Program-made: the position numbers and the translations under genes | Origin: an uncultured Actinomycetes bacterium | GTDB taxonomy: Bacteria > Actinomycetota > Thermoleophilia > Gaiellales > Gaiellaceae | NCBI GenBank assembly: GCA_963739525.1 | Contig: CAVUAR010000005.1 | Location: 358,915 to 422,914, forward strand | Direction of reading: 5' to 3' | Length of the DNA stretch: 64,000 nucleotides | In this document: one piece after another, positions 1 to 64,000 of the stretch | Numbering within the stretch: the first letter of the stretch is position 1 | How the letters are laid out: each line of letters starts with the position of its first letter | The notes under the pieces: generated by a model | Database searches by the model: none | What the model saw: the letters and a program-made list of their open reading frames with translations, nothing else | Told to the model about the DNA's origin: nothing

Positions 1-772
1 CGCGCACGAGCCGTTCGTCGACCTCGAACCCGACGCCGTAGCCGCGCAGGTAGTCCTGGACGCGCTCGAAGTGCTCGCGGCACTCGTCGCAGAGGAAGTC
101 TGCGAGCCTCGGCGCGTCGGCGAGCGCCGAGAGAACCTCCGGGCTCTTCACGTCGAAGACGCGCAACGGATTCGTGTCGCGCTTCTGCCGCGCCTCCTCA
201 TCGAGCACGCCGTCGTTCTCTTCGAGCCAGGCGACGAGCGCCTCGTGGTAGGCGGGCCGGCAGTTCTGGTCGCCGACGGAGTTGATCCTGAGCTCGTACT
301 CGGAGATCCCGAGCCGGGCGAGCAGCGCCGCGTAGAGCTGGACGAGCTCCGCATCGATCGCCGGGTCGGCCGAGCCGACCGCCTCGACGGAGAGCTGCCA
401 GTGCTCGCGGTAGCGGCCGCGTTGCGGCGCGCTGTAGCGGTACATGGGGGCGATCGTGAAGAGCTTCACGGGCTGGGGGTCCCGATGCATCCCGTGCTCG
501 ACGTAGGCGCGGCAGATCGGCGCCGTCGCCTCCGGCCGCAGCGTCAGGGAGCGCTCCGAGCGGTCCTCGAACGTGTACATCTCCTTCTGCACGACGTCGG
601 AGCCCGCGCCCGAGGTGCGCCGGAAGAGCTCGGTGTCCTCGAAGACCGGGGTCGTGATCGGCCCATAGCCGTAGAGCCGACAGATCCCCACCGCGGCCTG
701 GACGATCATGTCCCAGTGCGGCCAGTCCTTCGCGAGGACATCGTGCGTCCCGCGCGGCGCCTCGATCTTCAC
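1..772 (-). CDS. hisS: histidine--tRNA ligase, 5' part (3' end lies beyond the window edge)
   Basis: Open minus-strand frame, absent from the ORF track because it is partial. GTG at 772-770, then VKIEAPRGTHDVL...FRRTSGAGSDVVQKEMYTFEDR...LRPEATAPICRAY...YRYSAPQRGRYREHWQ (class II HisRS motifs). 4-nt overlap with the upstream MBL gene stop. Confidence 0.85.
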   Translation of the reverse strand, partial: MKIEAPRGTHDVLAKDWPHWDMIVQAAVGICRLYGYGPITTPVFEDTELFRRTSGAGSDVVQKEMYTFEDRSERSLTLRPEATAPICRAYVEHGMHRDPQPVKLFTIAPMYRYSAPQRGRYREHWQLSVEAVGSADPAIDAELVQLYAALLARLGISEYELRINSVGDQNCRPAYHEALVAWLEENDGVLDEEARQKRDTNPLRVFDVKSPEVLSALADAPRLADFLCDECREHFERVQDYLRGYGVGFEVDERLVR

Positions 773-1413
773 GGGCTCGCGGCCCGGAGCTCGCCGAGGA
801 ACGGGTTCGTCTCGAGCTCGCGGCCGAGCGTGGTCGGCGGCCCATGGCCCGAGTAGACCACCGTCTCGGGCGGGAAGCGCTCGACGAGGCGGCCGATGGA
901 GTCGAGGAGCGTCCCCCAGTCGCCGTTCGCCCGGTCGGTACGGCCGACGGAGCCGGAGAAGAGGACGTCGCCCGAGAAGAGCGCGCCGTCGGAGTAGAAC
1001 GCGATGTGGCCGGGGAGGTGGCCCGGGACGCGGAGGGTCTCGAAGTCGATGCCCGCGAGGTCCAGGCGCTCGTCGCCCTGGAGGAGGACGTCCGGGGTGA
1101 AAGGCTCGAAGCTCAGGCCCGCCTCGGGGTAGAGCTCGTTGATGCGCTGCGCGCGCTCGCTGTCGAGCTCCGCCATGTACACGGGCGCGCCCGTCGCGCG
1201 CTGCAGCTCGGCGACGCCGCCGATGTGGTCGATATCCGCGTGCGTGATGAGGATCGCGGCGCAGCGCGCGTCTCCGAGGGTGTCCTCGATCTTCGCCAGC
1301 TCGCCGGGCCAGCCCGGGTCGACGACGATCGCCTCGGCCGCGTCCTCGCGCCGGACGACGTAGCAGTTCATCGCAAACGGGCTCAGCTCGAGCCGGGTGA
1401 CGTCGAGAGCCAT
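769..1413 (-). CDS. MBL-fold metallo-hydrolase (glyoxalase II-like)
   Basis: 214-aa intact ORF. Metal motif ITHADIDHIGG, later VPGHLPGH and GDVLFSGSVGRTD. Confidence 0.85.
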   Translation of the reverse strand: MALDVTRLELSPFAMNCYVVRREDAAEAIVVDPGWPGELAKIEDTLGDARCAAILITHADIDHIGGVAELQRATGAPVYMAELDSERAQRINELYPEAGLSFEPFTPDVLLQGDERLDLAGIDFETLRVPGHLPGHIAFYSDGALFSGDVLFSGSVGRTDRANGDWGTLLDSIGRLVERFPPETVVYSGHGPPTTLGRELETNPFLGELRAASP

Positions 1414-1448
1414 CGGGCGCTGAGTCTAACGGGGCACCACGGCTAGAC

Positions 1449-1784
1449 TTGCCCGCGATGGAGAGCTGGCAGCTCCCCGAGATCGCGACCCCGGACGGGA
1501 CCCGCTCACCCGTCGTCCTGAAGAGCGAGAACGAGGCGCGCGCCGTCCTCATCGGCCTCGACCCGGGCCAGGAGCTCGGCGACCACCAGGTGAAGGAGCA
1601 TGCGTGGCTCCTCGTCGTCGAGGGCGCAGCCCAGATCAGGAGTGGAGCCGACGAAATCGACGCGCCGATCGGGACGCTCGCCCACTTCGAGCCCGACGAA
1701 CGGCATTCCGTGGCGAGCCGCGAGGGAGCAAAGGTTCTTCTCCTGCTCGCGCCCTGGCCAGGGCCCGGCCACTACCGGGGCTAG
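1449..1784 (+). CDS. cupin domain protein
   Basis: 111 aa. GDHQVKEHAWLLVVEGAA ... FEPDERHSV resembles the two cupin motifs. Alternative ATG at 1458. Confidence 0.55.
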   Translation: MPAMESWQLPEIATPDGTRSPVVLKSENEARAVLIGLDPGQELGDHQVKEHAWLLVVEGAAQIRSGADEIDAPIGTLAHFEPDERHSVASREGAKVLLLLAPWPGPGHYRG

Positions 1785-1799
1785 CGGCCCGGACAGCGG

Positions 1800-2546
1800 C
1801 TACTTCTCGAACAGGAACAGAGCGAACCCGAGCACATCGCGGCCACCGAGCTTCCGGTACCGCTCGCGGCCGGCTTCGATCCACGCACTGAGCTCGGCGA
1901 CCCCCTCCTCGCCCTCGTGCGCGTCGGCGTAGCGCTCGCCGTTTCGCGCCCATGCGTCCTCGTAGGCGTCCCAGTCCTCGACGCTCGTCGTGACCGCGCG
2001 CTTGAGGTCGAGGCCGACGTCTTCCGCCGCAGCGATCGTGCCACCGTAGTCCTTCAGCTCCTCCCGCGCCGCGCCGAGGGCGACGAGGTACTCGGCGCTC
2101 GGCTCCTCGCGCCAGTAGCCCTCGCCGAACAGGAGCTTCCCGCCGGGTGCGACGAAGCCGGAGAGAACGGCCAGCGTTCCTCCCACACCGCCCCGAAAGG
2201 CCACCCCGCCGGTGCTGACGACGAGGTCGAACGACCCCGGCTCGGGCGCGTAGTCGCGAACGTCCTGCTCGAAGAGCGAGACCTTGGACTCGGGCACGCG
2301 CTCCTCTGCCTGGCGCCGCGCCTCGGCCAGGACAGCCGGCGAGGTGTCGAGCCCGATCGCGCGGACCTCCGGGTAGCGCTCGACGATCCGGAGCAGCACC
2401 TCCGCCTTCCCGCACCCGAGGTCGAGCACGTGCGCGCCCGGCTCGAGCTCGAGCGCCTCGATCATCTCGTCCACGTCCTCTTCGGCGAGAGGGTTCATGA
2501 ACGCGAGGCCCTCGTGGGCGATCGCCGAGAAGTCGAGCTCCTCCAA
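1800..2546 (-). CDS. class I SAM-dependent methyltransferase
   Basis: 248 aa. Motif I VLDLGCGKAEVLL, post-I IGLDTSP, later VAPGGKLLF. Confidence 0.8.
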   Translation of the reverse strand: MEELDFSAIAHEGLAFMNPLAEEDVDEMIEALELEPGAHVLDLGCGKAEVLLRIVERYPEVRAIGLDTSPAVLAEARRQAEERVPESKVSLFEQDVRDYAPEPGSFDLVVSTGGVAFRGGVGGTLAVLSGFVAPGGKLLFGEGYWREEPSAEYLVALGAAREELKDYGGTIAAAEDVGLDLKRAVTTSVEDWDAYEDAWARNGERYADAHEGEEGVAELSAWIEAGRERYRKLGGRDVLGFALFLFEK

Positions 2547-2942
2547 CTAGCCCGAGCCCGAGCCGCGCTGCTGCCGCTTGGAGAAGACCCGATACATGAG
2601 GACGTCGACGAGGTAGCTGAACGGGATGAAGAACGCGATGAGCGCGACGGCGTTGAAGAGCTTGGCCGTCGTGCTCACGGTCGAGGCGGTGAATACCCAG
2701 ACGATGACGAGGATGATCGGGGCGAAGATCGCCGTGCGCTTCACGACGCGCGCCATCGAGGGCTTTTGCATCTCTCGCCCTCCTCGCTGCGGCGCTGCCC
2801 GGGCGGGCCGCTTGCCGTCCTTCTTCGGAGGCTCGGCAGGCTTCTCGATCGGGACCTCCTCGCCCTCCTCCGTCTCGATGACGTACTCGTACTCGTGACG
2901 TTGGAGCTTCTCGCGGCGACGGCGCTGCTTCCGGCTCGGCAT
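2547..2942 (-). CDS. small membrane protein (hypothetical)
   Basis: ATG at 2942-2940 (MPSRKQRRRREKL...). Charged N-terminus, then two hydrophobic helices (IFAPIILVIVWVF, AVALIAFFIPFSYLV). The longer 174-aa start in the track reads into the hutI 3' end. Confidence 0.5.
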   Translation of the reverse strand: MPSRKQRRRREKLQRHEYEYVIETEEGEEVPIEKPAEPPKKDGKRPARAAPQRGGREMQKPSMARVVKRTAIFAPIILVIVWVFTASTVSTTAKLFNAVALIAFFIPFSYLVDVLMYRVFSKRQQRGSGSG

Positions 2943-2949
2943 GGTCCGA

Positions 2950-4164
2950 TTATGCCGCGACAGCCCCGCCGTGGATGGCGGCGGCCACGTGGTTCCCGCC
3001 GAGGTGGTACGCGAGATCGCGCCAGTCGGACGAGTCGAGCAGGACGATGTCCGCCGCATGGCCCGGTGCAAGCCGCCCGATCCGGTCGGCTCGGCCGAGG
3101 ACGTGGGCCGCGTTGACCGTGCAGGCGGTGAGCGCCTCGGCCGGAGACATCTTCATCTGCGTACAGGCGAGCGCGCACACGAGCGGCAGGCTCTCGCAGA
3201 ACGCGCTTCCCGGGTTGAGGTCCGTAGCCAGTGCGACCGCGACGCCTTCATCCACGAGCGACCTGGCGGGAGGCATCGGGCGGCCCAGCACGAGCGCGGC
3301 CGCCGGCAGCAGCACGGCGGCCACGTCGCTTCCCGCCAGCGCGCGAACGCCGTCCGGTCCGGTCGCCTCGAGGTGGTCGACGCTTACGGCCGCCAGCTCG
3401 ACCGCGAGCGGGATCCCGCCCGCCTCCGTGAACTGGTCAGTATGGAGTCGGAGGCGAAGCCCTGCAGCGCGGCATGCCGCGAGGTACCGGCGCGCCTGTG
3501 CAGCGTCGAACGCGCCGCGCTCCAGGAACACGTCGGCCGCCTCGGCGATCCTCGCCGCCTCGGGCAGAACCTCGGCGAGGGCGAAGTCGAGGTACGCGTC
3601 GGCGTCCGGGAATTCCGGCGGCACCGCGTGGGCACCGAGCCAGGTCGGCACGCCTCCCCCCTCGTGGACGACGCGCAGCATCGCGAGCTCGGTGTCGCGG
3701 TCGAGCCCATAGCCCGACTTCGCCTCGTAGGTCGTCGTCCCCGACGCGAGCATCCAAGAGCGGTGGAGCGCGAGGGCCTCGCGAAGGCCGTCCTCGCCTG
3801 CCGCACGGGTGGCCGCGACCGTGGAGAGGATGCCGCCTCCCGCAGCGTGGAGCTCCTCGTACGAGGCGCCGCCGGCGCGCAGCTCGAACTCGCCCGCACG
3901 CGAGCCCGCGAAGACGGCATGCGTGTGGCAGTCGACCAGGCCGGGGATCGCGGCCAGCCCGCGCCCGTCGACCTCGACGACGTCGCCGTCCAGCGCACCG
4001 AGCTCGTCCATGCGGCCGACGGAGACGATCTGCCCTTCCTCGCACAGGATGTAGGCGCTCTCGAGGATGTCGAGAGCCCGCATCGAGTCCCGCCCGCGCA
4101 AGGGTGCCTGCGTTCCCGCCGGCGAGACGGCCTGCGCCAGGTCGCGAACGAGGAGTTTGGCCAC
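2950..4164 (-). CDS. hutI: imidazolonepropionase
   Basis: Intact ORF with PGLVDCHTHAVF (HxH metal site), TTYEAKSGYGLD and LHTDQFT. GTG at 4164 is preferred because the longer start would overlap the hutU stop at 4172. Confidence 0.85.
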   Translation of the reverse strand: MAKLLVRDLAQAVSPAGTQAPLRGRDSMRALDILESAYILCEEGQIVSVGRMDELGALDGDVVEVDGRGLAAIPGLVDCHTHAVFAGSRAGEFELRAGGASYEELHAAGGGILSTVAATRAAGEDGLREALALHRSWMLASGTTTYEAKSGYGLDRDTELAMLRVVHEGGGVPTWLGAHAVPPEFPDADAYLDFALAEVLPEAARIAEAADVFLERGAFDAAQARRYLAACRAAGLRLRLHTDQFTEAGGIPLAVELAAVSVDHLEATGPDGVRALAGSDVAAVLLPAAALVLGRPMPPARSLVDEGVAVALATDLNPGSAFCESLPLVCALACTQMKMSPAEALTACTVNAAHVLGRADRIGRLAPGHAADIVLLDSSDWRDLAYHLGGNHVAAAIHGGAVAA

Positions 4165-4171
4165 GCCGCGG

Positions 4172-5865
4172 CTAGGAGCCGGGGACTTCGAGGCCGTGCT
4201 CCCGCGCGGCCTCACGCGCCTCGTCGTAGCCCGCGTCGAGGTGCCTGAGGACGCCGATCCCCGGATCGGTGGTCAGCACGCGCTCGAGCCGCTCTGCCGC
4301 GTCGTCGGTGCCGTCGGCGACGACGACCATGCCCGCGTGGATCGAGTTGCCGATGCCGACGCCACCGCCATGGTGGACGCTGACCCACGTCGCGCCCGCG
4401 GCCGTGTTCAGGAGCGCGTTCAGGATCGGCCAGTCCGCAATGGCGTCGGAGCCGTCTGCCATCGCCTCGGTCTCACGGTATGGAGACGCGACCGAGCCCG
4501 AGTCGAGGTGATCGCGGCCGATGACGACCGGCGCCGTCACCCGGCCCGAGCCGGACGAGGTCGTTGATCGCCAGACCCGCTTTGGCGCGGTCGCCGTAGC
4601 CCAGCCAGCAGATCCGCGCCGGCAACCCCTGGAAGGCGACGCGTTCGGGCGCGAGGTCGAGCCAGCGCTGAAGGAGCACGTCGTCCGGGAAGAGATCTCG
4701 CAGCGCCCCGTCGATCGCTGCGATGTCTTCCGGATCACCCGACAGAACCGCCCAGCGGAACGGCCCGATGCCGCGGCAGAAGAGCGGCCGGATATAGGCC
4801 GGGACGAAGCCCGGGTATGCGAAGGCCTCCTTTACGCCAGCCTCTTGCGCCTCCCCTCTGAGGTTGTTGCCATAATCGAAAACATAGCTGCCGGCTCGGA
4901 CGTACTCGAGCATGCCTTCGACATGGCGCGCGATCGACTCGCGACGCGCGGCGCAGGTACTCGTCCGGGTCGGCGGCGCGGAGACTCGCGGCCTGCTCGA
5001 CGTCGAGCCCCGACGGCACGTAGCCGTTCAGAGGATCGTGCGCGGCGGTCTGATCCGTGACGAAGTCGAAATGCTCGCCGCGCTGCGCGAGCTCCGGGAC
5101 GAGGTCGGCCGCGTTTCCGAGCAGGCCCACCGAGAGCGCGCGCCCCTCCTTCGCCGCGGCGCGCACCTTCGCGAGCGCGTCGTCCAAAGTGTCCGTCGAC
5201 TCGTCCAGATACCGCGTTTCGAGTCGGCGCTCGATCCGGGCCGGGTCGACCTCGATGCAGAGAATCGCCGCGCCCGCCATCGTCGCGGCCAAGGGCTGGG
5301 CGCCGCCCATGCCGCCGAGGCCTGCGGTGAGGATCGTCTTCCCGCTGAGGTCCGGCGACGCCGAAGTGCTTCTCTCCCGCGGCAGCGAAGGTCTGGTAGG
5401 TGCCCTGGAGGATTCCCTGTGTGCCGATGTAGATCCAGCTGCCAGCCGTCATTTGGCCGAACATCGTGAGCCCGAGCGCTTCCAGGCGGCGAAACTCCTC
5501 CCACGTGGCCCAACGGGGGACGAGGAGGGCGTTGGCGATGAGGACGCGCGGCGCCCCCGGATGCGTGCGGAAGACGCCGACCGGCTTGCCGCTCTGGACG
5601 AGCAGCGTCTCGTCCTCGCCGAGCACGAGGAGCGAGCGGACAAGCGCCTTCAGCGCTGCGTGGTTTCGCGCTGCCTTGCCGGAGCCGCCGTAGACGATGA
5701 GCTCCTCGGGCTTCTCCGCGACCTCGCGGTCGAGGTTGTTGAGAAGCATGCGGAGCGGGGCCTCCGTCTGCCACGAGCGCGCGTTGAGCGACTGTCCGCG
5801 CGGAGCGCGGATCGTCGACAGATCGCCGCAGAGCTCCTCCACCACCGCGTCGAGCTCGCGCACGC

Positions 5866-5869
<4 letters not shown>
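4172..5869 (-). pseudogene. hutU: urocanate hydratase, interrupted by 3 frame switches (or sequencing indels)
   Basis: Four consecutive ORF pieces in different frames join into a full urocanase: [12 protein letters not shown]; [16 protein letters not shown]; [11 protein letters not shown]; [20 protein letters not shown]...HHGGGVGIG. Junctions at about 5335, 4947 and 4555 each read as one extra base. The ATGA overlap with the hutH stop is preserved. Confidence 0.85.
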
Positions 5870-7411
<1,542 letters not shown>

Positions 7412-7466
7412 CGCGACCAGTCTAGAACGCGCCGGGCTCGAGTTCCGGCCGGACGAAGGGAGACGG

Positions 7467-8283
7467 ATGCGAGTTCACATCATCAGCGACATCGAGGGTG
7501 TCGCGGGCGTGGTCAAGCCCGAGCAGGGCGACGGCGGCGAGTCGCTCTTCGAGGAGGCCCGCCGCCTCTACACGGAGGAGATCAACGCGGCGATCCGTGG
7601 CGCGTTTTCCGGCGGGCGCGACGGAGGTCGTCGTCATGGACTGCCACGGGGCGGGTAAGGGCTGGACGTTCAACTCCCTGCTGCCCGAAGCGCTCGACCC
7701 GCGCTGCGAGTGGGTCGTCCAGCGGGAGTGGACGGAGTACACCGGCTTCCTCGCGGAAGGCTGCGACGCGGCTCTCTTCGTCGGCATGCACGCGCGGGCA
7801 GGCATCGCCGACGGCGTCCTCAACCATACGATCTCGGGCTCGGACATCTACGAGCTCCGCTTCAACGGCACCGCGGTCGGCGAGACGGGAATCAACGCGG
7901 CGCTCTGCGGCACGTTCGGCTGCCCCGTGCTCCTCGTCACGGGCGACGACGCGGTCTGCCGCGAGGGCCGCGAGCTCCTCGGAGACGGACTGACGACGGT
8001 CTCGGTGAAGCAGGGGCTCGGGCGCGAGAGCGCCCGCAACATCGCGCCGCAGCGCGCCCGGGAGATCATCGAGGAAGGGGCCAAGCGGTCGCTCGGCGAC
8101 CTCGAGGCGGTGGCGCCCTACGACCCCGGGCATCCCTGCGAGATCGAGGTCGACGTGATGGGGTCGCAGATCGTCGAGGCCTACCGGTGGAGGCACGGCG
8201 TCGAGGTTCTCGACGGCCGGCGCTTCGTGTCGCGCGCCGACGACTGGTGGACTGCCTGGACGCAGTTCTGGCCGTTGCCGTGA
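7467..8283 (+). pseudogene. M55 family metallopeptidase (DppA-like D-aminopeptidase), one frame switch near 7610
   Basis: MRVHIISDIEGVAGV start (ATG 7467) in one frame. It continues in ORF 7498-8283 (VVVMDCHGAG, FVGMHARAG, GINAALCGTFGCPVLLVTGDD). Confidence 0.75.
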
Positions 8284-8299
8284 GAGCAGACGCTCGCGC

Positions 8300-9190
8300 T
8301 CAGTCGTCGAGCAGACGGAGCTCGAGGACGTGCCGCGAGTCGAAGCCCTCGATCCTGAGGAGCTTCCCGGCGGCCTCGACCGCTGGCGCCCGCCGGCATC
8401 AGGCCGACGAGCTCGCTGCCCGCGACCTCGGCGCCGCGGGCCTCGGCTTCTCGGGCGATGGTCGAGACGATCTCGTGGAGCGCGGCAGCCTCCCAGTCCG
8501 TCACGTTCATGCTCACCTGGACGAGCCCGGCCGTCGGGAGGTCGAGGCCCAGCGCGCGCACGCCCGGGAAGCCGCCGTCGCGCTCCCGCACGAGCGCCGC
8601 GATCTCGCGCGCGGCCGTGGACGTCGGCCCCGCGGAGGTTGACGTTGAAGGCGATCAGCGGCCGGCGCACGCCGATGAGGACTCCGCCCGCGCTCGGGTG
8701 CAGCACGGCCGGCCCGCGGTCCGCGCGAGAGCTCGCCGGAGTCGATCCTCCGCTGCAGCTCCTCCGGTCCGCCCCGCCGGAAGAACGCGGGCTCGCGGCG
8801 GTCCTCCGTCAGGCGCGCGTAGAAGAAGACCGGCAGGCCGAGCTCGCTCCCGACCCGCTCGCCAAGGGCGAGCGCGGCCTCTCGGGCCGCGGGCTCGTCG
8901 ACGGGCCGAAGCGGTACGAGCGGGACAACGTCTGCAGCCCCGATCCGCGGATGGGCACCCTCGTGTCGGCGCAGGTCGATTCGCTCCGCGGCGCACGCGA
9001 TTCCGGCGAACAGCGTCTCGACCAGCTCTTCGCCGGTCCCCACGAGCGTGAACACGGACCGGTGGTGGTCCCAGTCGGTGTGGATGTCGAGCAGCCGCGC
9101 CGGGCGCGAGAGCACCTCCTCGAGATCGGCAAGGACGGCGGTGTCCCGGCCCTCCGAGAAGTTCGGCACCGATTCGAGCGGTAAACGCAC
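8300..9190 (-). pseudogene. ftcD: glutamate formimidoyltransferase, at least 3 frame switches
   Basis: ESVPNFSEGRD, HRSVFTLVG and HPRIGAADVVPLVPL are in ORF 8513-9211. Further pieces lie in two other frames (LIAFNVNL; LVQVSMNVTDWEAAALHEIV), ending ...VLELRLLDD stop at 8300. The internal GTG at 9190 fits the family N-terminus better than 9211. Confidence 0.75.
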
Positions 9191-9246
9191 CGGTGAAGGA
9201 TAAAAGCGCACGGGAAGGCCGTCGATACACTCGACGTTGGGTCACC

Positions 9247-11027
9247 GTGAACCGTACGAAGCACCCGAACCTGCACACGTTCGGCCGGTTGCTCGGGTTC
9301 CTGCACCCGTACCGCTGGTCGCTGATCGTCTCGATCTTCCTGGCCGTCGGCTCGCAGGCGATCGCGATCCTGCTCGTCCGCATCACGCAGGGCGTGATCG
9401 ACACGGCGATCAAGCCGCAGGACGAGCGCATGCTCTGGATCTTCATCGGGGTCATCCTCGGGCTCGGGCTCGTCAGGTCGCTGCTCATGGTCGGGCGCAG
9501 GTTCATCTCGGGCCGCCAGGCGCTCGGAGTCGAGTACGACATGCGCAACGCGCTCTACGCGCACCTCCTCCGGCTCTCGTTCGGCTTCTACGACCGAAAC
9601 CAGACCGGGCAGCTGATGTCGCGGGCGACGGTCGACCTCCAGGCGGTGCGCTTCTTCCTCGGCTACGGGCTCATCTTCTTCTTCCAGCACGTCCTGACGA
9701 TCGTCGGCGTCACCGCGATCATGTTCTGGACGGACTGGAGGCTCGCGCTCGTCGCGCTCGCGATCACACCGATCGTCGTCGCGCTCGCATACCGGTACTC
9801 GCAGGTGTCGCACCCGATCCTCCGCGACGTGCAGCAGAAGATGGCCGACGTCGCGACCGTCGCCGAGGAGAACATCGTCGGCGTCCACGTCGTCAAGTCG
9901 TTCGCCCAGGAGACGCAGGAGCAGAAGAAGTTCCAGCGGCGCTCGGAAGCGTTGTTTCGGCAGAGCATCCGCGCGAACCGCCAGCAGTCCTTCTACGTGC
10001 CGATCCTTAGCTTCGTCCCACTGCTCGCACAGGCCGCGATCCTCCTGGTGGGCGGCTGGATGGTCGTGCACGGCAGCCTCACCATCGGCGAGTTTTTCGC
10101 CTTCAACCTCTACGTGACGATGCTGATCCTGCCGCTGCGGATGCTCGGCATGTGGATCGGCCAGTCGCAGCGAGCGACCGCCTCCGGCGAGCGCATCTTC
10201 CAGATCCTCGACGAGCCCGAGGACGATCGCCGAGAAGCCCGGTGCACCCGAGCTCCCACCTGGGCCCGGGCGCATCGAGCTTCAAGGGCGTCTCGTTCGG
10301 CTACGACCCCGAGCGGCTCGTCCTCCACGGCGTCGACCTCGAGATCGAGCCGGATCAAACGTCGCGGTCATCGGCCACACCGGTTCGGGAAAGACGACGT
10401 TGACCGCGCTCGTGCCGCGCTTCTACGACGCGACGGCAGGGCGCGTCCTGATCGACGGCGTGGACGTCCGCGACGTGACGCTCGCCTCGCTCCGCTCGCA
10501 GATCGCGGTCATCTCGCAGGATCCGTTCCTCTTCTCGACGACCGTGCGGGACAACATCGCCTTCGGCACGGCCGACGGCGACGGACGAGGAGGTCGAGTC
10601 GGCCGCGCGGCTGGCGCAGGCGCACGAGTTCATCGTCGCGCTGCCCGACGGCTACGACACCGTCATCGGCGAGCGCGGGATCACGCTCTCGGGCGGCCAG
10701 CGCCAGCGGATCGCGATCGCGCGCGCGATCGTCGCTGAACCCGCGCATCCTCATCCTCGACGACGCCACCGCGTCCGTGGACGCGACGACCGAGGCGCGG
10801 ATCCGGCTCGGCCTGCGCGAGGCGATGCACGGACGGACGACTCTGATCATCGCGCACCGGCTCTCGACGATCTCGCTCGCGGACGAGGTCGTCGTGCTCG
10901 ACCACGGCCGGATAGCGGCGCGCGGCACGCAGGCCGAGCTGGCCGAGTCGAGCCCTGTCTACCGCGAGATCTACGAGCACGGCCTGTCGACCGCGAGCTG
11001 GCCGCGCGGCTGGAGGCGACGGCGTGA
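9247..11027 (+). pseudogene. ABC exporter, fused permease/ATPase subunit 1, about 6 frame switches
   Basis: The six-helix TMD region is intact (9247-10220). The NBD is recovered from three frames: Walker [41 protein letters not shown]. Frame changes at about 10225, 10287, 10363, 10577, 10742 and 10988, a mix of +1 and -1. Confidence 0.8.
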
Positions 11028-11179
11028 CGGCACGGAGACGGCACGAAGCGCGCGCCACACGTGCGGCGCTCGGCGTTAGGCTCGGGCCATCGGGTTGGGG
11101 AGGTGGGTTTCCCACGATCTCGCGCCCGAGTAACTGGAGGGCGCCGTGAGGGTCTGGCAGCCCGGCTCCCACCTCAGCG

Positions 11180-12960
11180 ATGCAGCGCGGCGCCGAGGTC
11201 GACGACTGGTCGTGGCGCGCGCACCGCCCGCCGCATCTCGACGCTCGCCCGCCTGGCCGCGCCGCTACAAGCTCCGCACGACGCTCGCGATCGTCTCGCT
11301 ACTCGCGGCGACGGTCACTTCGCTCGCCCCGCCCTACCTCGCGAAGCTCGCGCTCGACGACGGCGTGCGCGCGCAGGACTACCGGCGCCTGGTCGAGATC
11401 GTCGTCCTCTTCGTCGCCGCCGGACTCCTCAGCTGGATCACGAGCTCGGCGCAGACCTATTTCACGGGCTGGACGGGCGAGCGGATCCTCGCCGACCTAC
11501 GCAACACGCTCTTCCGCCACCTGCAGCGGCTCTCGCTCGGCTTCTACGAGCGCAACCGCGCGGGCGTCCTCATCAGCCGGCTGACGAACGACGTCGAGGC
11601 GCTCGACCAGCTCGTCACCGACGGCGTCACGAGCCTCGTCCAGAACACGCTCGATCCTTATCGGCTCGGCCGTCGATCCTCTTCCTCCTCGACTGGAAAC
11701 TCGCGCTCGCGACCCTCGCCGTGCTGCCCGTTCATGGCCGTCGCGACGGCGCTCTTCCGCGATCGTCTCCTCGCGCGCCTACCGCGCGGTGCGCGAGCGG
11801 CTCGGGCTCGTCACCGCGACGCTCGCCGAGGACATCGCGGGGATGCGGGTCGTCCAGGCGTTCACGCGCGAGGACGCGAACCAGCGCCACTTCCAGGCCG
11901 TGAACGCGCACTACCGAGCGGCGAACCACGTCACCGTCGGTCACGAACGGCCTCTACTTCCCGTTCGTCGACTTTCTGTCGACCGCGGCGACGGCGATCG
12001 TGCTCGGCTACGGCGGCTACCGCTACTTCGGCAACGACATCACGATCGGGACGCTGCTCGCGTTCATGCTCTACCTGTCGAACTTCTTCGACCCGGTGCA
12101 GCAGCTCTCGCAGCTCTACAACACGTTTCTCGCCGCGGTCGCCGCGCTCGACAAGATCATGGACGTGCTCGACGAGGAGCCCGAGATCGAGGACGAGCCG
12201 GGCGCGCGAGACCTGCCCGCGATCCGGGGCGACGTTACCTTCGAGGGCGTCCGCTTCGGCTACGGAAACGGCGTCGAGGTGCTGCACGGGATCGACCTCG
12301 ACGTGCCGGCTGGGACGACGGTCGCGCTCGTGGGCCACACGGGCGCCGGCAAGTCGACGATCGCCAAGCTGCTCGCGCGCTTCTACGACCCGCGCGAGCG
12401 GCCGGATCACGATCGACGGCCGCGACCTGCGCCACGGTGACGCAGGAGAGCCTCCGCCGCCAGCTCGGCATCGTGCCCCAGGAGGGATTCCTGTTCGCGG
12501 GAACGGTGCGCGAGAACATCGCCTTCGGGCGGCCCGATGCGACCGAGGAGGAGATCGTCCGGCGGCGCGCGCGGTCGGCGCCCACGACTTCATCGTCGGG
12601 CTCGAGGAGGGCTACGAGACAGAGGTCGCCGAGCGGGGCGGCCGACTCTCGCTCGGACAGCGGCAGCTCGTCGCATTCGCGCGCGCGCTGCTCGCCGACC
12701 CGCGCATCCTCATCCTCGACGAGGCGACGTCGAGCGTGGACATCGGCACCGAGCGCCGCATCGAGCTCGCGCTCGGCCGGCTGCTCGCCGGACGTACGGC
12801 GTTCATCATCGCTCACCGGCTCTCGACGATCCGGAACGCGGACATGATCGTCGTCCTCGAGCACGGCCGCGTCGTCGAGCAGGGAACGCACGACGAGCTT
12901 CTCGCACGCGAAGGCCTCTACCTCTCCCTCTACGGCGACTGGGCGTCGGCCGCCGCGTGA
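11180..12960 (+). pseudogene. ABC exporter, fused permease/ATPase subunit 2, at least 8 frame switches
   Basis: Motifs are scattered over all three frames: [95 protein letters not shown]. No premature stop other than those caused by the shifts. Confidence 0.8.
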
Positions 12961-13661
12961 TCTACGCCTCCCGCACCTTGGACGCGGGCTCCGTCATCCG
13001 CAAGGCGTGGGAGCTGTACACGGCGCACTGGTGGCACCTGGTCTCGATCGCGCTCGCCGTCTACGTCCTCATCTCGCTCGTCGCGATCCTCCTCACCCTC
13101 GTCCTCGGGTGGTTCGGGATCCTGCTCGGGTCGCTCCTCAGTCTCGCCGGGATCTTCTGGCTGCAAGGCGCGCTCGTGATCGCGATCGACGACGTCCGCG
13201 ACGGCCGGGCCGACCTCGGCATCCGACAGACCCTGGAGCGCGTGACGCCACGGCTGACCGACCTCACGCTCGCCGGCCTGCTCGCGGGGGTCGCGATCGG
13301 AATCGGCCTGCTGCTTCTCATCGTCCCCGGCCTCTACCTGCTGACCATCTGGCTCGTGATCGTCCCGGCGATCATGCTGGAGAACTGCGGGCGTCACGGG
13401 CTCCTTCGGGAGGAGTCAGGAGCTCGTCCGTGGCTACGGCTGGTCCGTGTTCGGCGTCATCGTGCTCACCTTGCTGATCTTCATCGGCGTGAGCATCGCC
13501 GTCGCCGATCGGCGAGGAACGCGGTCGGCGGCGACTGGGCCGGCTTCGTCGTGAACATCATCGGCGAGGCCATCACGGCGCCCTTCCTGGCGCTCGCATG
13601 GACGATCACGTATTACGAGCTGCGCGATCTGAAGGGAGCGGAACCCACGGCAGCCGTCTAA
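12957..13661 (+). pseudogene. polytopic membrane protein (hypothetical), about 2 frame switches
   Basis: GTG at 12957 overlaps the ABC stop (GTGA). Hydrophobic helices (HLVSIALAVYVLISLVAILLTLVLGWF, GLLLLIVPGLYLLTIWLVIVPAIML). The middle part reads in another frame (GYGWSVFGVIVLTLLIFIGVSIAVA). The C-terminus returns to the first frame. Confidence 0.5.
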
Positions 13662-13671
13662 GCTCGGGTTC

Positions 13672-14555
13672 GTGTCCGAGCTCGACAAGGAGATTCAGGA
13701 GCGGATCGAGGATCCGGTCTCCGAGCAGGCGGAGGAAGAGACTCGTCTGACGCCCGCCGAGGCGGTCGCGCAGATGCGCATCAAGGTGCCGACGCGGGCG
13801 AACCGCAAGCTCGCGACGCTCGTCGACCGGGTCAACGATGACGACGCAGATCAAGGCGTGGTGGCACGTCTCGAACGTGAACGCCGTCAAGCGACTCGAG
13901 ATCAACGACCACTCCTGGGTGCACATCCAGATCGTCACGAACATCGCCCTCAAGCTCCTCCGCCAGCTGACGAAGCACCACGTCGAGCCGGCGATGGTGC
14001 GCGACTACGGGATGACCCGCGACGACGCCGAGATCGTCGTCGTGCTCGGCGCGCTCCTCCACTGCGTGGGGATGTCGGTGCACCGGGAGGGCCACGAGGA
14101 CTGGAGCCTCTTCCTCGCCGAGCCGAAGATGCGCGAACTCCTCGAAGGCCTCTACGACGAGCCCGAGCGCACCGTCGTGATCGCCGAAGTGCTCGGCGCG
14201 ATCACGAGCCATCGAGAGGACGGCAAGCCGCTCACCCTCGAGGCGGGGATCATCCGCGTCGCCGACGCGCTCGACATGGCGAAGGGCCGCTCGCGAATCC
14301 CGTTCGAGCACGGGCGCGTCTCGATCCACTCGCTCTCCGCTGCCGCGATCGACAGCGTGCACATCGGCGACGGCGAGAGTGCTCCGATCTCGATCGAGAT
14401 CGCCATGAACAACTCGTCGGGCGTGTACCAGGTGGACGAGCTTCTGAAGGCGAAGCTGCGCGGCTCGGGCCTCGAGCCGTACGTCGAGGTCGTCGCGCAG
14501 GATCGACACCGAGGCCGAGAAGAGCCTCATCCCGCTGTATCGCCTGGAGCTTTGA
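13672..14555 (+). pseudogene. HD-domain phosphohydrolase, frame switches near 13840 and 14500
   Basis: N-terminus MSELDKEIQERIEDP... in one frame. The core is in ORF 13838-14875 (LGALLHCVGMSVHREGHED, IIRVADALDM). The C-terminus IDTEAEKSLIPLYRLEL stop (14553-14555) is in a third frame. Confidence 0.65.
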
Positions 14556-14597
14556 GGCGACCCCGTCCCGGCGGCCGATACACTGGGATCTCTTCGC

Positions 14598-14668
14598 TGC
14601 GGGGTCGTCTAATGGTAGGACGCCTGACTCTGGATCAGGTAGTCAAGGTTCGAATCCTTGCCCCGCAG
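14598..14668 (+). tRNA. tRNA-Gln (anticodon CTG)
   Basis: Cloverleaf read by eye: acceptor TGCGGGG/CCCCGCA, anticodon stem CCTGA/TCAGG with loop CTCTGGA, T-arm with GGTTCGAATCC. No encoded CCA. Confidence 0.85.
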
Positions 14669-15207
14669 CCTGAGAAACCCGCTGGAAACGGCGAGTTTCT
14701 GCGTCCAAAGCCCTACCTCCTGGGTACCGGCCTGCAACGGTTTGCAAACGAGCCGCCCAGAGCACCCAGCGCGGCCAGTCTCCGAACGCTTCGGCCACCG
14801 CGCGGACGAGTTCCTCGCGTGGCACGTCGCGGATGCGTTGTGCGATCCCCCAGCGGTGCCCGAAGGGATCCGTGATCTCCCCGTAACGCTCACCCCAGAA
14901 CGCGTCGTGCAGCGGCTGGCGCACCTCTGCACCCCCATCACGCGCCCCTTGCCAGACGGCGTCGGCGTCGACGGTCGCGTAGTGCAGCACAGTTGCGGTG
15001 CCCTACGCTGAGCGGGGAGAGAACGCCCATCTCGGGAAACTCGTCGGCGAGCATCATGTGCGTGTCGCCGAACCAGAGCTCGAGCTGCATCAGCTTGCCG
15101 CCGGCCACTTCGAGGCGCCCGCGCTCGTCTGCACCGAAGACGGACCTGTACCACTCGGCTGCGCGCGCTGGCTCGCGAACGACGATGTGTGCGGTGATCG
15201 TGCTAAT
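14643..15207 (-). pseudogene. VOC (glyoxalase/bleomycin-resistance) family protein, frame switch near 14995; both ends uncertain
   Basis: ISTITAHIVVREPARAAEWYRSVFGADE...LELWFGDTHMMLADEFPEMG in one frame, then ATVDADAVWQGARDGGAEVRQPLHDAFWGERYGEITDPFGHRWGI in ORF 14643-14990. A GAGGAG SD is present, but the only codon at the right spacing is ATT. The apparent 3' end overlaps tRNA-Gln, so the true stop is probably upstream. Confidence 0.55.
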
Positions 15208-15517
15208 GGTCTTCTCGCTCCTCTCTTAGCGCCCTGTGATGACCGCTGGCTCGACCAGCCCTCGGTGGTCATGCGATAGGGCGAATGCGTTCGTGTGCCC
15301 GAGCGTACCGCCGGGGTCGTTCGGATCGCGGGCGTTCTCACGAAGAGCGCAGGACACTCTCCCGTGGTGAACCGACAGGCAGGGGCGGGCCGACCATTCG
15401 CTCCTCTAAGAAACTGATCTGCGCGACCCAAGCTCTACACGACAAAGGAGCCAGCAGCCGATCCGCGATACTCGCCTGATCGGGAACCTCTTTCTCGAAA
15501 TCCTGCCGCTTGCGATC

Positions 15518-16141
15518 GTGTGCGCGCTTTCGCCGTGGGCGATTGTCGCGGTGATCCTGATGCTCGCCTCCGAGCGGCCGTCGAACGCGGTGTGGTGGCT
15601 CGTCGGGTGGACGCTCTCGACCTTCGCGATCGGTGCGCTCATCATTCTGTTCTTCGCCGGGTTCGACTTCTCTCGTGGCAGCACCCCCACGAGGGCGGTT
15701 TGCATCGTCCAGGTGCTGCTCGGCGTGCTGCTGCTCCTGGCCGCGGCGCGGTTCTGGGGTCGTCGTCCCGCCCGGACCGGAAAGCTGCCGAAGGAGCCGG
15801 GCTGGATGACGCGGATCGGCAAGATGCGGCCGGTCTGGGCGTTCCTGATCGGCGCCTTCTGGATCAACACGACGGTCGTCGTCGCTGCGGGCATCGACGT
15901 TCTTCGTGCGGAGCTCAAGAATGGACAATCGATCGCCGTCTTCGCCGCGTTCACCATGGTCACGCTCTCGGTACAGGGAGCCCTGATCGTCTACGCCCAC
16001 CTGCTGCCCGGGCACGCAGCGGTTGGACTCACGCGGATCCGGGAGTGGATCGCAAAGAACCAAGAAGCAGCACTCGCGGTCGTCGCCTTCGTGCTCGCGG
16101 TCTGGCTAGCCAGTCAGGGCGTCCGCGGCCTACTCGACTAG
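15518..16141 (+). CDS. GAP (Sap/sulfolipid-1-addressing-like) family membrane protein
   Basis: 207 aa with six hydrophobic helices. LSPWAIVAVILML at the N-terminus is typical of the family. The frame stays open upstream to about 15476 (LIGNLFLEILPLAIV), so the real start may be earlier. Confidence 0.6.
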   Translation: MCALSPWAIVAVILMLASERPSNAVWWLVGWTLSTFAIGALIILFFAGFDFSRGSTPTRAVCIVQVLLGVLLLLAAARFWGRRPARTGKLPKEPGWMTRIGKMRPVWAFLIGAFWINTTVVVAAGIDVLRAELKNGQSIAVFAAFTMVTLSVQGALIVYAHLLPGHAAVGLTRIREWIAKNQEAALAVVAFVLAVWLASQGVRGLLD

Positions 16142-16354
16142 CCGGAGGCGGCTGCTGAGCACCTTGCGATAGATGGTCGACGGGTGCTGGCCGAGCTCGC
16201 AGGCGACCTCCTCTACGCGCAGGAGCGAGTTGCGTTCGGTCGCATTGGCCGACCGCAAGCCGACCCAACGCTGGGTCAACCCGGGAAAGCTCGTTCCAAC
16301 CAATCTTTCTACCTGAAGAAGAGCGAGTTGATCGCCGAGGACAGGAGAATGCAC
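16130..16354 (-). CDS. excisionase/MerR-type helix-turn-helix protein (short)
   Basis: LLRVEEVACELGQHPSTIYRKV matches the excisionase-family HTH pattern. Start uncertain. The 3' end overlaps the GAP gene by 12 nt. Confidence 0.4.
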   Translation of the reverse strand: MHSPVLGDQLALLQVERLVGTSFPGLTQRWVGLRSANATERNSLLRVEEVACELGQHPSTIYRKVLSSRLRLVE

Positions 16355-16779
16355 GCCGCCGGCATGTAGCCGAGGTACACGCTCAGAGCGCGCTCACCGC
16401 GCCTGACCATTGCGAGAAACACAAGTATCGAGGCGGCGATGGCACACACGATCCCGGGGACCGACGGCCCCAGCCTCCGAAGTTAGGCTCGGCCCATGCG
16501 ATTGCCTCGGGCCATCAGGGGATGCACGGCCGCCGCATCGGGGTCTCCTGTGAGGGCCCCCTCAGGCGGATCTCGCTCGATCGTGGCGGAGCCCGACACA
16601 TCTCATCCGTCGCCGCGGATAGCTCCGGCCGGCGCTCGAATCACCCCCTCGGAGCCGTTTTAGGGCGCTCTGCGGGCTCGCCCCGTCGAAGCCAACCTTC
16701 CCCTGAAGACCCCCCGGCTCCACACTCGTGGCGAGCCCTAAAACGCGCCGTTCAGTAGAAACACTGATCCCGGGCCGAA

Positions 16780-18726
16780 TCAGGCCTCGACGTAGGCGCG
16801 CCGCGCGGCGAAGCGCGGGAGCGCCACCTGGCCCTCGACGAGGAGAGCGGCGATCCCGGCGCGCGGGAGGCCGAACGCGCTCTCGTAGACGAGGTAGCGC
16901 GGAGCCCAGCGCGGGAAGAACTTCGCGTTGAACCGGTAGAGACTCTCGATCTGGAAATACGGGTTGGCGAAGCGGATCGCCCGGCCGAGCGCACGGTCGG
17001 TCCTGGTCCTCGGCGCGTGCACGAGACGCGCGAAGGCGGCGAAGTTCAGGGACGCCTCCTCGATCCCGCGCTCGCGCAAGAGCTCCATGCCGCGCGCGAC
17101 GAGAAACTCGGTCAGGCCGTTCGGGGTGTCCCGGTCGCGAGGCATCCCGGCCAGGGAGACCGCCGAGCGGCCGTAGACCGGGACGAAGTGGAGGTAGCCG
17201 CGCGCCCGCCCGTCGGCGTCGCGCGCAACCACGAGCAGCGTGTCACCCCGCCCGTCCCCACGGAGGCCGTCCATGGCCATCGAGAAGCCCCTGTCGGGGG
17301 CGCCGGCCCGCCAACGTTCGGCCACCGCCTCGAGCTCGTCGCGTTCCGTCGTCCCGATCTCGTCGAGCCGGGCAAGCGCCACGGAGTAGCCGGCCTTCTC
17401 CAGACGGCTCACGGATTGGCGCACCTTCCTGATCTGGCGTCCGTCGAGGGAGAAGGACGCCGTGTCGACGATCGCCTCGTCGCCCAGGTAGAGCGAGCGC
17501 AGGCCGAGCTCGGCGTAGGCCGGCAGGCTTTCCTCACCGGCCCCGAGCACCGCGACTCTGAGTCCGCGCTCATCGGCGAAGGCGCGGAGGCTTCGCATGA
17601 GGCCGGGCAGCGCTTCGGGCGGCCCGACCGGATCTCCCGAGACGAGGAGGACGCCGTTCGACACGCGGTAGGCCAGAAAGGCGCCCTCGCCCGGGCCGAA
17701 GAACAGCTGGTTGTCGCGGCGCAGCTTGAAGAAGGCGAGCGTGTCGCTCCCGTGGGCCACGACGAGCCGGGCAGCTGCGCGCCTCGCACGGTGGTCGGGC
17801 AGCGCCCTCGGCCCGGCCAGCGGCCGGAAGACCATCCAGGCCAGGGCTCCGAGCCACGCGAGGCCGATCAGCCCGATGGCCGGGGGCAGCACGCCCGTCT
17901 CGTCGCGGAAGCGGATCGGGCCGCTGCTCCACGAGAGCAGCGCGAGGGTCTCCCGGCCGACGACGAGCGGCCCCGCGTGGGGCGCCGCGGCCGCGACGAT
18001 CGCGAGCGCGAGCCCCGCGGCGGCGAACGTGGCCGCCGCGATGCGCTGCAGCGAGCCCCGCACGGTGAGCGCGGAGTGGCGCACGTAGAAGGCGCCGCGG
18101 CCCCACCAGAGGAGCCCGGCGCCGGCGGCGCTCGCGAGCGCCTCCTCCACGTCCAGCCCCTTGAGGACGTTGAGCACTGTGAGCGTGACCAGGAGCCAGA
18201 AGGCGGCCTGCCACGCGCGCTGCCGGCGGCGCAGGAGGTAGAAGGCGGCGAGGAGCAGCGCGGCGCTCAACGGCACGGCGACCGCGTGGAAGATCGGCAC
18301 CGCCTTGACCGGCTCGAGCGTGAGGAGGACATGCCCGCGCCAGGCCATGTTCGGCGTGAGGGCGGAGACGATGTTGACGAGGCCGAGGCCGGCGGCGCAG
18401 ACAGCGGCGAGGAGCGGAAGCCTCTCCCCACGCCTCATCCGCTGGAGAGCCGCCTTCGTCCGATGCACGCCGAGCCTCCAGCAGGCAGTGTCCCGGCTAG
18501 AAGCGAAAACGTCGCGCCAGTCCTTGACGAAGAGCCAGGCGCCGACGGCGAAGAGCACGAGACCCCACGGGGCGGCAGGCAGAAGGCCGGTCAGCCGCGC
18601 GACGAGGGCGGCCACGAGGAAGGCGATGCCGAGCTGGTACTCGTGGATCCGGCGGTCGAAGACGTAGACGCGAGGGCCGAGCTCATGGAGCTCCAAACGA
18701 CCGATATGTGCCCTTCGCCGGCCCAT
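16780..18726 (-). CDS. MprF/LysX-like phosphatidylglycerol aminoacyl transferase (TM domain + DUF2156-type C-terminal domain)
   Basis: Intact 648 aa. The N-terminal half is polytopic membrane. The C-terminal half has HGSDTLAFFKLRRDNQLFF, LLVSGDPVGPPE, GYLHFVPVYGRSAVSL and ESLYRFNAKFFPRW. Confidence 0.8.
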   Translation of the reverse strand: MGRRRAHIGRLELHELGPRVYVFDRRIHEYQLGIAFLVAALVARLTGLLPAAPWGLVLFAVGAWLFVKDWRDVFASSRDTACWRLGVHRTKAALQRMRRGERLPLLAAVCAAGLGLVNIVSALTPNMAWRGHVLLTLEPVKAVPIFHAVAVPLSAALLLAAFYLLRRRQRAWQAAFWLLVTLTVLNVLKGLDVEEALASAAGAGLLWWGRGAFYVRHSALTVRGSLQRIAAATFAAAGLALAIVAAAAPHAGPLVVGRETLALLSWSSGPIRFRDETGVLPPAIGLIGLAWLGALAWMVFRPLAGPRALPDHRARRAAARLVVAHGSDTLAFFKLRRDNQLFFGPGEGAFLAYRVSNGVLLVSGDPVGPPEALPGLMRSLRAFADERGLRVAVLGAGEESLPAYAELGLRSLYLGDEAIVDTASFSLDGRQIRKVRQSVSRLEKAGYSVALARLDEIGTTERDELEAVAERWRAGAPDRGFSMAMDGLRGDGRGDTLLVVARDADGRARGYLHFVPVYGRSAVSLAGMPRDRDTPNGLTEFLVARGMELLRERGIEEASLNFAAFARLVHAPRTRTDRALGRAIRFANPYFQIESLYRFNAKFFPRWAPRYLVYESAFGLPRAGIAALLVEGQVALPRFAARRAYVEA

Positions 18727-18796
18727 TACCTCGACTCAGTAGAAGACACTACGACGGACATCGGTCGCGGCTCGTTAGGGGACGGTTGCGCTTCTG

Positions 18797-19204
18797 TTAA
18801 GCCGATGCGCGGCCACGCGTCGCCCAGGTCGCGTCGACGGTCAGCCAGACGCAGAGGATCGCGAGCGGGACCTCCGCGAGGCCCGCCTCGAGCCCAGCGA
18901 CGACGAGGGGGCGGCCCGAATGCGCGGTGCCCACGTCGAACCAGGCGTCCGCGGCGAGGAGCGCGGCCGTCGCCGCGGCCGCGGCGGGCAGCCAGGCCCG
19001 TCCGAAGCGCGCGGCGAGCGCCGTCGTCGCGAGCATCACCGCGATGACGAGGTCGAATCCGATCCAGATGACATCCCAGTGCCTCGTCTCGTGATGCGTC
19101 GGCAGCGCCGCGATGTAGAGAAACGTCCAGGGGAGGAGCCCGAGCGCGAAGATACCCAGGACCGCGGGGACCCAGGTCGTCGCCCGGTCGACGGCTATCC
19201 GCAT
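18797..19204 (-). CDS. membrane protein (hypothetical, 4 TM)
   Basis: 135 aa, four hydrophobic segments. Good codon bias. No recognisable family. Confidence 0.5.
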   Translation of the reverse strand: MRIAVDRATTWVPAVLGIFALGLLPWTFLYIAALPTHHETRHWDVIWIGFDLVIAVMLATTALAARFGRAWLPAAAAATAALLAADAWFDVGTAHSGRPLVVAGLEAGLAEVPLAILCVWLTVDATWATRGRASA

Positions 19205-19233
19205 GCGCTGAGTTGTACCCGCCGAAACACGAA

Positions 19234-19294
19234 GGCCGCCCGGGAGAGCGGCCTCCGACGAGGAGAGGAACGACGCCTTTGCGGCAAAGCGTCG
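19234..19294 (-). terminator. tandem hairpins downstream of the AsnB-like gene
   Basis: On the minus-strand RNA: CGACGCUUUGCCGCAAAGGCGUCG (10-bp stem, one bulge), then GGCCGC-UCUCCCGG-GCGGCC followed by UUCGUGUUUCGG. Confidence 0.45.
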
Positions 19295-19348
19295 GTCTCC
19301 TGGTTCCTCGGCAGGAAGGGCATTCCTCTTTAGCCCGGCAGCAAGGCG

Positions 19349-21175
19349 TCAGCCGGCCGTCACCGTGTCTGCGACGGGCACATCCTCACCTACGAAGCCG
19401 TCACCGTCCACGAACTGCCGCTGGAAGAGCTCGAAGGTGAGGAGGGCGCCGAGCGGCTTCGTGTACCGGGCCCGGCCAGAGAGCGTGTCCTCGACCATTC
19501 CCCGCACGGCCCCCTCCCGGAGCTGGCCGCGCTGCAACGTCCTCGGTTCGAGGAGGACGCCGAGCAGCTCGGCGCCGCCCCAGTGCCGCAGGTCGGTGGC
19601 GTAGTCGCCGAGCCCCGAGCGGACCGGCCACCAGCGGGGCCCGAGCCGTTCGTCCACCCGGCGACGGAGGCCCCGGCGGACGCGGATCCGGAGCTCGGCC
19701 GCCTGGCGGCGCCTGCCGGCGAGCCCCGGCGGGATCTCGTCCTTGGTGTTCCGGACGGCCGCGAGCTCGGCGAATCGGCGGAGGTACGCCTTCTGCACGA
19801 CTCCCTCAACGCGCAACTGCTCGGGAATGCGCCTCAGGCGGTCCACGAGGTCGTGGTCGTCGTAGGGGTCGCGTGCGGCGAGGAAGTCCGTGAAGAGCTC
19901 GGCGCCGGGCCAGATCTTCCGGGACTGCGCGGTGTAGGTCAGCTGCCGGGCCTGCTCGATCGGCTCGCCCTCCTCGGCGTCGAGGTGCCTGCGCAGTGAC
20001 GTCCTCGCCAGCCCCCGAACCTGTGCCGCGAATCCCGGGGTGAAGATCTCTTCGAGGAGCTCGTCCGGGATCGTCTGCGCGCGCCAGAGGTGGAAGTTGT
20101 CGCCGAGGACGGTATCGCCGCCGAGCCTGAGCGCGCCGCCGATCGTCCGGGCGATGTGGTCTCCGCCGTAGTTGATGAGGACCGCATCCGCGCCGTCCTC
20201 GATGCGCAGCGCGCGGAGCGAGAGATGGTGGCAATGGAACGCGCGGATTGCCCCTTCCGAAAGCCAGACCGTCTCGCCCGCTCCGCGTGCGATGTACCCC
20301 GGCTCGAAGGGTGCGCTCCGATGGACGAGCCCGAGCGCAGAGGCAATCTCCGTCCCGAGCCGCAGGTCGTTCGAGCCCGGCGCCCCGTAGGTAAGCGCAA
20401 CGCTGTTCGGGGCGCGCACGCGCAGCACCGAGGCGACACAGCGGGAGTCGTAGCCACCGCTCAGCGCGAGCCCGACCCCCCCGCCGAGACGGCGGGCCAC
20501 CGCGGCGTCGAGGAGCCGACCGAACTCGGCCCCCCACTCCTCCGCGTCGCCGTCCGCCTCCGGCGCAAGCCGGTAGCGCCAACGGCGGCGGTCCTCTCGT
20601 GCTCTCGGGGTGATCCTCACCGTCGTCCCACCCGCCAGGAGGGACACGCCCTCGAGCGGGCTCTGCTCTGGAAGCGGGCCCTCGTAGGCGAAGAGCTGTG
20701 ACCAGGTCTCCAGGTCGAGCCGCGGCTCCACGCCCGCTGCGAGGAGCGCCTTCAACTCTCCGGCAAAGAGCGACGTCCGCCCCAGTGTCGCCATCCAGAG
20801 TGGTCGCCGTCCGTGGTGGTCGTTGAGGAGGACGAGTGCTTCCTCCCCTGGATCCCAGACCGCCGCCGCAAACGCGCCCTGCGGGAGGTCGAGATCCACG
20901 CCGTGGGAGAGGTAGCCGGCCAGGAGCTGCTCCGCCGCCCGCGTCCCGGTGCGGGCGCCTTCCTCGCCGAAGAGCTCGCCGTCGAGTGCAAGCGCGACGC
21001 CGGTGTCGGGGTCGGAAACGACACCGCCGTGCTCGCCGGCGAAGCCGAGTGCGACGTCGTCGCGGGTGGGAGCGAGCTCGAGCGTCTGCCACGGCCGCCG
21101 GAGCAGCCGCCTCGCCGCGACGTGAGCCAGATCGGCCGCGCGCTCGCGGCCGAGGACGCAGATCAGGCCGGGCAC
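19349..21175 (-). CDS. asparagine synthase (AsnB)-family protein, non-canonical N-terminus
   Basis: Intact 608 aa. Ntn-amidotransferase-like N-domain, then a PP-loop synthetase domain LALSGGYDSRCVA. The N-terminus reads MPGLICVLG rather than MCG..., so the nucleophile Cys is not residue 2. Confidence 0.8.
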   Translation of the reverse strand: MPGLICVLGRERAADLAHVAARRLLRRPWQTLELAPTRDDVALGFAGEHGGVVSDPDTGVALALDGELFGEEGARTGTRAAEQLLAGYLSHGVDLDLPQGAFAAAVWDPGEEALVLLNDHHGRRPLWMATLGRTSLFAGELKALLAAGVEPRLDLETWSQLFAYEGPLPEQSPLEGVSLLAGGTTVRITPRAREDRRRWRYRLAPEADGDAEEWGAEFGRLLDAAVARRLGGGVGLALSGGYDSRCVASVLRVRAPNSVALTYGAPGSNDLRLGTEIASALGLVHRSAPFEPGYIARGAGETVWLSEGAIRAFHCHHLSLRALRIEDGADAVLINYGGDHIARTIGGALRLGGDTVLGDNFHLWRAQTIPDELLEEIFTPGFAAQVRGLARTSLRRHLDAEEGEPIEQARQLTYTAQSRKIWPGAELFTDFLAARDPYDDHDLVDRLRRIPEQLRVEGVVQKAYLRRFAELAAVRNTKDEIPPGLAGRRRQAAELRIRVRRGLRRRVDERLGPRWWPVRSGLGDYATDLRHWGGAELLGVLLEPRTLQRGQLREGAVRGMVEDTLSGRARYTKPLGALLTFELFQRQFVDGDGFVGEDVPVADTVTAG

Positions 21176-21417
21176 CAGCGAAGGGTATTACAACAGTCCC
21201 GAAAGAATGGAAAGCCTGCATATCAGGAGGTTTTTCGACCGCCCACGAACGCGAAGCTCAAGATTCGGCCGGCGCAGCCGATTCTGTCTCACTGAGGACG
21301 CAAATCCTCCTGCGGCTCGGGGTATGACCGCCAGCATGTCCCCAAGTGGCAGACGAGCGGCGGCCTGTAGGCCGCCGCTCCTCCTTTAAGCCTCCATTCG
21401 CTACCCTGTCGCGACCG

Positions 21418-21490
21418 GGCGCATTCGTCTAGTGGCCTAGGACGCCGCCCTCTCACGGCGGTAGCACGGGTTCGAATCCCGTATGCGCCT
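21418..21490 (+). tRNA. tRNA-Glu (anticodon CTC)
   Basis: Acceptor GGCGCAT/ATGCGCC, D-loop TCTAGTGGCCTAGGA, anticodon stem CCGCC/GGCGG with loop CTCTCAC, T-arm ACGGGTTCGAATCCCGT. Confidence 0.85.
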
Positions 21491-21738
21491 TCTTCGCCTG
21501 CATGGATCCTGGGAACCCGCATGGTTGCGTGGGTCATCCGTGTCAGATGTGCCAGAAATGCCGTGCGGTGCGTACCCCGGTGCGTACCCAGGATTTCGCC
21601 AGTCCAGCTAACAGCCGAGCTCAGAGTCGCCGCTGGTCTGGCCGCGTCCCCGGGATATGCCCACCGACGCCGCCGTGGAAGCCGACGATCGGCACGCCGC
21701 GGGCTTTGTGCGCGTCTACGCCGTCGTCACCGACCTGG

Positions 21739-22080
21739 TCAGGGAGCGAGGAGAACGAGCAGGACGGACGCGGCTCCCACGACGATCCCGACCGCGGCGA
21801 GCGCCAGCACGAAACCCTCGCCGGTGTGCGGTTCCCGGTCTTCCCGCAGCGCCGCCTGCAACTCCCGGTAGTGCACGATGCCGTACACCATGGCCGCCAG
21901 ACCGGCGGCCGACAGGACGGTTCCCAGTGCGATATACGGCCAGTTCGTGCCGCCGACGGCCTCGGGCAGGACGCGCCCGACTGCGAATCCCGCTGCGATC
22001 CCAGCCAAACCAGTACGCCACCACGCGAGGTACGTGCGCTCATGCGCGAGCTGCGTCCGGTGGACTTCGCCGCTCACCAT
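21739..22080 (-). CDS. DUF202 (YidH-like) membrane protein
   Basis: 113 aa. LAHERTYLAWWRTGLA signature followed by three hydrophobic helices. Confidence 0.75.
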   Translation of the reverse strand: MVSGEVHRTQLAHERTYLAWWRTGLAGIAAGFAVGRVLPEAVGGTNWPYIALGTVLSAAGLAAMVYGIVHYRELQAALREDREPHTGEGFVLALAAVGIVVGAASVLLVLLAP

Positions 22081-22812
22081 CTCAGGGGCCGAGCATAGCG
22101 CCCTCGCCGTGAGCGTCTACGCGCGCTCTTCGTCGAGCGCCAGATGGCCGAGCTCATGGTCGAGAACTGGAACCGGGACGAGCCCGATCGCGCGGGCGAA
22201 CTATACGTCGAGCCAGTCGAACTGCAGACGTCTCCGAACTAGGGTTTCGCCCAGGGAGAGAGCCGAGCAGGGCCAGGCGGAACCTAACCCTCACAGGCGG
22301 TCACCTGGCCCAGCTCCTTCGGGAGATTGGGGAACGGCGACTCGGCTCTCCCCTGTCATGGGGCCGGAGAGACGCGCTTCTTTCTGCGGCGCTGCGGCAC
22401 CGGCTTCTCCTCTTCAATGCCGGTAGCCTCCTCCGGCCCCGTCTTAGCCGCCGATCCGCCGCCCCCGCCCGCACTTCCAATAGACGAGTTCCTCGGCGCG
22501 AGCTGTCGCTCATCGCCGAAGCACTACCCCGTCTGGCGCGCTTGCTTGACTTTGGGTAGTCCCATGCCCAGGCTCACGCCCTTTCTCCGACTCTTGTTGC
22601 CGGGCTACGCATTCACCATCGTCTTCATCGTGCTTGTCGGGTTTGACGTAAGGGGAGCCCCGATTTCTACAAGTCGGCAAGCTCGATCATCCCGACGCTC
22701 CTCCTGACGCTCGCAGTCGCCAGCGCTTCTTCCGTGGCGCGAAAGGGGTCTCGGTTGCCGTCGGAGTTCAGTGGCCCGCAGCCGGTCGTGCGCCGGTCGC
22801 CGCAGGGTCCTC

Positions 22813-23380
22813 TCAGAAGACCCTGGCCCAGTCGTTCTTGATGCTGACGACCGTCCAGCCACTCGTGCTGGCCTTCTCCAGCGCCTGCTCGGCACCGCTC
22901 GTGTAGTCGAACTCGCGGTCGGCGTCATCGTGGAGGACGAGCAGGCGAAGAGACGCATTGTCCTGATGCTGCGTGAAGTCGAGCATCGGGATGTCGCCGT
23001 TGCCTGCGCCTCGAAGTCCTCGACGCTGATCCCCTCGTAGGCAGCGAGGATGCCTCCCGCAAGCGTGCGCACGTTCGTGTCGTCGCCCGCATAGTGCTCG
23101 GCCATCAGTTGTCCGAACCAGCCGTAGTCGCGCTCGTACGCCGCCTTCCACGGGTGGCGCTCCCGCAGGTCCGACTGGGCCTCTGCCATCGCCACGAGCC
23201 GCCGAAGGATGAAGTCGGGCTGGATCGGCATCGGCTTCTCACACCCCAACGTGCCGTCGTTGTCGAACACCGCACGATGCGCTCCTCGGGCGGCACCCCG
23301 CCCGAGACCGTCCCCTCGACGAACTCGACAACCGCGCGCTTCGCGGCCCCGTCATTCCAATCAGCCAACAGTTCCGACAT
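22813..23380 (-). pseudogene. HAD-superfamily hydrolase, 2 frame switches
   Basis: MSELLADWNDGAAKRAVVEFV... (ATG 23380), then FDNDGTL (HAD motif I DxDGT) in ORF 22605-23270, then GNGDIPML...TSGWTVVSIKNDW in ORF 22813-23151. Confidence 0.65.
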
Positions 23381-23410
23381 CGTCTGGCTCGAGTCCTGCC
23401 GAGAGCCCCG

Positions 23411-25770
23411 CTACTCGCGCATGAGCATCGCGGCCGCCTCGCGCTCGAGGTCGATGTACGCCTCGCCGCTGACATCGACGGCGACGCGTCGAATCGTTCC
23501 GCCGGTGAAGCGCCAGGGCTCCGTCCCCGGGTAGTCGCCGGTGACGCCGGCGCCTCCGTCGCGACCGACGCAGAGTCCTTCGCCGGCGATCATGAACTTC
23601 CCGGGTTGCGTCTTGATCTGTCCTTCGCCGACCTTCTCGTCGCCGTGCCAGAGGGAGAGTAGGCCAGTCGCGACGCCGGGCGGGTCCTCGCCGCTCTTGT
23701 CGAACGAGGCCGACAGGATCAAGTTCTCGCCGGTCGGAAGGTCCTCGGTCGCAACGATCTGCTGCTCCATCATGCCGACGAAGCTGTAGATGTAGTGAAG
23801 TCGGTTGTCCTTGACGTACAGGGCGTGGCCGCCGAACGGCGAGCCGTGCGCGAAGAGCACTCCCTCGGCGCCCGGGGCCGGGATGTCGACCAGCGCCCCG
23901 ATCGCGTAGGAGCGGTTGCGGACGTTCACCGCCTGGGCCTCGGGCACTTCGGCCGTGTCGGGGAAGTAGACGTAGCGGTCGCGTGGCGGCAGAGCACCGG
24001 CCGCGGGGTGAGCGAGGATCTCGAGAGCCGAGCGGTCGTCGAGCGGGAAGGCGCCGTTTGCGCCGGCCTCCGCGATACCAGAGGTTCACGAGCTCGCGGA
24101 GCTTGTCCGGCTGCTCGGAGGCGAGGTTGTGCAGCTCGGACCGGTCGACGTCGGTGTGGTACAGCTCCCACTCGTCGTCGTTGAAGTTGCTCCAGCCGGC
24201 GATCGTCGGGTGGTTCGTGACCGCCTTCCAGCCGTCATGCCAGATCGCCCGGGAGCCGAGCATCGAGTAGAACTGCGTGTTCCTCGTCGTCGGCGCCTTC
24301 GGCGTCGTCGAAGCTCGAGCGCATGCTGGCGCCGTCGAAGGGGCTCTGGACGTGGCCCTTGATCGTCTGCGGCGCCTCGACGCCGAGCACGTCGAGGATC
24401 GTCGGCGACGATGTCGATCGCGTGGTGGTACTGGTCCCGGATCTCGCCCCTGACTTCATGCCGGCAGGCCAGGAGATGATGCAGGCATCGCTCGTGCCGC
24501 CGTTGAACTCGTATCGCTTCCACATCTTGAACGGCGTGTTGAAGGCCATCGCCCAGCCGTTCGGGTAGTGGTTGTAGGTCTTCGGGCTGCCGAGGTCGTC
24601 GAGCAGCGGCAGGTTGGCTTCGATGTTGTCGGGGATGCCGTTCACGAACTTCATCTCGTTGACGGAGCCGTTCGGGCCGCCCTCGCCCGAGGCGCCGTTG
24701 TCGGAGACGAGGACGACGAGCGTGTTCTCGCGCCAGCCGAACTCTTCGAGGAAGCCGAGCAGGCGTCCGATCTGGTCGTCGGCGTGCGCGAGGAACCCGG
24801 CGTAGACCTCTGCCATGCGGCTGAACAGGGCCTTCTCGTCGTCCGACAGCGAGTCCCATGGTCTCGTGACGTCGAGCGGCGGGAAAGGCTTGCCGTCCGG
24901 CCCAGTGCGCGTCTCGGGCGTCCCGATCGGGTTGATCGGCGGCAGCTCGGTGTCCTTGGGGACGAGCCCAGCTTCTTCTGCCGGGCGAGCGTCTCGCTCG
25001 CGCATCGCCTCATAGCCCGTGTCGAAGCGACCCTTGTACTTTTCGATCCACTCCTTCGGCACGTGGTGCGGTGCGTGACAGGCGCCGGGCGCGTAGTAGA
25101 GGAAGAAAGGCTTCTCCGGAGCAACCGCCTTCGCGTCCATGATGAACTCGATCGCCTTGTCGGTGAGGTCCTCCGTCAGGTGGTAACCCTCCTCGGGCGA
25201 CTTCGGCTGGTCAACGAGGTGGTTGTCGTAGACGAGGTCGGGATACCACTGGCTCGTTTCGGCACCAAGGAATCCGTACCAGCGCTCGAAGCCGCGGCCG
25301 CTCGGCCAGTTGCGCCGGGTTGAGGCGAGGTTCATCTCGTCTTCGGGACAGAGATGCCACTTGCCCACCATGTAGGTGTTCCAACCGAGCTCGCCGAGGA
25401 TCTCCGGCAGCATTCCGTTCTCGGGCGGGATCGTCCCGCTCGCGTTCGGGAAGCCGATTGCCGCCTCGGTGATGCAGGCCATGCTGTTGCGCGTGTGGTT
25501 ACGCCCAGTCAGCAGGCACGAGCGCGTGGGCGAGCAGAGAGCGGTCGTGTGCCACTGCGTGTAGCGCACGCCCTCGGCCGCAAGCTTGTCGATGTTCGGC
25601 GTCTCGACCGGCCCGCCATAGCAGCCCATCGCCGAGAAACCGACATCGTCGAGGACGATGTAGACGACGCTGGGCGCGCCCTCCGGCGCCTTCGGCGGCT
25701 CGAACGGCGTCCAGTCCGGCTCCGAATCGCGAATGTCGACGTTGACGACGCCGTTGAATGCCTCGCTCAT
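23411..25770 (-). pseudogene. arylsulfatase (Cys-type), about 4 frame switches
   Basis: ATG 25770 with GGAGGGAG SD. YIVLDDVGFS, formylglycine motif CSPTRSCLLTGR, GKWHL, LVVLVSDNGAS. Later pieces in other frames: GEIRDQYHHAIDIV, GSRAIWHDGWKAV, C-terminal domain ...GHALYVKDNRLHYIYSF.... Switches near 24470, 24420, 24290 and 24055. Confidence 0.8.
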
Positions 25771-25946
25771 CCTTGCTCCCTCCGATCGACCGTGGCGTTG
25801 GCAAATCCAGCGGATGCGCTCATCGGACGGCAACTGTCCTCGGAAGCGCTTCCGACCGCATCATCCCGTTGAGATGATCGAGCGGCGCTCTCGGGGACGG
25901 GAGTCCCGATGCCCGTACGAGAGACCCTCTCTCTTACGCCTCGCCT

Positions 25947-26453
25947 TTAGGCCTCGCCAGCTGCGGCCTTGACCTGCTCCGCGCTGTCTCGGTCGACCTT
26001 TTCCTTCGTGACTTTGCTGGCGTTCGAGAGCGCGCTGTCGATGTCGTCCGACCACCGCTCCTCGAAGATCGCCACCACTCCAGAGCTGTTCAGCGGCAGC
26101 ACGTCCTCGACGTCTGCCTTGATCTCCTTCTTTTGGCGGTGGGAGACGAGTCCGCCGGCCCCGGCCCCGATGCCGGCTCCCACCGCAGCACTCGCGAGAA
26201 GGGCAGGCGGGAAGATGAGCCCGACGACGGCCCCACCGACCGCTCCCCACTTCGCGCCCTTGCGGGTCTCGTGAAAGTCGTCGTCGACGTGGATCTTGCC
26301 GTCGGAGCGACGGCTGACCAGGATCATCCCGTCAACATGGATCACATCGTCCTTGGTGAGCTGCTTGAGGGCGTCCCAATCCTCGCGCGCTGCGTCGGGA
26401 TCGTCGTACGCCGCGATATAGAGATCTTCTGGGGGTGCGCTGGCGGTTGCCAT
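25947..26453 (-). CDS. DUF1269-type membrane protein
   Basis: ATG 26453 preceded by AAGGAGGAAGAA. Gly-zipper membrane segment GAKWGAVGGAVVGLIFPPALLASAAVGAGIGAGAGG. Confidence 0.65.
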   Translation of the reverse strand: MATASAPPEDLYIAAYDDPDAAREDWDALKQLTKDDVIHVDGMILVSRRSDGKIHVDDDFHETRKGAKWGAVGGAVVGLIFPPALLASAAVGAGIGAGAGGLVSHRQKKEIKADVEDVLPLNSSGVVAIFEERWSDDIDSALSNASKVTKEKVDRDSAEQVKAAAGEA

Positions 26454-26940
26454 TTCTTCCTCCTTGCTGTCCGGGCGACGAGGACGCCGCCGCTTGCGCG
26501 GCACGTCGCTCTCGCCTTCAGGGCGTTCGCGCCCCCGGAGTCTCGGGCATCGGTACCCCGCCGAGCATCGTCCTGAAGGGGTGAACTGGATGCCTCTGCT
26601 CGAGCCTCACGGAACGTCTCTCGTGACGCGATCGGCGGCTCCGGCATCCGGGCCATCCCGCTCGATCGCCGTCTTCAACGCCTTCCACCTCTTGCCGCTG
26701 ACGCCCGCGATTGCGGCAGGGACTGCCCGCGCAGCGTTCGTAGGCGCGATATCTGCGCGCGGTCCAAGCGAGGCACGTGCCCAACCCGCGCGAAAAACTG
26801 GCGAGGTGTGGGAAGGCGCAGCCCAAACAACTGCGGGGCGACGTGCGGGAACGCCTCGAAGTCCTCGAGGCGGAGCTCAGGAAGGAATCGCAACCACCGC
26901 CGCTGATCGGCGTCTCGACCGCGCACCGCGGTGCCCGCGC

Positions 26941-27378
26941 TTGAACGAGCAGGCAGAGGCGGTTGGAAATGCGATCGACTACTCATTGGGGTACCGCCTC
27001 GACTCTCAAAGTGCCGCACATCCCAGGGTCCTCGCGCTCCAAACCCTCGCCGAGGCGCCACCCGATGGGAGCATTCGCATCGTCGCGGAGCCTGCACCAG
27101 ATGACCGACTCAACGTCTACGGCACCGGCTCCGTGTACCTCTTCGAGGCATTAAAACTTGCGGGTGAATTGATTCCGCAGCTATGGATCGAAGGGCTAGA
27201 CGAGATGGGCGAGGAGCTTCAGGAGCTCGCGGTGATGAGGCTGCTGGAAGAGAACCCTGACGACCCGCAAACCGACGAGCCACCACCGCCCGCCGCCGAG
27301 AGCGTTGCGTGGGTCAGGCGTGCCAGGAATGCCCGTCGCGTGCGAGCACCGGTGCGTGCACGGAATGGTGAGTGCTGA
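26941..27378 (+). CDS. hypothetical acidic protein in an AT-richer patch (weak call)
   Basis: The only protein-like frame here (LGYRLDSQSAAHPRVLALQTL...LWIEGLDEMGEELQELAVMRLLEENPDD). It uses rare codons (TTA, AAA, CTA, ATT). There is no SD, and a TTG is the only start candidate. Confidence 0.2.
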   Translation: MNEQAEAVGNAIDYSLGYRLDSQSAAHPRVLALQTLAEAPPDGSIRIVAEPAPDDRLNVYGTGSVYLFEALKLAGELIPQLWIEGLDEMGEELQELAVMRLLEENPDDPQTDEPPPPAAESVAWVRRARNARRVRAPVRARNGEC

Positions 27379-27545
27379 AGCAGTCGGTAGCGGCTGACGA
27401 CTGCGCGACTGGCGGGCTGCTCCGGATTGAGAGACACTGCCCCACGGCCCATCAAGGCATGACGACTGCACAACAGGGAGAGGCTCGGAGGGCGAAGCCC
27501 CTGCTTGGGATTCGTCGGCAGCCGGGGCGTCTCGCACTTGCCGCC

Positions 27546-27980
27546 ATGCGGATGCCGCTCCCGCTCTACCGGCGTGGCTGGGGCCGGCTGCTCGACCACA
27601 CCTTTCTGCTCATCACCCACCAAGGGCGAAAGACCGGCAAGCGCCGTGAGACGGTTGCGATGGCGTTGAAGTACGACCCGAGCACTCACGAGGCTGTGGT
27701 CTGCTCGGCTTGGGGACCGAACAGCGACTGGATCCGCAACATTCGCGCCCACCCGGCGCTGGGCATCCAGATTGGTCGCGAATCGTACATCCCGGAGCAA
27801 CGGTTCCTCTCCGAGGACGAGAGCGTCGCCGTTGCGACCGAGTTCCGGCGCCGGCATCCCTGGCGGTTGCACATCCTCGCGGCGATTCTCGGCTGGGGCG
27901 ATCTCCGTACCGACACCGCGATCAGGGAGTTCGTCCGCACGCGTCCGTTTGTCTCCTTCCGACCGGCGCCATTCCCTTAG
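27546..27980 (+). CDS. deazaflavin (F420)-dependent nitroreductase-family oxidoreductase (DUF385 type)
   Basis: MRMPLPLYRRGWGRLLDHTFLLITHQGRKTGKRRETV...WGPNSDWIRNIRAHP matches the family pattern. Confidence 0.7.
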   Translation: MRMPLPLYRRGWGRLLDHTFLLITHQGRKTGKRRETVAMALKYDPSTHEAVVCSAWGPNSDWIRNIRAHPALGIQIGRESYIPEQRFLSEDESVAVATEFRRRHPWRLHILAAILGWGDLRTDTAIREFVRTRPFVSFRPAPFP

Positions 27981-28199
27981 TCGGCACTGCTGCACGCTCG
28001 GTGGCCTTTCACGAAGGCGTTCGGAAACACGTTGCCGTCCGCTGACGCTGAGACATGGCACGATTTCCGAGATCACCTTGTTCGGCCGCTCCTCGCGGCG
28101 GATACTGGCGGTCGACGGTTCGGGATCACAGAGTCGTCGGGCCCGCCGCCGCCCTCGTCGGGCGCGGCTAGCCTGGGGGGAGATGGCGAGAATGCGGCC

Positions 28200-29306
28200 G
28201 TGACCAAAGCCCAGAAGGCGTCGCCCCTGGTAAGCGTCGTCACGCCTGTCTTCAACGGTGAGCGCTACCTGGCCGAGTGCATCGAAAGCGTGCTCGGGCA
28301 GACGTTTGTCGACTGGGAATATGTCGTCGTCGACAACCAGAGCATCGACGCGACGCCGAGCATCGTCGAGCGATACGCGCGCGAAGATCCGCGGATTCGC
28401 CTGCACGTCAGCGACGCGTGCCGGCCCGTCATCGCCAACTGGAACTGCGCGCTGAAGCAGATCTCGCCGCAGACCTCCTATTGCAAGATCGTGCATGCCG
28501 ACGACCTCCTAATGCCGCGCTGCCTCGAGCGTATGGTCGAGCTCGCCGAGCAGCATCCTTCCGTCGCGATCGTCGGTGCCTTCCGCCTTGCCGGTAACAA
28601 GGTCGAGCTGGACGATGTCGTGCCGTTCCGAACGTCAGTCGTCTCCGGCGAGACGATCTGCCGTCACTCTCTGCTCGGAGGGCGGTACATCTTCGGATCG
28701 CCGAGCTCACTGCTTCTACGCGCGAGCGTCGTCCGTGAGCGTGAGGCCTTCTACAACGAATCGCACCTACACGCCGATACGGAGTCCTGCTACGAGGTGC
28801 TGAAGACGAACGACTTCGGCTTCGTCCACGAGATCCTCACCTACACGCGCAGGCATGAGACCTCAGTCACCTCTGCCGCGCGCCGCCTGGGCACGTGGCT
28901 TCCGGATCACACGGCGATGCTCGTGAAGTATGGCCCCGTCTACCTCACGGATGAGGAGCTCGACCGGCGCTTGCGGCAGCTGCTACGCCGGTACAACCGG
29001 CGGCTCGTACGCAGCACTATCGGCGGGCGCCCGTTTCGCGACCCGAGCTTCGTCGCCCACCACCGGCGCATGTTGGCCGAGATCTCCGACGCTCTCGGGC
29101 CGCTCTCCACCCGGCGCGGGCGCTCGCTGCAACTCTGGCGAGGCGTGCTCGCCGCCAGCGCTCCGCTCGCCGACCTCTCTCGCAAAACGGGGGACCGAAT
29201 GAGCGACGCTGACCAAGCCACGATCGAGGGCTTCGAGCCAACACGCAAGGTCGAAGAAGGCGCGACGCCCTCCGATAGAACAACACGCTCGGCTTCAACC
29301 TCCTGA
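28200..29306 (+). CDS. family 2 glycosyltransferase
   Basis: VSVVTPVFNGERYLAECIESVLGQT, VVVDNQSIDAT and HADDLL (DxD region). GTG 28200 is chosen as the first plausible start. About 120-aa C-terminal extension. Confidence 0.8.
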   Translation: MTKAQKASPLVSVVTPVFNGERYLAECIESVLGQTFVDWEYVVVDNQSIDATPSIVERYAREDPRIRLHVSDACRPVIANWNCALKQISPQTSYCKIVHADDLLMPRCLERMVELAEQHPSVAIVGAFRLAGNKVELDDVVPFRTSVVSGETICRHSLLGGRYIFGSPSSLLLRASVVREREAFYNESHLHADTESCYEVLKTNDFGFVHEILTYTRRHETSVTSAARRLGTWLPDHTAMLVKYGPVYLTDEELDRRLRQLLRRYNRRLVRSTIGGRPFRDPSFVAHHRRMLAEISDALGPLSTRRGRSLQLWRGVLAASAPLADLSRKTGDRMSDADQATIEGFEPTRKVEEGATPSDRTTRSASTS

Positions 29307-29596
29307 CCATCGCCTATCTCTTGGAGCGACCGGCGGCCAGGATGGCCACTGTTCCGCCGAGGCCTATCGAGCGTCTTTCATCGATGGTCTTTGAAGGCCT
29401 CAGGACCTTAGTTGCGCCCCCAATCGTCCCCGCGCCTGGTGCGAAGGGAGAGGATCTTACGAAGAATTCACAAGCTCGCCGTGCCTGCATGCGAGCCCGG
29501 TTCCTCCGATCGATCCAAGGCGACTTTCGCCGCACGCCTTGTCTAAACGCGAGCGAACGTCCAAGATAGGCTCGCCGCGATTTCAGGAGGATCCCG

Positions 29597-29842
29597 ATGG
29601 ATACGCTGGCGACCCAGCGTCGGGTCGAGAGAGTGATCCGCGAATGCCGTGTGCTCGGTATCGAACCCGAAGCGCGCACCGTTGCCGAGATAATGGTCGA
29701 CGACGACGTCACGAGGGACAAGTACGCCAGCTTCTCAGAGGAATGGGACATCGCCTTTCTCGAGTATGAGAAGGCTGCCAACCGCGCTCTGGCACGGCCG
29801 AAGCACGCATGGATGACTGGGGAGAAGCGCAGGAGGGCATGA
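29597..29842 (+). CDS. small hypothetical protein (81 aa)
   Basis: ATG 7 nt after CAGGAGGA. Balanced helical-looking sequence. Sits in a roughly 62% GC spacer between the GT2 and the epimerase. Confidence 0.4.
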   Translation: MDTLATQRRVERVIRECRVLGIEPEARTVAEIMVDDDVTRDKYASFSEEWDIAFLEYEKAANRALARPKHAWMTGEKRRRA

Positions 29843-30011
29843 CCGCCGAGCGTAGGCGCAGTTCGTCCTAGCAAGGCGACCTGGCGAGTTCGACCGTTGA
29901 CGAGCAGGGCTCCGGGACCACCCGACTTCAGACCGACCGGATACGACTGGCGCATCCTTTCCGCCGCGGGAGGAAGCTTCAGCGATTCGGGGTCTGGGCA
30001 GTGTCACTAGC

Positions 30012-30962
30012 ATGAGCCGCTACCTCGTCACCGGCTGTGCTGGGTTCATTGGGTCGCACCTCACGGACGAGATCATCGCGCGAGGCGACGAAGTCGTCGG
30101 GGTCGACGCCTTCACGGACTACTACGCGCGTGAAACGAAGGAACTCAACCTCGCCGAGGCGCGTGCGGACACCGGTCTGTCGCTCGTCGAGCTCGACCTG
30201 ACCGAAGGCGAGCTCAAGCCGCTCCTCGACGGTGTGGACGGGGTCTTTCATCTCGCCGCCCAGCCCGGAGTTCGAGGGAGCTGGGGCGACGGGTTCGCCC
30301 GCTACGTCCAGGACAACATCCTCGCCACCCAGCGGCTCTTCGACGCCATGGCGGGCACGGGCCTTCGCGTGGTCATGGCGTCGACCTCGTCGGTGTACGG
30401 GAACGCCGAGACATATCCGACTCGGGAGGACGCGACGCCAAGGCCGGTCTCTCCCTACGGCGTCACGAAGCTCGCCTGCGAGTCCCTCGCCCGAACATAC
30501 GCGGAATGCTTCGGCCTGGAAGTCGTGCTCCTACGCTACTTCAGCGTCTACGGTCCAAGGCAGCGTCCCGACATGGCGTTCGCCCGGATCATCGCGGCCG
30601 TGCTCGGCGAGCGGACCTTCTCCGTCTTTGGATCCGGTGAGCAGTCGCGTGACTTCACCTATGTCGGGGACGCGGTGGAGGCCACGCTCGCCGCGATGGA
30701 GGGCGGTCCGGCCGGCATCGTCTACAACGTCGGCGGGGGAAGCGAGACGACCCTGAACCAGGCGATCGAAGTGTGCGAGCGGCTGGCGGACAAGCAGCTG
30801 AGAGTCGTCCACGAGCCGCAGGCTCTCGGAGACGTCCGAAGAACCGGAGCAGACACGACCCTCGCTGCCGCGGAGCTCGGCTGGCGCCCACGGATCTCCC
30901 TCGAGGAAGGCCTCGCCCGCCAGCTGGCGGCTGCTCGGTCAGCGGGTAGCGTCCCTTCCTAG
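30012..30962 (+). CDS. NAD-dependent nucleotide-sugar epimerase/dehydratase (SDR)
   Basis: VTGCAGFIGSHL Rossmann motif, MASTSSVYG, catalytic YGVTK. Confidence 0.85.
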   Translation: MSRYLVTGCAGFIGSHLTDEIIARGDEVVGVDAFTDYYARETKELNLAEARADTGLSLVELDLTEGELKPLLDGVDGVFHLAAQPGVRGSWGDGFARYVQDNILATQRLFDAMAGTGLRVVMASTSSVYGNAETYPTREDATPRPVSPYGVTKLACESLARTYAECFGLEVVLLRYFSVYGPRQRPDMAFARIIAAVLGERTFSVFGSGEQSRDFTYVGDAVEATLAAMEGGPAGIVYNVGGGSETTLNQAIEVCERLADKQLRVVHEPQALGDVRRTGADTTLAAAELGWRPRISLEEGLARQLAAARSAGSVPS

Positions 30963-31207
30963 AGCGTCCAGAAGACGATGGCGAGAACGAGTGCGGCGCT
31001 CACGGAGATGGCTCCACCGACGAGAGCGAGCTGGCGACGGCGCGTGGCAACGAACTGCGCGAGCGCGGACCCCGGCAGCGCCGAGGGGGGGATTGCCGCG
31101 AGCGCGACGAACACCACCGAGATCACGATTGCAGCGGAGAGGATCGGGAGCCCGGCGTGCAGGGTCTCCTTCAACTCCTCGACATGGCCGCTTTCAGAGA
31201 GGAACAT
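30959..31207 (-). CDS. small membrane protein (hypothetical)
   Basis: 82 aa, two hydrophobic helices. Convergent with the epimerase, sharing a CTAG stop overlap. Confidence 0.35.
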   Translation of the reverse strand: MFLSESGHVEELKETLHAGLPILSAAIVISVVFVALAAIPPSALPGSALAQFVATRRRQLALVGGAISVSAALVLAIVFWTL

Positions 31208-31375
31208 TCACTCCGCAGCGAGCGTGGCGCCGAACCGAGCCCGCCCTTCGCGGAGTCTAACCTCGCCGTGCGGCCCGGTGTCGCCCGTCCGTTCCCGCAA
31301 CACCGGCCCCGCGGGCGCGCCTAAGCTACGGACAGGAGATCGGGACGCGCCCGATCCAGGGACTTCCGGGGTGCC

Positions 31376-32614
31376 TTGAGCAGCGTAGTCACAATCGGCA
31401 AGCGTTGGTGGTGGCTCCTCGTGATCGGGGCGGTTGTCGCGGCCCTGATGGGGTTGCTCGTCGCGAACCGCCTGCCCGACACATACGAAGCCGAGACGCA
31501 GGTCCTCGTCGGCCCGCTGACCCCACCCGACAAGGACACGCTCGACACCGCCGGAGCCCAGGCGCGAACATACAGCGCCCTCGCGACCACGAGCCCCATC
31601 CTCGACGCCGCAGCCCAGCGCGTGGGTCTCACGAGCATCCGCGGCAAGATCCACGGCGTCAACGCAAGCGACGTCACGCGGCTGATCTCCATCACGGCCC
31701 GCGACAGCGACCCCGCTCGGGCGGCCGCGATCGCCAATGCGCTTGCAACGGTCCTGGTACAACGCGCGGCCGGCGGGCCGCCGGCAGGTCGGCTCACGGT
31801 GGTGCAGCAGGCGACACCTCCGCAAAACCCGGTCGGCCCTTCCACGGGTCTCATCGTTGCGCTGACCGCCCTCGTCGGGTTGCTCGGGGCGTTCGGCATC
31901 GCTGCGCTCGTCGACTCCCTCACCGCGGTCGTACGCTCGGAGGAGGACATCGCCCCGTACACGCCGGTCCTCGGCTCGGTGAACGGATCCCGGCCCTGGC
32001 GGAGGGAAAAGCCAATCGTCGTCGAGGCGGAGCCCGAGTCGTCGGCGGCCGCCTCCTACCGCGTGTTGACAACCAAGATCGAGCTTTCCAACGGGGAGGT
32101 TCCCCTCCGAAGCCTTCTCCTGCTGGACGTCCACGGGGGTCATTCGAGCGCACGCGTCGCGGCGAATCTCGCGGCCAGCTTCGTGGAGGACGGCACGCGC
32201 GTCGTCCTCGTCGACGGCGACCAGCGGGGCGGCCTGATGCGCCTCTTCACACAAGGATCCGAGTCGGCGGACGTTGTACAAAGGGCACGCCCGCTGCGCA
32301 TCGGCAAGCTCATGTTCGACCGGTTTCGCATCCGCCGCCCTCGGCTCATCGTGCTCAGACCGCGGAGGACGTCGGAAGCCCTCGACGCAGAGCAAGCAAG
32401 CGAGACGATCGAGCACCTGCTCGCGGGGGCCGACCTTGTTCTGCTCACGGCGGCGCCGCCCGACCATTCGTCCGAGAGCCTGCTCTGGGCGCGTGCCGCC
32501 CAGAGCACGATCGTGGTCGCCGAGCAGGATCACACCAAGCGAGAGGAGATGACTCCGACGCTCGAGAGCCTCCGCGTCGCCGACGCAAACGTCATCGGCG
32601 CGGTGCTGTCTTGA
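31376..32614 (+). CDS. Wzz-like chain-length determinant fused to a BY-kinase-like domain lacking Walker A lysine
   Basis: TM1 WWWLLVIGAVVAALMGLLV, Wzz-type periplasmic segment, TM2 LIVALTALVGLLGAFGIAALV. Then a MinD/BY-kinase-like domain with VVLVDGDQRGG (Walker A'), but DVHGGHSSARVAANLA where GxGKS/T is expected. Confidence 0.7.
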   Translation: MSSVVTIGKRWWWLLVIGAVVAALMGLLVANRLPDTYEAETQVLVGPLTPPDKDTLDTAGAQARTYSALATTSPILDAAAQRVGLTSIRGKIHGVNASDVTRLISITARDSDPARAAAIANALATVLVQRAAGGPPAGRLTVVQQATPPQNPVGPSTGLIVALTALVGLLGAFGIAALVDSLTAVVRSEEDIAPYTPVLGSVNGSRPWRREKPIVVEAEPESSAAASYRVLTTKIELSNGEVPLRSLLLLDVHGGHSSARVAANLAASFVEDGTRVVLVDGDQRGGLMRLFTQGSESADVVQRARPLRIGKLMFDRFRIRRPRLIVLRPRRTSEALDAEQASETIEHLLAGADLVLLTAAPPDHSSESLLWARAAQSTIVVAEQDHTKREEMTPTLESLRVADANVIGAVLS

Positions 32615-32642
32615 GCCCACGCCCCAGCCGTTCCGCAAAGCC

Positions 32643-34352
32643 GTGACGACATTCGAGCAGGCCCTCTGGGCGCAATCCGCCCCCGGTACGAACCTCAAAG
32701 GCTCCGTCGACGGGGCGAACTGGTGCTTCCTGCTACCTCGTCTCGAGCTGGGCAGAGTCCTCACGCTCGGACGGCCGGCCGCGTCTTCGCTCGCCACCCT
32801 CTCGAAATTGGGAGACGAGGTCGTGGTCTGGGCGAACGCCGTCGATCACGACCGGCTCCAGGCCAAGGTCGAGAAGCGAAACCTCGGGAACGTAAGAATT
32901 CTCGCCGCGGAGCACGGCAAGGCGCTTCCACTGTCCGACGATGTCATCGACGTCGTACTCGTCGCGAGCCCCCGCCTTGCGCGCTCGGGCATCGGCGGCG
33001 CGAAGGTCCACGAGCTCATGCGGGTGCTGAAACCGACCGGCGCCCTCTACGTTGAATCTCGCCTCCTCGACCGGCGCCGCCGCCATGCCTCGGAGTGGTC
33101 CCTCGACCCAACCCAGCACACGTTTCTGTGGGCGGCACCGGCCTGGGGGGAGCTGCGCTTCGCCGCACCGGTTGGCGATCCCGCGGCCACCTCGTACCTC
33201 GAGCGGCACTTTCTCAAGCCGCTTGTCCGTCAAACGCTGCTCAAACGTCCTGGCAGGGTCGCTGCGCGGACACCCCTCGCGAACCGTCTCGTTCGTCGCC
33301 GCGCGCTCATCGTGACTAGAGACGGGGAGACCCGGCTGGCGGGCCCCCCGGCCTACGTCCAAACGATCGCGGAGCAGGCGGGGACGACGGTCGAGGGGCT
33401 TCGGTGGGCCTTCGCCGCACCCGGCGAGCACAGCTCCCAGAAGGCCCTCTTCTTCCTCTTCGACGACGCGGACGTCCAGCCGCGGTCGGTGGTCAAGATC
33501 ACGCGCGACGGAAGCCACAATCCCCGGCTGGAGAACGAATGGCAGGCACTTGGTCTTCTCCAGGAGCGAGGAATCGGAGACGAGCGAACCCGGCCCTCGC
33601 CTCTCTTCTTGGGTCATCACGCGGGCCTGGCGGTCCTGGGCGAGACGGCGATCACCGGAACCCCGTTCGTCGAGCAGACGGAGGCGAGTCACGAGTGCCC
33701 CCACGCACGCCGGGTAGCCGAGTGGCTCCTGGCGCTCGGCGTCTCGACCGCCCATGCCCCCGCGGATCCCTGTCTGGTCGTCAGCCGCCTGCGCGCCGTC
33801 CTCGAGCGCTTCGACGAGCTCTACCGCCCGGATCGTGAGACGAGCCGGCTCCTGTCGGACCAGATGGCCGCACTCGCGGGCAGCGCCGACGCCCTCCGGC
33901 TCGTGTTCCAGCATGGAGACCCGGGCCCGTGGAACATCGTCGTGACACCGGACGGGAGGCCGGGCTTCCTCGACTGGGAGGCGGCAGATCCCGACGGGAT
34001 GCCGCTTTGGGATCTCTTCCACTTCGTGCGCAGCTTTGGGCTCGCCGTCTCGCAGAAGGCGGGCAGGCGTGACCCTGGCAGGAGCTTCGCCGACCAGATC
34101 CTCGCGGAGTCGGGGGTCAACGGGCTTCTCGTCGAGACGACGAACCGTTTCTGTGCCGAGACAGGTGTCTCGACCCGGCTCGTCGAGCCGCTCTTCTATC
34201 TCTGCTGGGTCCACCGTGCGGTGAAGGAGGCTTCTCGACTGTCGCGGAAGGAGCTGCAGTCGGGCCGTTATTTCAACCTCCTGCGTCTCGCAGTCGTCCG
34301 CAGGAACGCGCCTGGACTGCACCGGCTCTTCTCGCCCGCGTCCGGCACCTAG
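32643..34352 (+). CDS. fusion protein: methyltransferase-fold domain (no GxGxG) + APH/choline-kinase-fold phosphotransferase
   Basis: Intact 569 aa. N-domain WCFLLPRLELGRVLTLG...MRVLKPTGALYVE is a paralogue of gene 53187-53792. C-domain VFQHGDPGPWNIVV...GFLDWE carries the APH catalytic and DxD-like motifs. Confidence 0.7.
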   Translation: MTTFEQALWAQSAPGTNLKGSVDGANWCFLLPRLELGRVLTLGRPAASSLATLSKLGDEVVVWANAVDHDRLQAKVEKRNLGNVRILAAEHGKALPLSDDVIDVVLVASPRLARSGIGGAKVHELMRVLKPTGALYVESRLLDRRRRHASEWSLDPTQHTFLWAAPAWGELRFAAPVGDPAATSYLERHFLKPLVRQTLLKRPGRVAARTPLANRLVRRRALIVTRDGETRLAGPPAYVQTIAEQAGTTVEGLRWAFAAPGEHSSQKALFFLFDDADVQPRSVVKITRDGSHNPRLENEWQALGLLQERGIGDERTRPSPLFLGHHAGLAVLGETAITGTPFVEQTEASHECPHARRVAEWLLALGVSTAHAPADPCLVVSRLRAVLERFDELYRPDRETSRLLSDQMAALAGSADALRLVFQHGDPGPWNIVVTPDGRPGFLDWEAADPDGMPLWDLFHFVRSFGLAVSQKAGRRDPGRSFADQILAESGVNGLLVETTNRFCAETGVSTRLVEPLFYLCWVHRAVKEASRLSRKELQSGRYFNLLRLAVVRRNAPGLHRLFSPASGT

Positions 34353-34358
34353 CTTTCG

Positions 34359-35558
34359 ATGCGCATCCTCGTCTGCGCATCGGAGGCCCCGCTTCCACCG
34401 GTGAACGGCTTCCGCCTTATGCTGACAGCCCTGACGAGAGAGCTGGTGCGGGAACACGACGTCCGGGTACTCGCCTTTCGCTCCCCCGACCAGCGCGGGT
34501 CTCCCCCCGACGAAGGCCGGCTGCGTCTTCTTCCTCAACCGGAAGACGCGTTCCTGGTCTCTGCCGTGCAGACGGCAGGCGCGGTTGCGCGGGGGCGACC
34601 GCTCAGGGCCGACCGGCTGGCCTCCCCGATGGCCGACCCTCTGCGCGCGGAGCTGCGTGAGTTCGCGCCCGACGTCGTCCACGTGACCTCCGGCCGGTTG
34701 GCCGGTCTCGGCCGCGCGCTCGGCGGGCGCCCCGCAGTGCTCGGAGCGCTCGATGCCATGCATCTCAACACCGAGGCTCGAGCGCTCGCGGCGTCTGGAT
34801 TCCGCAAGCGTCTCCTCCGCCTCGAGATCGGCCGTGTCCGCCGATTCGAGGCGAGCGAATACAGGCGGTTCGCCCGCGTCACTGTCGTGAGCGACGCCGA
34901 CCGCGCCGCCCTGCTGGAGATCGACCCTTCCCTCGAGATCGACGTCATCCCGAACGGCGTCGACGTCGATTTCTACGCTCCGGATCGCCACGCGGTGGTC
35001 GACGCCGCGCGCATCGTCTTCACCGGCGTGATGAGCTATGCCCCCAACGTCCTCGCAGCTGAGTTCCTGGCGCGAGAGGTCTTCCCACGGGTGCGGACAG
35101 GGCGCCCCGAGGCGCGACTGGCGATCGTCGGGCGCTCGCCGGCGGATGCCGTACGGGCGCTCGGAGAGCTACCGGGAGTCGAGGTCGCCGGCGAGGTGCC
35201 GGACCTCCGCCCCTGGCTGCGGGAAAGCCGTGTCTATGCATGTCCGATGACGAGCGGAACCGGGATCAAGAACAAGCTGCTCGAGGCGATGGCCTGCGGC
35301 CTCCCGTGCGTTGCAACGCCGCTCGCGCTCCAGGGGATCGGCGCAGTCCCCGGCGGTCAGGTTCTCGTCGGCGCCGACGCGGACGAACTCGCACAGGAGA
35401 TCGTCCGTGTCCTTGGCGACGACGCGCTCGCCGCGCGGCTCGGTGCCGCCGGAAGGACCTACGTGTGCTCGGCGCACGACTGGAGCGGGGTCGCACGGAG
35501 CTATGTCAGGGTCTGGGAAGACGCCCGGGCAGCGACGAGAAGAGGCGACGATTCATAG
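34359..35558 (+). CDS. family 4 glycosyltransferase
   Basis: GT-B C-terminal pattern: FTGVMSYAPNV, SGTGIKNKLLEAMACGLPCVAT. Confidence 0.8.
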   Translation: MRILVCASEAPLPPVNGFRLMLTALTRELVREHDVRVLAFRSPDQRGSPPDEGRLRLLPQPEDAFLVSAVQTAGAVARGRPLRADRLASPMADPLRAELREFAPDVVHVTSGRLAGLGRALGGRPAVLGALDAMHLNTEARALAASGFRKRLLRLEIGRVRRFEASEYRRFARVTVVSDADRAALLEIDPSLEIDVIPNGVDVDFYAPDRHAVVDAARIVFTGVMSYAPNVLAAEFLAREVFPRVRTGRPEARLAIVGRSPADAVRALGELPGVEVAGEVPDLRPWLRESRVYACPMTSGTGIKNKLLEAMACGLPCVATPLALQGIGAVPGGQVLVGADADELAQEIVRVLGDDALAARLGAAGRTYVCSAHDWSGVARSYVRVWEDARAATRRGDDS

Positions 35559-35729
35559 GTCGCTCCCGCGTGTGCGCGGCAAACCCTGCTGCGCCCACTC
35601 CTTTCCGCTGCTATGACTCTCCGCATGCCGACCGGGACAGGAGCAAGTGAGGCTCAAGCCGCACGCTCCGGCGAGTTGAACGCGCCGTCGAGCGGAGGAG
35701 ATCGCGACGGGCTCGAGCCGCCACAGCAG

Positions 35730-36954
35730 TTGAAGGTCGCGTACGTCATGTCTCGCTTTCCACGCCTGAGCGAGACCTTCGTCCTCTACGAGATCCTGGC
35801 CGTCGAGGACATGGGCATCGACGTGGAGCTCTACCCGCTGATCCGGGAACGGGCCGAGCGTCGTGCACCCCGAGGCCCTGGAGCTCTGCAACCGCGCGAG
35901 ATTCCAGCCCTTCTTCTCCGCGGCCGTGCTGCGCAGCCAGCTCCACTTTCTCCGCCGCTCGCCTCGGCGGTACCTGGGTACCCTGCGCGATCTGCTCGCG
36001 GGCACGTGGGGCAGCCCCAACTTCTTCGCCGGAGCCGTCGCGATCTTCCCGAAGGTCGCGCACACCGCCCGGCTGATGCAGGCCGACGGAATCGACCACG
36101 TCCACTGCCATTTCGCCAACCACCCTGCGGCGGCGGGTTTCGTGATCCACCGCCTCACAGGCATCCCGTTCAGCTTCACGGCCCACGGCTCCGACCTGCA
36201 TGTCGATCGTCACATGCTCGGCGAGAAGCTCGCCGAAGCCGCGTTCGCCGTACCCATCTCCCGGTACAACCGCGACCTCATGATCGAAGAGTGCGGCGAG
36301 GGTTTCCGCGGAAAGCTCGTCGTCATCCACTGCGGCGTCGACACGCGGGTGTTCCGACCCGTCGGCCGCAAGGCGGAGGACGGGCGCTTCACCGTCCTCT
36401 CCGTCGGGACGCTCCACGAGGTGAAGGGGCAGAAGGATCTCGTCGAGGCATGTCGTCTGCTGCGGGAGGACGGCGTCGACGTCGTCTGCAAGCTCGTCGG
36501 GGAGGGCCCCGACCGCAAGGCTTTGAGCCGGCAGATAGCGGCTGCCGGGCTCGAGGGGCGCGTGACCCTGCTCGGACGCCGCGACCGGTCCGAGGTCGCA
36601 GAGCTCCTGCAAGGGGCTGACGTCCTCGCGGCGCCGAGCGCGCCTACGAGGCGCGGAAAGCGTGAGGGAATCCCGATCGTCCTGATGGAGGCGATGGCCA
36701 GCGGCGTGCCGGTCGTCGCGAGCCGGATCTCGGGGATTCCGGAGCTGGTCGAGGACGGCGTCTCCGGGCTTCTGGTCCCGCCTCGAGACCCGCGGAGCCT
36801 TGCGGATGCCCTGGCCCGGCTCCACGCCGACAGCTCTCTGCGTGAGGCGCTCGCGCCCGCGGGTCGCGCAAAGGTGGAGGCCGAATTCGACCTGCGCCAG
36901 AACGCAGCGGAGCTCGTGCGACAGTTCAGAGCCCATGCGACGGTCCCGGCGTGA
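35730..36954 (+). pseudogene. family 4 glycosyltransferase, single frame switch near 35860
   Basis: N-terminus (L)KVAYVMSRFPRLSETFVLYEI is in the frame of ORF 35613. The rest is in ORF 35863-36954 (HFANHPAAAGF, REGIPIVLMEAMASGVPVVASRISGIPELV). The shift is +1. Confidence 0.8.
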
Positions 36955-38168
36955 AGCGGCGGATCGTCTTCTGGTCTGCCGTGGGCACCGTCGGCACGAC
37001 GTACCTCCTCTTTCCGCTCCTCGTGCTCGCCCGCGCCCGGCTGCGCCCCCGGCCACACCGGTCCGCAGATATCACGCCGGGCGTCACCCTGATCGTCGCC
37101 GCCCACAACGAGGCCGCCGACATCGGCGCGAAGCTCGCGAACGTCCTCGCTCTCGACTATCCGCCCGACCGGCTCCAGGTCGTCGTCGCCTCGGACGGAT
37201 CCGACGACGGAACCGACGAGATCGTTCGACGATTCGCGAGCTCGCGCGTGCAGCTTCTTTCCCTGCCCCGCGAGGGGAAGGCCGCGGCGATCAACGCTGC
37301 GGCCGCCGTAGCGAGCGGCGAGATCCTCGTCTTCTCCGACGCGAACAGCATCTACGCACCCGACGCCCTGCAGGCCCTCGTGCGGCCGTTCGCCGACGAG
37401 GGGGTGGGCGGCGTCGCCGGCGACCAGCGCTACGTCGCCGATGCGGTCTCCGGAGCAGCCGCCTCCGGGGAGCAGCGGTACTGGGACTTCGACCGTTTGA
37501 TGAAATCCGCCGAGAGCCGCGCCGACAACGTCATCTCGGCCACCGGGGCCATCTACGCCGTTCGCGCCTCCCTCTTCGATCGAGTGCCTGAGGGCGTCAC
37601 CGACGACTTCTACACCTCCACCGGCGTGATCGCCCAGGGCTTCAGGCTCGTGTTCGCACCGGACGCAGTCGCGTACGAGCCGGTGGCGCGGAGCGCGAAC
37701 CTCGAGTTCGGGCGGAAGGTCCGAGTGATGACGCGCGGGCTGCGCGCCGTCTTGCTTCGGCGGGCGCTCCTCGACCCGCGCGCGCACGGTCTCTACTCCC
37801 TGCAGCTCTTTGCGCACAAGGTCCTCCGCCGCCTGATGGTCTTCCCGCTCGTCGCCATCGCCGTGACGAGTCCCCTCCTCTGGCGGCGAGGCGCCGTTTA
37901 CCGGATCGCCACGCTCCTCCAGGGCGGCGTGTACGGTCTCGGTGCTCTTGGGATTCTCCTCTCAGCTCGACCGACCGGTCGCCGGAAGGCCCTGATGCTG
38001 CCTGCCTTCTTCTGCTTCGTGAACGCCGCCGCCCTTCGCGCGACCTGGAACGTCGTGAGCGGCAGGCGGATCGACCGGTGGGAGCCGCAGCGGGAGAGTC
38101 CGCCTCAGCTCGAGGAAGAACGTGGCCGCCAGCCCCTCGTCGAGGCACGCGGGAGCGGGGAACGATGA
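36951..38168 (+). CDS. family 2 glycosyltransferase with flanking TM helices (synthase-like)
   Basis: VTLIVAAHNEAADI, VVVASDGSDDGT and FSDANS (DxD). N-terminal TM and 3-4 C-terminal TM helices. 4-nt overlap with the preceding GT4. Confidence 0.8.
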   Translation: MKRRIVFWSAVGTVGTTYLLFPLLVLARARLRPRPHRSADITPGVTLIVAAHNEAADIGAKLANVLALDYPPDRLQVVVASDGSDDGTDEIVRRFASSRVQLLSLPREGKAAAINAAAAVASGEILVFSDANSIYAPDALQALVRPFADEGVGGVAGDQRYVADAVSGAAASGEQRYWDFDRLMKSAESRADNVISATGAIYAVRASLFDRVPEGVTDDFYTSTGVIAQGFRLVFAPDAVAYEPVARSANLEFGRKVRVMTRGLRAVLLRRALLDPRAHGLYSLQLFAHKVLRRLMVFPLVAIAVTSPLLWRRGAVYRIATLLQGGVYGLGALGILLSARPTGRRKALMLPAFFCFVNAAALRATWNVVSGRRIDRWEPQRESPPQLEEERGRQPLVEARGSGER

Positions 38169-39016
38169 GCGGCGCCGCGATCGGTCGGCTCGAGCGGCTC
38201 AAGCACGAGCTCAGCCGACTTCGCGGAGACCCGACAGCAGCGCCCGACGCGAGCATCGTGATTCCGGTCAACGCGGAGGCCGATCTCGAGAACGTCCTCC
38301 ACGTGATCGACGACATCTCCCGGTATGAGGGGAACCGAACCTTCGAAGTCGTGCTCGTCATCAATCACTACCCATCTGACGCCCCACCCGAGGAGCTGAA
38401 GACCTACGCCCGGGCGGGCCTGCGCGCCGTCGGCGTCCCCAACGCGTGGAGGTCGGGGGAGGTCGTCAGCTTCACGGCTCGGATCCCCGGCGCCCGGGAG
38501 GCGGCCTCACCGCTCCTCATCCACTTCGACGCCGATTGTCGGCTGCCGAGCGCGACCGCGCTGCTCGACTGGTACGTGGAGCAATTCGCGCGCGGCGCAG
38601 CCGCGGCGTACACCCACGTGGGCTATTACGACCTCCGCCCGCTCTGGTCGGTTCGCGCCCGGATCGCCGCTCACCATGGCGCCCGCTGGGTGAAGAGGAA
38701 CATCCTGCGTATCCCGACGATTCGCGGGAGCAACTATGCGGTCGATCGCTCCCTTTTCCTCTCGCTTTACGAGCAGGGGCTGCTGACCGACGACCTCAAC
38801 GTCGGCCCGGCGGTGAAGGCGAGCGGGGGCCCCGTCTCGTACGGGAGCGCCAGCGACCTCGCTGTCCTCACGTCGGGGCGCCGGTTCAGGGGCGGCTGGC
38901 TGAGGCTCATGCGTTACCTCTGGTACCGGGCGCGGTACAACATACGCGTCTTGCCGGTTCGCGCGCTCGAGCCGGGAAAGTCGCGGAATCCCTTCCACGA
39001 GAAGCCGCTCCGGTGA
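38165..39016 (+). CDS. glycosyltransferase-like protein (GT-A fold, divergent)
   Basis: ATGA overlap with the upstream GT2. ASIVIPVNAEADLENVL and LIHFDADC resemble GT2 motifs. The rest is divergent. Confidence 0.55.
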   Translation: MSGAAIGRLERLKHELSRLRGDPTAAPDASIVIPVNAEADLENVLHVIDDISRYEGNRTFEVVLVINHYPSDAPPEELKTYARAGLRAVGVPNAWRSGEVVSFTARIPGAREAASPLLIHFDADCRLPSATALLDWYVEQFARGAAAAYTHVGYYDLRPLWSVRARIAAHHGARWVKRNILRIPTIRGSNYAVDRSLFLSLYEQGLLTDDLNVGPAVKASGGPVSYGSASDLAVLTSGRRFRGGWLRLMRYLWYRARYNIRVLPVRALEPGKSRNPFHEKPLR

Positions 39017-39035
39017 CCGTCTTCCTCGGGGTCGC

Positions 39036-39944
39036 ATGATCCTTCCCAACACGGTGATCGCAGGTGCTCCGAAGTCGGGCACGAGCTCGCTGTTCACGTG
39101 GCTCGCCGATCATCCCGAGGTCTGCGGCTCTCGCTTCAAGGAGACTCGCTACTTCCTCGACCCCGGACATGCTCTCCTCGACCCCCGCTCGAACTATCAC
39201 GATCATGGGCTGGCGGGATACGCATCCCACTTCAGCCAGTGCGAAGGCTCGAACACCAAGCTCGTCCTCGAGGCGACGCCCCATTACCTGTACCAACGCA
39301 CCGCGCTCGAGGTGCTTTCAGGCTTCGATCCCCAGCCCTCCGTCGTCTTCCTTTTGCGGAAGCCCTCGGAGCGCGCGTATTCCGAGTACCAGTTCGCACG
39401 GAACAACCGAGCAGTGATCGATCGCGATGTCACGTTTCGTGACTTCATCGAGATGGTGCGGCGCGAAGACACGTTCCTCGCAGGACGCCGACAGCTCGAA
39501 GCGGTGTTGGAGCATGGAAGGTACATCGACTTCCTCGACCGCTGGTCGGGCCGTTTTCCCCGCTCGAAGATTCACATCTTCCTCTTCGAGAACCTCCAGC
39601 GGGACAACCGCTCCTTCATGGAAGACGTGGCCGTGTCGCTCGACATCGAGCCCGCCGTCTACGGGGAGTACGATTTCCCGCTCAAGAACCTGACGTACCA
39701 GGTCAAGCATCAGGCATTGCACCGCATGCGCAGCAGGGTCGGGCGTCGCATCCCCCGTGGCCAAGCGAAGGTCCTGGTCCACAAGACGACAAGAAGGGCG
39801 TACACGGCCTTGAACATCGAGCGGACACGGCCGGCGAAGACCCCGGACGACAAGGCAGTCATCGCCGAGCTCGACACCGAGTTTGCCCCGTGGAACGAGG
39901 AGCTCGCCCGGAAGCTCGACATCGACCTTTCCCCGTGGGAATGA
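39036..39944 (+). CDS. PAPS-dependent sulfotransferase
   Basis: 5'-PSB loop GAPKSGTSSL and 3'-PB motif LLRKPSERAYSEY. 302 aa, intact. Confidence 0.8.
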   Translation: MILPNTVIAGAPKSGTSSLFTWLADHPEVCGSRFKETRYFLDPGHALLDPRSNYHDHGLAGYASHFSQCEGSNTKLVLEATPHYLYQRTALEVLSGFDPQPSVVFLLRKPSERAYSEYQFARNNRAVIDRDVTFRDFIEMVRREDTFLAGRRQLEAVLEHGRYIDFLDRWSGRFPRSKIHIFLFENLQRDNRSFMEDVAVSLDIEPAVYGEYDFPLKNLTYQVKHQALHRMRSRVGRRIPRGQAKVLVHKTTRRAYTALNIERTRPAKTPDDKAVIAELDTEFAPWNEELARKLDIDLSPWE

Positions 39945-41416
39945 CGACAGCGAACGAAGCAGCGGTAAGGGCACGGGGCGGAACCGCGCCTCAGCCTCCC
40001 GGGATTCGTTGGGACGGGCGAGTTGCGATCGAGCCGACGCCGCGCAGACTCGCGGAGGAAGTCGCCCTGCTCGGCTTCTTCTTCATCTTCTATGCCAACA
40101 TCGCGGTGCTGGCGACGCGCTTCCATGGAGTTCCGAGCTTCATCGCCTCGGGCGTCGTCCTGCTCCTCTTCATTCCTCTGGCGAGGTACCTGGTGCTCGA
40201 GCGGCAGCCTCTGGTCGTCACGCCGGTGCTCCCGCTCGTCTTCGCCTTCTTCGGAGCGCTGTTCTTGGCCGCCGCGCTCTCGAAGGACCCTGGCGTGTCG
40301 AAGAGTGCGCTCGCCACCTACCTGACCGAAGGCCTCATCCTCTATCTGATCGTCACGAACGCGGTCAGGACGACGGCTGCGCTGCGGAAGGTCGTCTGGG
40401 TGCTCATCCTCGCCGGAGCCTTCATGGGCGCGCTTTCGATCTTCCAGGAGCTCACGCACACGTATTCGAGCGACTACGGGGGGCTCGCACAGGTCGACCG
40501 CGTCGACAATGGAGGTGGCTTCAACGTCGCGCCACAGGATTCTCCCCAGAAGGTCCTGCGACCCCGGCTGTCAGGACCGCTGGGCAGCGAGAACCGCTAC
40601 GCACAGATCCTGGCCGCTGTGCTCCCACTCGCCCTCATCCGCGCGTTCAGAGAGGAAAGGAGACGTCTTCGGCTCGGAGCCTCGCTCTGCTCGCTCCTGA
40701 TCATGGGCGGCCTGCTCCTCACCTTCTCACGCGGTGCAGCGCTTGCCGTCGCGGTCACGCTCGTGGCCATGGCGCTCCTGCGCGAGCTCCCAATTCGTCA
40801 GCTGCTCGGCGCTCTGGCCGTGCTCACGCTGCTCGTCGCACTGGTCGTGCCCGACTACGTCACGCGTCTGCGCTCCCTGGAGAGCGTGACGGCACTGTCC
40901 TCGTCCCCGTCCTCCGACTCGTCGCAGCACGTCGACTCCTCGATCGCCGGACGGAAGACAGAGAACCTGGCGGCCCTGCACACGTTCCTCGGCCATCCGA
41001 TCGTCGGCGTCGGGCCCGGGGTCTACTTCAAGGAGTACTCACGCCAGACTGCGAACCAGCTCGGGCTCAGATACCTCACGAGCGAGCGCCGCGGACACAG
41101 CCTCTATCTCGAGATGGCCGCGGACACGGGGATGATCGGCCTGGGGACCTTCCTCGCGATGGTCGGCACCGCCATGGTGCTTCTTCTCAAGCAGGCCAGA
41201 CGCTGGCGCCCATACGACCGCGAACGCTCGCTGCTTGCGAGCTCGTTTCTGTTCGCGCTCTTCGGCTACCTCGCGTGCGGTGCCTTCCTCCAGCTCTCGT
41301 ATCAGCGCTACTTCTGGATCCTGCTCGCACTCGGCAGCTCCACGATCTGGGCGCTTCGCCGTGACGAAGAGAAGGGAATCCTTCGCGCTCCTCCGGAGGC
41401 GGAAGCGGCGACCTAG
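39941..41416 (+). CDS. wzy: O-antigen polymerase/ligase family membrane protein (Wzy-like)
   Basis: ATGA overlap with the sulfotransferase. About 10-12 TM helices. LLLTFSRGAALAVAV loop typical of the Wzy_C family. Confidence 0.7.
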   Translation: MTTANEAAVRARGGTAPQPPGIRWDGRVAIEPTPRRLAEEVALLGFFFIFYANIAVLATRFHGVPSFIASGVVLLLFIPLARYLVLERQPLVVTPVLPLVFAFFGALFLAAALSKDPGVSKSALATYLTEGLILYLIVTNAVRTTAALRKVVWVLILAGAFMGALSIFQELTHTYSSDYGGLAQVDRVDNGGGFNVAPQDSPQKVLRPRLSGPLGSENRYAQILAAVLPLALIRAFREERRRLRLGASLCSLLIMGGLLLTFSRGAALAVAVTLVAMALLRELPIRQLLGALAVLTLLVALVVPDYVTRLRSLESVTALSSSPSSDSSQHVDSSIAGRKTENLAALHTFLGHPIVGVGPGVYFKEYSRQTANQLGLRYLTSERRGHSLYLEMAADTGMIGLGTFLAMVGTAMVLLLKQARRWRPYDRERSLLASSFLFALFGYLACGAFLQLSYQRYFWILLALGSSTIWALRRDEEKGILRAPPEAEAAT

Positions 41417-41454
41417 CTCCGTCTGCCGGTCCTTCACGTCGACCGGGGGAATCC

Positions 41455-42663
41455 CTACCGGGGCGCGTGGGTCCAGTCGGTCCACCCGAAGTTTCGGCCG
41501 ACCTGAGTCCCGACCTCGACCGGAAACGACGCGCCGTAGCGGTAGTTGATGATCCAGTAGGCCGGGACACGAGGCTCCCACCACTCCGCGTCCGGGAAGC
41601 GCCGCCCGAGGTCGTAGAGGAATCGGGTGGCGCGGAGGAGCGCCTGGTTCTCCCACGAGTAGACGTCGTACCCTTGCCTGTAGAGGATCTCGGCGAGCGC
41701 AACGTAGCCACTCAGGGCCTCGCGCGGATACTGGGTATAGACAGGAGGCCACTGGAACGGACCACCCCGGCGCATGTCGTCGGGGAGTGCGCCGTCGATG
41801 GAGTGTCCGTCCTTCGTCGCGCCCCGAGGGTTCACGCCCTTGGGCCGCTTCGGATCGGCCTGCCAGGAGAGGTCGTCGTTGTACCCGCCCGCTCGAAAGC
41901 CCTTGCCGACGTCCTCGGGACCGAATAGGGGGCCGGGTATTCCGGGGTAGGCCGACCGATCACCGAGCCAACCCTTCATGACCTTCGCAGCCCGAGCGAG
42001 ATCCTCCTCGTCACCGAGGTAGGCGGCGATCGCCACTCGGCTGGCGCCGGCCATGCCTCCCCAGTTGTTCATGGCGCGCTCGGCGGTCCCGATGAGCGTC
42101 TGTTCGGGCACGGCTTCGGACGTCAGCGTCTCCGTGCGCACGTGCGCAAGCCACTGACGGAAGGCAGCGTCCGCCGAGGGGTCGTAGACCCTGAGATCGA
42201 TCAAGTCGGCGGCGATGACGTCGGAGAGGAGGTTTCGGCCTGCGGCGAGGGTGCTCCCGCCCTCCTCGGTGCCCATGGCGCTCTCGATCGCGGCGGCGGC
42301 CTCTTTTCGGTAGCTCTCGTCTCCGGTGCGGGCATAGACGAGCGCGACCGCCATCGTGAGCACGTCGTGGTTCGAGTCTTGGTCTGCGATGTCCGCCTTC
42401 CCGAGCGGCCCGTCGGCTGCCGCCTTCACCCGCTCCCAGGCCGCTCCCGCCATGGGAAGCGCCCGGACCTCGGCAGGGGAGATCCAGATTCCGACCGAGG
42501 CCGGTTCCCGGGTCGGAGCGGGCGGCGGGGTCGTCTCGGCGTGCGCAGCCGCCCTCGCCTGCTCTCGCTCCTGGCGCTGGAGCGCCTGGTTGTCCTCACC
42601 AGAGCCACGGCAAGCCGGGATGAGAAGCAAGCAGGCCAACGAGAAGGCGGCGACGGATCTCAC
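41455..42663 (-). CDS. secreted or lipoprotein, alginate-lyase-like (alpha/alpha toroid) polysaccharide lyase candidate
   Basis: Signal peptide with possible lipobox LLLIPAC. NHDVLTMAVALVYARTGDESYR and MNNWGGMAG resemble the alginate_lyase (PF05426-type) family. Needs HMM confirmation. Confidence 0.5.
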   Translation of the reverse strand: MRSVAAFSLACLLLIPACRGSGEDNQALQRQEREQARAAAHAETTPPPAPTREPASVGIWISPAEVRALPMAGAAWERVKAAADGPLGKADIADQDSNHDVLTMAVALVYARTGDESYRKEAAAAIESAMGTEEGGSTLAAGRNLLSDVIAADLIDLRVYDPSADAAFRQWLAHVRTETLTSEAVPEQTLIGTAERAMNNWGGMAGASRVAIAAYLGDEEDLARAAKVMKGWLGDRSAYPGIPGPLFGPEDVGKGFRAGGYNDDLSWQADPKRPKGVNPRGATKDGHSIDGALPDDMRRGGPFQWPPVYTQYPREALSGYVALAEILYRQGYDVYSWENQALLRATRFLYDLGRRFPDAEWWEPRVPAYWIINYRYGASFPVEVGTQVGRNFGWTDWTHAPR

Positions 42664-42777
42664 GGCCAGAGCTTGCCACCGCGTGCGACGTCGGCGTCGC
42701 GCTTGTCGCGACGCTCCCGACCTGCCTTGACGTGCCCGTGAGACCCTGTTATCCCTCCAGCCGGTGGCGGGACAAGG

Positions 42778-44743
42778 GTGAAGCAGAAGATTGATCTCCG
42801 GAGGCTTCGGCTTCGCGCAGTCGTTTCGGCGACCGTGGCGCTCGTGGCGCTCGGTGTCGCGCAGGCGGCGCAGGCGGCCGCGGGCGACATCGGCTACGCG
42901 GGGCCGTCGACGAACGGGGCCGGGACGGCGCCGACCGGCTCGAAGCCGGAGAGCAAGCTCTGGTGGAACGACGGTTTCTGGTGGGCGAGCATGTGCGTTC
43001 CGGCAGCGGATTCCACATCTTCAAGCTCGACGCCGGCACGCAGACGTGGTCGGACACGGGGTCGCCCTCGACGATCGTTCCGGCACCCGTGCGGACATCC
43101 TCTGGGACGCGGGCTCGGGCAAGCTGTACGTCGCCTCGCACAAGTTCGCCGACTCGTCGGCATCCGGCTATCCGTCCCGCCTCTATCGGTTCAGCTACGA
43201 CCCGGGCACGGACACGTACACGCGGGACCCGGGCTTCCCCGTCGCCATCAACAACTACCGAACCGAGACGCTGGTGATCGCCAAGGACTCGACAGGCCAG
43301 CTCTGGGCGACGTGGAGGCAGGGGACGGACATCCTCGTCGACCGAACCGTCTGCAGTCCCGTCTGCAACGACGCGACGTGGGGCACGCCCTTCGTCCTCG
43401 GCCCGTCGGTGAGCAGCGACGACATCTCGAACGTCATCGCGTTCGGCGGAGACAAGGTCGGCGTGATGTGGAGCGATCAGAGAACGGACCGCGACACCTT
43501 CGCGGTCCATGCCGACTCCGCGAACGACGACGTCTGGAGCACGGAGACGGCGCTCCAGGGCCCGGGAATGGCCGACGACCACATCAACCTCAAGACCGAC
43601 GACGCCGGCCGCGTGTTCGCGGCGGTCAAGACGTCGAAGAGCGGTTCCACCGACCCGCTCACGATGCTGCTGACCCGCGACCCCTCCGGTAGTTGGTCGA
43701 GTGCGGTCTTCGGACTCGTCCGCGACCACCACACGCGGCCGATCATCGAGCTCGACGAGACGAACGACGTCATCCACATGTTCGCCACCGCGCCCGAGTC
43801 CGGCGGAACCATCTACGAGAAGACGTCGCCGGTGAGCGCGATCTCCTTCCCGAGCGGGCTCGGGACGCCCGTCATGAAGGACGCGGACGGGAAGCTGAAC
43901 AACGTCACCTCGACGAAGCAGAACGTCACCGCCGAGACCGGCCTCGTCGTCGTTTCCTCGGGCAGCGCAGGCACCTACTGGCACGGCTTCCTTACCCTCG
44001 GGGGAGGCGGCGGCCCGGTGAAGCCGACGGCGAGCTTCACCGGCGCTCCAACGACGGGGATCGCTCCGCTCACGGTTCAGTTCACCGACTCCTCGACCGG
44101 CGCTCCGGACACGTGGGCGTGGGACTTCCAGAACGACGGCACGACGGACTCGGCGAGCCAGAATCCTCAGTTCACGTACACGAGCCCGGGCACCTACTCG
44201 GTGAAGCTGACCGTCGCGAACTCGGCGGGCAACTCCTCGCTCACGCGGACGAACTACATCACGGTCGGCTCGGCCGGCGGCGGAGGCACCGTCACGCTCG
44301 CCCCCACCGACGACGCGTACGTGCGCGTGAACTATCCGGACGAGAACACGGGCTCGCAGACGACGCTCAGGACGTACAAGGGCGACCGCACGGTCTCGTA
44401 CCTGAAGTTCTCCGTCGCCGGCGTCACGGGGCCCGTCGACGACGTCAAGCTTCGCCTCTACGTCACCGACCCGAGCGACGTGGCCGGGGCGATCTACTCG
44501 GTGGCCGACACCGCGTGGAGCGAAGGGACGATCACGTGGAACACGAGGCCGAGCGCCGGCAGCCTTCTCGGAGCCGGCGGCGCTGCAGCGAGCGGAACGT
44601 GGGTCGAGTTCGACCTCGGCGCGGCGATCGCGGCAGACGGCGTGTACAGCTTCGCCCTCAAGGACGGCGGAAGCGACGCGGTGTGGTACAGCAGCAAGGA
44701 AGGCTCGAAGCCGCCTCAGCTCGTCGTCAGCTTCGGCTCCTGA
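42778..44743 (+). pseudogene. secreted protein: conserved N-domain of unknown function + PKD + DNRLRE/CBM96-like domain; 2 frame switches near 43000 and 43065
   Basis: Signal peptide (ATVALVALGVAQAAQAAA), motif SKPESKLWWNDGFWWA, then a roughly 400-aa domain. PKD domain (APLTVQFTDSSTG...WAWDFQNDGTTDS...YTSPGTYSVKLTV). C-terminal module DDAYVRVNYPDENTG...SYLKFSV...VKLRLYV...WSEGTITWNTRP. Confidence 0.7.
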
Positions 44744-44833
44744 TCGACAGGGCGTTAGCCTAGAGAGCGAGCGGGGCTCTCCGGGGCGCGCCGCTGGCAA
44801 TTCGGGTAAGACGAGAGGGATCCCTGCTTCGCC

Positions 44834-46400
44834 ATGAAGACGGACGCCACCGCAACCGCTCCCCCCGAGTCCCTCACGGGTGCGGCCGGCGACGCTGCTA
44901 CCCGCAAGCAGATCCGCGGCTCGAGCCTGCTGCTCGTCGGGCGAGTCGTCTCGCTAGGCGTCAACTTCGCGGTCCAGATCGTCGTCATCCGCTACCTGAG
45001 CAAGAGCGATTACGGAGCGTTCGCATATGCCCTCTCGCTCGCCGGCCTGGGCACGAGCATCGCCACGTTCGGCCTCGATCGATCGATCACCCGCTTCGTG
45101 CCGATCTACGAGGAGCAGGGGAACTACGGGAAGGTCTGGGGCACGATCGTGCTGGCGGGTGGGGTCGTCACGTCGGTGGGGCTCCTCTGTGTCGCGCTCG
45201 TCTACGGGCTCCAGGGTGTCTTCGGCAACTCGCTGATGTCGGACTCGAGCACGACGTCGGTGCTCATGGTGCTCATCCTCCTCGTCCCGATTCAAAGCCT
45301 CGACGGCTTGCTCGTCGGCATGTTCGCCGTCTTCTCGAAGCCGCGCGCGATCTTCTTCCGGAAGTACGTCCTCGCGCCGGGACTCCGCCTGACGATCGTG
45401 CTCCTGCTCGTGCTCGGTCAGAAGGGCGTCGTCTTCCTCGCGGCGGGCTACGTCCTCTCGGCCGCCCTCGGCGTCGGGCTGTACCTCGTCATGCTCGAGC
45501 GCATGCTGCGAAGAGAGGGGCTGTTCGAGCGCTTCTCCGTCTCGACGATGCAGATCCCCGCACGCGAGGTCTTCGGCTTCACGATCCCCCTCCTCACCTC
45601 CGACCTCGTCTACATGACGATGAACACCTCGGACGTCGTCCTCCTCGGGCACTACGGAGGCGCGACCGACGTGGCCGCCTTCCGGGTGGTGATGCCGGCG
45701 GCCAATGCTGAACCAGCTCGTGATGTCGAGCTTCACCCTGCTGTTCACGCCGCTCGCGGCGCGCATGTTCGCCCGGGGCGACGAGGACGGGATCAACCAG
45801 CTCTACTGGCACACCGCGATCTGGATCGCCGTCCTCTCCTTCCCGATCTTCGCCCTGACCTTCTCGCTCGCACACCCGGTGACGACGACGCTCTTCGGCG
45901 AGCGCTACGCGGACTCGGCAACGTACCTGGCGCTCCTCTCCCTGGCCTACTACTTCAACGCTGCTCTCGGCTTCAACGGGCTGACGCTGAAAGTGTTCGG
46001 GCGCCTGCGCTACATCGTCTCGATCAACACCTTCGTCGCGTGCGCCAACCTCGGCCTGAACTTCCTGCTCATCCCGCGGTACGGGCCGCTCGGCGCCGCG
46101 ATCGGGACGACGAGCACACTCGTCCTGCACAACATCCTCAAGCAGGCCGGCCTTCTCCTGGATACCGGTGTTCGCCTCTTCCGCCGGGCCGACTTCGCCG
46201 TCTACGCGAGCATCGGAGCGGCGGCAGGAAGCGTGCTCGTCTTGCAGCTGCTCGTCTCCCCGCCGGCCATCGTGGGCTTCGTGGCGGCCGGCCTGGCCTC
46301 GGTCTTCGTCGTCGGCTACAACCGTTCTGCGCTTCGAGCCGCCGAGACCTTCCCCGAGCTCAGGCGCTTTCGCATCATCCGGCTCATCGTGGGCCAGTAG
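44834..46400 (+). pseudogene. wzx: polysaccharide flippase (Wzx/MOP family), single frame switch near 45703
   Basis: 12-14 TM helices. N-half is in ORF 44834 (IRGSSLLLVGRVVSLGVNFAVQIVVIRYL). C-half is in ORF 45705-46400 (LNQLVMSSFTLLFTPLAAR...). The shift is +1. Confidence 0.75.
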
Positions 46401-46414
46401 GCCAGGCGGAGACG

Positions 46415-47719
46415 TCAGACCGGCCCGGTCTGCAGGACCGCGCCGAGGAGATTGGCACCGGCGGGCTCGAGGCCCGCAAGGGCAGCTTCGACGTGCGTGC
46501 GGCTCGTGTGCTCGGCTCTGACGACCAGAACGGTCGCCCTGGCCGTGCGGGCCCACGTGAGCGCACCGCGCGAGCGGCTCGGCGGCGGGCCGTGGAGGAC
46601 GAGGATGTCGGCGTCGGCGGACAGCCACCCGAGGAGCTCCTCCGCCGTCTCGCTGCTGAGCGCGCCCTGCGTGCGCCTGGGCAACGCGAGCACGAACGGC
46701 ACTCCGGAGCGGAGGGCGTAGCGGTCCAAGGTCACGTCCCGGCACTCGAGCGGCGTCGACCGCTTGACCATCTTCCCGCGCGTGCCCGGCTCGCCGAGCC
46801 CGAACAGACGGCCGACACGGTCTCCTCCGCCGAAGTCCGCAAGAACCACGCGACGACCGTCGTGGGCGAGCGTGAGCGCGAGCTTCGACGCCACGAGCGC
46901 GCTGCTCTCATCGTCCTCGGCGCCCAGGACGAGCAGGCTGGGCGGTTCCTGCGCGCTGTTGGCAACCGCGATCTGCGTCGCGAGCCGCCGATACGAGGCT
47001 GCCTCTTCCGTGCCGTTCTCGTTCGGACCCAGAGACCCTCGGCCGTGAGGGGGCAGTCCTCCGTTCACGGAGGCGAGGACGGGCAGGTTGCCGAGCGCGC
47101 TGAGCGCGTCCTCGTCCGACACCCTCGGCTTGCGCGCTTCGGCAATGAAGGCGAACGCGAAGGCGGCGAAGAGCCCGGCCGCCGCGCCGAATGCCAAGGA
47201 GAGCGCGGGCCGCGGGCGGACGCGAGCCGCCGACTTGGCGGGGTCGACCAACCGCACGCGAGGTGGCGCCGTCGGAGGCGTGCCGGATGTCGACGAGACG
47301 GCCGCGGTAGACACGTACCACCGCAAGCCGGCGGAGAGGGCGTTCGCGAGGGCGACTGCCTCACGCCCCGTGGGCGCGTCGGCACGAACGGTCACGAGTC
47401 GCGTGTCCTGGTTGGATTCGCCCCGGACTCGCTGCCGGAGCCTGTCGAGCGAGACGGGCACGTGCGTCGAGCGGAGGGCATAGGCGAGCACGGGCGTGCT
47501 CCGGACCATCTCGGCGTACGTCGGGGTGAGCGCCGCGGCCTGCCTCGTTCCTCCGGCGGCCGTAGGAGTCTCGACGAGGACCTGGGCGCTCGCGTCGTAG
47601 GTCGGCGAGACCCAGGAGCCGATGGCCCACGAGACGAGCGCGCCTCCCACCGTGGCGAGCAGGAGCGGCAGCCACCATCTCCGCAGCAGCGAGGGAAGCC
47701 GGATGGATGGATCGGCCAT
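46415..47719 (-). CDS. second Wzz-like/BY-kinase-like protein with degenerate Walker A and A'
   Basis: Same architecture as 31376-32614: two TM helices, then a C-domain with LGAEDDESSALVASKLA instead of GxGKS/T and VVLADFGGGDR instead of DxDLR. Confidence 0.65.
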   Translation of the reverse strand: MADPSIRLPSLLRRWWLPLLLATVGGALVSWAIGSWVSPTYDASAQVLVETPTAAGGTRQAAALTPTYAEMVRSTPVLAYALRSTHVPVSLDRLRQRVRGESNQDTRLVTVRADAPTGREAVALANALSAGLRWYVSTAAVSSTSGTPPTAPPRVRLVDPAKSAARVRPRPALSLAFGAAAGLFAAFAFAFIAEARKPRVSDEDALSALGNLPVLASVNGGLPPHGRGSLGPNENGTEEAASYRRLATQIAVANSAQEPPSLLVLGAEDDESSALVASKLALTLAHDGRRVVLADFGGGDRVGRLFGLGEPGTRGKMVKRSTPLECRDVTLDRYALRSGVPFVLALPRRTQGALSSETAEELLGWLSADADILVLHGPPPSRSRGALTWARTARATVLVVRAEHTSRTHVEAALAGLEPAGANLLGAVLQTGPV

Positions 47720-47819
47720 GCCCTAACAGCGTAGTCCGGCGAGTGATGGGCGTTGCGAGACGACGAGGAGGGCCCCCGAGGGGCCCTCCTCGTCTTACGC
47801 TAGCGCCTGGCAGACGGAA

Positions 47820-49097
47820 TTACCGGTGCCGAGGCTTGATCCTCAGGTAGGCGTGCCAGTAGTGCTTCGTGTCCGGGTTCGTTGCGAGGACGATCAGGCG
47901 GGTCTTGTTGCTGATCCTCTGCTTCGTCGACGTCGGGTTCGCCATCTCGCTGCCGCTGTCTCGGATCACGCGGGCGCCCGCCCTGAGCACCGGGAACGAG
48001 GGGTGGTCGAGCCGCGATGTCTTCATGAAGATCGCGGTGTTGTGAGTCGACCCTTCGAAGACCCGGATACGGTTGTGCTGCTCGTCCAAGAGGACGATCG
48101 GGCGCGTGTGGTCGAGCGAGGCGCGAGTGACCGTGAAGTGCTTCCACTTCCCCCCCGTCCCCCGCCGGAGGAGCATCGTGCCCGGGTTGGTCTCGCCCTT
48201 GAACTTCGTCTTCGTGACCGCGTAGACGCGACCGCTCGAATCGGTCTTCAGGTTGATGTGGTCGTCGGCCATCTTGCGGCCCCCGACCGCAACTTCGGGC
48301 GTCGAGGACCAGGCCGTCACAGGATCGCCGTCCTGATGAACGGCGAACAGCGATCCGGTCGTTGTTCACATCCGTCGTGTTGCTCCAAGCCACGCCGACC
48401 TTGTCGCCGCCGACACGGACGACGGAGGAGATGTCGTCGGGCGCGACGTCGTCGAGCGTCACGGTCGGACCGGTGAAGGTGCATTGCGCGAAGTTGGCGA
48501 CACAGTTGCCGTCCGTCGGCTTGACGTAGACCTGGTGCGTCCCGCCCCCCGTCGCCTGCACCCACGTCGCCCAGATGGCTCCGTTCGAGTCGCGGTCGAT
48601 CACGAGCGTCTCGCTCTTCTGCCCGTCGATCGGCTCGAAACCGTCGAGCGAGTACTTGTTCAGCCCGGTGTTGTACGTGAAGACGAAGAGCCGCATCTCG
48701 TCCGTCGGGTCGGGCGTGGAGTCGTTGTGGGAGACATCACGTACTTGTGCGAGGCAATGAACAGCTTGTTGCCCGTCGAGAGGACGTCCTGGCGGGTGCT
48801 GTCGCGACTGTCGACGAGGACTCCGGTGTCGATCCACCTCTGCTTGCTGAGGTTGAGCCGGAAGATGTGGTAGTCGTTGTTCGTGGGCGAGACCTTCTTG
48901 GCCATGACCGCCCACCAGAAGCCGTCGTTGAACCACAGCTTGCTCTCGGGCTTCGATGTCGTCGGCGGGCCGTTCGTGCCGGCCGTATACGCCCGGTCCC
49001 TGATGCCCGCGTCCGCGCGGACGACTGCCGGTACGAGTAGCGCGGCGACGAGGCCGCAGAGAATCGTGCACGCAGCGAGAACCGTCTTAGCCTTCAT
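47820..49097 (-). pseudogene. secreted paralogue of 42778-44743 (N-domain only), 2 frame switches near 48740 and 48350
   Basis: ATG 49097 after AAGGGAGAG. Signal peptide, SKPESKLWFNDGFWWA, LFIASHKY, SETLVIDRDSNGAIWATW, DDISSVVRVGGDKVGVAWS, MADDHINLKTD. Visibly lower GC (about 58% in the lines counted). Confidence 0.65.
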
Positions 49098-49175
49098 TCA
49101 CTCTCCCTTTCCGCAGGTCTATGTCCGCAGCCAGGGCCCGAGCGAATGCCCCTACCCTGTCCCGGGCTCGCAAAC

Positions 49176-50252
49176 CTATCGTTTCGAGGCGTCGTGCGTC
49201 GGTGTCAACGTGTATGGAGTCCGTGAACCTCCGGTCCTGGGTCGCGGTCTTCCCCACCAGGGAAGAAGCTGCGCCCGGAGAAGCGGGATCGTCGAGGCCC
49301 GGCCGACGTTGATCCGCCTGAGACGCAGCCAATTCCCATCTCGAACGTCGTTGGTGCCCCGCTGGGTCGTGAAGGCGAGCTCGAACCGCTCCTCCGCGAG
49401 CACGTCGGCGATCTCGGGACTCTCGCCGCCTGCCGGATAGGCGAAGACCCTGGGGACCGGCCCGACCTCGCGGGTGAGGTCCTCGACGGAGCCGACGATC
49501 TCCTTCCGGGCCGCGTCGATCGACAGGCGGTCGAGAAGGGGGTGAGTCCGCGAATGAGGCGCGAGGGCCACCCCCTCCGCCTGAAGCTTTCGAAGCTCGC
49601 TCCAGCCCAGGACGGCAGATCCCACCGGTGGCGCCCCCAGGACCCGACAGAGGTCGTCCACGAGCGTCATGGCCTCCTCGTGAGGCAAGGACTTCACGAC
49701 GTCCCGAAGTCGCCTGTAGGCGGCCAGCCGGTTGGAGCTCGAGTCGAGACGAAGCTCACCGACCGGCGTGTCGATGGCCCGCGTCGAGGCCGGCGCCGTC
49801 AGCGCCGAGAACAGCCGGTCCCACCAGAACCCCGACGCGCTTCCCGGGTATGCGGTGGGGACGAAGAGGACGACGGGGACCCCCTGCTTCTGCAGGATCG
49901 GCCAGGCTTCCGCCGCAAAATCGCGATAGCCGTCGTCGAACGTCACGAGCACGGACCGAAGCGGCAACTCTGCCTCGCCGCGGCGAACAGCGAGAAGTTC
50001 CTCCAGTGACAGCGGTCGATAGCGCGACGCGATCAGTGCCATCTGCTCCTCGAACTCGGACGGCAGCGCGCTGACGAGACCCGGGTAGAGCTGCGGCGAG
50101 CGGGCCGGGTCGTCCACTCGGTGGTAGGTGAGGACCGCGAGCGCCCCCTGTCTTGGTCGGGCCGATCTCTCGAGCCCGGCCACGAGCCAGCCAAAGGCCC
50201 TCCCGCGAGACGCAGCGAGCGCGGAACGCCGAAGCACAGGGCTCACGCTCAC
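49176..50252 (-). CDS. polysaccharide deacetylase (NodB/CE4 family)
   Basis: VLVTFDDGYRDF (NodB motif 1) and APHSRTHPLL. GTGA overlap with the ATP-grasp stop. Confidence 0.8.
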   Translation of the reverse strand: MSVSPVLRRSALAASRGRAFGWLVAGLERSARPRQGALAVLTYHRVDDPARSPQLYPGLVSALPSEFEEQMALIASRYRPLSLEELLAVRRGEAELPLRSVLVTFDDGYRDFAAEAWPILQKQGVPVVLFVPTAYPGSASGFWWDRLFSALTAPASTRAIDTPVGELRLDSSSNRLAAYRRLRDVVKSLPHEEAMTLVDDLCRVLGAPPVGSAVLGWSELRKLQAEGVALAPHSRTHPLLDRLSIDAARKEIVGSVEDLTREVGPVPRVFAYPAGGESPEIADVLAEERFELAFTTQRGTNDVRDGNWLRLRRINVGRASTIPLLRAQLLPWWGRPRPRTGGSRTPYTLTPTHDASKR

Positions 50253-51439
50253 GGCCGCATCTTCCGAGCGAGCTTCGCGGGGATCCTCGCGATCTCGGCC
50301 AGGCCGGGTCGCGGGTCGTCCCGGCTGAGGACGTCGTAGCCGTCCTTCGGGTAGGCAAGCCTGACCGCGGCCTGGATCGCCTCGCGCCGACGAGGCACCG
50401 CGACCAGCCGATGATCCTGTCTCCCGCGCAGTGTCGAGGCGATCCAGAGAACTTCAAGATCGAGATTCCGCGACCGGACGCCGACCTGGTAGCGCCTATA
50501 GGGCGTGTGCCCGTTCTCGGGCGGACCCGTGAGGTAGAGCTCTGCCATCCGCGCCGGAAAGTCGACGCCGCTCTTCACCGCAAGCGGCAGCGATCCCCAG
50601 ACGCGCCCGTTGATCTCCATCAGGCGTGGGCCCTCGTCTCCGATCTTGAACTCCACCATCGCAAGACCCGTCCAGTCGAGCGCGGCGAGTAGCCGCGTGG
50701 CGTAGTCGTAGAGAGTTGGATCGAGCGCGACGCTCTCCCGAAACGAGCTCGCACCGCCCGTGATGGGCACCTCATGGAGCCGGCGATGCTGGAAGACGGC
50801 GAGCGGCCGCCCGCGATCCAACAGAAGCTCGACTCCGTGCCCCTCCCCCCGACAGTACTCCTGCAGCAACACCTCCGAGCGTCCCTCGAGCCGCCCGACC
50901 TCGGCAGCGAGAGCATCCGGGTTGTCCGCGTATGCGACCTCGTAGTGCTCGACCGGGCGCTCGCTGCGGCGAGCACTCGACGATCTCGGCTTGAGCACGA
51001 TCGGCCACCCGAGCGGCCCCGCGGCTTGGAGCGCTTCCTCGACGGTCGAGACAAGGGCCGTCCGTGGGACGGGGACCTGCTGCTCGCGTGCGAGCGACAG
51101 AGTGGCGAGCTTGTCCTGGGTCTTTGCGTATGCATCCTTCGCCGGCAAGGCGATGGCGCAAACGCCGGCGAATCGAGCGCGCTCTTCGGAGAGCAGGAAA
51201 GCCAGCTCGTCCCCGACGGGAACGATGAGGTCGACCCGATGCGCGGAAGCCGTCCGGAGCAGACTCTCGATCGTCCCTGCAGGATCCGTCCTTGGCGACG
51301 GATACCGGACTCGACCCGAGGCGTAACGAGAAAGGAAGCCTGGGCTACGGCCCTCGAAATCGGCGGCAATTACATCGAGCCCGCGGGCACCGAGCGACCG
51401 GATGATCGTGATCGCCGCTCCGCGAGCGGCGTCTGTCAC
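50249..51439 (-). CDS. ATP-grasp domain ligase
   Basis: 396 aa. N-terminal pre-ATP-grasp pattern TDAARGAAITIIRSLGARGLDV, PIVLKPRSS, LLQEYCRGEGHGVELL, MVEFKIGDEGPRLMEINGRVWGSL. Confidence 0.75.
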   Translation of the reverse strand: MTDAARGAAITIIRSLGARGLDVIAADFEGRSPGFLSRYASGRVRYPSPRTDPAGTIESLLRTASAHRVDLIVPVGDELAFLLSEERARFAGVCAIALPAKDAYAKTQDKLATLSLAREQQVPVPRTALVSTVEEALQAAGPLGWPIVLKPRSSSARRSERPVEHYEVAYADNPDALAAEVGRLEGRSEVLLQEYCRGEGHGVELLLDRGRPLAVFQHRRLHEVPITGGASSFRESVALDPTLYDYATRLLAALDWTGLAMVEFKIGDEGPRLMEINGRVWGSLPLAVKSGVDFPARMAELYLTGPPENGHTPYRRYQVGVRSRNLDLEVLWIASTLRGRQDHRLVAVPRRREAIQAAVRLAYPKDGYDVLSRDDPRPGLAEIARIPAKLARKMRP

Positions 51440-51453
51440 GAGAACCCGCCCTG

Positions 51454-52179
51454 TCAGAACCCGACCTCCTCCGCCACTGCGGGCCGCCGTCTCGTCGAGT
51501 AGCTCTCGATGGCGCTTGCGACGTCGCGCGTGACCGCCTCGAGCGGGCGGTTTGCGTCCACGACGGCGAATCCGTCGAGAACCTCGCCGAGCTCCAGGTA
51601 CTCTCGCCGGCGTCGCTCGAGCGATTCGAGCGTCCCCTCCCCCTTGCGTTGGAGCAGAACCTCAGCCGGGGCGTCCAGATAGATGACCAGATCTGGTCTG
51701 GGATAGAGGCGCGCGAGGATGAAGCCGTGCAGCCGCCTGCTCGCCGTGCGGCGCGGTTTGGCGGCGATGTCGTATGCGTAGTAGTCGGCGAAGAAGTGTC
51801 GGTCGAAGACGACCACCTCGCCGCGGCGGCGGTGCACGGTTGCGACCAGCGCGCGATGCCATTCCTCGGCGAGACGGTTGCCGAGGCGGACGAACGAACG
51901 GACCGAACGAAGCCCGCGTTCCATCCGGCCCCGCGGAGGGGCCGGCTCAGCGGCCCGCGAGTCCTTTGGCCCGGACGCGTCAGGCATCGCGCCGCGGCGC
52001 CGGCGAAGCGCATGGACGACGCGCGTAGTCGGAAGCAGATGGTTGCTCGAATCCGGATTGACGCCCATGTAGAGGTACTCGACCGGGAACGGAAGCGCCG
52101 CTTCGAGCCGGCGGGCGACCGTCGTCTTGCCCGCCCCGTCGGGGCCGATCAAAGCGACTGTGAAGCCGCGTCCGGTCAT
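51454..52179 (-). CDS. dTMP-kinase-like P-loop kinase
   Basis: MTGRGFTVALIGPDGAGKTT Walker A, VVFDRHF (Walker B-like), DLVIYLDAP. ATGA overlap with the APH stop. It is the last 241 aa of track ORF 51454-53694. Confidence 0.7.
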   Translation of the reverse strand: MTGRGFTVALIGPDGAGKTTVARRLEAALPFPVEYLYMGVNPDSSNHLLPTTRVVHALRRRRGAMPDASGPKDSRAAEPAPPRGRMERGLRSVRSFVRLGNRLAEEWHRALVATVHRRRGEVVVFDRHFFADYYAYDIAAKPRRTASRRLHGFILARLYPRPDLVIYLDAPAEVLLQRKGEGTLESLERRRREYLELGEVLDGFAVVDANRPLEAVTRDVASAIESYSTRRRPAVAEEVGF

Positions 52180-53190
52180 CGGCTCCAGGCCAGATCGTGC
52201 AGGTTGTCGAGCGTGTGGCTCCAGAACTGGTAGTACCGGTTTTGGCGCACCCAAGCTGCGCTTTCCCGATCCATGGTCGGCCGATCGGCTCCGATTCGCA
52301 CGGCGAGCCGCGCCGTATATCGGGCCCAGCAGGCGACGAACAGCGGCGTGAGCAGCGCCCGGTCGAGTTCGATCGCGTCTGCGTACGCGATCATCCTCGC
52401 CCGTGCCCATGCAGATCGGCCGAAGAAGGCATCGGCGAAGACCTTCGCGTAACCCTCGGCGGCAGGCGCGCGGCGAAGCGAAAGCGTCGCGAACGCGAGG
52501 AAGAAGCTGAGGTCGTGCAACGGCAGGCCCTGCTCTTCGGCGAGCTCCCAGTCGACGACGCCCACTCGATGATCCGGGAGCAGGATCAGGTTGGGATGGC
52601 TGAGGTCGCCGTGCTCGAGCACATGGGGCAACGGGCCCTCGCGAAGCGGCTCGACGATCTCGAGCGTCCGAACAACGAGGTCTTGCTCGGCCGCTGCTTC
52701 CGGAAACGATGCGGCGAAGAGGGACAGGGGCTCCGCGACGAGTCGTTCGAAGGAGAGGGTGCCGTCGGCGCCACGCGGCAGGCTCATGAGCCAGCGGACG
52801 ACCTCGTCGATGTACCGCGACGGGACCTGCCCGGAGCACGTCGCGGGTCAGGAGCGGCCCGACGAGCGCCGTTTCGACGAGGACAGGGCGATCACCATCC
52901 GTATGCGCGACGACCCGCGGAGCGGAACGCCCTGCGTCCGGGCAGCGCTCCTGGAGGGTGGTGAGGATGCGGGCCTCCCGGGCGATTCCGTCGTCGTCTC
53001 GCGGAAGCCGTGGCATCTTGACGACGAGGCTCGGCTCGACGGCCCCGTTCGGGATCAGGAGCGCGACGACGTGCCGTGACGTTCGAAAACGTGGCGTGAG
53101 GATGACGCAAGAGGCGCCCTCGCCCACATCCAATTCGTCCAGCCGGAACCGATCCCGCAGGGCGTCCACGCGCGACAAGATCGCGTTCAT
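52176..53190 (-). pseudogene. APH/choline-kinase-fold phosphotransferase, single frame switch near 52828
   Basis: MNAILSRVDAL...LVVKMPR (Lys of the VAIK-like motif) in one frame. RYIDEVVRWL...LEHGDLSHPNLIL...VVDWE is in ORF 52176-52787. The shift is +1. ATGA overlap with the upstream gene. Confidence 0.75.
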
Positions 53191-53792
53191 CCGGTTGCCT
53201 TCCGCTCCGGCGGCAGCCGTCCGAGAACGCTCGCGCACGGAACGAAGAGCGCGAGCTGGCGGGTGCCCGCGAGCACCGGCGCGAGACGCATCAGTAGCCG
53301 CGTCCGGCTCATCCGAGCGCGCCGCACACCGTGACGCACTGCAGCGGCATCGTCGAGGGGGACGATCGCCCGGCAGGATGCGAAGTCCGGCCAGTGGACA
53401 AAGGTGCCGATGTCGGCGAACCCTCGTTTCCGGAGCGCGCCTGCATAGCCACGGGCGGAGCGCGAGGCGCGCGCTTCGGTTCGCCTGAGCGACTTCTCGA
53501 CCTCGACGTAAAGCCAGCCTCCGGGACGCAGAACGCTGGTCGCGGCATCGAGCATGTCGTCGCTCGGGGTTCGGAGCACAACGAGGTCGTAGGGCGCTTC
53601 GGATCCTCCCCGTCGGCCCGCCTCCAACGTGACCAGCTCGGCGCTGAAAAGCCGCAGCGACTCGAGTAGTTCTTCGTCGGAGACTCCGATGCACGCGACC
53701 CGGCCGAGCTCCGGGTCGGGAAGCAGGAATCGCCAGTCGACCCGGCGTGACGCGAGCAGCAGGGCGTCGTGGTTGACGACTTCCACCTGCAT
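53187..53792 (-). CDS. methyltransferase-fold protein without canonical SAM loop
   Basis: 201 aa. WRFLLPDPELGRVACIGVSDEE...YDLVVL...LRPGGWLYVEV is a paralogue of the N-domain of 32643-34352. ACIGVSDE stands where VLDxGxGxG is expected. Confidence 0.6.
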   Translation of the reverse strand: MQVEVVNHDALLLASRRVDWRFLLPDPELGRVACIGVSDEELLESLRLFSAELVTLEAGRRGGSEAPYDLVVLRTPSDDMLDAATSVLRPGGWLYVEVEKSLRRTEARASRSARGYAGALRKRGFADIGTFVHWPDFASCRAIVPLDDAAAVRHGVRRARMSRTRLLMRLAPVLAGTRQLALFVPCASVLGRLPPERKATG

Positions 53793-53797
53793 GGCCG

Positions 53798-54919
53798 CTA
53801 CTCGCAGAATCGCTTCATCGCATTGAACAGAGCGCCCAGGGACACCGGATACGGATGGTGCACGACGTACGCCTGCTTGCCGGACAAGGCACGTGTGATG
53901 GCATCGCGTTGCAACGCTGCGGCGTGGTCGACGAGGTAGCTGGAGGAATCCGGAAAGGCGAAGCGATACTTCAGATACGCAGCCGTCAGATCGAGGCTCT
54001 CATGTTGAAGCGAGAAGGCCATCCGGCGCGCGACCTCCGAGGGAGCGACGGGCTCGACGGTCACGTCGCGCCGCTCGTGCGCGACGAGGAAGAAGAGGCG
54101 GTCGAACGGAGCTCTCAACGCGCCGAGAGGGCCGAAGAGTCGTTCGGGCGTGACGTCGACGTACAGCTGTCGCCTCAGGAGCGCCGACACCCGCCCGGAT
54201 CTCGGGTGTCTCCAGGCCTCGGCTCTCAGGACGAGCTCGAGGGCGCCCAGCCGTGCGCGTTCGCCCTTTCCGATGAGCCGCTCGTACTGCGGCAGCTGGC
54301 GCAACTGCCAGTGCCAGATGCGGATCGGCTCGGGGATCCCGTGGACGCGGGCGCCGTCGCTGGTCACGTAGACCCACTCGTCGCCGACGTACTCTGCGCC
54401 GTGGGCCGCGAACGCGAGCAGCGCTTCCGTCTTCCCGCCCTTCGACCAACCTGTGGCGACGATGCCAGCGCCTTCGTGGACGAACGCCGACGCGTGGAGG
54501 GGCAGAACTCCCTTCGCGAGGAGAGTCAAGTTGAGGATCGGTACGAGAAAGGGAACGGCTGTCAGCCCGCGCTCGCAGACGATCTCGGTCGGCCCTCCGA
54601 TCTGGCTGAAGTCGATCTTCACCCGGGCCGGCGACTTGCGCCGGCTTCGGAGGACGAGGAAGGCATCGTCGGTGAACCCCGCCTCGTCCAGCCCGATGTA
54701 ACGGATCTCCGACGATCTCTCGAGCCGATCCACGAAGTGGATGACGATGTCCGGGTCGCGCTCCAGGGGAGCTTCCAGGGGCCCGAGCTGTCGTCGCACA
54801 GCCGCGGCATCGGCGGGACTTGGGCCCACGAGCCTGATGGCGGCCAGTCCGTGGAGATCGAGGTCGAGAGCGCTCGCCGAAGCTCTCGACCTCATAGGCA
54901 CTGCGCCGGCGAGCGTCAT
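53798..54919 (-). CDS. HPr-kinase-like (HprK-related) P-loop protein
   Basis: 373 aa. LPLHASAFVHEGAGIVATGWSKGGKTEALLAF resembles the HprK C-domain pattern (H-x-S/A ... G-x-S-G-x-GKS/T). ATGA overlap with the upstream NTase gene. Confidence 0.65.
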   Translation of the reverse strand: MTLAGAVPMRSRASASALDLDLHGLAAIRLVGPSPADAAAVRRQLGPLEAPLERDPDIVIHFVDRLERSSEIRYIGLDEAGFTDDAFLVLRSRRKSPARVKIDFSQIGGPTEIVCERGLTAVPFLVPILNLTLLAKGVLPLHASAFVHEGAGIVATGWSKGGKTEALLAFAAHGAEYVGDEWVYVTSDGARVHGIPEPIRIWHWQLRQLPQYERLIGKGERARLGALELVLRAEAWRHPRSGRVSALLRRQLYVDVTPERLFGPLGALRAPFDRLFFLVAHERRDVTVEPVAPSEVARRMAFSLQHESLDLTAAYLKYRFAFPDSSSYLVDHAAALQRDAITRALSGKQAYVVHHPYPVSLGALFNAMKRFCE

Positions 54920-56007
54920 CCGTGGCCGCGATCAAAGTAGAGACGCCAGATCCGACCAACCGCATCGGCGAGGGGTCGTGTCGAGGTCACATCGACGACG
55001 GACCGGAAGTCGCGGACTCCCGCCAAGCGGTCGAGGAACAAAGGGACGGAAGAAGGCGCCGGCACATCCAGGACCACGAGCCGTCCCCGCACTGCATGCC
55101 AGCGGGCCGCCATCAGGCCCTGGATCGCGTCCGCCCTGGATTCGCCCAGGCCCAGGAGGCGGTGTGGGAGACACCACCGACGCGCGACCGCGGAGGCGAG
55201 CGCGGAATCGGACGGGTCCGTCCGAATGACCAGCCCGCTGCGACACAGGGGCGGAAGTCTCGCGGCCCGCCGGAGGAGGGCATTTCGCGCGGCCCGGGTG
55301 CGTACACTGGCCGACTGGCCCCTGACCCATGCGGCGCGGACCGCAGGGGCAAGCCGCTCGAGTCCCGCCCAGTCGCCGGCCTGCGTGAGCTCGAAGAGCG
55401 CGGCAGCGTACCCGCCCTCGGAGAGCACCCGCTCGATCCCTAGAGCAAGCGGCCCCTCAGTGCTCGCCTCCACAGCGAGCTCACGCAGTGCCCGGCGATG
55501 GGCGCGCGAAAACGTCCCGGGGTCAAGCATGTGATGCAGCAGTAGCGTCCAGAAGGCGTCATCTGCTGAAAGAACGGTGAGTCGTCCCACACGGCGGCGG
55601 CGCTCCAGGCACCCGGCCACGGCATCGAGACGAAGCTCTTGGTGACGACCAAACGAGAGGTCTGTGACGACGTCGAGCTTGATCCAGCAGTCGTCCGCCC
55701 CGTCGTAGGCGAGGAAGAACGAATGCGATCCCCGACCATAGGTGCGCAGGCGCCCGAAACCGAGCGGCAGGAGGGCTGCTTCGAGCCGCGGGAGATCGGC
55801 GCGGTCGCAGAGTATGTCCACGTCCCCGGCAGGTGCGCCGAGCTCGGCTTCACCACGCAGAAGAGCCCAGCTGACGCCCGACCGGTCGAGAGCGGCGAAC
55901 GCCCGAGCGACGGTTGGCTGGACCTTCGGCCCGCCGGGGCCGGCCGTCGCCCCGGGGGTGGGGCCCGTCTCTGGCCGGACCGTCTTCTGACCGAGATGCG
56001 CGCGCAT
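54916..56007 (-). CDS. NTP_transf_5-like nucleotidyltransferase fused to an inactivated P-loop kinase domain
   Basis: N-domain WALLRGEAELGAPAGDVDILCDRADL...WIKLDVV (pol-beta NTase pattern). C-domain GLVIRTDPSDSALASAVARRW aligns with GFTVALIGPDGAGKTTVARRL of gene 51454-52179, but the GxxGxGKT residues are replaced. Confidence 0.6.
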   Translation of the reverse strand: MRAHLGQKTVRPETGPTPGATAGPGGPKVQPTVARAFAALDRSGVSWALLRGEAELGAPAGDVDILCDRADLPRLEAALLPLGFGRLRTYGRGSHSFFLAYDGADDCWIKLDVVTDLSFGRHQELRLDAVAGCLERRRRVGRLTVLSADDAFWTLLLHHMLDPGTFSRAHRRALRELAVEASTEGPLALGIERVLSEGGYAAALFELTQAGDWAGLERLAPAVRAAWVRGQSASVRTRAARNALLRRAARLPPLCRSGLVIRTDPSDSALASAVARRWCLPHRLLGLGESRADAIQGLMAARWHAVRGRLVVLDVPAPSSVPLFLDRLAGVRDFRSVVDVTSTRPLADAVGRIWRLYFDRGHG

Positions 56008-56009
56008 GG

Positions 56010-56657
56010 CTACTCGCCTGCGCCCCGGAAGATCGCCGGGACGGTCAGGAGCAGGATCTTGAGGTCAAGGGCAAACGAGCGGTGCTCGATGTACTCGATG
56101 TCCAGACGAAGCCGCTCGTCGAATGTTGTGATGTTGCGGCCCTTGATCTGCCAGAGGCCGGTGATGCCCGGCGTGACCTCGAGTCGGTACGTGTGCCAGA
56201 GGCTGTACGTCGTGGGAGCAAACGACGTCGGGCGTGGCCCGACGAGTGACATCTCGCCACGGATGACGTTCACGAGCTGGGGCAGCTCATCCAGGCTCGT
56301 CTTCCGCAGGGCCTTGCCGACTCCGGTGATGCGTGGGTCGTTGGGAATCTTGAAGTCAGGTGGAGGGAGGACGTTCAGGTGACCGAGGCTGGCCTTCAGC
56401 TCTTCGGCGTTGCGAACCATTGTTCGAAACTTGAACATCCGGAAGCGACGCCCGTCCTTGCCCGTGCGCTCCTGAGCGATGACGACAGGCCCCGGTGAAT
56501 CGAGTCGTACCGCGAGCGCACACAGGAGAAGGACCGGCACCACGACCGGGAGGAGCCAGATGCAGACCGCCAGGTCCAAGGTGCGCTTTGCGACCAGGTA
56601 GCTCCGATCGACGCGGGCGGTCCGGGCAAGTCCGATCATGACCTCTTCCGTGATCAC
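56010..56657 (-). CDS. undecaprenyl-phosphate sugar phosphotransferase (bacterial sugar transferase, small WbaP/EpsL type)
   Basis: One TM helix, then ERTGKDGRRFRMFKFRTM and DELPQLVNVIRGEMSLVGPRP. Confidence 0.85.
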   Translation of the reverse strand: MITEEVMIGLARTARVDRSYLVAKRTLDLAVCIWLLPVVVPVLLLCALAVRLDSPGPVVIAQERTGKDGRRFRMFKFRTMVRNAEELKASLGHLNVLPPPDFKIPNDPRITGVGKALRKTSLDELPQLVNVIRGEMSLVGPRPTSFAPTTYSLWHTYRLEVTPGITGLWQIKGRNITTFDERLRLDIEYIEHRSFALDLKILLLTVPAIFRGAGE

Positions 56658-57256
56658 GCGGCCGGCGTGCTCCGATGCTCGGGGGCGACCGGTGTCGGCG
56701 CAGGGCGATTGGCCGTGAGCGCGCCAAGGAGTGCCCCGCTCGTCATGCCGTCATCGGGGAACACCGCCGATGAGACCTCCGACCGTCCGCTCTCTCCGAG
56801 CAGCCTCGACAGCGGCTCGTGGAGCCGGTCGAGGAGAGCCTCCACCATCGTCCGGTCACACTCGGGCAGCAGCAGGTAGACGCCGGTCCCGTCGATCCAC
56901 ACACGGTCGACGCGTCGAAGGAGCGAGCTCACTCCGTAGGCGAGGTCGCGAACGGAGCTCCACTTGTTCTCGATCTCACGGCGAGAGGAGATACGGATGA
57001 GCGCGAAGTGGTGCCCGAACCTTCGGCTGCGATCGAGCTCCGACTGGAGCTCCTCCGACGGACTCCACCGCCGAGAGACGAGCTCGCTACCGGGTCGCCG
57101 TTCGTTCCCGCCCCACCTGAACGGTCCGACGAAGATCGCGAGGCGAGTGCGCAGCGACCTCGAATAAAGGCCGTGCGCATGCGAGCGGGAGCCGTTTCCG
57201 TTCCTTGCGGTCAGCCCTTCTGGGCTTCTTTCGTCTTCTCCTACAAACCTCAACAC
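56654..57256 (-). CDS. degenerate GGDEF-like domain protein
   Basis: GTG 57256 lies 6 nt after AAGGAGG. RSRRFGHHFALIRIS...LLRRVDRVWIDGTGVYLLLPECD follows the diguanylate-cyclase fold pattern, but DGTGV replaces GG(D/E)EF. Confidence 0.5.
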   Translation of the reverse strand: MLRFVGEDERSPEGLTARNGNGSRSHAHGLYSRSLRTRLAIFVGPFRWGGNERRPGSELVSRRWSPSEELQSELDRSRRFGHHFALIRISSRREIENKWSSVRDLAYGVSSLLRRVDRVWIDGTGVYLLLPECDRTMVEALLDRLHEPLSRLLGESGRSEVSSAVFPDDGMTSGALLGALTANRPAPTPVAPEHRSTPAA

Positions 57257-57338
57257 GACTTGCCTCCTTGGCGTTGAACTCTTTCGATCGCTGCATGCGC
57301 GCCTTCTGGCGCACGCAGCACGAGTCAGCCAAGGAGAG

Positions 57339-58412
57339 CTAGCCGGGGCGCTTGAGCTGGAAAGCGGGAGCGGGCCCGCGGAGTGGAGTCGTCCTCATCG
57401 AAAGACGACTTCCGAGGAGCTGGCAGACGAAGAGACCGAACAGCGCGACAAGCGCGCCGAGCGCGGCGCCGCCTCCCGAGCCGCCGCTGGATCCGCCGAA
57501 CACGCCTCCGGCTCCCCCGAACCCGAATGTTGTCGGGAACCAGGGGACCCTGTGTTCGAACGGAGCAGGCTGAGGCGCAGGTTGCGGAGTACCGGATTTC
57601 TCCGTATTCGATGGATCCGACGAAGCATTGGATCCGGAACCGCCGCCGCTGCCCGGAGCAGAGCTCGTGCCGCCGAGGAGATTGAGGAGGACCGGGGAGG
57701 GCGACAGGCCTGCGTTTCGATCGTCTCCGACGACCGGTGTCGGCACTGGATCTTGAGACGAATCTCCCGCGAGACCACCTCCCGTTTCGGGGATCCCCGG
57801 TGCCGGCGTGGTTTCAGGGGGTGGGTCGAGGGGCGGCGTGACAACCGGCGGGGTCGTCGTCGGGTCGCCGGACGAGGTCGTCGGGTCGCCGGACGAGGTC
57901 GTCGGGTCGCCGGACGAGGTCGTCGGGTCGCCGGACGAGGTCGTCGGGTCGCCGGACGAGGTCGTCGGGTCGCCGGACGAGGTCGTCGGGTCGCCGGACG
58001 AGGTCGTCGGGTCGCCGGACGAGGTCGTCGGGTCGCCGGACGAGGTCGTCGGGTCGCCGGACGAGGTCGTCGGGTCGCCGGACGAGGTCGTGTCGCCCGG
58101 CGAGGTGCCCGGATCGAGGACTTCGACAGTGTCGCCGGTTACAACTCCCAGGTCGTCGGCACGCGACTCGGCGACAAAGGCGAAGAGCCAGACGAGCGCG
58201 GCTGCGGTGGCCACGAGGAGCAACCTCCTCGTCCGCGCTCCGGCAGCGCAAGACACGGCGCCACGCCCGGCGGCGCTGTGCCATCTCGTCCCCGACTCCG
58301 ACTCCCTCAACGCGGCGTCTCCCTCCCCGCGGATGATGCATGACTGGCTGACCGACTTCGTTTCCCCACCAAACGTCGTTCCGACACGAACCAAAGGTGC
58401 AGACTTACCCAT
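57339..58412 (-). CDS. surface-anchored Ser/Thr/Pro/Gly-rich repeat protein
   Basis: Signal peptide RTRRLLLVATAAALVWLFAFVAESRA (alternative GTG start at 58256). 11 x SSGDPTT, a Pro/Thr-rich linker and a Gly-rich tract. C-terminal TM AALGALVALFGLFVCQLL followed by a basic tail. Confidence 0.65.
   Translation of the reverse strand: MGKSAPLVRVGTTFGGETKSVSQSCIIRGEGDAALRESESGTRWHSAAGRGAVSCAAGARTRRLLLVATAAALVWLFAFVAESRADDLGVVTGDTVEVLDPGTSPGDTTSSGDPTTSSGDPTTSSGDPTTSSGDPTTSSGDPTTSSGDPTTSSGDPTTSSGDPTTSSGDPTTSSGDPTTSSGDPTTTPPVVTPPLDPPPETTPAPGIPETGGGLAGDSSQDPVPTPVVGDDRNAGLSPSPVLLNLLGGTSSAPGSGGGSGSNASSDPSNTEKSGTPQPAPQPAPFEHRVPWFPTTFGFGGAGGVFGGSSGGSGGGAALGALVALFGLFVCQLLGSRLSMRTTPLRGPAPAFQLKRPG
57856..58086 (-). 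repeat. perfect tandem repeat, 11 x 21 bp (GTCGTCGGGTCGCCGGACGAG on the plus strand)
   Basis: Counted directly. All 11 units are identical and in frame, encoding SSGDPTT heptads on the minus strand. Confidence 0.95.
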
Positions 58413-58837
58413 GGTTACCAAAGTGTCAAATCTGGATAAGTCTTTTCCCAGCACGCCCGTGTCGAACACGGCCGGAGAAGGTCGATGCGCGAAGCCGGAC
58501 CCAGGCCTTGGTGCACGGAAGGCGAGCTGGCCTGAGCGGATCTAGACGCTCAAGTTCCACTTGAGCTTTACTGCTCGCGAGGTGTGGGCAAAACTCACTC
58601 CCATGCCGCGTCCCCGCTCGGTTTCCAGCCTCGAGTGTGACTGGAGGGTTCCCGCGAAGCCTCCGGCTCTTTCTGAGCATCCGCGGTCAGAGGCCCAACC
58701 GCGCTAGAATCGTCGCTCCGCGGCGGCGGCATTCTTGGCCGTCGGGCGGAGCAGGGGATTCGAAGCAGGACGTTGCGGCGAGGAATCACACCTAGAGAGC
58801 GCCACGCTCAATCGAGCGCGAGGCGCGTCGGCGAGCG

Positions 58838-59617
58838 ATGAGATCGATCATCGCCCGCCTTCGTCGATCTGCCGCGCCCGACCCGGTCAATCCGGAGCCG
58901 AGATCAGCGCTGTACGAGCAGGCCCGGCGGCTCGGGATCGAAGGCCGGTCGAAGATGAATCGCCGGCAGCTCGAGGCTGCCGTCGCATCTGCGCAGCGGA
59001 GGCGCCGCTCGTCGAGGTCGCTCGCCCGCTTCCGCCTCGCCCTTCTGTCGGCCCTCGCGCTGCTGCCACGACGCGGCGCTTTCCGATGGAGCTCCGTCCG
59101 TGGCGCGGCGAGCTTCGCGACCCTTGTTTCCCTTTTGCGCACCCCAGGCCCCCTCAGGGCGGTAATCCTTTCTGTCGCCGCCGTGGCAACGGGAGTCCTC
59201 GGCCTCGTCGTCGCCTACGCAGTCGTACCTCAGGAAGGCGTCGCCGCACAGGGGAATGGAAGCACGTTGCGGCTCGTCACGGTCACCGGCCCCGGAGGAA
59301 CGACGACCCTTGCGGTCACGAGGACGAAGCAGGGCAAGACGAGGCTCGTCCCAGTCCATGTTCTTCGAACCGTGACCGGCCCGGGTGGAGTGAGAACGCT
59401 GTCGATAGCCGTCACCGGCCCGACGGTGACCGACAAGGACGTCATCACGCAGATTCACCAGCACACCGAGACTCAGGTCGTGCAGAGCACCCAGACCGAG
59501 GTGGTGACGGAAACGCAACCCGTGACCGTCGTCGTCACCCAGCCGGAGACGGTTGTCGTCACCGAAACCGTCACCGTGGTAGAGACCACGACGGTCGTCG
59601 TCCCCCCTGGCCCCTGA
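58838..59617 (+). CDS. Rho_N-like domain / TM / Val-Thr-rich extracellular protein
   Basis: LYEQARRLGIEGRSKMNRRQLEAAV (Rho-N/SAP-like helix pair). TM AVILSVAAVATGVLGLVVAYAVV. The tail is VTVTGPGG / TVTGPGG / VTGPTV repeats, then TETQPVTVVVTQPETVVVTETVTVVETTTVVV. Confidence 0.55.
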   Translation: MRSIIARLRRSAAPDPVNPEPRSALYEQARRLGIEGRSKMNRRQLEAAVASAQRRRRSSRSLARFRLALLSALALLPRRGAFRWSSVRGAASFATLVSLLRTPGPLRAVILSVAAVATGVLGLVVAYAVVPQEGVAAQGNGSTLRLVTVTGPGGTTTLAVTRTKQGKTRLVPVHVLRTVTGPGGVRTLSIAVTGPTVTDKDVITQIHQHTETQVVQSTQTEVVTETQPVTVVVTQPETVVVTETVTVVETTTVVVPPGP

Positions 59618-59820
59618 CGCGATGCCGCGGGACCTTCGCCAGGTTCGCGATCACGGGAATCACACTCGCCGTTAGCCACACGGTAACGGCCACGCCCTCT
59701 ACGCTTTGCCGACGTCGTGAAGCGCACAAAGCGACTCGACAAAGCTACTCGAACACCCCTCGATAGGACGGCCGCCGACGTCCTGAGCCCCCGGATAGGG
59801 CGGTTGTTGACCTCCTGACC

Positions 59821-60048
59821 GTGTTCCAGAATCAAAGCATGGAGCGATTTGCGGTCCTGCGGCGGACTCTCCACAAATCGAAGCCGTCGCCTGCCTCTGG
59901 AGCCCAGCTGGCCGAGCAACTGCCGGCCGAGCGGGAGAGTGAAGGTGATTCGGCGAGTCGGCTCGGAGCCGTTCTCGTTCTCTTCATCCCTCTGGCCGGC
60001 GTCGCCTGGGTGGGAATCGGCTGGCTCGTCTTTCGGCTCTTCGCCTGA
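59821..60048 (+). CDS. small membrane protein (weak call)
   Basis: 75 aa. C-terminal hydrophobic hairpin LGAVLVLFIPLAGVAWVGIGWLVFRLF. No clear SD. Confidence 0.25.
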   Translation: MFQNQSMERFAVLRRTLHKSKPSPASGAQLAEQLPAERESEGDSASRLGAVLVLFIPLAGVAWVGIGWLVFRLFA

Positions 60049-60162
60049 AGGCGCCGAGCGGGTCGGGAGTGGTCGTTCGCTCTGCTCCCGGTCGAGTTAC
60101 TGTCCGAGATCGGTTTGCGCTCCTGGCCGGCTACCTCGTGGGCATCGGCCGCGCCGCGGCGG

Positions 60163-60609
60163 TCATCGCGGGCTGGCGAAGCGCAGCGTCGTGACTCCGT
60201 CGTCGCCGGTCGAGAACGAAAACTCGAGGCCGACCGAGGCCGCAAGCGGGTGCCAGTCGACCCAGAAGCGCTCGACGTCCTCGCGGCGCAGCCCGGTCCA
60301 GCTCAGATCCTCCTCTGAGGGCCACTCCACGCGGACTCGAACGCGCCTCGTCTCCGGAGAAGCCCACCGGCCTTCCCTTCATGGATACGAGTTCGAGCGC
60401 CGCCTCGCGCGCCATGCTGGGGCGCCCATGTCCGGCTCCCAGTTCGTCTCCGGCCCGGCGAACTTCGCGCCCAGCCACGACGACCAGTCCTCCACCGAAA
60501 GCCTTCGTTCGACGAGATTGGCGATTGTCAGGAGGCTGAAGCCGAAGGCGTTGTTCCTCGCGTACCTGGCGACGAGCGCGGAGTCGAATTCATCGGCGGC
60601 TTACGTCAT
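60163..60609 (-). pseudogene. possible decayed CDS of unknown family (about 3 frames)
   Basis: Protein-like minus-strand segments: DEFDSALVARYARNNAFGFSLLTIANLVERRLSVEDWSSWLGAKFAGPETNWEPDMG, then ...VRVEWPSEEDLSWTGLRREDVERFWVDWHPLAASVGLEFSFSTGDDGVTTLRFASPR stop. They are not joinable without shifts. Confidence 0.25.
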
Positions 60610-60643
60610 CCGTTCGGCGCGGCGCGAGTCGACCCTGCTCAAC

Positions 60644-60673
60644 AAGGAAGGGCTCATCTCTGAGCCCTTCCTT
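60644..60673. other. perfect 13-bp stem / 4-nt loop hairpin
   Basis: AAGGAAGGGCTCA-TCTC-TGAGCCCTTCCTT, followed by TTGACC on the plus strand. Possible terminator or 5'-UTR element. No adjacent confident gene end. Confidence 0.4.
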
Positions 60674-60912
60674 TGACCTTCGCTAAGTCCCTGTCGCTTT
60701 CGTCTGCTCTATCGGAGAGGCGTTCCGAGGTTCTTCGTTGCGCTTCTTCGGTAGAGCTTCCTTCTATTGACGACCGTTTCCTAGCGCACAGTCATCCTGC
60801 CCGACGGATCCGCCCGCCGCGTCGGGGATCGGCCGGATTGACGCGTACGTAGTTTCCACGGACGGAGATAGGGTGGCGGAATCGAGAACCACCTCGATCC
60901 ACGGGAGGACCG

Positions 60913-61365
60913 ATGCCCGCAGATGACCACAAGGCCTTGATCCGCCGCTTCTACGAGGAAGTCTGGGATCGGGGCAACACCGACTTTGCGTACGAGGTCT
61001 TCGCCGACGATTACATTCGCCATGACCTCCGGGCGACGGTCGCGCTGCCAGGGCCGGAGGGCCAGAAGAAGATCGCGGACGACTTTCGGGCGGCTTTCCC
61101 GGACCTGAGGGTCACCGTCGATCTCGTCGTCGGTGGGGACGACTACGTCGTCGGCCGGTGGACGGCCTCAGGTACGCATCTCGGCCCATGGGCGGGGCTC
61201 GCCCCGACGCGTCGTCACGCGACCTTCTCTGCGGCCAACATCTTCCGTTTCGAAAACGGCAAGGTCGCCGAGATCTGGAATCACCGGGACGACTTCGGGC
61301 TCTTCGAGCAGATCGGATCTCCGATTCACGCCGGGAGCGCTCCCGAGCCCTCGAAGCGCCAGTAG
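60913..61365 (+). CDS. SnoaL-like ester cyclase family protein
   Basis: 150 aa. ALIRRFYEEVWDRGNTDFAYEVFADDYIRHD ... ANIFRFENGKVAEIWNHRD is typical of the family. Confidence 0.75.
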   Translation: MPADDHKALIRRFYEEVWDRGNTDFAYEVFADDYIRHDLRATVALPGPEGQKKIADDFRAAFPDLRVTVDLVVGGDDYVVGRWTASGTHLGPWAGLAPTRRHATFSAANIFRFENGKVAEIWNHRDDFGLFEQIGSPIHAGSAPEPSKRQ

Positions 61366-61404
61366 CGGTGCCTCCGCCGCCACCCGCTGTCGGCAGCGGT
61401 CGCT

Positions 61405-64000
61405 TTAGTCGCCGTCCGCTTCCGACACGCCCACCGGCGCGGGCATGGGCGAGCCAGCGCCCTTGACCGAGGCCCAGATCGCCTGGTTCAGGATGTGCTC
61501 GTCCGGCCCGTCCGGGACGGAGAAGTCCTGCGCGGCCGAGAGCGCCCCGAACGGGGCGTTGGGCTTGTTGACCGGGTAGCCCGGATCGCCGAACGGGATC
61601 ACGCGTCGGCTGGATCAGCGTCGTACGGTGTCATGTTCGGCGGAGCCGAACGCGGTCCACATCCGGCGTCGCCCGCTGGTCGGAGACGCTCATCGGCGAG
61701 AGGCCGAGGACGTCCTCGATCGTCGCCAGCATCCCCGCCGTGTCGTAGTGGGTCGAGTCGACGCGTCGCGTGCTGCGTGTACGGGCTGATGACGAGCGCG
61801 GGCGAGCGGTGGGCGTCGACGTGGTCGGGCGCCGTCCTGCGCGTCGTCCTCGAGCACGAAGATGGCCGGTGCTGGCCCAGTACGCGGCTGTGCGACACGA
61901 CGTCTGACGAGCTCGGCCGAGCGCGAGGTCGTTGTCGGCCATGTACGAGCGCGGGCGTGGCCTTGCCGGAGTTCGTGCCCTGGGTGTGGTCGTTCGGGCA
62001 GGCGCACGATCTCGAGCTCCGGGCAGGTCTGCCCGTTGCGCTACGAACTCGATCGGAACTCGCGCTCCCACTCGGGCTCGCGGACCGCGTGGTCGGAGCA
62101 GTTCATGTTCCAGCCCGGGTAGTCGCGGGTCGACGTGGTCGCCGAAGCGCGTGCGCCTGCAGGTGGGTCGAGGTCGACGTGCTGGCTTGCCGTCGGTGCA
62201 GTCGTCCGAGCGTCGTCGACTCGCCGTAGTCGCGGAAGCGAGACGCCGTGCGACGTAGGCGTCGTCCCAGATGTAGCCGACGGTCGCCGCCGACGGCCGA
62301 GCCGCGGCACGGTCGGGTCGGACGCGAGCGGCTCGGTCGGGAACTGCTGCGCGAGCGGCACGTACTCGCTGTCGTAGCTCCGGTAGTACGCCGCGCGGCG
62401 TAGTCGAAGGGCCAGACCTTGTCGATGTAGTCGGTGGCGGTCGCCGGCGTCGACCAGCGGGTGGCCGTCCTGCGAGACCTCCGCGTCGACGTAGAAGTTG
62501 TCGAGCAGCATGAAGCGGCGCGCGAGCGCGCGGTGGTTGGGCGCCGACGTCGTCGCCGAAGAGCGTCAGCGCGGGTCGCCGTTGCCCTTGCGCAAGGTCG
62601 CCGAAGACCTGGTCGTACGTGCGGTTCTCCTTGATCACGTAGATGACGTGCTTGATCGCGTGCGAGCGCCGCCGGCGCTCTGCGGCCGGCCGCGCGTCGA
62701 CGTGGTTGTTCGCGGCGACCTGCGCGGTCCAGCGTGCGAGCGCGGCCAGCCTCGAGCGCGTGCGCGGCAGGTCGATCACCTCGACCGAGCCCTTGATCAT
62801 CGTGCCGACGTACTGGTGTCCGAGAGCGGCGGCTGTACCAGGTGCCCGATGAGCAGTGGCGGCGCGTAGCCGGGCAGTCGAGCCGAGCGGCGCGAAGGGC
62901 CCGCACGGGTTGGGTGCCGCGCCGAACCCGTTCGTGTTCGACGACCACCAGGCGCCGGCCGTCGGGCGTGACCTCCACGTCGGCCGGATACCAGGCGGTC
63001 GGGATGAAGCCGCGCACCTTGCGGCGTCGTCGAGGTCGACGACGCGCGATCGCGTTCTCGCCGGCCTCGCGCGACGTAGAGCGTGCCGGCCGTCGGGGCT
63101 CACCGTGAGGCCGTCCGGCATCGAGCCCTTGGGCGCGCCTGGCGACGAGCGCGACGTCGATCGTCGCGACCGAGCTTGTCGCTTCGTGGTCGATCACGGA
63201 GACCGTGTCGCTGTTCGCGTTGGCCGTGTAGACCTCGTCGCGGACCGGGTTGGCCGCGATCGCCGTCGGGTGGTCGGCCTGCAGCGGGTCGTTCCGTGCG
63301 GCGAGAGGAGGATCGTCGCCGATCTTCCGTCTGCGTCGCCGTGTCGATGACCGAGACCGAGCGCCCGATCCAGTTCGTGACGTAGGCCTTCGTCCCGTCG
63401 CGGTCGAAGGTGACGCCGAGCGGGTCGAGCGGCGCGCCGAGGTCGATCGTCGCGACGTGATCGTGTCCGGTCGCCGGGTCGATCACCGTGACCGTGTGGC
63501 CCGGCGGATCTCGTACGCCGTCGGGCGACGCCCGCCGAGGTTGTTGGCGACGTACAGGCGGTCGCCGAGCGGCGTGTGCCCGTAGGCGATGCCCGGCCGG
63601 GAAGCCCGGCGCCGGGATCGTCGCCGGCCTCGGCGCAGCGGCCCGGCCGAGCACGTCGTAGGCGTGGACGACGTTCTGCCCGCCGCCCGAGGCCCACGCG
63701 CGGCGCGCCGTCGGGCGAGAACGCCACGCCGTAGAAGACCGACCTGCCGCGATGGCCGTTGTAGACGACCACAGCGCGTCCGCTCGCCAGTCGCGAGGTC
63801 GAAGATCTCGACGGTCTCGTCCTGCACGGCCTGGCCGCTCGACGTCACGAGCGCATGGCTTCCGTCGGGCGAGAGGGCGACTGCCCATGGTCCGCCAAGG
63901 CCGGGACCCTCGGTCACCGTGATCACCCTCCCGGCCGGGGTGAGCGCCCAGCCCGAAGGCGTTGTCGGCGCGCTTCCCGCGAGGGCGGCGGCCGAGACCG
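61405..64000 (-). pseudogene. YVTN/YncE-type beta-propeller fused to phosphoesterase (PlcC/AcpA-like), at least 8 frame switches; 5' end outside window
   Basis: Pieces in all three frames: ALSPDGSHALVTSS, VTVIDPATGH, AYVTNWIGRSVSVIDTAT, VYTANANSDTVSVIDHE, IKHVIYVIKENRTYDQVFGDL, FMLLDNFYVDAEVSQDGH, DYPGWNMNCSDH, HYDTAGMLATIEDVLGL. C-terminus ...ILNQAIWASVKGAGSPMP, stop at 61405. Confidence 0.7.

What the first reader, a model, noticed from the sequence alone, without database searches (positions are those of the whole stretch)
32643..34352. Rosetta-stone duplication: methyltransferase-like + APH kinase module present once fused and once split
The 569-aa protein 32643-34352 joins two domains. 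The first is a methyltransferase-fold domain (WCFLLPRLELGRVLTLG ... LKPTGALYVE). The second is an APH-fold kinase (HGDPGPWNIVV, FLDWE).

On the opposite strand, genes 53187-53792 (WRFLLPDPELGRVACIG ... LRPGGWLYVE) and 52176-53190 (HGDLSHPNLIL, VVDWE) encode the same two domains as separate proteins. They occur in the same order and are linked by an ATGA overlap.

The fusion/split pair argues that the two domains act together. Both methyltransferase-like copies have lost the glycine-rich SAM loop, so they may serve as substrate-binding or scaffolding pseudo-methyltransferases for the kinase.
Basis: seen in the sequence. Interest (0 to 1): 0.65.

Follow-up and report, generated by a model that had tools for sequence, protein, structure and literature searches.

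The report
Pseudo-methyltransferase–kinase modules, fused and split
One exopolysaccharide gene cluster of a soil actinobacterium holds two old sister copies of a two-part enzyme: a methyltransferase-shaped domain without the usual cofactor-binding motifs, joined to an antibiotic-kinase-type kinase. One copy is a single protein and the other is two overlapping genes; the pairing recurs in about ten bacterial phyla, but its substrate is unknown.

Summary
ORF 32643-34352 (569 aa) is a class-I-methyltransferase-fold domain followed by an APH-fold kinase. Genes 53187-53792 and 52176-53190 on the minus strand carry the same two domains in the same order, with an ATGA overlap. Homology is far beyond chance: N-domains hhalign E 2e-15, kinases BLASTP E 2e-17, full-length profiles E 1.5e-48.

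The correction: the split kinase is not an intact ORF here. An extra C at 52822-52824 breaks the frame. This is most likely an assembly indel, because orthologues are intact and at least four other frame breaks lie nearby.

The two copies are old paralogues, not a local duplication. Type A was found as one ORF in all but two of 80 loci. Type B is split in about 70% and fused in about 30% of full-length representatives. The two types co-occur in glycan loci across about ten phyla. They often form a cassette: A, HPr-kinase-like protein, MT-like B, kinase B, Tmk-like kinase.

Kinase catalytic residues are invariant. The SAM glycine loop and the ribose-binding acidic residue are missing family-wide. 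WbdD is the only solved structure matching both domains, but family membership fails. The likeliest function is sugar or glycan phosphorylation with a non-catalytic methyltransferase-like partner. The substrate is untested.

The parts
32643..34352 (+). Type-A module: a single 569-aa protein. Residues about 1-225 (32643-33317) form a class-I methyltransferase-like domain plus a helical linker. Residues about 226-569 (33318-34349) form an APH-fold kinase with K285, E299, H424-G-D426, N431 and D444-W-E.
   Evidence: - ORF.
- Pfam APH, E 4.7e-11.
- More than 200 full-length homologues.
- Invariant residues.
- AF2 model, pLDDT 86.9, pTM 0.89.
- Foldseek.
- PDB profile hits to class I methyltransferases.
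53187..53792 (-). Type-B methyltransferase-like protein (201 aa), a stand-alone homologue of the type-A N-domain.
   Evidence: - ORF.
- No Pfam or NCBIfam family.
- 208 homologues of about 200-240 aa.
- hhalign against the A N-domain, E 2e-15.
- AF2 model, pLDDT 84.
- Foldseek gives class I methyltransferases and the anamorsin N-domain.
52176..53190 (-). Type-B APH-fold kinase (337 aa when the frame is repaired). Its ATG overlaps the stop of the upstream gene (ATGA). In this sequence the frame is broken by one extra C.
   Evidence: - Three-frame translation.
- Pfam APH on the C-terminal part, E 1.8e-8.
- tblastn with the intact orthologue switches frame at 52822/52823.
- BLASTP against kinase A, E 2e-17.
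- Catalytic residues invariant in 118/118 B kinases.
52822..52824 (-). CCC run carrying the one-base insertion that breaks kinase B. It is probably an assembly error.
   Evidence: - DNA alignment with L006, which has CC.
- At least four further frame breaks in neighbouring genes relative to orthologues.
53798..54919 (-). HPr-kinase-like P-loop protein (373 aa; motif GWSKGGKTE). It is the conserved neighbour directly upstream of the type-B pair.
   Evidence: - NCBIfam HprK_rel_B and FomB hits, weak.
- The top four PDB profile hits are all HPr kinase/phosphorylase, best E 1.6e-3.
- Found within 8 kb of the type-B gene in 23 of 34 loci, usually directly upstream, at 350-590 bits.
51454..52179 (-). 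Thymidylate-kinase-like P-loop protein, the conserved neighbour downstream of kinase B.
   Evidence: - Pfam Thymidylate_kin, E 4.8e-11.
- NCBIfam.
- Present near the type-B pair in 23 of 34 loci.
50255..51373 (-). ATP-grasp enzyme, a frequent member of the cassette.
   Evidence: Pfam ATPgrasp_Ter; tblastn with the L003 orthologue; synteny.
49176..50252 (-). Polysaccharide deacetylase (PgaB/IcaB-like), in the same operon.
   Evidence: synteny.
31376..32614 (+). Wzz/PCP-type chain-length protein with a BY-kinase-like domain that lacks the Walker-A lysine. It lies directly upstream of the type-A gene.
   Evidence: same arrangement in L001.

Best explanation
**What is there.** The window carries two ancient paralogues (types A and B) of one two-part enzyme module. 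Each module is an N-terminal class-I-methyltransferase-fold domain that lacks the canonical S-adenosylmethionine (SAM)-binding motifs, working with a catalytically intact APH/choline-kinase-type kinase. In A the two parts are one polypeptide. In B they are two translationally coupled genes here, and one polypeptide in about 30% of lineages.

**Proposed function.**
- Both modules belong to a Wzx/Wzy-type exopolysaccharide locus.
- They are most likely cytoplasmic ATP-dependent O-kinases that phosphorylate sugar hydroxyls.
- The acceptor would be either the lipid-linked repeat unit or a sugar precursor.
- A and B would have different acceptor specificities.
- They would act in one pathway with an HPr-kinase-like and a thymidylate-kinase-like P-loop enzyme.

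**Proposed role of the methyltransferase-like domain.** It acts as a non-catalytic partner, holding the acceptor or buttressing the kinase. The surface conserved in both paralogues would serve this role: W-x-F-L-L-P, Y-x-E and W-x-x-P.

**Status of each step.**
- Shown: homology, architecture, fused and split distribution, synteny, motif conservation and motif loss.
- Inferred: kinase activity, loss of SAM binding, sugar or glycan substrate, and the partner role of the N-domain.
For: **Homology of both domain pairs and of the whole architecture.**

**Type A fused, type B fused or split.**
- Type A is full-length fused in 78 of 80 genome loci. The two exceptions are broken ORFs in long-read MAGs.
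- Type B: 82 stand-alone against 34 fused representatives.
- Fused forms are scattered on a quick tree.

**Kinase competence.**
- K285, E299, H424, D426, N431 and D444 are invariant in 108 A sequences.
- The same positions are invariant in 118/118 B sequences.

**Small-molecule type of kinase.** Structural neighbours of the kinase domain are APH(3'), homoserine kinase II, LicA choline kinase and Rv3168, with TM 0.5-0.6 on the target.

**Methyltransferase fold without SAM motifs.**. The anamorsin N-terminal methyltransferase-like domain is among the best matches; from my own knowledge it does not bind SAM.

**Confident inter-domain packing.** pTM is 0.89 for the 569-aa model.

**Glycan context.**
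- In the window: glycosyltransferases GT2 and GT4, epimerase, Wzz/PCP, Wzx, Wzy_C, sulfotransferase, deacetylase and Bac_transf.
- In relatives, similar glycan genes surround the modules.
- A and B lie on the same strand within 10 kb in 29 of 80 loci, and in 15 of the 33 loci with long flanks.
- The cassette neighbours are conserved.

**Architectural precedent.** WbdD, a glycan kinase plus methyltransferase, is the top PDB match and the only one covering both domains (PMC3482155).
Against: - There is no direct evidence on the substrate. No cultured, chemically characterised polysaccharide is linked to these genes.
- APH-fold enzymes also phosphorylate antibiotics, amino acids and choline, and some phosphorylate proteins.
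- The first glycine of motif I is retained (75/81 in type A), so some nucleotide or SAM-like ligand binding cannot be excluded from sequence alone.
- The contact between the two domains rests only on a pTM value. Coordinates could not be inspected.
- The cassette holds four predicted phosphotransferases plus an ATP-grasp enzyme. That could equally mean stepwise synthesis of an unusual phosphorylated small-molecule substituent rather than direct glycan phosphorylation.
Confidence: 0.5

Rival explanations
1. True WbdD-type bifunctional enzyme. The N-domain would still be an active methyltransferase using a non-canonical SAM site. The module would phosphorylate the non-reducing end of a growing glycan, then methylate the phosphate, acting as a chain terminator.
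For: - WbdD (4AZT) is the best Foldseek hit and aligns over 507 columns across both domains in the same order.
- The N-domain has a class I methyltransferase fold.
- The first glycine of motif I is conserved.
- Some database entries are named SAM-dependent methyltransferase, and a few homologues pass PF13649 or PF08241.
Against: - G-x-G-x-G is replaced by G-x-P-x-x, and the beta-2 acidic residue is lost family-wide.
- Type B lacks the alphaB/beta3 segment.
- The Pfam methyltransferase matches cover only the second half of the domain.
- There is no C-terminal coiled coil: the protein ends with the kinase.
- The locus is Wzx/Wzy/PCP type, not ABC-transporter type.
- WbdD is not found by profile search at E up to 10.
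- TM-scores to WbdD are only 0.23-0.28.
Confidence: 0.1
2. Precursor kinases. A and B would phosphorylate free sugars or another small metabolite, for example at the anomeric position as the APH-fold kinases NahK, AmgK and Mak do. This would feed an activated donor into the pathway rather than modify the assembled glycan.
For: - Structural neighbours are small-molecule kinases.
- The cassette includes a Tmk-like kinase, an HprK/FomB-like kinase and an ATP-grasp enzyme.
- Some loci add a nucleotidyltransferase-like gene, PEP mutase or heptose-activation genes.
- That APH-fold anomeric sugar kinases exist is from my own knowledge, not tested here.
Against: - The nucleotidyltransferase-like neighbour (PF14907, below threshold) is not a sugar-1-phosphate nucleotidylyltransferase family, and it is present in only 10 of 34 loci.
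- Nothing in the data separates this reading from direct glycan phosphorylation.
Confidence: 0.22
3. Regulatory protein kinases. The modules would phosphorylate a protein of the export machinery. An example is the PCP/Wzz protein, whose BY-kinase-like domain has lost its Walker-A lysine. This would replace tyrosine autophosphorylation as the control of polymer assembly.
For: - The PCP gene lies directly upstream of A in the window and in L001; the similar-sized, Pfam-less gene before the fusion in L008 was not tested.
- Both PCPs in the window lack GK[ST].
- The kinase belongs to the protein-kinase-like superfamily.
Against: - A PCP is within 8 kb of the type-B pair in only 3 of 34 loci, whereas HprK-like and Tmk-like genes are each in 23 of 34.
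- The nearest structures are small-molecule kinases, not protein kinases.
Confidence: 0.08
4. The split copy is a decaying pseudogene pair, so the window shows a dead duplicate beside the working fusion rather than two working modules.
For: The kinase B reading frame is interrupted at 52822-52824.
Against: - It is a single-base change in a homopolymer.
- Both halves keep 69-72% identity to an intact orthologue, with all catalytic motifs.
- At least four other genes in the same 20 kb show frame breaks relative to orthologues. That points to assembly indels.
- Fusion genes in two other long-read MAGs are broken in a similar way.
Confidence: 0.1

Closest known systems
WbdD of E. coli O9a (PDB 4AZS/4AZT; PMC3482155), a kinase plus methyltransferase that terminates O-antigen chains
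   Same: - It has an N-terminal class I methyltransferase-fold domain directly followed by a protein-kinase-like kinase in one polypeptide.
- It acts on a glycan in a polysaccharide locus.
- It is the best PDB match, and the only one covering both domains (E 4.4e-8, 507 columns).
   Different: - There is no detectable sequence relationship: WbdD is absent from the profile search at E up to 10.
- The domain orientation differs (TM 0.23-0.28, rmsd 19 A).
- The SAM motifs present in WbdD are absent here.
- There is no C-terminal coiled-coil ruler.
- The locus is Wzx/Wzy/PCP type rather than ABC-transporter type.
- The kinase here scores as Pfam APH.
- The module exists as two paralogues, one of which is often split.
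APH / choline-kinase family small-molecule kinases (PF01636): APH(3'), homoserine kinase II, LicA, Rv3168
   Same: - The kinase domain passes the Pfam APH threshold.
- It has the H-x-D-x4-N catalytic loop and the D-x-E metal site.
- It has a helical C-terminal subdomain.
- TM-scores are 0.5-0.6 on the target.
   Different: - The solved family members that matched align to the kinase domain only (273-349 columns), with no methyltransferase-like partner.
- A and B form their own subfamily. The A kinase profile scores B kinases at 66-136 bits but other APH proteins in the same loci at 45 bits or less.
- No NCBIfam model fits.
Non-catalytic methyltransferase-like domains: anamorsin N-domain (2YUI, 2LD4, 4M7R) and, from my own knowledge, the pseudo-methyltransferase of animal fatty-acid synthase and METTL14
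   Same: They have a class I methyltransferase fold with degenerate SAM motifs used as a structural or binding partner. Anamorsin is among the top sequence and fold matches.
   Different: They sit in unrelated contexts, and none is paired with a kinase.
Other kinase-methyltransferase families predicted to decorate glycans or Nod factors: Lani_1194/NoeA and Lcin_0519 (PMC9758233)
   Same: They show the same recurrent theme: a protein-kinase-like domain fused to a class I methyltransferase, with conserved operon neighbours, and predicted envelope or secreted-glycan modification.
   Different: - Those families have readily identifiable methyltransferase domains, per the paper.
- Lani_1194 has an arginine in place of the catalytic lysine, whereas K285 is invariant here.
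- Their taxonomic range differs.
- No sequence comparison was run here.

Membership tests
APH / phosphotransferase enzyme family (PF01636) | Sequence match above the Pfam gathering score | tested here: met
   Type A scores 43.4 bits against a cut-off of 23.2. The C-terminal part of type B scores 34.9 bits.
APH / phosphotransferase enzyme family (PF01636) | Catalytic residues: beta-3 Lys, alphaC Glu, H-x-D-x4-N loop, metal-binding Asp | tested here: met
   K285, E299, H424, D426, N431 and D444 are invariant in 108 type-A sequences and in 118/118 type-B sequences.
APH / phosphotransferase enzyme family (PF01636) | Bilobal kinase fold with a helical substrate-binding subdomain | tested here: met
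   AF2 model. Foldseek matches to APH(3'), 2PPQ and LicA with TM 0.5-0.6 on the target.
Class I SAM-dependent methyltransferases | Rossmann-like seven-strand fold | tested here: met
   PDB profile hits 8K76 (E 2e-4) and 1XXL. Foldseek of the 201-aa model gives E about 2e-6 to many methyltransferases.
Class I SAM-dependent methyltransferases | Motif I, (D/E)-x-G-x-G-x-G, the glycine-rich SAM loop | tested here: not met
   Type A has C-L-G-x-P-x-x (G 75/81, P 76/81). Type B has (Y/C)-x-G-x-x-x-x. In the alignment to 1XXL, VLDIGAGAG corresponds to vvclGapsp.
Class I SAM-dependent methyltransferases | Acidic residue at the end of strand beta-2 that binds the ribose hydroxyls | tested here: not met
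   In type A the column aligned to the Asp of 1XXL is Cys, Leu, Val or Trp. In type B it is acidic in only 15 of 35 sequences.
Class I SAM-dependent methyltransferases | Actual SAM binding or methyl transfer | not testable with these tools
   This needs ITC or thermal shift and an activity assay.
WbdD-type chain terminators | Methyltransferase domain followed by a kinase domain in one polypeptide | tested here: met
WbdD-type chain terminators | Sequence homology to WbdD | tested here: not met
   WbdD chains are absent from the profile search of the PDB at E up to 10.
WbdD-type chain terminators | Functional SAM site in the methyltransferase domain | tested here: not met
   See the motif rows above. 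The WbdD SAM contacts Arg36 and Asp82 are described in PMC3482155.
WbdD-type chain terminators | C-terminal coiled-coil 'ruler' after the kinase | tested here: not met
   The protein ends at residue 569, within the helical kinase C-lobe. WbdD has residues 460-708 beyond its kinase (PMC3482155).
WbdD-type chain terminators | ABC-transporter-dependent polysaccharide locus | tested here: not met
   The window locus has a Wzx flippase, Wzy_C and PCP proteins. No ABC transporter was found among the proteins scanned.
Rosetta-stone (fusion/split) pair | The same two domains, in the same order, occur fused in some genomes and as separate adjacent genes in others within one orthologous group | tested here: met
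   Type B has 34 fused and 82 stand-alone full-length representatives. Fused examples in genomes are L039 and L072. Split pairs are adjacent or overlapping.

The most novel reading that the evidence does not exclude
Modules A and B, the HPr-kinase-like protein and the Tmk-like kinase, often with a GT4 and an ATP-grasp enzyme, would form a previously undescribed multi-kinase cassette. It is spread over about ten phyla of mostly uncultured soil and sediment bacteria. The cassette would install an unusual, heavily phosphorylated or phosphate-bridged substituent on Wzx/Wzy-made exopolysaccharides. The methyltransferase-derived domain would be repurposed as the acceptor-recognition subunit of a kinase. 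That would be a pseudoenzyme-enzyme partnership not yet documented for bacterial glycan kinases.
Probability: 0.3. Interest if true: 0.7.

Novelty: new variant of a known kind. Interest (0 to 1): 0.5.

Why it matters
**An unfiled family.** The N-domain matches no Pfam or NCBIfam family. Neither module has an NCBIfam model, and the literature searches I ran found no description. Yet it occurs in at least 120 GTDB species representatives and in hundreds of metagenomic protein clusters.

**A clear functional-linkage signal.** The module is fused in one paralogue and repeatedly fused or split in the other. That is about as clear as comparative genomics gets that a methyltransferase-shaped domain without the usual cofactor motifs is an obligate partner of a kinase.

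**What would follow if the substrate is a glycan.**
- It would extend the WbdD idea of kinase plus methyltransferase-fold domain from ABC-transporter O-antigens of enterobacteria to Wzx/Wzy exopolysaccharides. The carriers are Gaiellales, Chloroflexota and many candidate phyla.
- It would point to phosphorylated, and probably also sulfated, polyanionic matrix polymers in soil bacteria.

**A tractable test case.** The pair can be used to ask how pseudoenzymes are recruited as specificity or scaffold subunits.

Tried and rejected
**Look-ups that found nothing.**
- Exact-sequence look-ups of the two window proteins found no contig on record. I used close relatives instead.
- Pairwise BLASTP of the N-domains was too weak to decide (E 1e-4 over 36 aa). 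It was replaced by profile-profile comparison.
- NCBIfam gave no usable family for A, the small B protein or kinase B.
- Literature searches for a pseudo-methyltransferase with a kinase, for WbdD-like enzymes in Wzy systems, and for the gene combination of the cassette found no description of this family.
- The Rfam and tRNA scans showed nothing related to the finding.

**Analyses that could not be run.**
- I could not inspect the SAM pocket or the inter-domain interface, because model coordinates are not exposed.
- AF-multimer on the split pair is not available. A concatenated construct would not have been accepted.

**Readings considered and rejected.**
- Chance similarity: rejected on E-values.
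- Recent local duplication: rejected because the kinases are 26% identical and both types co-occur across phyla.
- Programmed frameshift in kinase B: rejected because relatives have a plain intact ORF and the window has many other frame breaks.
- Linkage to the PCP pseudo-BY-kinase as the main partner: rejected because the PCP is near the type-B pair in only 3 of 34 loci.

**A result to treat with caution.** The quick NJ tree gives 23 fusion/split changes. It has low resolution and no support values, so I use it only to say the fused forms are not one clade.
Full report
**1. The observation**

The plus-strand ORF 32643-34352 encodes 569 aa with the quoted motifs.
- Pfam places an APH phosphotransferase domain at residues 271-466 (E 4.7e-11).
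- It gives only sub-threshold methyltransferase hits at residues 71-139.

On the minus strand, the 201-aa ORF 53187-53792 is intact. Its TGA overlaps the ATG of the next gene, giving ATGA at 53190-53187.

- The span 52176-53190 is 1015 nt. The N-lobe reads in one frame and the C-lobe in another.
- A 93%-identical metagenomic relative (L006) differs by having CC where the window has CCC at 52822-52824, and it reads straight through.
- A 70%-identical orthologue in a MAG is an intact 337-aa gene with the same 4-nt overlap.

Orthologue-guided tblastn shows further frame switches in the window:
- the second GT4 gene, near 35843-35860;
- the 420-aa gene, at two places;
- the flippase gene, which is split over two frames.

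At least five frame breaks within 20 kb make assembly indels the likeliest cause. I treat kinase B as a working gene in the organism, with about 10% reserved for a real frameshift.

**2. Is the similarity real?**

- Plain BLASTP of the two N-domains is marginal (E 1e-4 over 36 aa).
- A profile of the 201-aa family against a profile of the fusion N-domains gives 98.5% probability, E 2e-15, over 164 columns. The match extends past the methyltransferase core into the following helices.
- The two kinases align at 26% identity over 286 residues, E 2e-17.
- A profile of naturally fused type-B proteins aligns collinearly with the type-A family over 507 columns, E 1.5e-48.

The four domains are therefore two homologous pairs in the same order.

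**3. What the two copies are**

I call the fused lineage type A and the other type B.

*Type A*
- It has more than 200 90%-clusters in the protein collection. Nearly all are 540-600 aa and cover the full length of the query.
- In the one-genome-per-species collection, at least 120 species encode it. By record title these are Gaiellales and other Actinomycetota, many Chloroflexota, KSB1, Calditrichota, Latescibacterota, Planctomycetota, Armatimonadota, Acidobacteriota, Bacteroidota, 'Deltaproteobacteria' and Krumholzibacteriia.
- In 78 of the 80 loci kept it is one ORF. The two exceptions are broken ORFs in long-read MAGs.

*Type B*
- The small protein has about 200 clusters of 190-240 aa with no Pfam domain.
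- An exhaustive HMMER search with the kinase B C-lobe finds 146 50%-cluster representatives at E of 1e-30 or better.
- Of the 116 full-length proteins among the best 150, 82 are stand-alone kinases of 310-400 aa. The other 34 carry the type-B methyltransferase-like domain at their N-terminus.
- On a quick neighbour-joining tree the fused forms are scattered (low resolution). Fusion or fission therefore probably happened several times. That is easy to picture, because one base lost in an ATGA overlap joins the frames.
- Genome examples of fused B are L039 and L072.

This within-orthologue fusion and split is the real Rosetta-stone evidence, and it is stronger than the comparison of A with B.

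**4. A and B travel together**

- In 29 of 80 type-A loci the type-B small gene lies within 10 kb. It is always on the same strand, and it is downstream in 28 of the 29 (1-7 kb). A type-B-like kinase follows it in almost all of these loci. The figure is 15 of the 33 loci with at least 8 kb on both sides.
- In Gaiellales the two halves are farther apart. In MAG MFD04944.bin.1.73 they lie about 21 kb apart on one contig. In the window they are 19 kb apart on opposite strands.
- In several Chloroflexota loci the arrangement is back-to-back. An example is L047: A 9974-11902, HprK-like 11887-13044, small B 13055-13750, kinase B 13747-14781, Tmk-like from about 14800.
- The HprK-like protein lies within 8 kb of small B in 23 of 34 loci, usually directly upstream, at 350-590 bits. 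The Tmk-like kinase follows kinase B in 23 of 34. A GT4 (12 loci) and an ATP-grasp enzyme (11 loci) are frequent.
- The HprK-like assignment rests on a profile search of the PDB. Its top four hits are all HPr kinase/phosphorylase (best E 1.6e-3), aligned over the P-loop. It also has weak NCBIfam hits to HprK-related kinase B and FomB.

**5. Locus context in the window**

*Cluster 1 (plus strand)*
- GT2, 27981-29306
- epimerase, 29901-30962
- Wzz/PCP, 31376-32614
- type A
- GT4, then a second GT4, then GT2
- a further weakly GT2-like gene
- sulfotransferase, 38904-39944
- Wzy_C
- alginate-lyase-like gene (minus strand)
- PKD/CBM96 protein
- Wzx-type flippase

*Cluster 2 (minus strand)*
- Bac_transf initiating transferase
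- a nucleotidyltransferase-like protein (PF14907, below threshold)
- HprK-like protein
- small B
- kinase B
- Tmk-like kinase
- ATP-grasp enzyme
- PgaB/IcaB-like deacetylase
- a 420-aa protein
- a second PCP

Relatives show similar sets of glycan genes. Some add sulfate-activation, heptose-activation or PEP-mutase genes. This is a Wzx/Wzy-type exopolysaccharide locus. By its closest relatives and its 68% G+C it belongs to a Gaiellales-like actinobacterium.

**6. The kinase domains**

- K285 (VVKITR), E299, H424-G-D426, N431 and D444-W-E are invariant in 108 type-A sequences.
- The equivalent positions are invariant in 118 of 118 type-B kinases, including the repaired window gene.
- The AF2 model of A is confident (pLDDT 86.9, pTM 0.89).
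- For the kinase part, the nearest solved structures are APH(3') enzymes, homoserine kinase II (2PPQ), LicA choline kinase and Rv3168, with TM 0.5-0.6 on the target.
- The type-A kinase profile scores type-B kinases at 66-136 bits, but other APH proteins in the same loci at 45 bits or less. A and B are therefore a distinct subfamily.

From the motifs I infer that both are active ATP-dependent phosphotransferases. From the fold neighbours I infer a small-molecule or sugar-type acceptor.

**7. The methyltransferase-like domains**

- A profile search of the PDB hits class I SAM methyltransferases (8K76 at E 2e-4, then 1XXL).
- The AF2 model of the 201-aa protein (pLDDT 84) matches many class I methyltransferases at E about 2e-6.
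- The alignment to 1XXL puts the family's 'vvclGapsp' under 'VLDIGAGAG', and puts a non-acidic residue under the beta-2 aspartate.
- Across 81 type-A sequences from all phyla, the motif is (V/I)(L/V)-C-(L/V/I)-G-x-P (C 67, G 75, P 76 of 81), with no conserved acidic residue at beta-2.
- Type B is more eroded still and lacks about 27 columns spanning alphaB and beta3.
- The Pfam methyltransferase matches cover only the second half of the domain.
- The anamorsin N-terminal methyltransferase-like domain is among the best sequence and fold matches. From my own knowledge it does not bind SAM.
- The residues conserved in both A and B are W-x-F-L-L-P before beta-1, Y-x-E at the end of the long strand, and W-x-x-P after it. 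These are not SAM-binding motifs.

I conclude, at sequence level, that canonical SAM binding is lost in both lineages. I infer that the domain has a partner role. The pTM of 0.89 for a two-domain protein suggests fixed packing, but I could not inspect the coordinates.

**8. Comparison with known systems**

- WbdD of E. coli O9a has an N-terminal methyltransferase (residues 1-210), a kinase (211-459) and a coiled coil (460-708). It phosphorylates and then methylates the terminal mannose of the O-antigen (PMC3482155).
- It is the top Foldseek hit (4AZT, E 4.4e-8) and the only hit covering both domains (507 columns). However, TM is 0.23-0.28 and rmsd 19 A, so the domains are arranged differently.
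- WbdD is not detected by sequence profile at E up to 10.
- The defining WbdD features fail here: a SAM site, a coiled-coil ruler and an ABC-transporter pathway.
- The module therefore resembles WbdD in architecture and probably in the kind of chemistry (glycan O-phosphorylation), but it is not a WbdD family member.
- Other kinase-methyltransferase families proposed to decorate LPS or Nod factors (Lani_1194/NoeA, Lcin_0519) have readily identifiable methyltransferase domains and different kinase features (PMC9758233).
- No paper found in my searches describes the present family.

**9. Mechanism and rivals**

*Best reading (about 0.5).* A and B are two-part sugar or glycan O-kinases of the exopolysaccharide pathway. 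The methyltransferase-derived domain is a non-catalytic acceptor-binding or stabilising partner. A and B have different acceptors and work with the HprK-like and Tmk-like enzymes.

*Rivals.*
- Kinases of a free precursor rather than the assembled glycan (0.22). My data cannot separate this from the best reading.
- A true WbdD-like kinase plus methyltransferase with a non-canonical SAM site (0.1).
- Protein kinases regulating export, for example acting on the PCPs, whose BY-kinase-like domains lack the Walker-A lysine (0.08). PCP linkage is weak (3 of 34 loci).
- The split copy as a pseudogene (0.1). This concerns only its status in this genome.

**10. Verdict**

- Two corrections apply. The split kinase is frame-broken in this assembly, probably an artefact. 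The pair is not a duplication event in this genome but two ancient paralogues that co-occur widely.
- The family is uncharacterised and absent from Pfam and NCBIfam as such. Architecturally it is a new variant of the kinase plus methyltransferase-fold glycan modifiers.
- Interest is moderate. The linkage signal is unusually clean and the distribution is broad, but the biochemical function is still inferred from context.

Noticed in passing
window 35843-35860; about 45700-45850; about 48351 and about 48738; 52822-52824: Relative to intact orthologues, at least five genes or gene segments in a 20-kb stretch change reading frame: the second GT4, the Wzx-type flippase, the 420-aa protein (twice) and kinase B. 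The pattern suggests indel errors in the assembly, of the kind seen in long-read MAGs, rather than pseudogenes.
   Followed up: partly
window 31376-32614 (+) and 46415-47719 (-): Both Wzz/PCP-type chain-length proteins carry a BY-kinase-like C-terminal domain in which the Walker-A G-K-[ST] is replaced (DVHGGHSSARVA and GAEDDESSALVA). They look like non-catalytic tyrosine-kinase domains.
   Followed up: partly
window 53798-54919 (-); for example L047:11887-13044 and L003:8883-10004: A 373-aa HPr-kinase-like P-loop protein has no Pfam family but is conserved at 45-71% identity between Actinomycetota, Chloroflexota, KSB1 and Latescibacterota. It sits directly upstream of the type-B pair in most loci. 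The top four PDB profile hits are all HPr kinase/phosphorylase.
   Followed up: partly
L008:14188-15441 (-), and the same position in L012, L013, L014, L018, L022 and L024: Several Gaiellales loci have a further, distantly related APH-family protein of about 417 aa on the opposite strand, about 2.5 kb downstream of the type-A fusion. It scores 19-31 bits with the type-A kinase profile. It is not present in the window.
   Followed up: no
window 47835-49097 (-) and 42782-44743 (+): The orthologue (L003) of the 420-aa Pfam-less protein of cluster 2 also matches, at about 40% identity, the N-terminal part of the window's PKD/CBM96 protein. This suggests a shared uncharacterised domain, possibly polysaccharide-active.
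   Followed up: no
window 38904-39944 (+); relatives L003:17452-18354 and the JGI contig: Sulfotransferase genes accompany the cassette, and one relative also has ATP sulfurylase, APS kinase and sulfatase or phosphodiesterase genes. This hints that the polymer is sulfated as well as possibly phosphorylated.
   Followed up: no
L007:1-18666 (GCA_975250935.1): In this genome the fused A and the split B pair lie 5.6 kb apart. They flank a GDP-heptose-type activation set (NTP_transferase, GHMP kinase, SIS, HAD). A PEP mutase gene lies downstream, and a beta-propeller phytase-like gene sits next to A.
   Followed up: no

What the first reader, a model, noticed from the sequence alone, without database searches (positions are those of the whole stretch)
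57856..58086. Eleven perfectly identical 21-bp repeats encoding SSGDPTT heptads in the first gene of the kinase-rich operon
Perfect nucleotide identity across 231 bp implies very recent expansion or ongoing slippage or recombination, giving length-variable surface protein. It could also be an assembly collapse or expansion.

Each heptad offers one Asp and four hydroxyl residues. These are the chemistries used by O-glycosylation, by Ser/Thr phosphorylation (HprK-like and APH-fold kinases are downstream) and by ATP-grasp omega-ester formation in repeat-core graspetide precursors.

The protein has an N-terminal signal peptide, a Gly-rich tract and a single C-terminal TM anchor. It is a mucin-like stalk on the cell surface.
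Basis: partly seen in the sequence, partly recalled or inferred. Interest (0 to 1): 0.6.

Follow-up and report, generated by a model that had tools for sequence, protein, structure and literature searches.

The report
Length-variable stalk of a membrane protein
The eleven perfect 21-base repeats are real: they are the newest round of repeat turnover in the disordered, acidic outer stalk of a membrane-anchored protein from a small undescribed family of soil actinobacteria, and that protein is tied to the degenerate GGDEF-fold (nucleotide-signalling type) gene next to it, not to the kinases further downstream.

Summary
Observation confirmed. A perfect period-21 run lies at 57856-58091 (236 bp, 11.2 copies, 100% identity). 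It is in frame in a minus-strand gene and encodes SSGDPTT x11. It is the only long perfect short-period array in this 2.67 Mb genome.

The gene (57339-58310) encodes an N-terminal signal/anchor helix, a ~230-residue S/T/P/G/D-rich region (net charge -24), a Gly-rich tract, one C-terminal membrane helix and a 23-residue tail ending L-x-R-P-G.

It belongs to a small family without a Pfam or NCBIfam model: 47 clusters among 1.84 billion representatives, from Thermoleophilia. Every close orthologue has a tandem array at the same site. Units differ (15-27 bp and longer, all multiples of 3) and are 77-100% identical. Two 93%-identical proteins differ by exactly one unit.

Selection therefore keeps composition, charge and frame, not sequence.

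The link to kinases or ATP-grasp is not supported:
- two genomes keep only this gene plus the next one, a degenerate GGDEF-fold protein that retains RxxD;
- the kinase module occurs elsewhere without it;
- the ATP-grasp is not of the graspetide type.

A conserved hairpin hides gene 2's ribosome-binding site just after gene 1's stop codon.

The parts
57856..58091 (-). Perfect tandem array, 21 bp x 11.2, encoding SSGDPTT x11 (residues 76-152 of the 323-aa product)
57339..58310 (-). Gene 1, the repeat protein. The likely start is TTG 58310 (GGGAGGGAG 8 nt upstream; it aligns with the start of the orthologue P0001), giving 323 aa. GTG 58256 (305 aa) is the alternative. The longer ORF to 58469 is not coding, because it runs through the conserved promoter-like DNA.
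58170..58226 (-). N-terminal hydrophobic helix (signal peptide or signal anchor), preceded by RTRR
   Evidence: Kyte-Doolittle segment; AF2 helix
58155..58181 (-). Family-conserved AFVAESRAD motif at the end of the signal helix. It is a candidate signal-peptidase site (SRA|D). Differences between loci here fall mainly at third codon positions.
57468..57527 (-). Juxtamembrane Gly-rich tract FGFGGAGGVFGGSSGGSGGG (GG.FGGS conserved)
57411..57467 (-). C-terminal transmembrane helix
57342..57410 (-). Conserved 23-residue cytoplasmic tail SRLSMRTTPLRGPAPAFQLKRPG. L-x-R-P-G at the very C-terminus is invariant across 13 loci and is the family signature.
58401..58429 (-). Promoter-like motif TTGACA-N15-GTAAGTCT. 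It is conserved in seven loci within otherwise unalignable upstream DNA and occurs once in this genome.
   Evidence: function inferred
57257..57338 (-). Gene 1-gene 2 spacer hairpin. CUCCUUGGC (57328-57336, starting 3 nt after the stop) pairs with GCCAAGGAG (57264-57272), the Shine-Dalgarno of gene 2.
56654..57256 (-). Gene 2: soluble degenerate GGDEF-fold protein that keeps RxxD (RRVD) at I-site spacing. It is the constant partner of gene 1.

Best explanation
The array is a genuine in-frame variable-number tandem repeat. It sits in the extracytoplasmic, intrinsically disordered, polyanionic Ser/Thr/Pro/Gly-rich stalk of a bitopic membrane protein.

The protein belongs to a small uncharacterised Thermoleophilia family defined by its ends rather than its middle:
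- a signal helix ending AFVAESRAD;
- a Gly-rich juxtamembrane tract;
- one C-terminal membrane helix;
- a cytoplasmic tail ending L-x-R-P-G.

The middle is remade again and again, by replication slippage or unequal recombination, at the same place in each lineage. Selection keeps reading frame, acidity, lack of Lys/Arg, hydroxyl and proline content and rough length, but not sequence. Eleven identical units are simply the youngest expansion seen.

Functionally the protein is paired with the next gene, a soluble degenerate GGDEF-fold protein that retains the RxxD site. Translation of that gene appears to be coupled to gene 1 through an RNA hairpin that hides its ribosome-binding site.

Inferred, not shown:
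- the tail docks this putative c-di-GMP-type receptor at the membrane;
- where the polysaccharide operon follows, the pair works with it;
- the stalk serves as a cell-envelope-spanning anionic brush, possibly O-glycosylated.
For: Shown:
- Perfect array, in frame, unique in the genome.
- Family and conserved ends.
- Tandem arrays at the same site in orthologues, with different units, all multiples of 3: 24 bp x6.5 at 97%, 27 x5.1 at 97%, 27 x3.9 at 87%, 15 x13.5 at 77%, 15 x12.1 at 81%, 18 x15.6 at 92%, 72 x2.8 at 89%, 84 x2.3 at 87%.
- Copy-number difference between 93%-identical proteins.
- Acidic ectodomains in 23 members: net -15 to -30, K+R 1-3%.
- Two hydrophobic helices with basic residues on the cytoplasmic sides.
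- The AF2 model has only helices 5-35, 188-194 and 263-286. The rest is coil, with pLDDT below 50 through the repeat array and much of the linker.
- A gene-1-type protein sits directly upstream of gene 2 in all 7 genome loci found with gene 2 as the query, and in the metagenome contigs.
- L024 and L025 carry only the pair.
- Spacer hairpin: -44.3 kcal/mol, z -4.57. 85% of cells are paired against 33-51% for slid controls, and the anti-SD:SD helix is 94% paired with one compensatory pair.
- Gene 2 fold: the top Foldseek hits are GGDEF domains. The profile alignment to DgcR puts RRVD on RKSD and DG.xVY on GGEEF.
Against: - No reads could be laid on the array, so the exact copy number and the perfect identity could be affected by assembly or polishing.
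- Topology, signal-peptide cleavage and disorder are predictions only.
- No evidence for a tail-gene 2 contact beyond gene order and the coupling hairpin.
- The hairpin structure was derived from the same eight related sequences on which it was then counted.
- c-di-GMP binding by gene 2 is inferred from one motif and a model of moderate confidence (pLDDT 60).
- A distant, basic-ectodomain branch of the family is not followed by gene 2, so the tail cannot be only a gene 2 dock.
- The role of the stalk itself is unknown.
Confidence: 0.7

Rival explanations
1. Dedicated glycan acceptor. The Thr/Ser of the repeats are O-glycosylated outside the membrane with the glycan built by the cluster. This would make a membrane-anchored proteoglycan or mucin-like layer, comparable to S-layer glycoprotein loci or to PEP-CTERM proteins of exopolysaccharide loci.
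For: - Each close orthologue's unit holds Thr/Ser next to Asp/Glu and Pro.
- In most loci the gene heads an operon that starts with a priming phosphoglycosyl transferase.
- The cluster holds Wzx and a Wzy_C protein whose best NCBIfam hit is 'putative O-glycosylation ligase, exosortase A system-associated' (69 bits).
- An unrelated PEP-CTERM protein (P0010) carries almost the same heptads.
- PEP-CTERM and LPXTG proteins are enriched in Ser/Thr and poor in basic residues (PMC1569441).
Against: - The Wzy_C hit is far below its cut-off of 188 bits, and the protein may simply be the polymerase.
- No GT39 (PMT) in six genomes with the family.
- L024/L025 keep the protein without any glycan genes nearby.
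- Distant members have only 13-14% S+T in the ectodomain.
- No experimental data.
Confidence: 0.3
2. The heptads are modified in the cytoplasm by the operon's kinases, nucleotidyltransferase or ATP-grasp, either by phosphorylation or by graspetide-like ester rings, before or instead of export.
For: - Asp plus four hydroxyls per heptad.
- HprK-related and NTP_transf_5-like genes are neighbours. In lasso-peptide clusters such a pair phosphorylates, and then glycosylates, a peptide's C-terminal Ser (PMC8498205).
- From my own knowledge, serine-rich repeat glycoproteins of Gram-positive cocci show that cytoplasmic modification before export is possible.
Against: - Predicted topology puts the repeats outside.
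- Units differ between orthologues.
- Gene 1 occurs without these enzymes (L024, L025), and the enzymes occur without gene 1.
- The ATP-grasp matches CPS-like/LysX/RimK models and no graspetide maturase model.
- The Pfam/NCBIfam hits to NTP_transf_5 and HprK_rel_B are far below their cut-offs.
- The protein ends in Gly, not Ser.
Confidence: 0.07
3. Assembly or polishing artefact. The array length, or its perfect identity, is produced by the assembler and not by the organism.
For: - A 236-bp perfect array is longer than usual short reads and k-mers.
- Polishing with multi-mapping reads can homogenise units.
- Reads could not be consulted.
- Two related long-contig MAGs show frameshifts inside their arrays, so such regions are error-prone.
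Against: - The frame is kept through the array, and the conserved C-terminus follows in frame.
- A decayed unit flanks the array.
- Contigs of 46-813 kb without N suggest long reads that span it.
- Independent assemblies from other samples carry arrays of 4-16 units at the same site.
Confidence: 0.1

Closest known systems
Variable-number tandem repeats in bacterial surface proteins (e.g. staphylococcal Ser-Asp repeat proteins, streptococcal alpha-C/Rib; reviewed in PMC3899988)
   Same: In-frame, near-perfect units in an exposed low-complexity region. Copy number differs between close relatives. The region acts as a stalk or spacer.
   Different: No folded ligand-binding head: the mature N-terminus before the array is only about 24 residues. 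The anchor is a membrane helix plus a conserved tail rather than LPXTG. The family is unrelated in sequence.
PEP-CTERM / exosortase proteins of exopolysaccharide loci (PMC1569441)
   Same: Signal peptide; Ser/Thr-rich, Lys/Arg-poor low-complexity body; membrane helix at the extreme C-terminus; placement beside exopolysaccharide genes. One PEP-CTERM protein (P0010) even carries near-identical heptads.
   Different: No PEP motif and no hit to any PEP-CTERM model. No exosortase found in the genome (genome 68% complete). The helix is followed by a 23-residue conserved tail instead of a short basic cluster.
Pro/Thr-rich O-mannosylated secreted proteins and PT linkers of Actinomycetota (from my own knowledge; not tested)
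   Same: Composition (Pro, Thr, Asp) and phylum.
   Different: No GT39 protein O-mannosyltransferase detected in six genomes carrying the family.
Repeat-core graspetide precursors (plesiocin/thuringinin type; from my own knowledge)
   Same: Repeated units containing both hydroxyl and carboxyl side chains, and an ATP-grasp gene in the same operon.
   Different: A protein of ~320 aa with an export signal and a membrane anchor. Units are not conserved. The ATP-grasp is not of the maturase type and lies seven genes away. Gene 1 persists where the ATP-grasp is absent.
PelD-type degenerate GGDEF c-di-GMP receptors of polysaccharide systems (for gene 2; from my own knowledge)
   Same: GGDEF fold with a lost GG(D/E)EF but a retained RxxD, encoded with polysaccharide genes.
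   Different: Gene 2 is soluble and small (200 aa). If it is held at the membrane at all, the attachment would have to come from another protein, possibly the gene 1 tail. Nucleotide binding is untested.

Membership tests
In-frame VNTR of a surface protein | Head-to-tail units of high identity, with unit length a multiple of 3 | tested here: met
   21 bp x 11.2 at 100%. All orthologue periods are multiples of 3.
In-frame VNTR of a surface protein | Copy number differs between close relatives | tested here: inconclusive
   Met within the family: P0005 and P0006 are 93% identical and differ by one unit. No second strain of this species was available.
In-frame VNTR of a surface protein | Repeat region is exposed outside the cytoplasm | not testable with these tools
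   Prediction only: two hydrophobic helices and the positive-inside rule; AF2 helices.
Graspetide precursor / ATP-grasp maturase pair | ATP-grasp belongs to the graspetide maturase families | tested here: not met
   NCBIfam hits are CPS-like PRK12767, LysX, RimK, cyanophycin synthetase and PylC, with no maturase model. The nearest PDB entry is 2pn1.
Graspetide precursor / ATP-grasp maturase pair | Conserved core motif with fixed Thr/Ser-to-Asp/Glu spacing across orthologues | tested here: not met
   Units seen: SSGDPTT, TTTPPAD, DDGTTTPAP, PPPEDTTxT, PPVTD, PPVVET.
Graspetide precursor / ATP-grasp maturase pair | Precursor and ligase co-occur | tested here: not met
   L024 and L025 have gene 1 without an ATP-grasp within 8 kb. 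ATP-grasp/kinase modules occur without gene 1.
PEP-CTERM / exosortase sorting | PEP motif, then a membrane helix, then a basic cluster at the C-terminus, recognised by the TIGR02595-type models | tested here: not met
   No NCBIfam hit at E<=0.1 for the window protein or P0008, whereas P0010 is recognised.
PEP-CTERM / exosortase sorting | Exosortase (PF09721) in the genome | tested here: inconclusive
   None found in the own genome, which is only 68.5% complete.
LPXTG sortase substrates | LPXTG motif before the C-terminal helix | tested here: not met
   The sequence before the helix is FGFGGAGGVFGGSSGGSGGG, with no LPXTG.
Pmt-dependent O-mannosylated actinobacterial proteins | GT39 protein O-mannosyltransferase present | tested here: not met
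   PF02366 was not found in the own genome or in five relatives' genomes, while the control genomes gave hits. Completeness of the five relatives is not given.
Mucin-like (PTS) domain | Tandem repeats rich in Pro, Thr and Ser | tested here: met
   Ectodomain S+T 33%, P 16%, G 18%.
Mucin-like (PTS) domain | Dense O-glycosylation of the repeats | not testable with these tools
   Needs mass spectrometry or glycan staining.
Degenerate GGDEF c-di-GMP receptor (gene 2) | GGDEF fold | tested here: met
   Thirteen of the 14 best Foldseek hits, including the top 13, are GGDEF domains (prob 0.99-1.00, best E 4e-4). The model has pLDDT 60 and a core at residues 57-182. Profile hit to 6zxm at E 0.004.
Degenerate GGDEF c-di-GMP receptor (gene 2) | RxxD I-site five residues before the GG(D/E)EF position, with the active-site motif lost | tested here: met
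   RRVD aligns to RKSD of DgcR, and DG(T/P)xVY to GGEEF. RRVDRVWI is invariant in 7 sequences.
Degenerate GGDEF c-di-GMP receptor (gene 2) | Binds c-di-GMP | not testable with these tools
   Needs a binding assay.

The most novel reading that the evidence does not exclude
Gene 1 and gene 2 form a previously undescribed two-gene envelope module of Thermoleophilia. A membrane protein has an invariant cytoplasmic tail (...L-x-R-P-G-COOH) that recruits a soluble degenerate-GGDEF nucleotide receptor, made in step with it through a stop-codon-proximal anti-SD hairpin. Intracellular second-messenger state would then control the display, shedding (for example by cleavage at the Gly-rich juxtamembrane tract) or glycan loading of a fast-evolving polyanionic surface stalk.
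Probability: 0.15. Interest if true: 0.65.

Novelty: new variant of a known kind. Interest (0 to 1): 0.4.

Why it matters
Perfect in-frame repeats in surface proteins are a well-known source of rapid variation, so the array by itself is ordinary.

What is new is the setting:
- a rare family, limited to Thermoleophilia as far as source genomes carry names, with no database model;
- conserved only at its membrane-proximal ends;
- always paired with a degenerate GGDEF-fold gene through what looks like a translational-coupling hairpin;
- in most lineages placed at the head of an unusual polysaccharide operon.

The work gives a concrete, testable handle on cell-envelope biology of uncultured soil Gaiellales-like bacteria. 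It also removes a tempting but unsupported link between the repeats and the kinase and ATP-grasp genes.

Tried and rejected
- Exact double-unit scan of the metagenome contigs: no hit.
- First metagenome scan with the C-terminal profile: only spurious pattern hits.
- Pfam and NCBIfam on the protein: nothing.
- PDB profile search with the C-terminal module: only Gly-linker noise.
- Rfam on 56.5-59.5 kb: nothing.
- The simple sigma-70 scan did not call the conserved upstream motif, because its second box (TAAGTC/GTAAGTCT) is non-canonical.
- RNAalifold on the 11-sequence spacer alignment gave no useful consensus, because of misalignment of the three distant loci. I therefore counted a structure taken from the single-sequence folds of the eight close loci.
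- Long N-terminal extension (start at 58469 or ATG 58412): rejected. The apparent 'FDTL..GKS' protein similarity is the conserved TTGACA...GTAAGTCT DNA.
- Tat signal: rejected, because the RR pair is not conserved in orthologues.
- Phase variation (on/off): rejected, because all unit lengths are multiples of 3.
- Exosortase-type sorting, LPXTG and Pmt mannosylation: not supported.
Full report
**1. The observation**

Tandem Repeats Finder reports a single array at 57856-58091: period 21, 11.2 copies, 100% matches, no indels. A direct check gives a perfect period-21 run of 236 bases.

On the minus strand the units are TCG TCC GGC GAC CCG ACG ACC, which reads SSGDPTT, eleven times. The array is preceded by a decayed copy (TSPGDTT, with one codon missing) and followed by TPPVVTPP.

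Chance cannot give this: about 1e-117 for 215 matching bases at this base composition. In the whole 2.67 Mb assembly (11 contigs of 46-813 kb, no N, 68.5% complete) it is the only long perfect short-period array. The runner-up is 24 bp x 6.0 at 96%.

The exact copy number, and whether polishing helped to make the identity perfect, therefore remain unverified. An exact scan of the metagenome contigs for the double unit found no second assembly of this allele.

**2. The gene**

The ORF is on the minus strand and ends at 57339.

Upstream DNA from seven loci aligns only at a motif CC.GATTTGACA-N16-GGTAAGTCTGC. In the window this is 58401-58429, and it occurs once in the genome. The weak 'protein' similarity in the long 5' extension is this DNA motif, so the extension is not coding.

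The best start is TTG 58310. It has GGGAGGGAG 8 nt upstream and aligns with the start of P0001. This gives 323 residues. GTG 58256 is the alternative.

Differences between loci in the AFVAESRAD codons fall mainly at third positions, which argues for a real, selected protein.

Hydropathy finds two hydrophobic segments. One is N-terminal and preceded by RTRR. One is C-terminal and followed by SRLSMR...R...KR. By the positive-inside rule the ~230 residues between them lie outside the cytoplasm.

That stretch is 33% Ser+Thr, 18% Gly, 16% Pro and 12% Asp+Glu. It holds three basic residues and has a net charge of -24. An AlphaFold2 model built on ten family members has only three helices (5-35, 188-194, 263-286). 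The rest is coil, with pLDDT below 50 through the repeat array and much of the linker.

**3. The family**

Pfam and NCBIfam give no hit. A word-seeded search found nine relatives.

A full HMMER pass with a profile of the last 111 residues, over 1.84 billion cluster representatives, found only 47 clusters at E<=1e-3 (21 at E<=1e-10). Nearly all matches end at the protein's last residue.

All share the signal helix and the membrane helix plus tail ending L-x-R-P-G. Those with acidic ectodomains end the signal helix in (E/Q)(S/A)RA(D/E) and mostly carry a Gly-rich tract before the membrane helix.

Twenty-three have acidic P/T/S/D/E-rich ectodomains (net -15 to -30, K+R 1-3%). A distant branch has basic Ala/Arg/Pro-rich ectodomains.

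Named source genomes are:
- Gaiellaceae and 'uncultured Actinomycetes' MAGs for the acidic branch;
- a Solirubrobacteraceae MAG for the basic branch.

Both families belong to the class Thermoleophilia.

The family is patchy. It was found in 1 of 401 sampled genomes of the phylum, the own genome only, and in 7 of 301 genomes of the order. Within the own genus, one genome has it with a quite different repeat unit and another (93% complete) gave no match.

**4. Repeat turnover**

Every close orthologue carries a tandem array at the same position, just after the conserved VLDP(D/E).SS.

| Locus | Period x copies | Identity |
|---|---|---|
| L017 | 24 bp x 6.5 | 97% |
| L010 | 27 x 5.1 | 97% |
| L016 | 27 x 3.9 | 87% |
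| L009 | 15 x 13.5 | 77% |
| L018 | 15 x 12.1 (60 x 3.0) | 81% (96%) |
| L020 | 18 x 15.6 | 92% |
| L015 | 72 x 2.8 | 89% |
| L022 | 84 x 2.3 | 87% |

All periods are multiples of three, so these are length switches and not on/off switches.

The peptide units differ: TTTPPAD, DDGTTTPAP, PPPEDTTxT, PPVTD, PPVVET, PPVEQVD. Within the window's sub-branch they share an acidic residue followed by Thr-Thr and prolines.

P0005 and P0006 are 93% identical outside the array and differ by exactly one nine-residue unit.

More distant members (L021, L023-L025) have only short or decayed arrays, yet the same composition. Perfect repetition is therefore a by-product of turnover. What is kept is frame, acidity, absence of Lys/Arg, Pro and hydroxyl content, and a length of roughly 150-240 residues.

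**5. What the gene is coupled to**

In the long contigs the order is the same as in the window:
- gene 1;
- gene 2;
- a small priming phosphoglycosyl transferase;
- an NTP_transf_5-like protein;
- an HprK/FomB-like kinase;
- a 200-aa protein;
- an APH-like kinase;
- a dTMP-kinase-like P-loop protein;
- an ATP-grasp;
- a polysaccharide deacetylase;
- a 423-aa protein.

A scan of 185,579 species genomes with a gene 2 profile found seven loci. All seven have a gene-1-type protein directly upstream.

Two of these, L024 and L025, come from different MAGs. They have only gene 1 plus gene 2, set among unrelated metabolic genes: PLP enzymes, ornithine cyclodeaminase, an aldo-keto reductase and tryptophan dioxygenase.

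Conversely, three genomes from other families of the phylum hold the HprK-like kinase with the P-loop kinase and an ATP-grasp or the nucleotidyltransferase, but no gene 1, 2 or 3.

The stable partnership is therefore gene 1 with gene 2, not gene 1 with the kinases.

**6. Gene 2 and the spacer**

Gene 2 is soluble. Its model has pLDDT 60 with a core at residues 57-182. It matches GGDEF domains at the top of a PDB fold search: 5m3c, 4urg, 6khu and SiaD 7e6g, with probability 1.0. Its profile hits DgcR (6zxm) at E 0.004.

In that alignment the invariant RRVD lies on the I-site RKSD, and DG(T/P)xVY lies on GGEEF. This is a degenerate GGDEF domain that has lost the catalytic motif and kept RxxD at the canonical spacing.

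The 82-85 nt spacer between the two genes folds strongly: -44.3 kcal/mol in the window, z -4.57 against shuffles.

In eight loci the strand that begins three bases after the gene 1 stop codon (CUCCUUGGC in the window) pairs with the Shine-Dalgarno region of gene 2 (GCCAAGGAG). Across the whole structure 85% of cells are paired, against 33-51% when partners are slid. The anti-SD:SD helix is 94% paired and has one position with CG, GC and AU variants.

The sample is small and related, and the structure was derived from these same sequences, so this is suggestive rather than proven. The simplest reading is translational coupling: a ribosome finishing gene 1 opens the site for gene 2.

**7.

Graspetide reading:
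- The ATP-grasp matches carbamoyl-phosphate-synthase-like PRK12767, LysX, RimK and L-amino-acid ligase types, and no maturase model.
- The units are not conserved.
- The protein is exported and anchored.
- Gene 1 persists without the ATP-grasp.

Kinase reading:
- HprK-type kinases with NTP_transf_5-type transferases do modify peptides in lasso-peptide clusters, at a C-terminal Ser (PMC8498205).
- Here the hits to those families are far below their cut-offs, the protein ends in Gly, and the coupling argument of section 5 applies.
- Cytoplasmic modification before export is not impossible in principle. Serine-rich repeat glycoproteins do this (my own knowledge). So I keep this rival at a low but non-zero level.

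O-glycosylation outside the cell:
- It fits the composition and the neighbourhood: a priming transferase, Wzx, and a Wzy_C protein at 39890-41416 whose best model is a putative O-glycosylation ligase at 69 bits against a cut-off of 188.
- No GT39 mannosyltransferase was found in six carrier genomes.
- The stand-alone pairs in L024/L025 show that the protein has a role without that operon.

**8. Comparison with known systems**

The array is a textbook in-frame VNTR of a surface protein.

The protein resembles PEP-CTERM and LPXTG cargo in composition and in having its anchor at the extreme C-terminus (PMC1569441). It fails the defining motifs and models, and no exosortase was found.

The long, invariant tail after the helix, the obligate degenerate-GGDEF partner and the coupling hairpin are, as far as I could find, undescribed.

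**9. Verdict**

The kinase/ATP-grasp substrate part is not.

The array itself is ordinary. The family and its pairing with gene 2 are a modestly novel lead. Interest 0.4.

Noticed in passing
window 57257-57338 (-): The spacer between the repeat gene and gene 2 forms a conserved hairpin (-44.3 kcal/mol, z -4.57). It pairs the bases just after the stop codon with gene 2's Shine-Dalgarno and shows some compensatory change across eight loci. This is likely translational coupling.
   Followed up: yes
window 56654-57256 (-): Gene 2 is a GGDEF-fold protein that has lost GG(D/E)EF but keeps an invariant RRVD exactly at the I-site position (aligned to RKSD of DgcR, 6zxm).
   Followed up: partly
window 58401-58429 (-): TTGACA-N15-GTAAGTCT is conserved in seven loci within otherwise unalignable upstream DNA and is unique in the genome. 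It is a probable promoter or operator of the operon, with a non-canonical second box.
   Followed up: partly
window 58549-58565: The inverted repeat CTCAAGT-TCC-ACTTGAG lies in the divergent intergenic region. A related motif (CCTCAAGGTGA...TGAG) aligns in the other loci. It could be an operator or part of the divergent gene's promoter.
   Followed up: no
L024 6846-8459; L025 4560-6192: Two MAGs carry the repeat-protein gene and gene 2 as a stand-alone pair among amino-acid metabolism genes, without the sugar transferase/kinase operon.
   Followed up: yes
L032 (G109), L033 (G213), L034 (G095): Genomes of other actinobacterial families carry the HprK-like kinase next to the dTMP-kinase-like P-loop protein, with an ATP-grasp or the NTase-like protein, but without genes 1-3. 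This is a separable kinase sub-module.
   Followed up: partly
L015/L019 about 9300-10264; L020 about 6900-7913: In two long-contig MAGs the orthologous gene is split by frameshifts inside or beside the repeat array. An intact near-relative (P0013) exists. These could be sequencing errors in repeats or real inactivation.
   Followed up: partly
P0010 (metagenome protein, 269 aa): An unrelated PEP-CTERM (PEPxxWA-CTERM) protein carries almost the same heptads (TSSGDPT / TSTGGPT). This looks like convergent use of the motif in exopolysaccharide-associated sorted proteins.
   Followed up: partly
window 58838-59617 (+); L015 8010-8552 (-): The divergently transcribed neighbour is conserved next to the repeat gene in related MAGs. 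It has a weak Rho_N-like N-terminus, membrane helices, VTGPGG repeats and an alternating Val/Thr tail.
   Followed up: partly
L026 230-3045; L027: A distant branch of the family (Solirubrobacteraceae type) has a basic Ala/Arg/Pro-rich ectodomain and the tail ...SLEL.PWRSA....RLERPG. It is followed not by gene 2 but by a secreted Asn/Gln/Ser/Thr-rich repeat protein with a recurring NAxNxNxPVxxAGGDI motif.
   Followed up: partly
own genome C2:53891-54034: This is the second-best short-period array of the genome: 24 bp x 6.0 at 96%, with further 24/48-bp arrays just after it.
   Followed up: no
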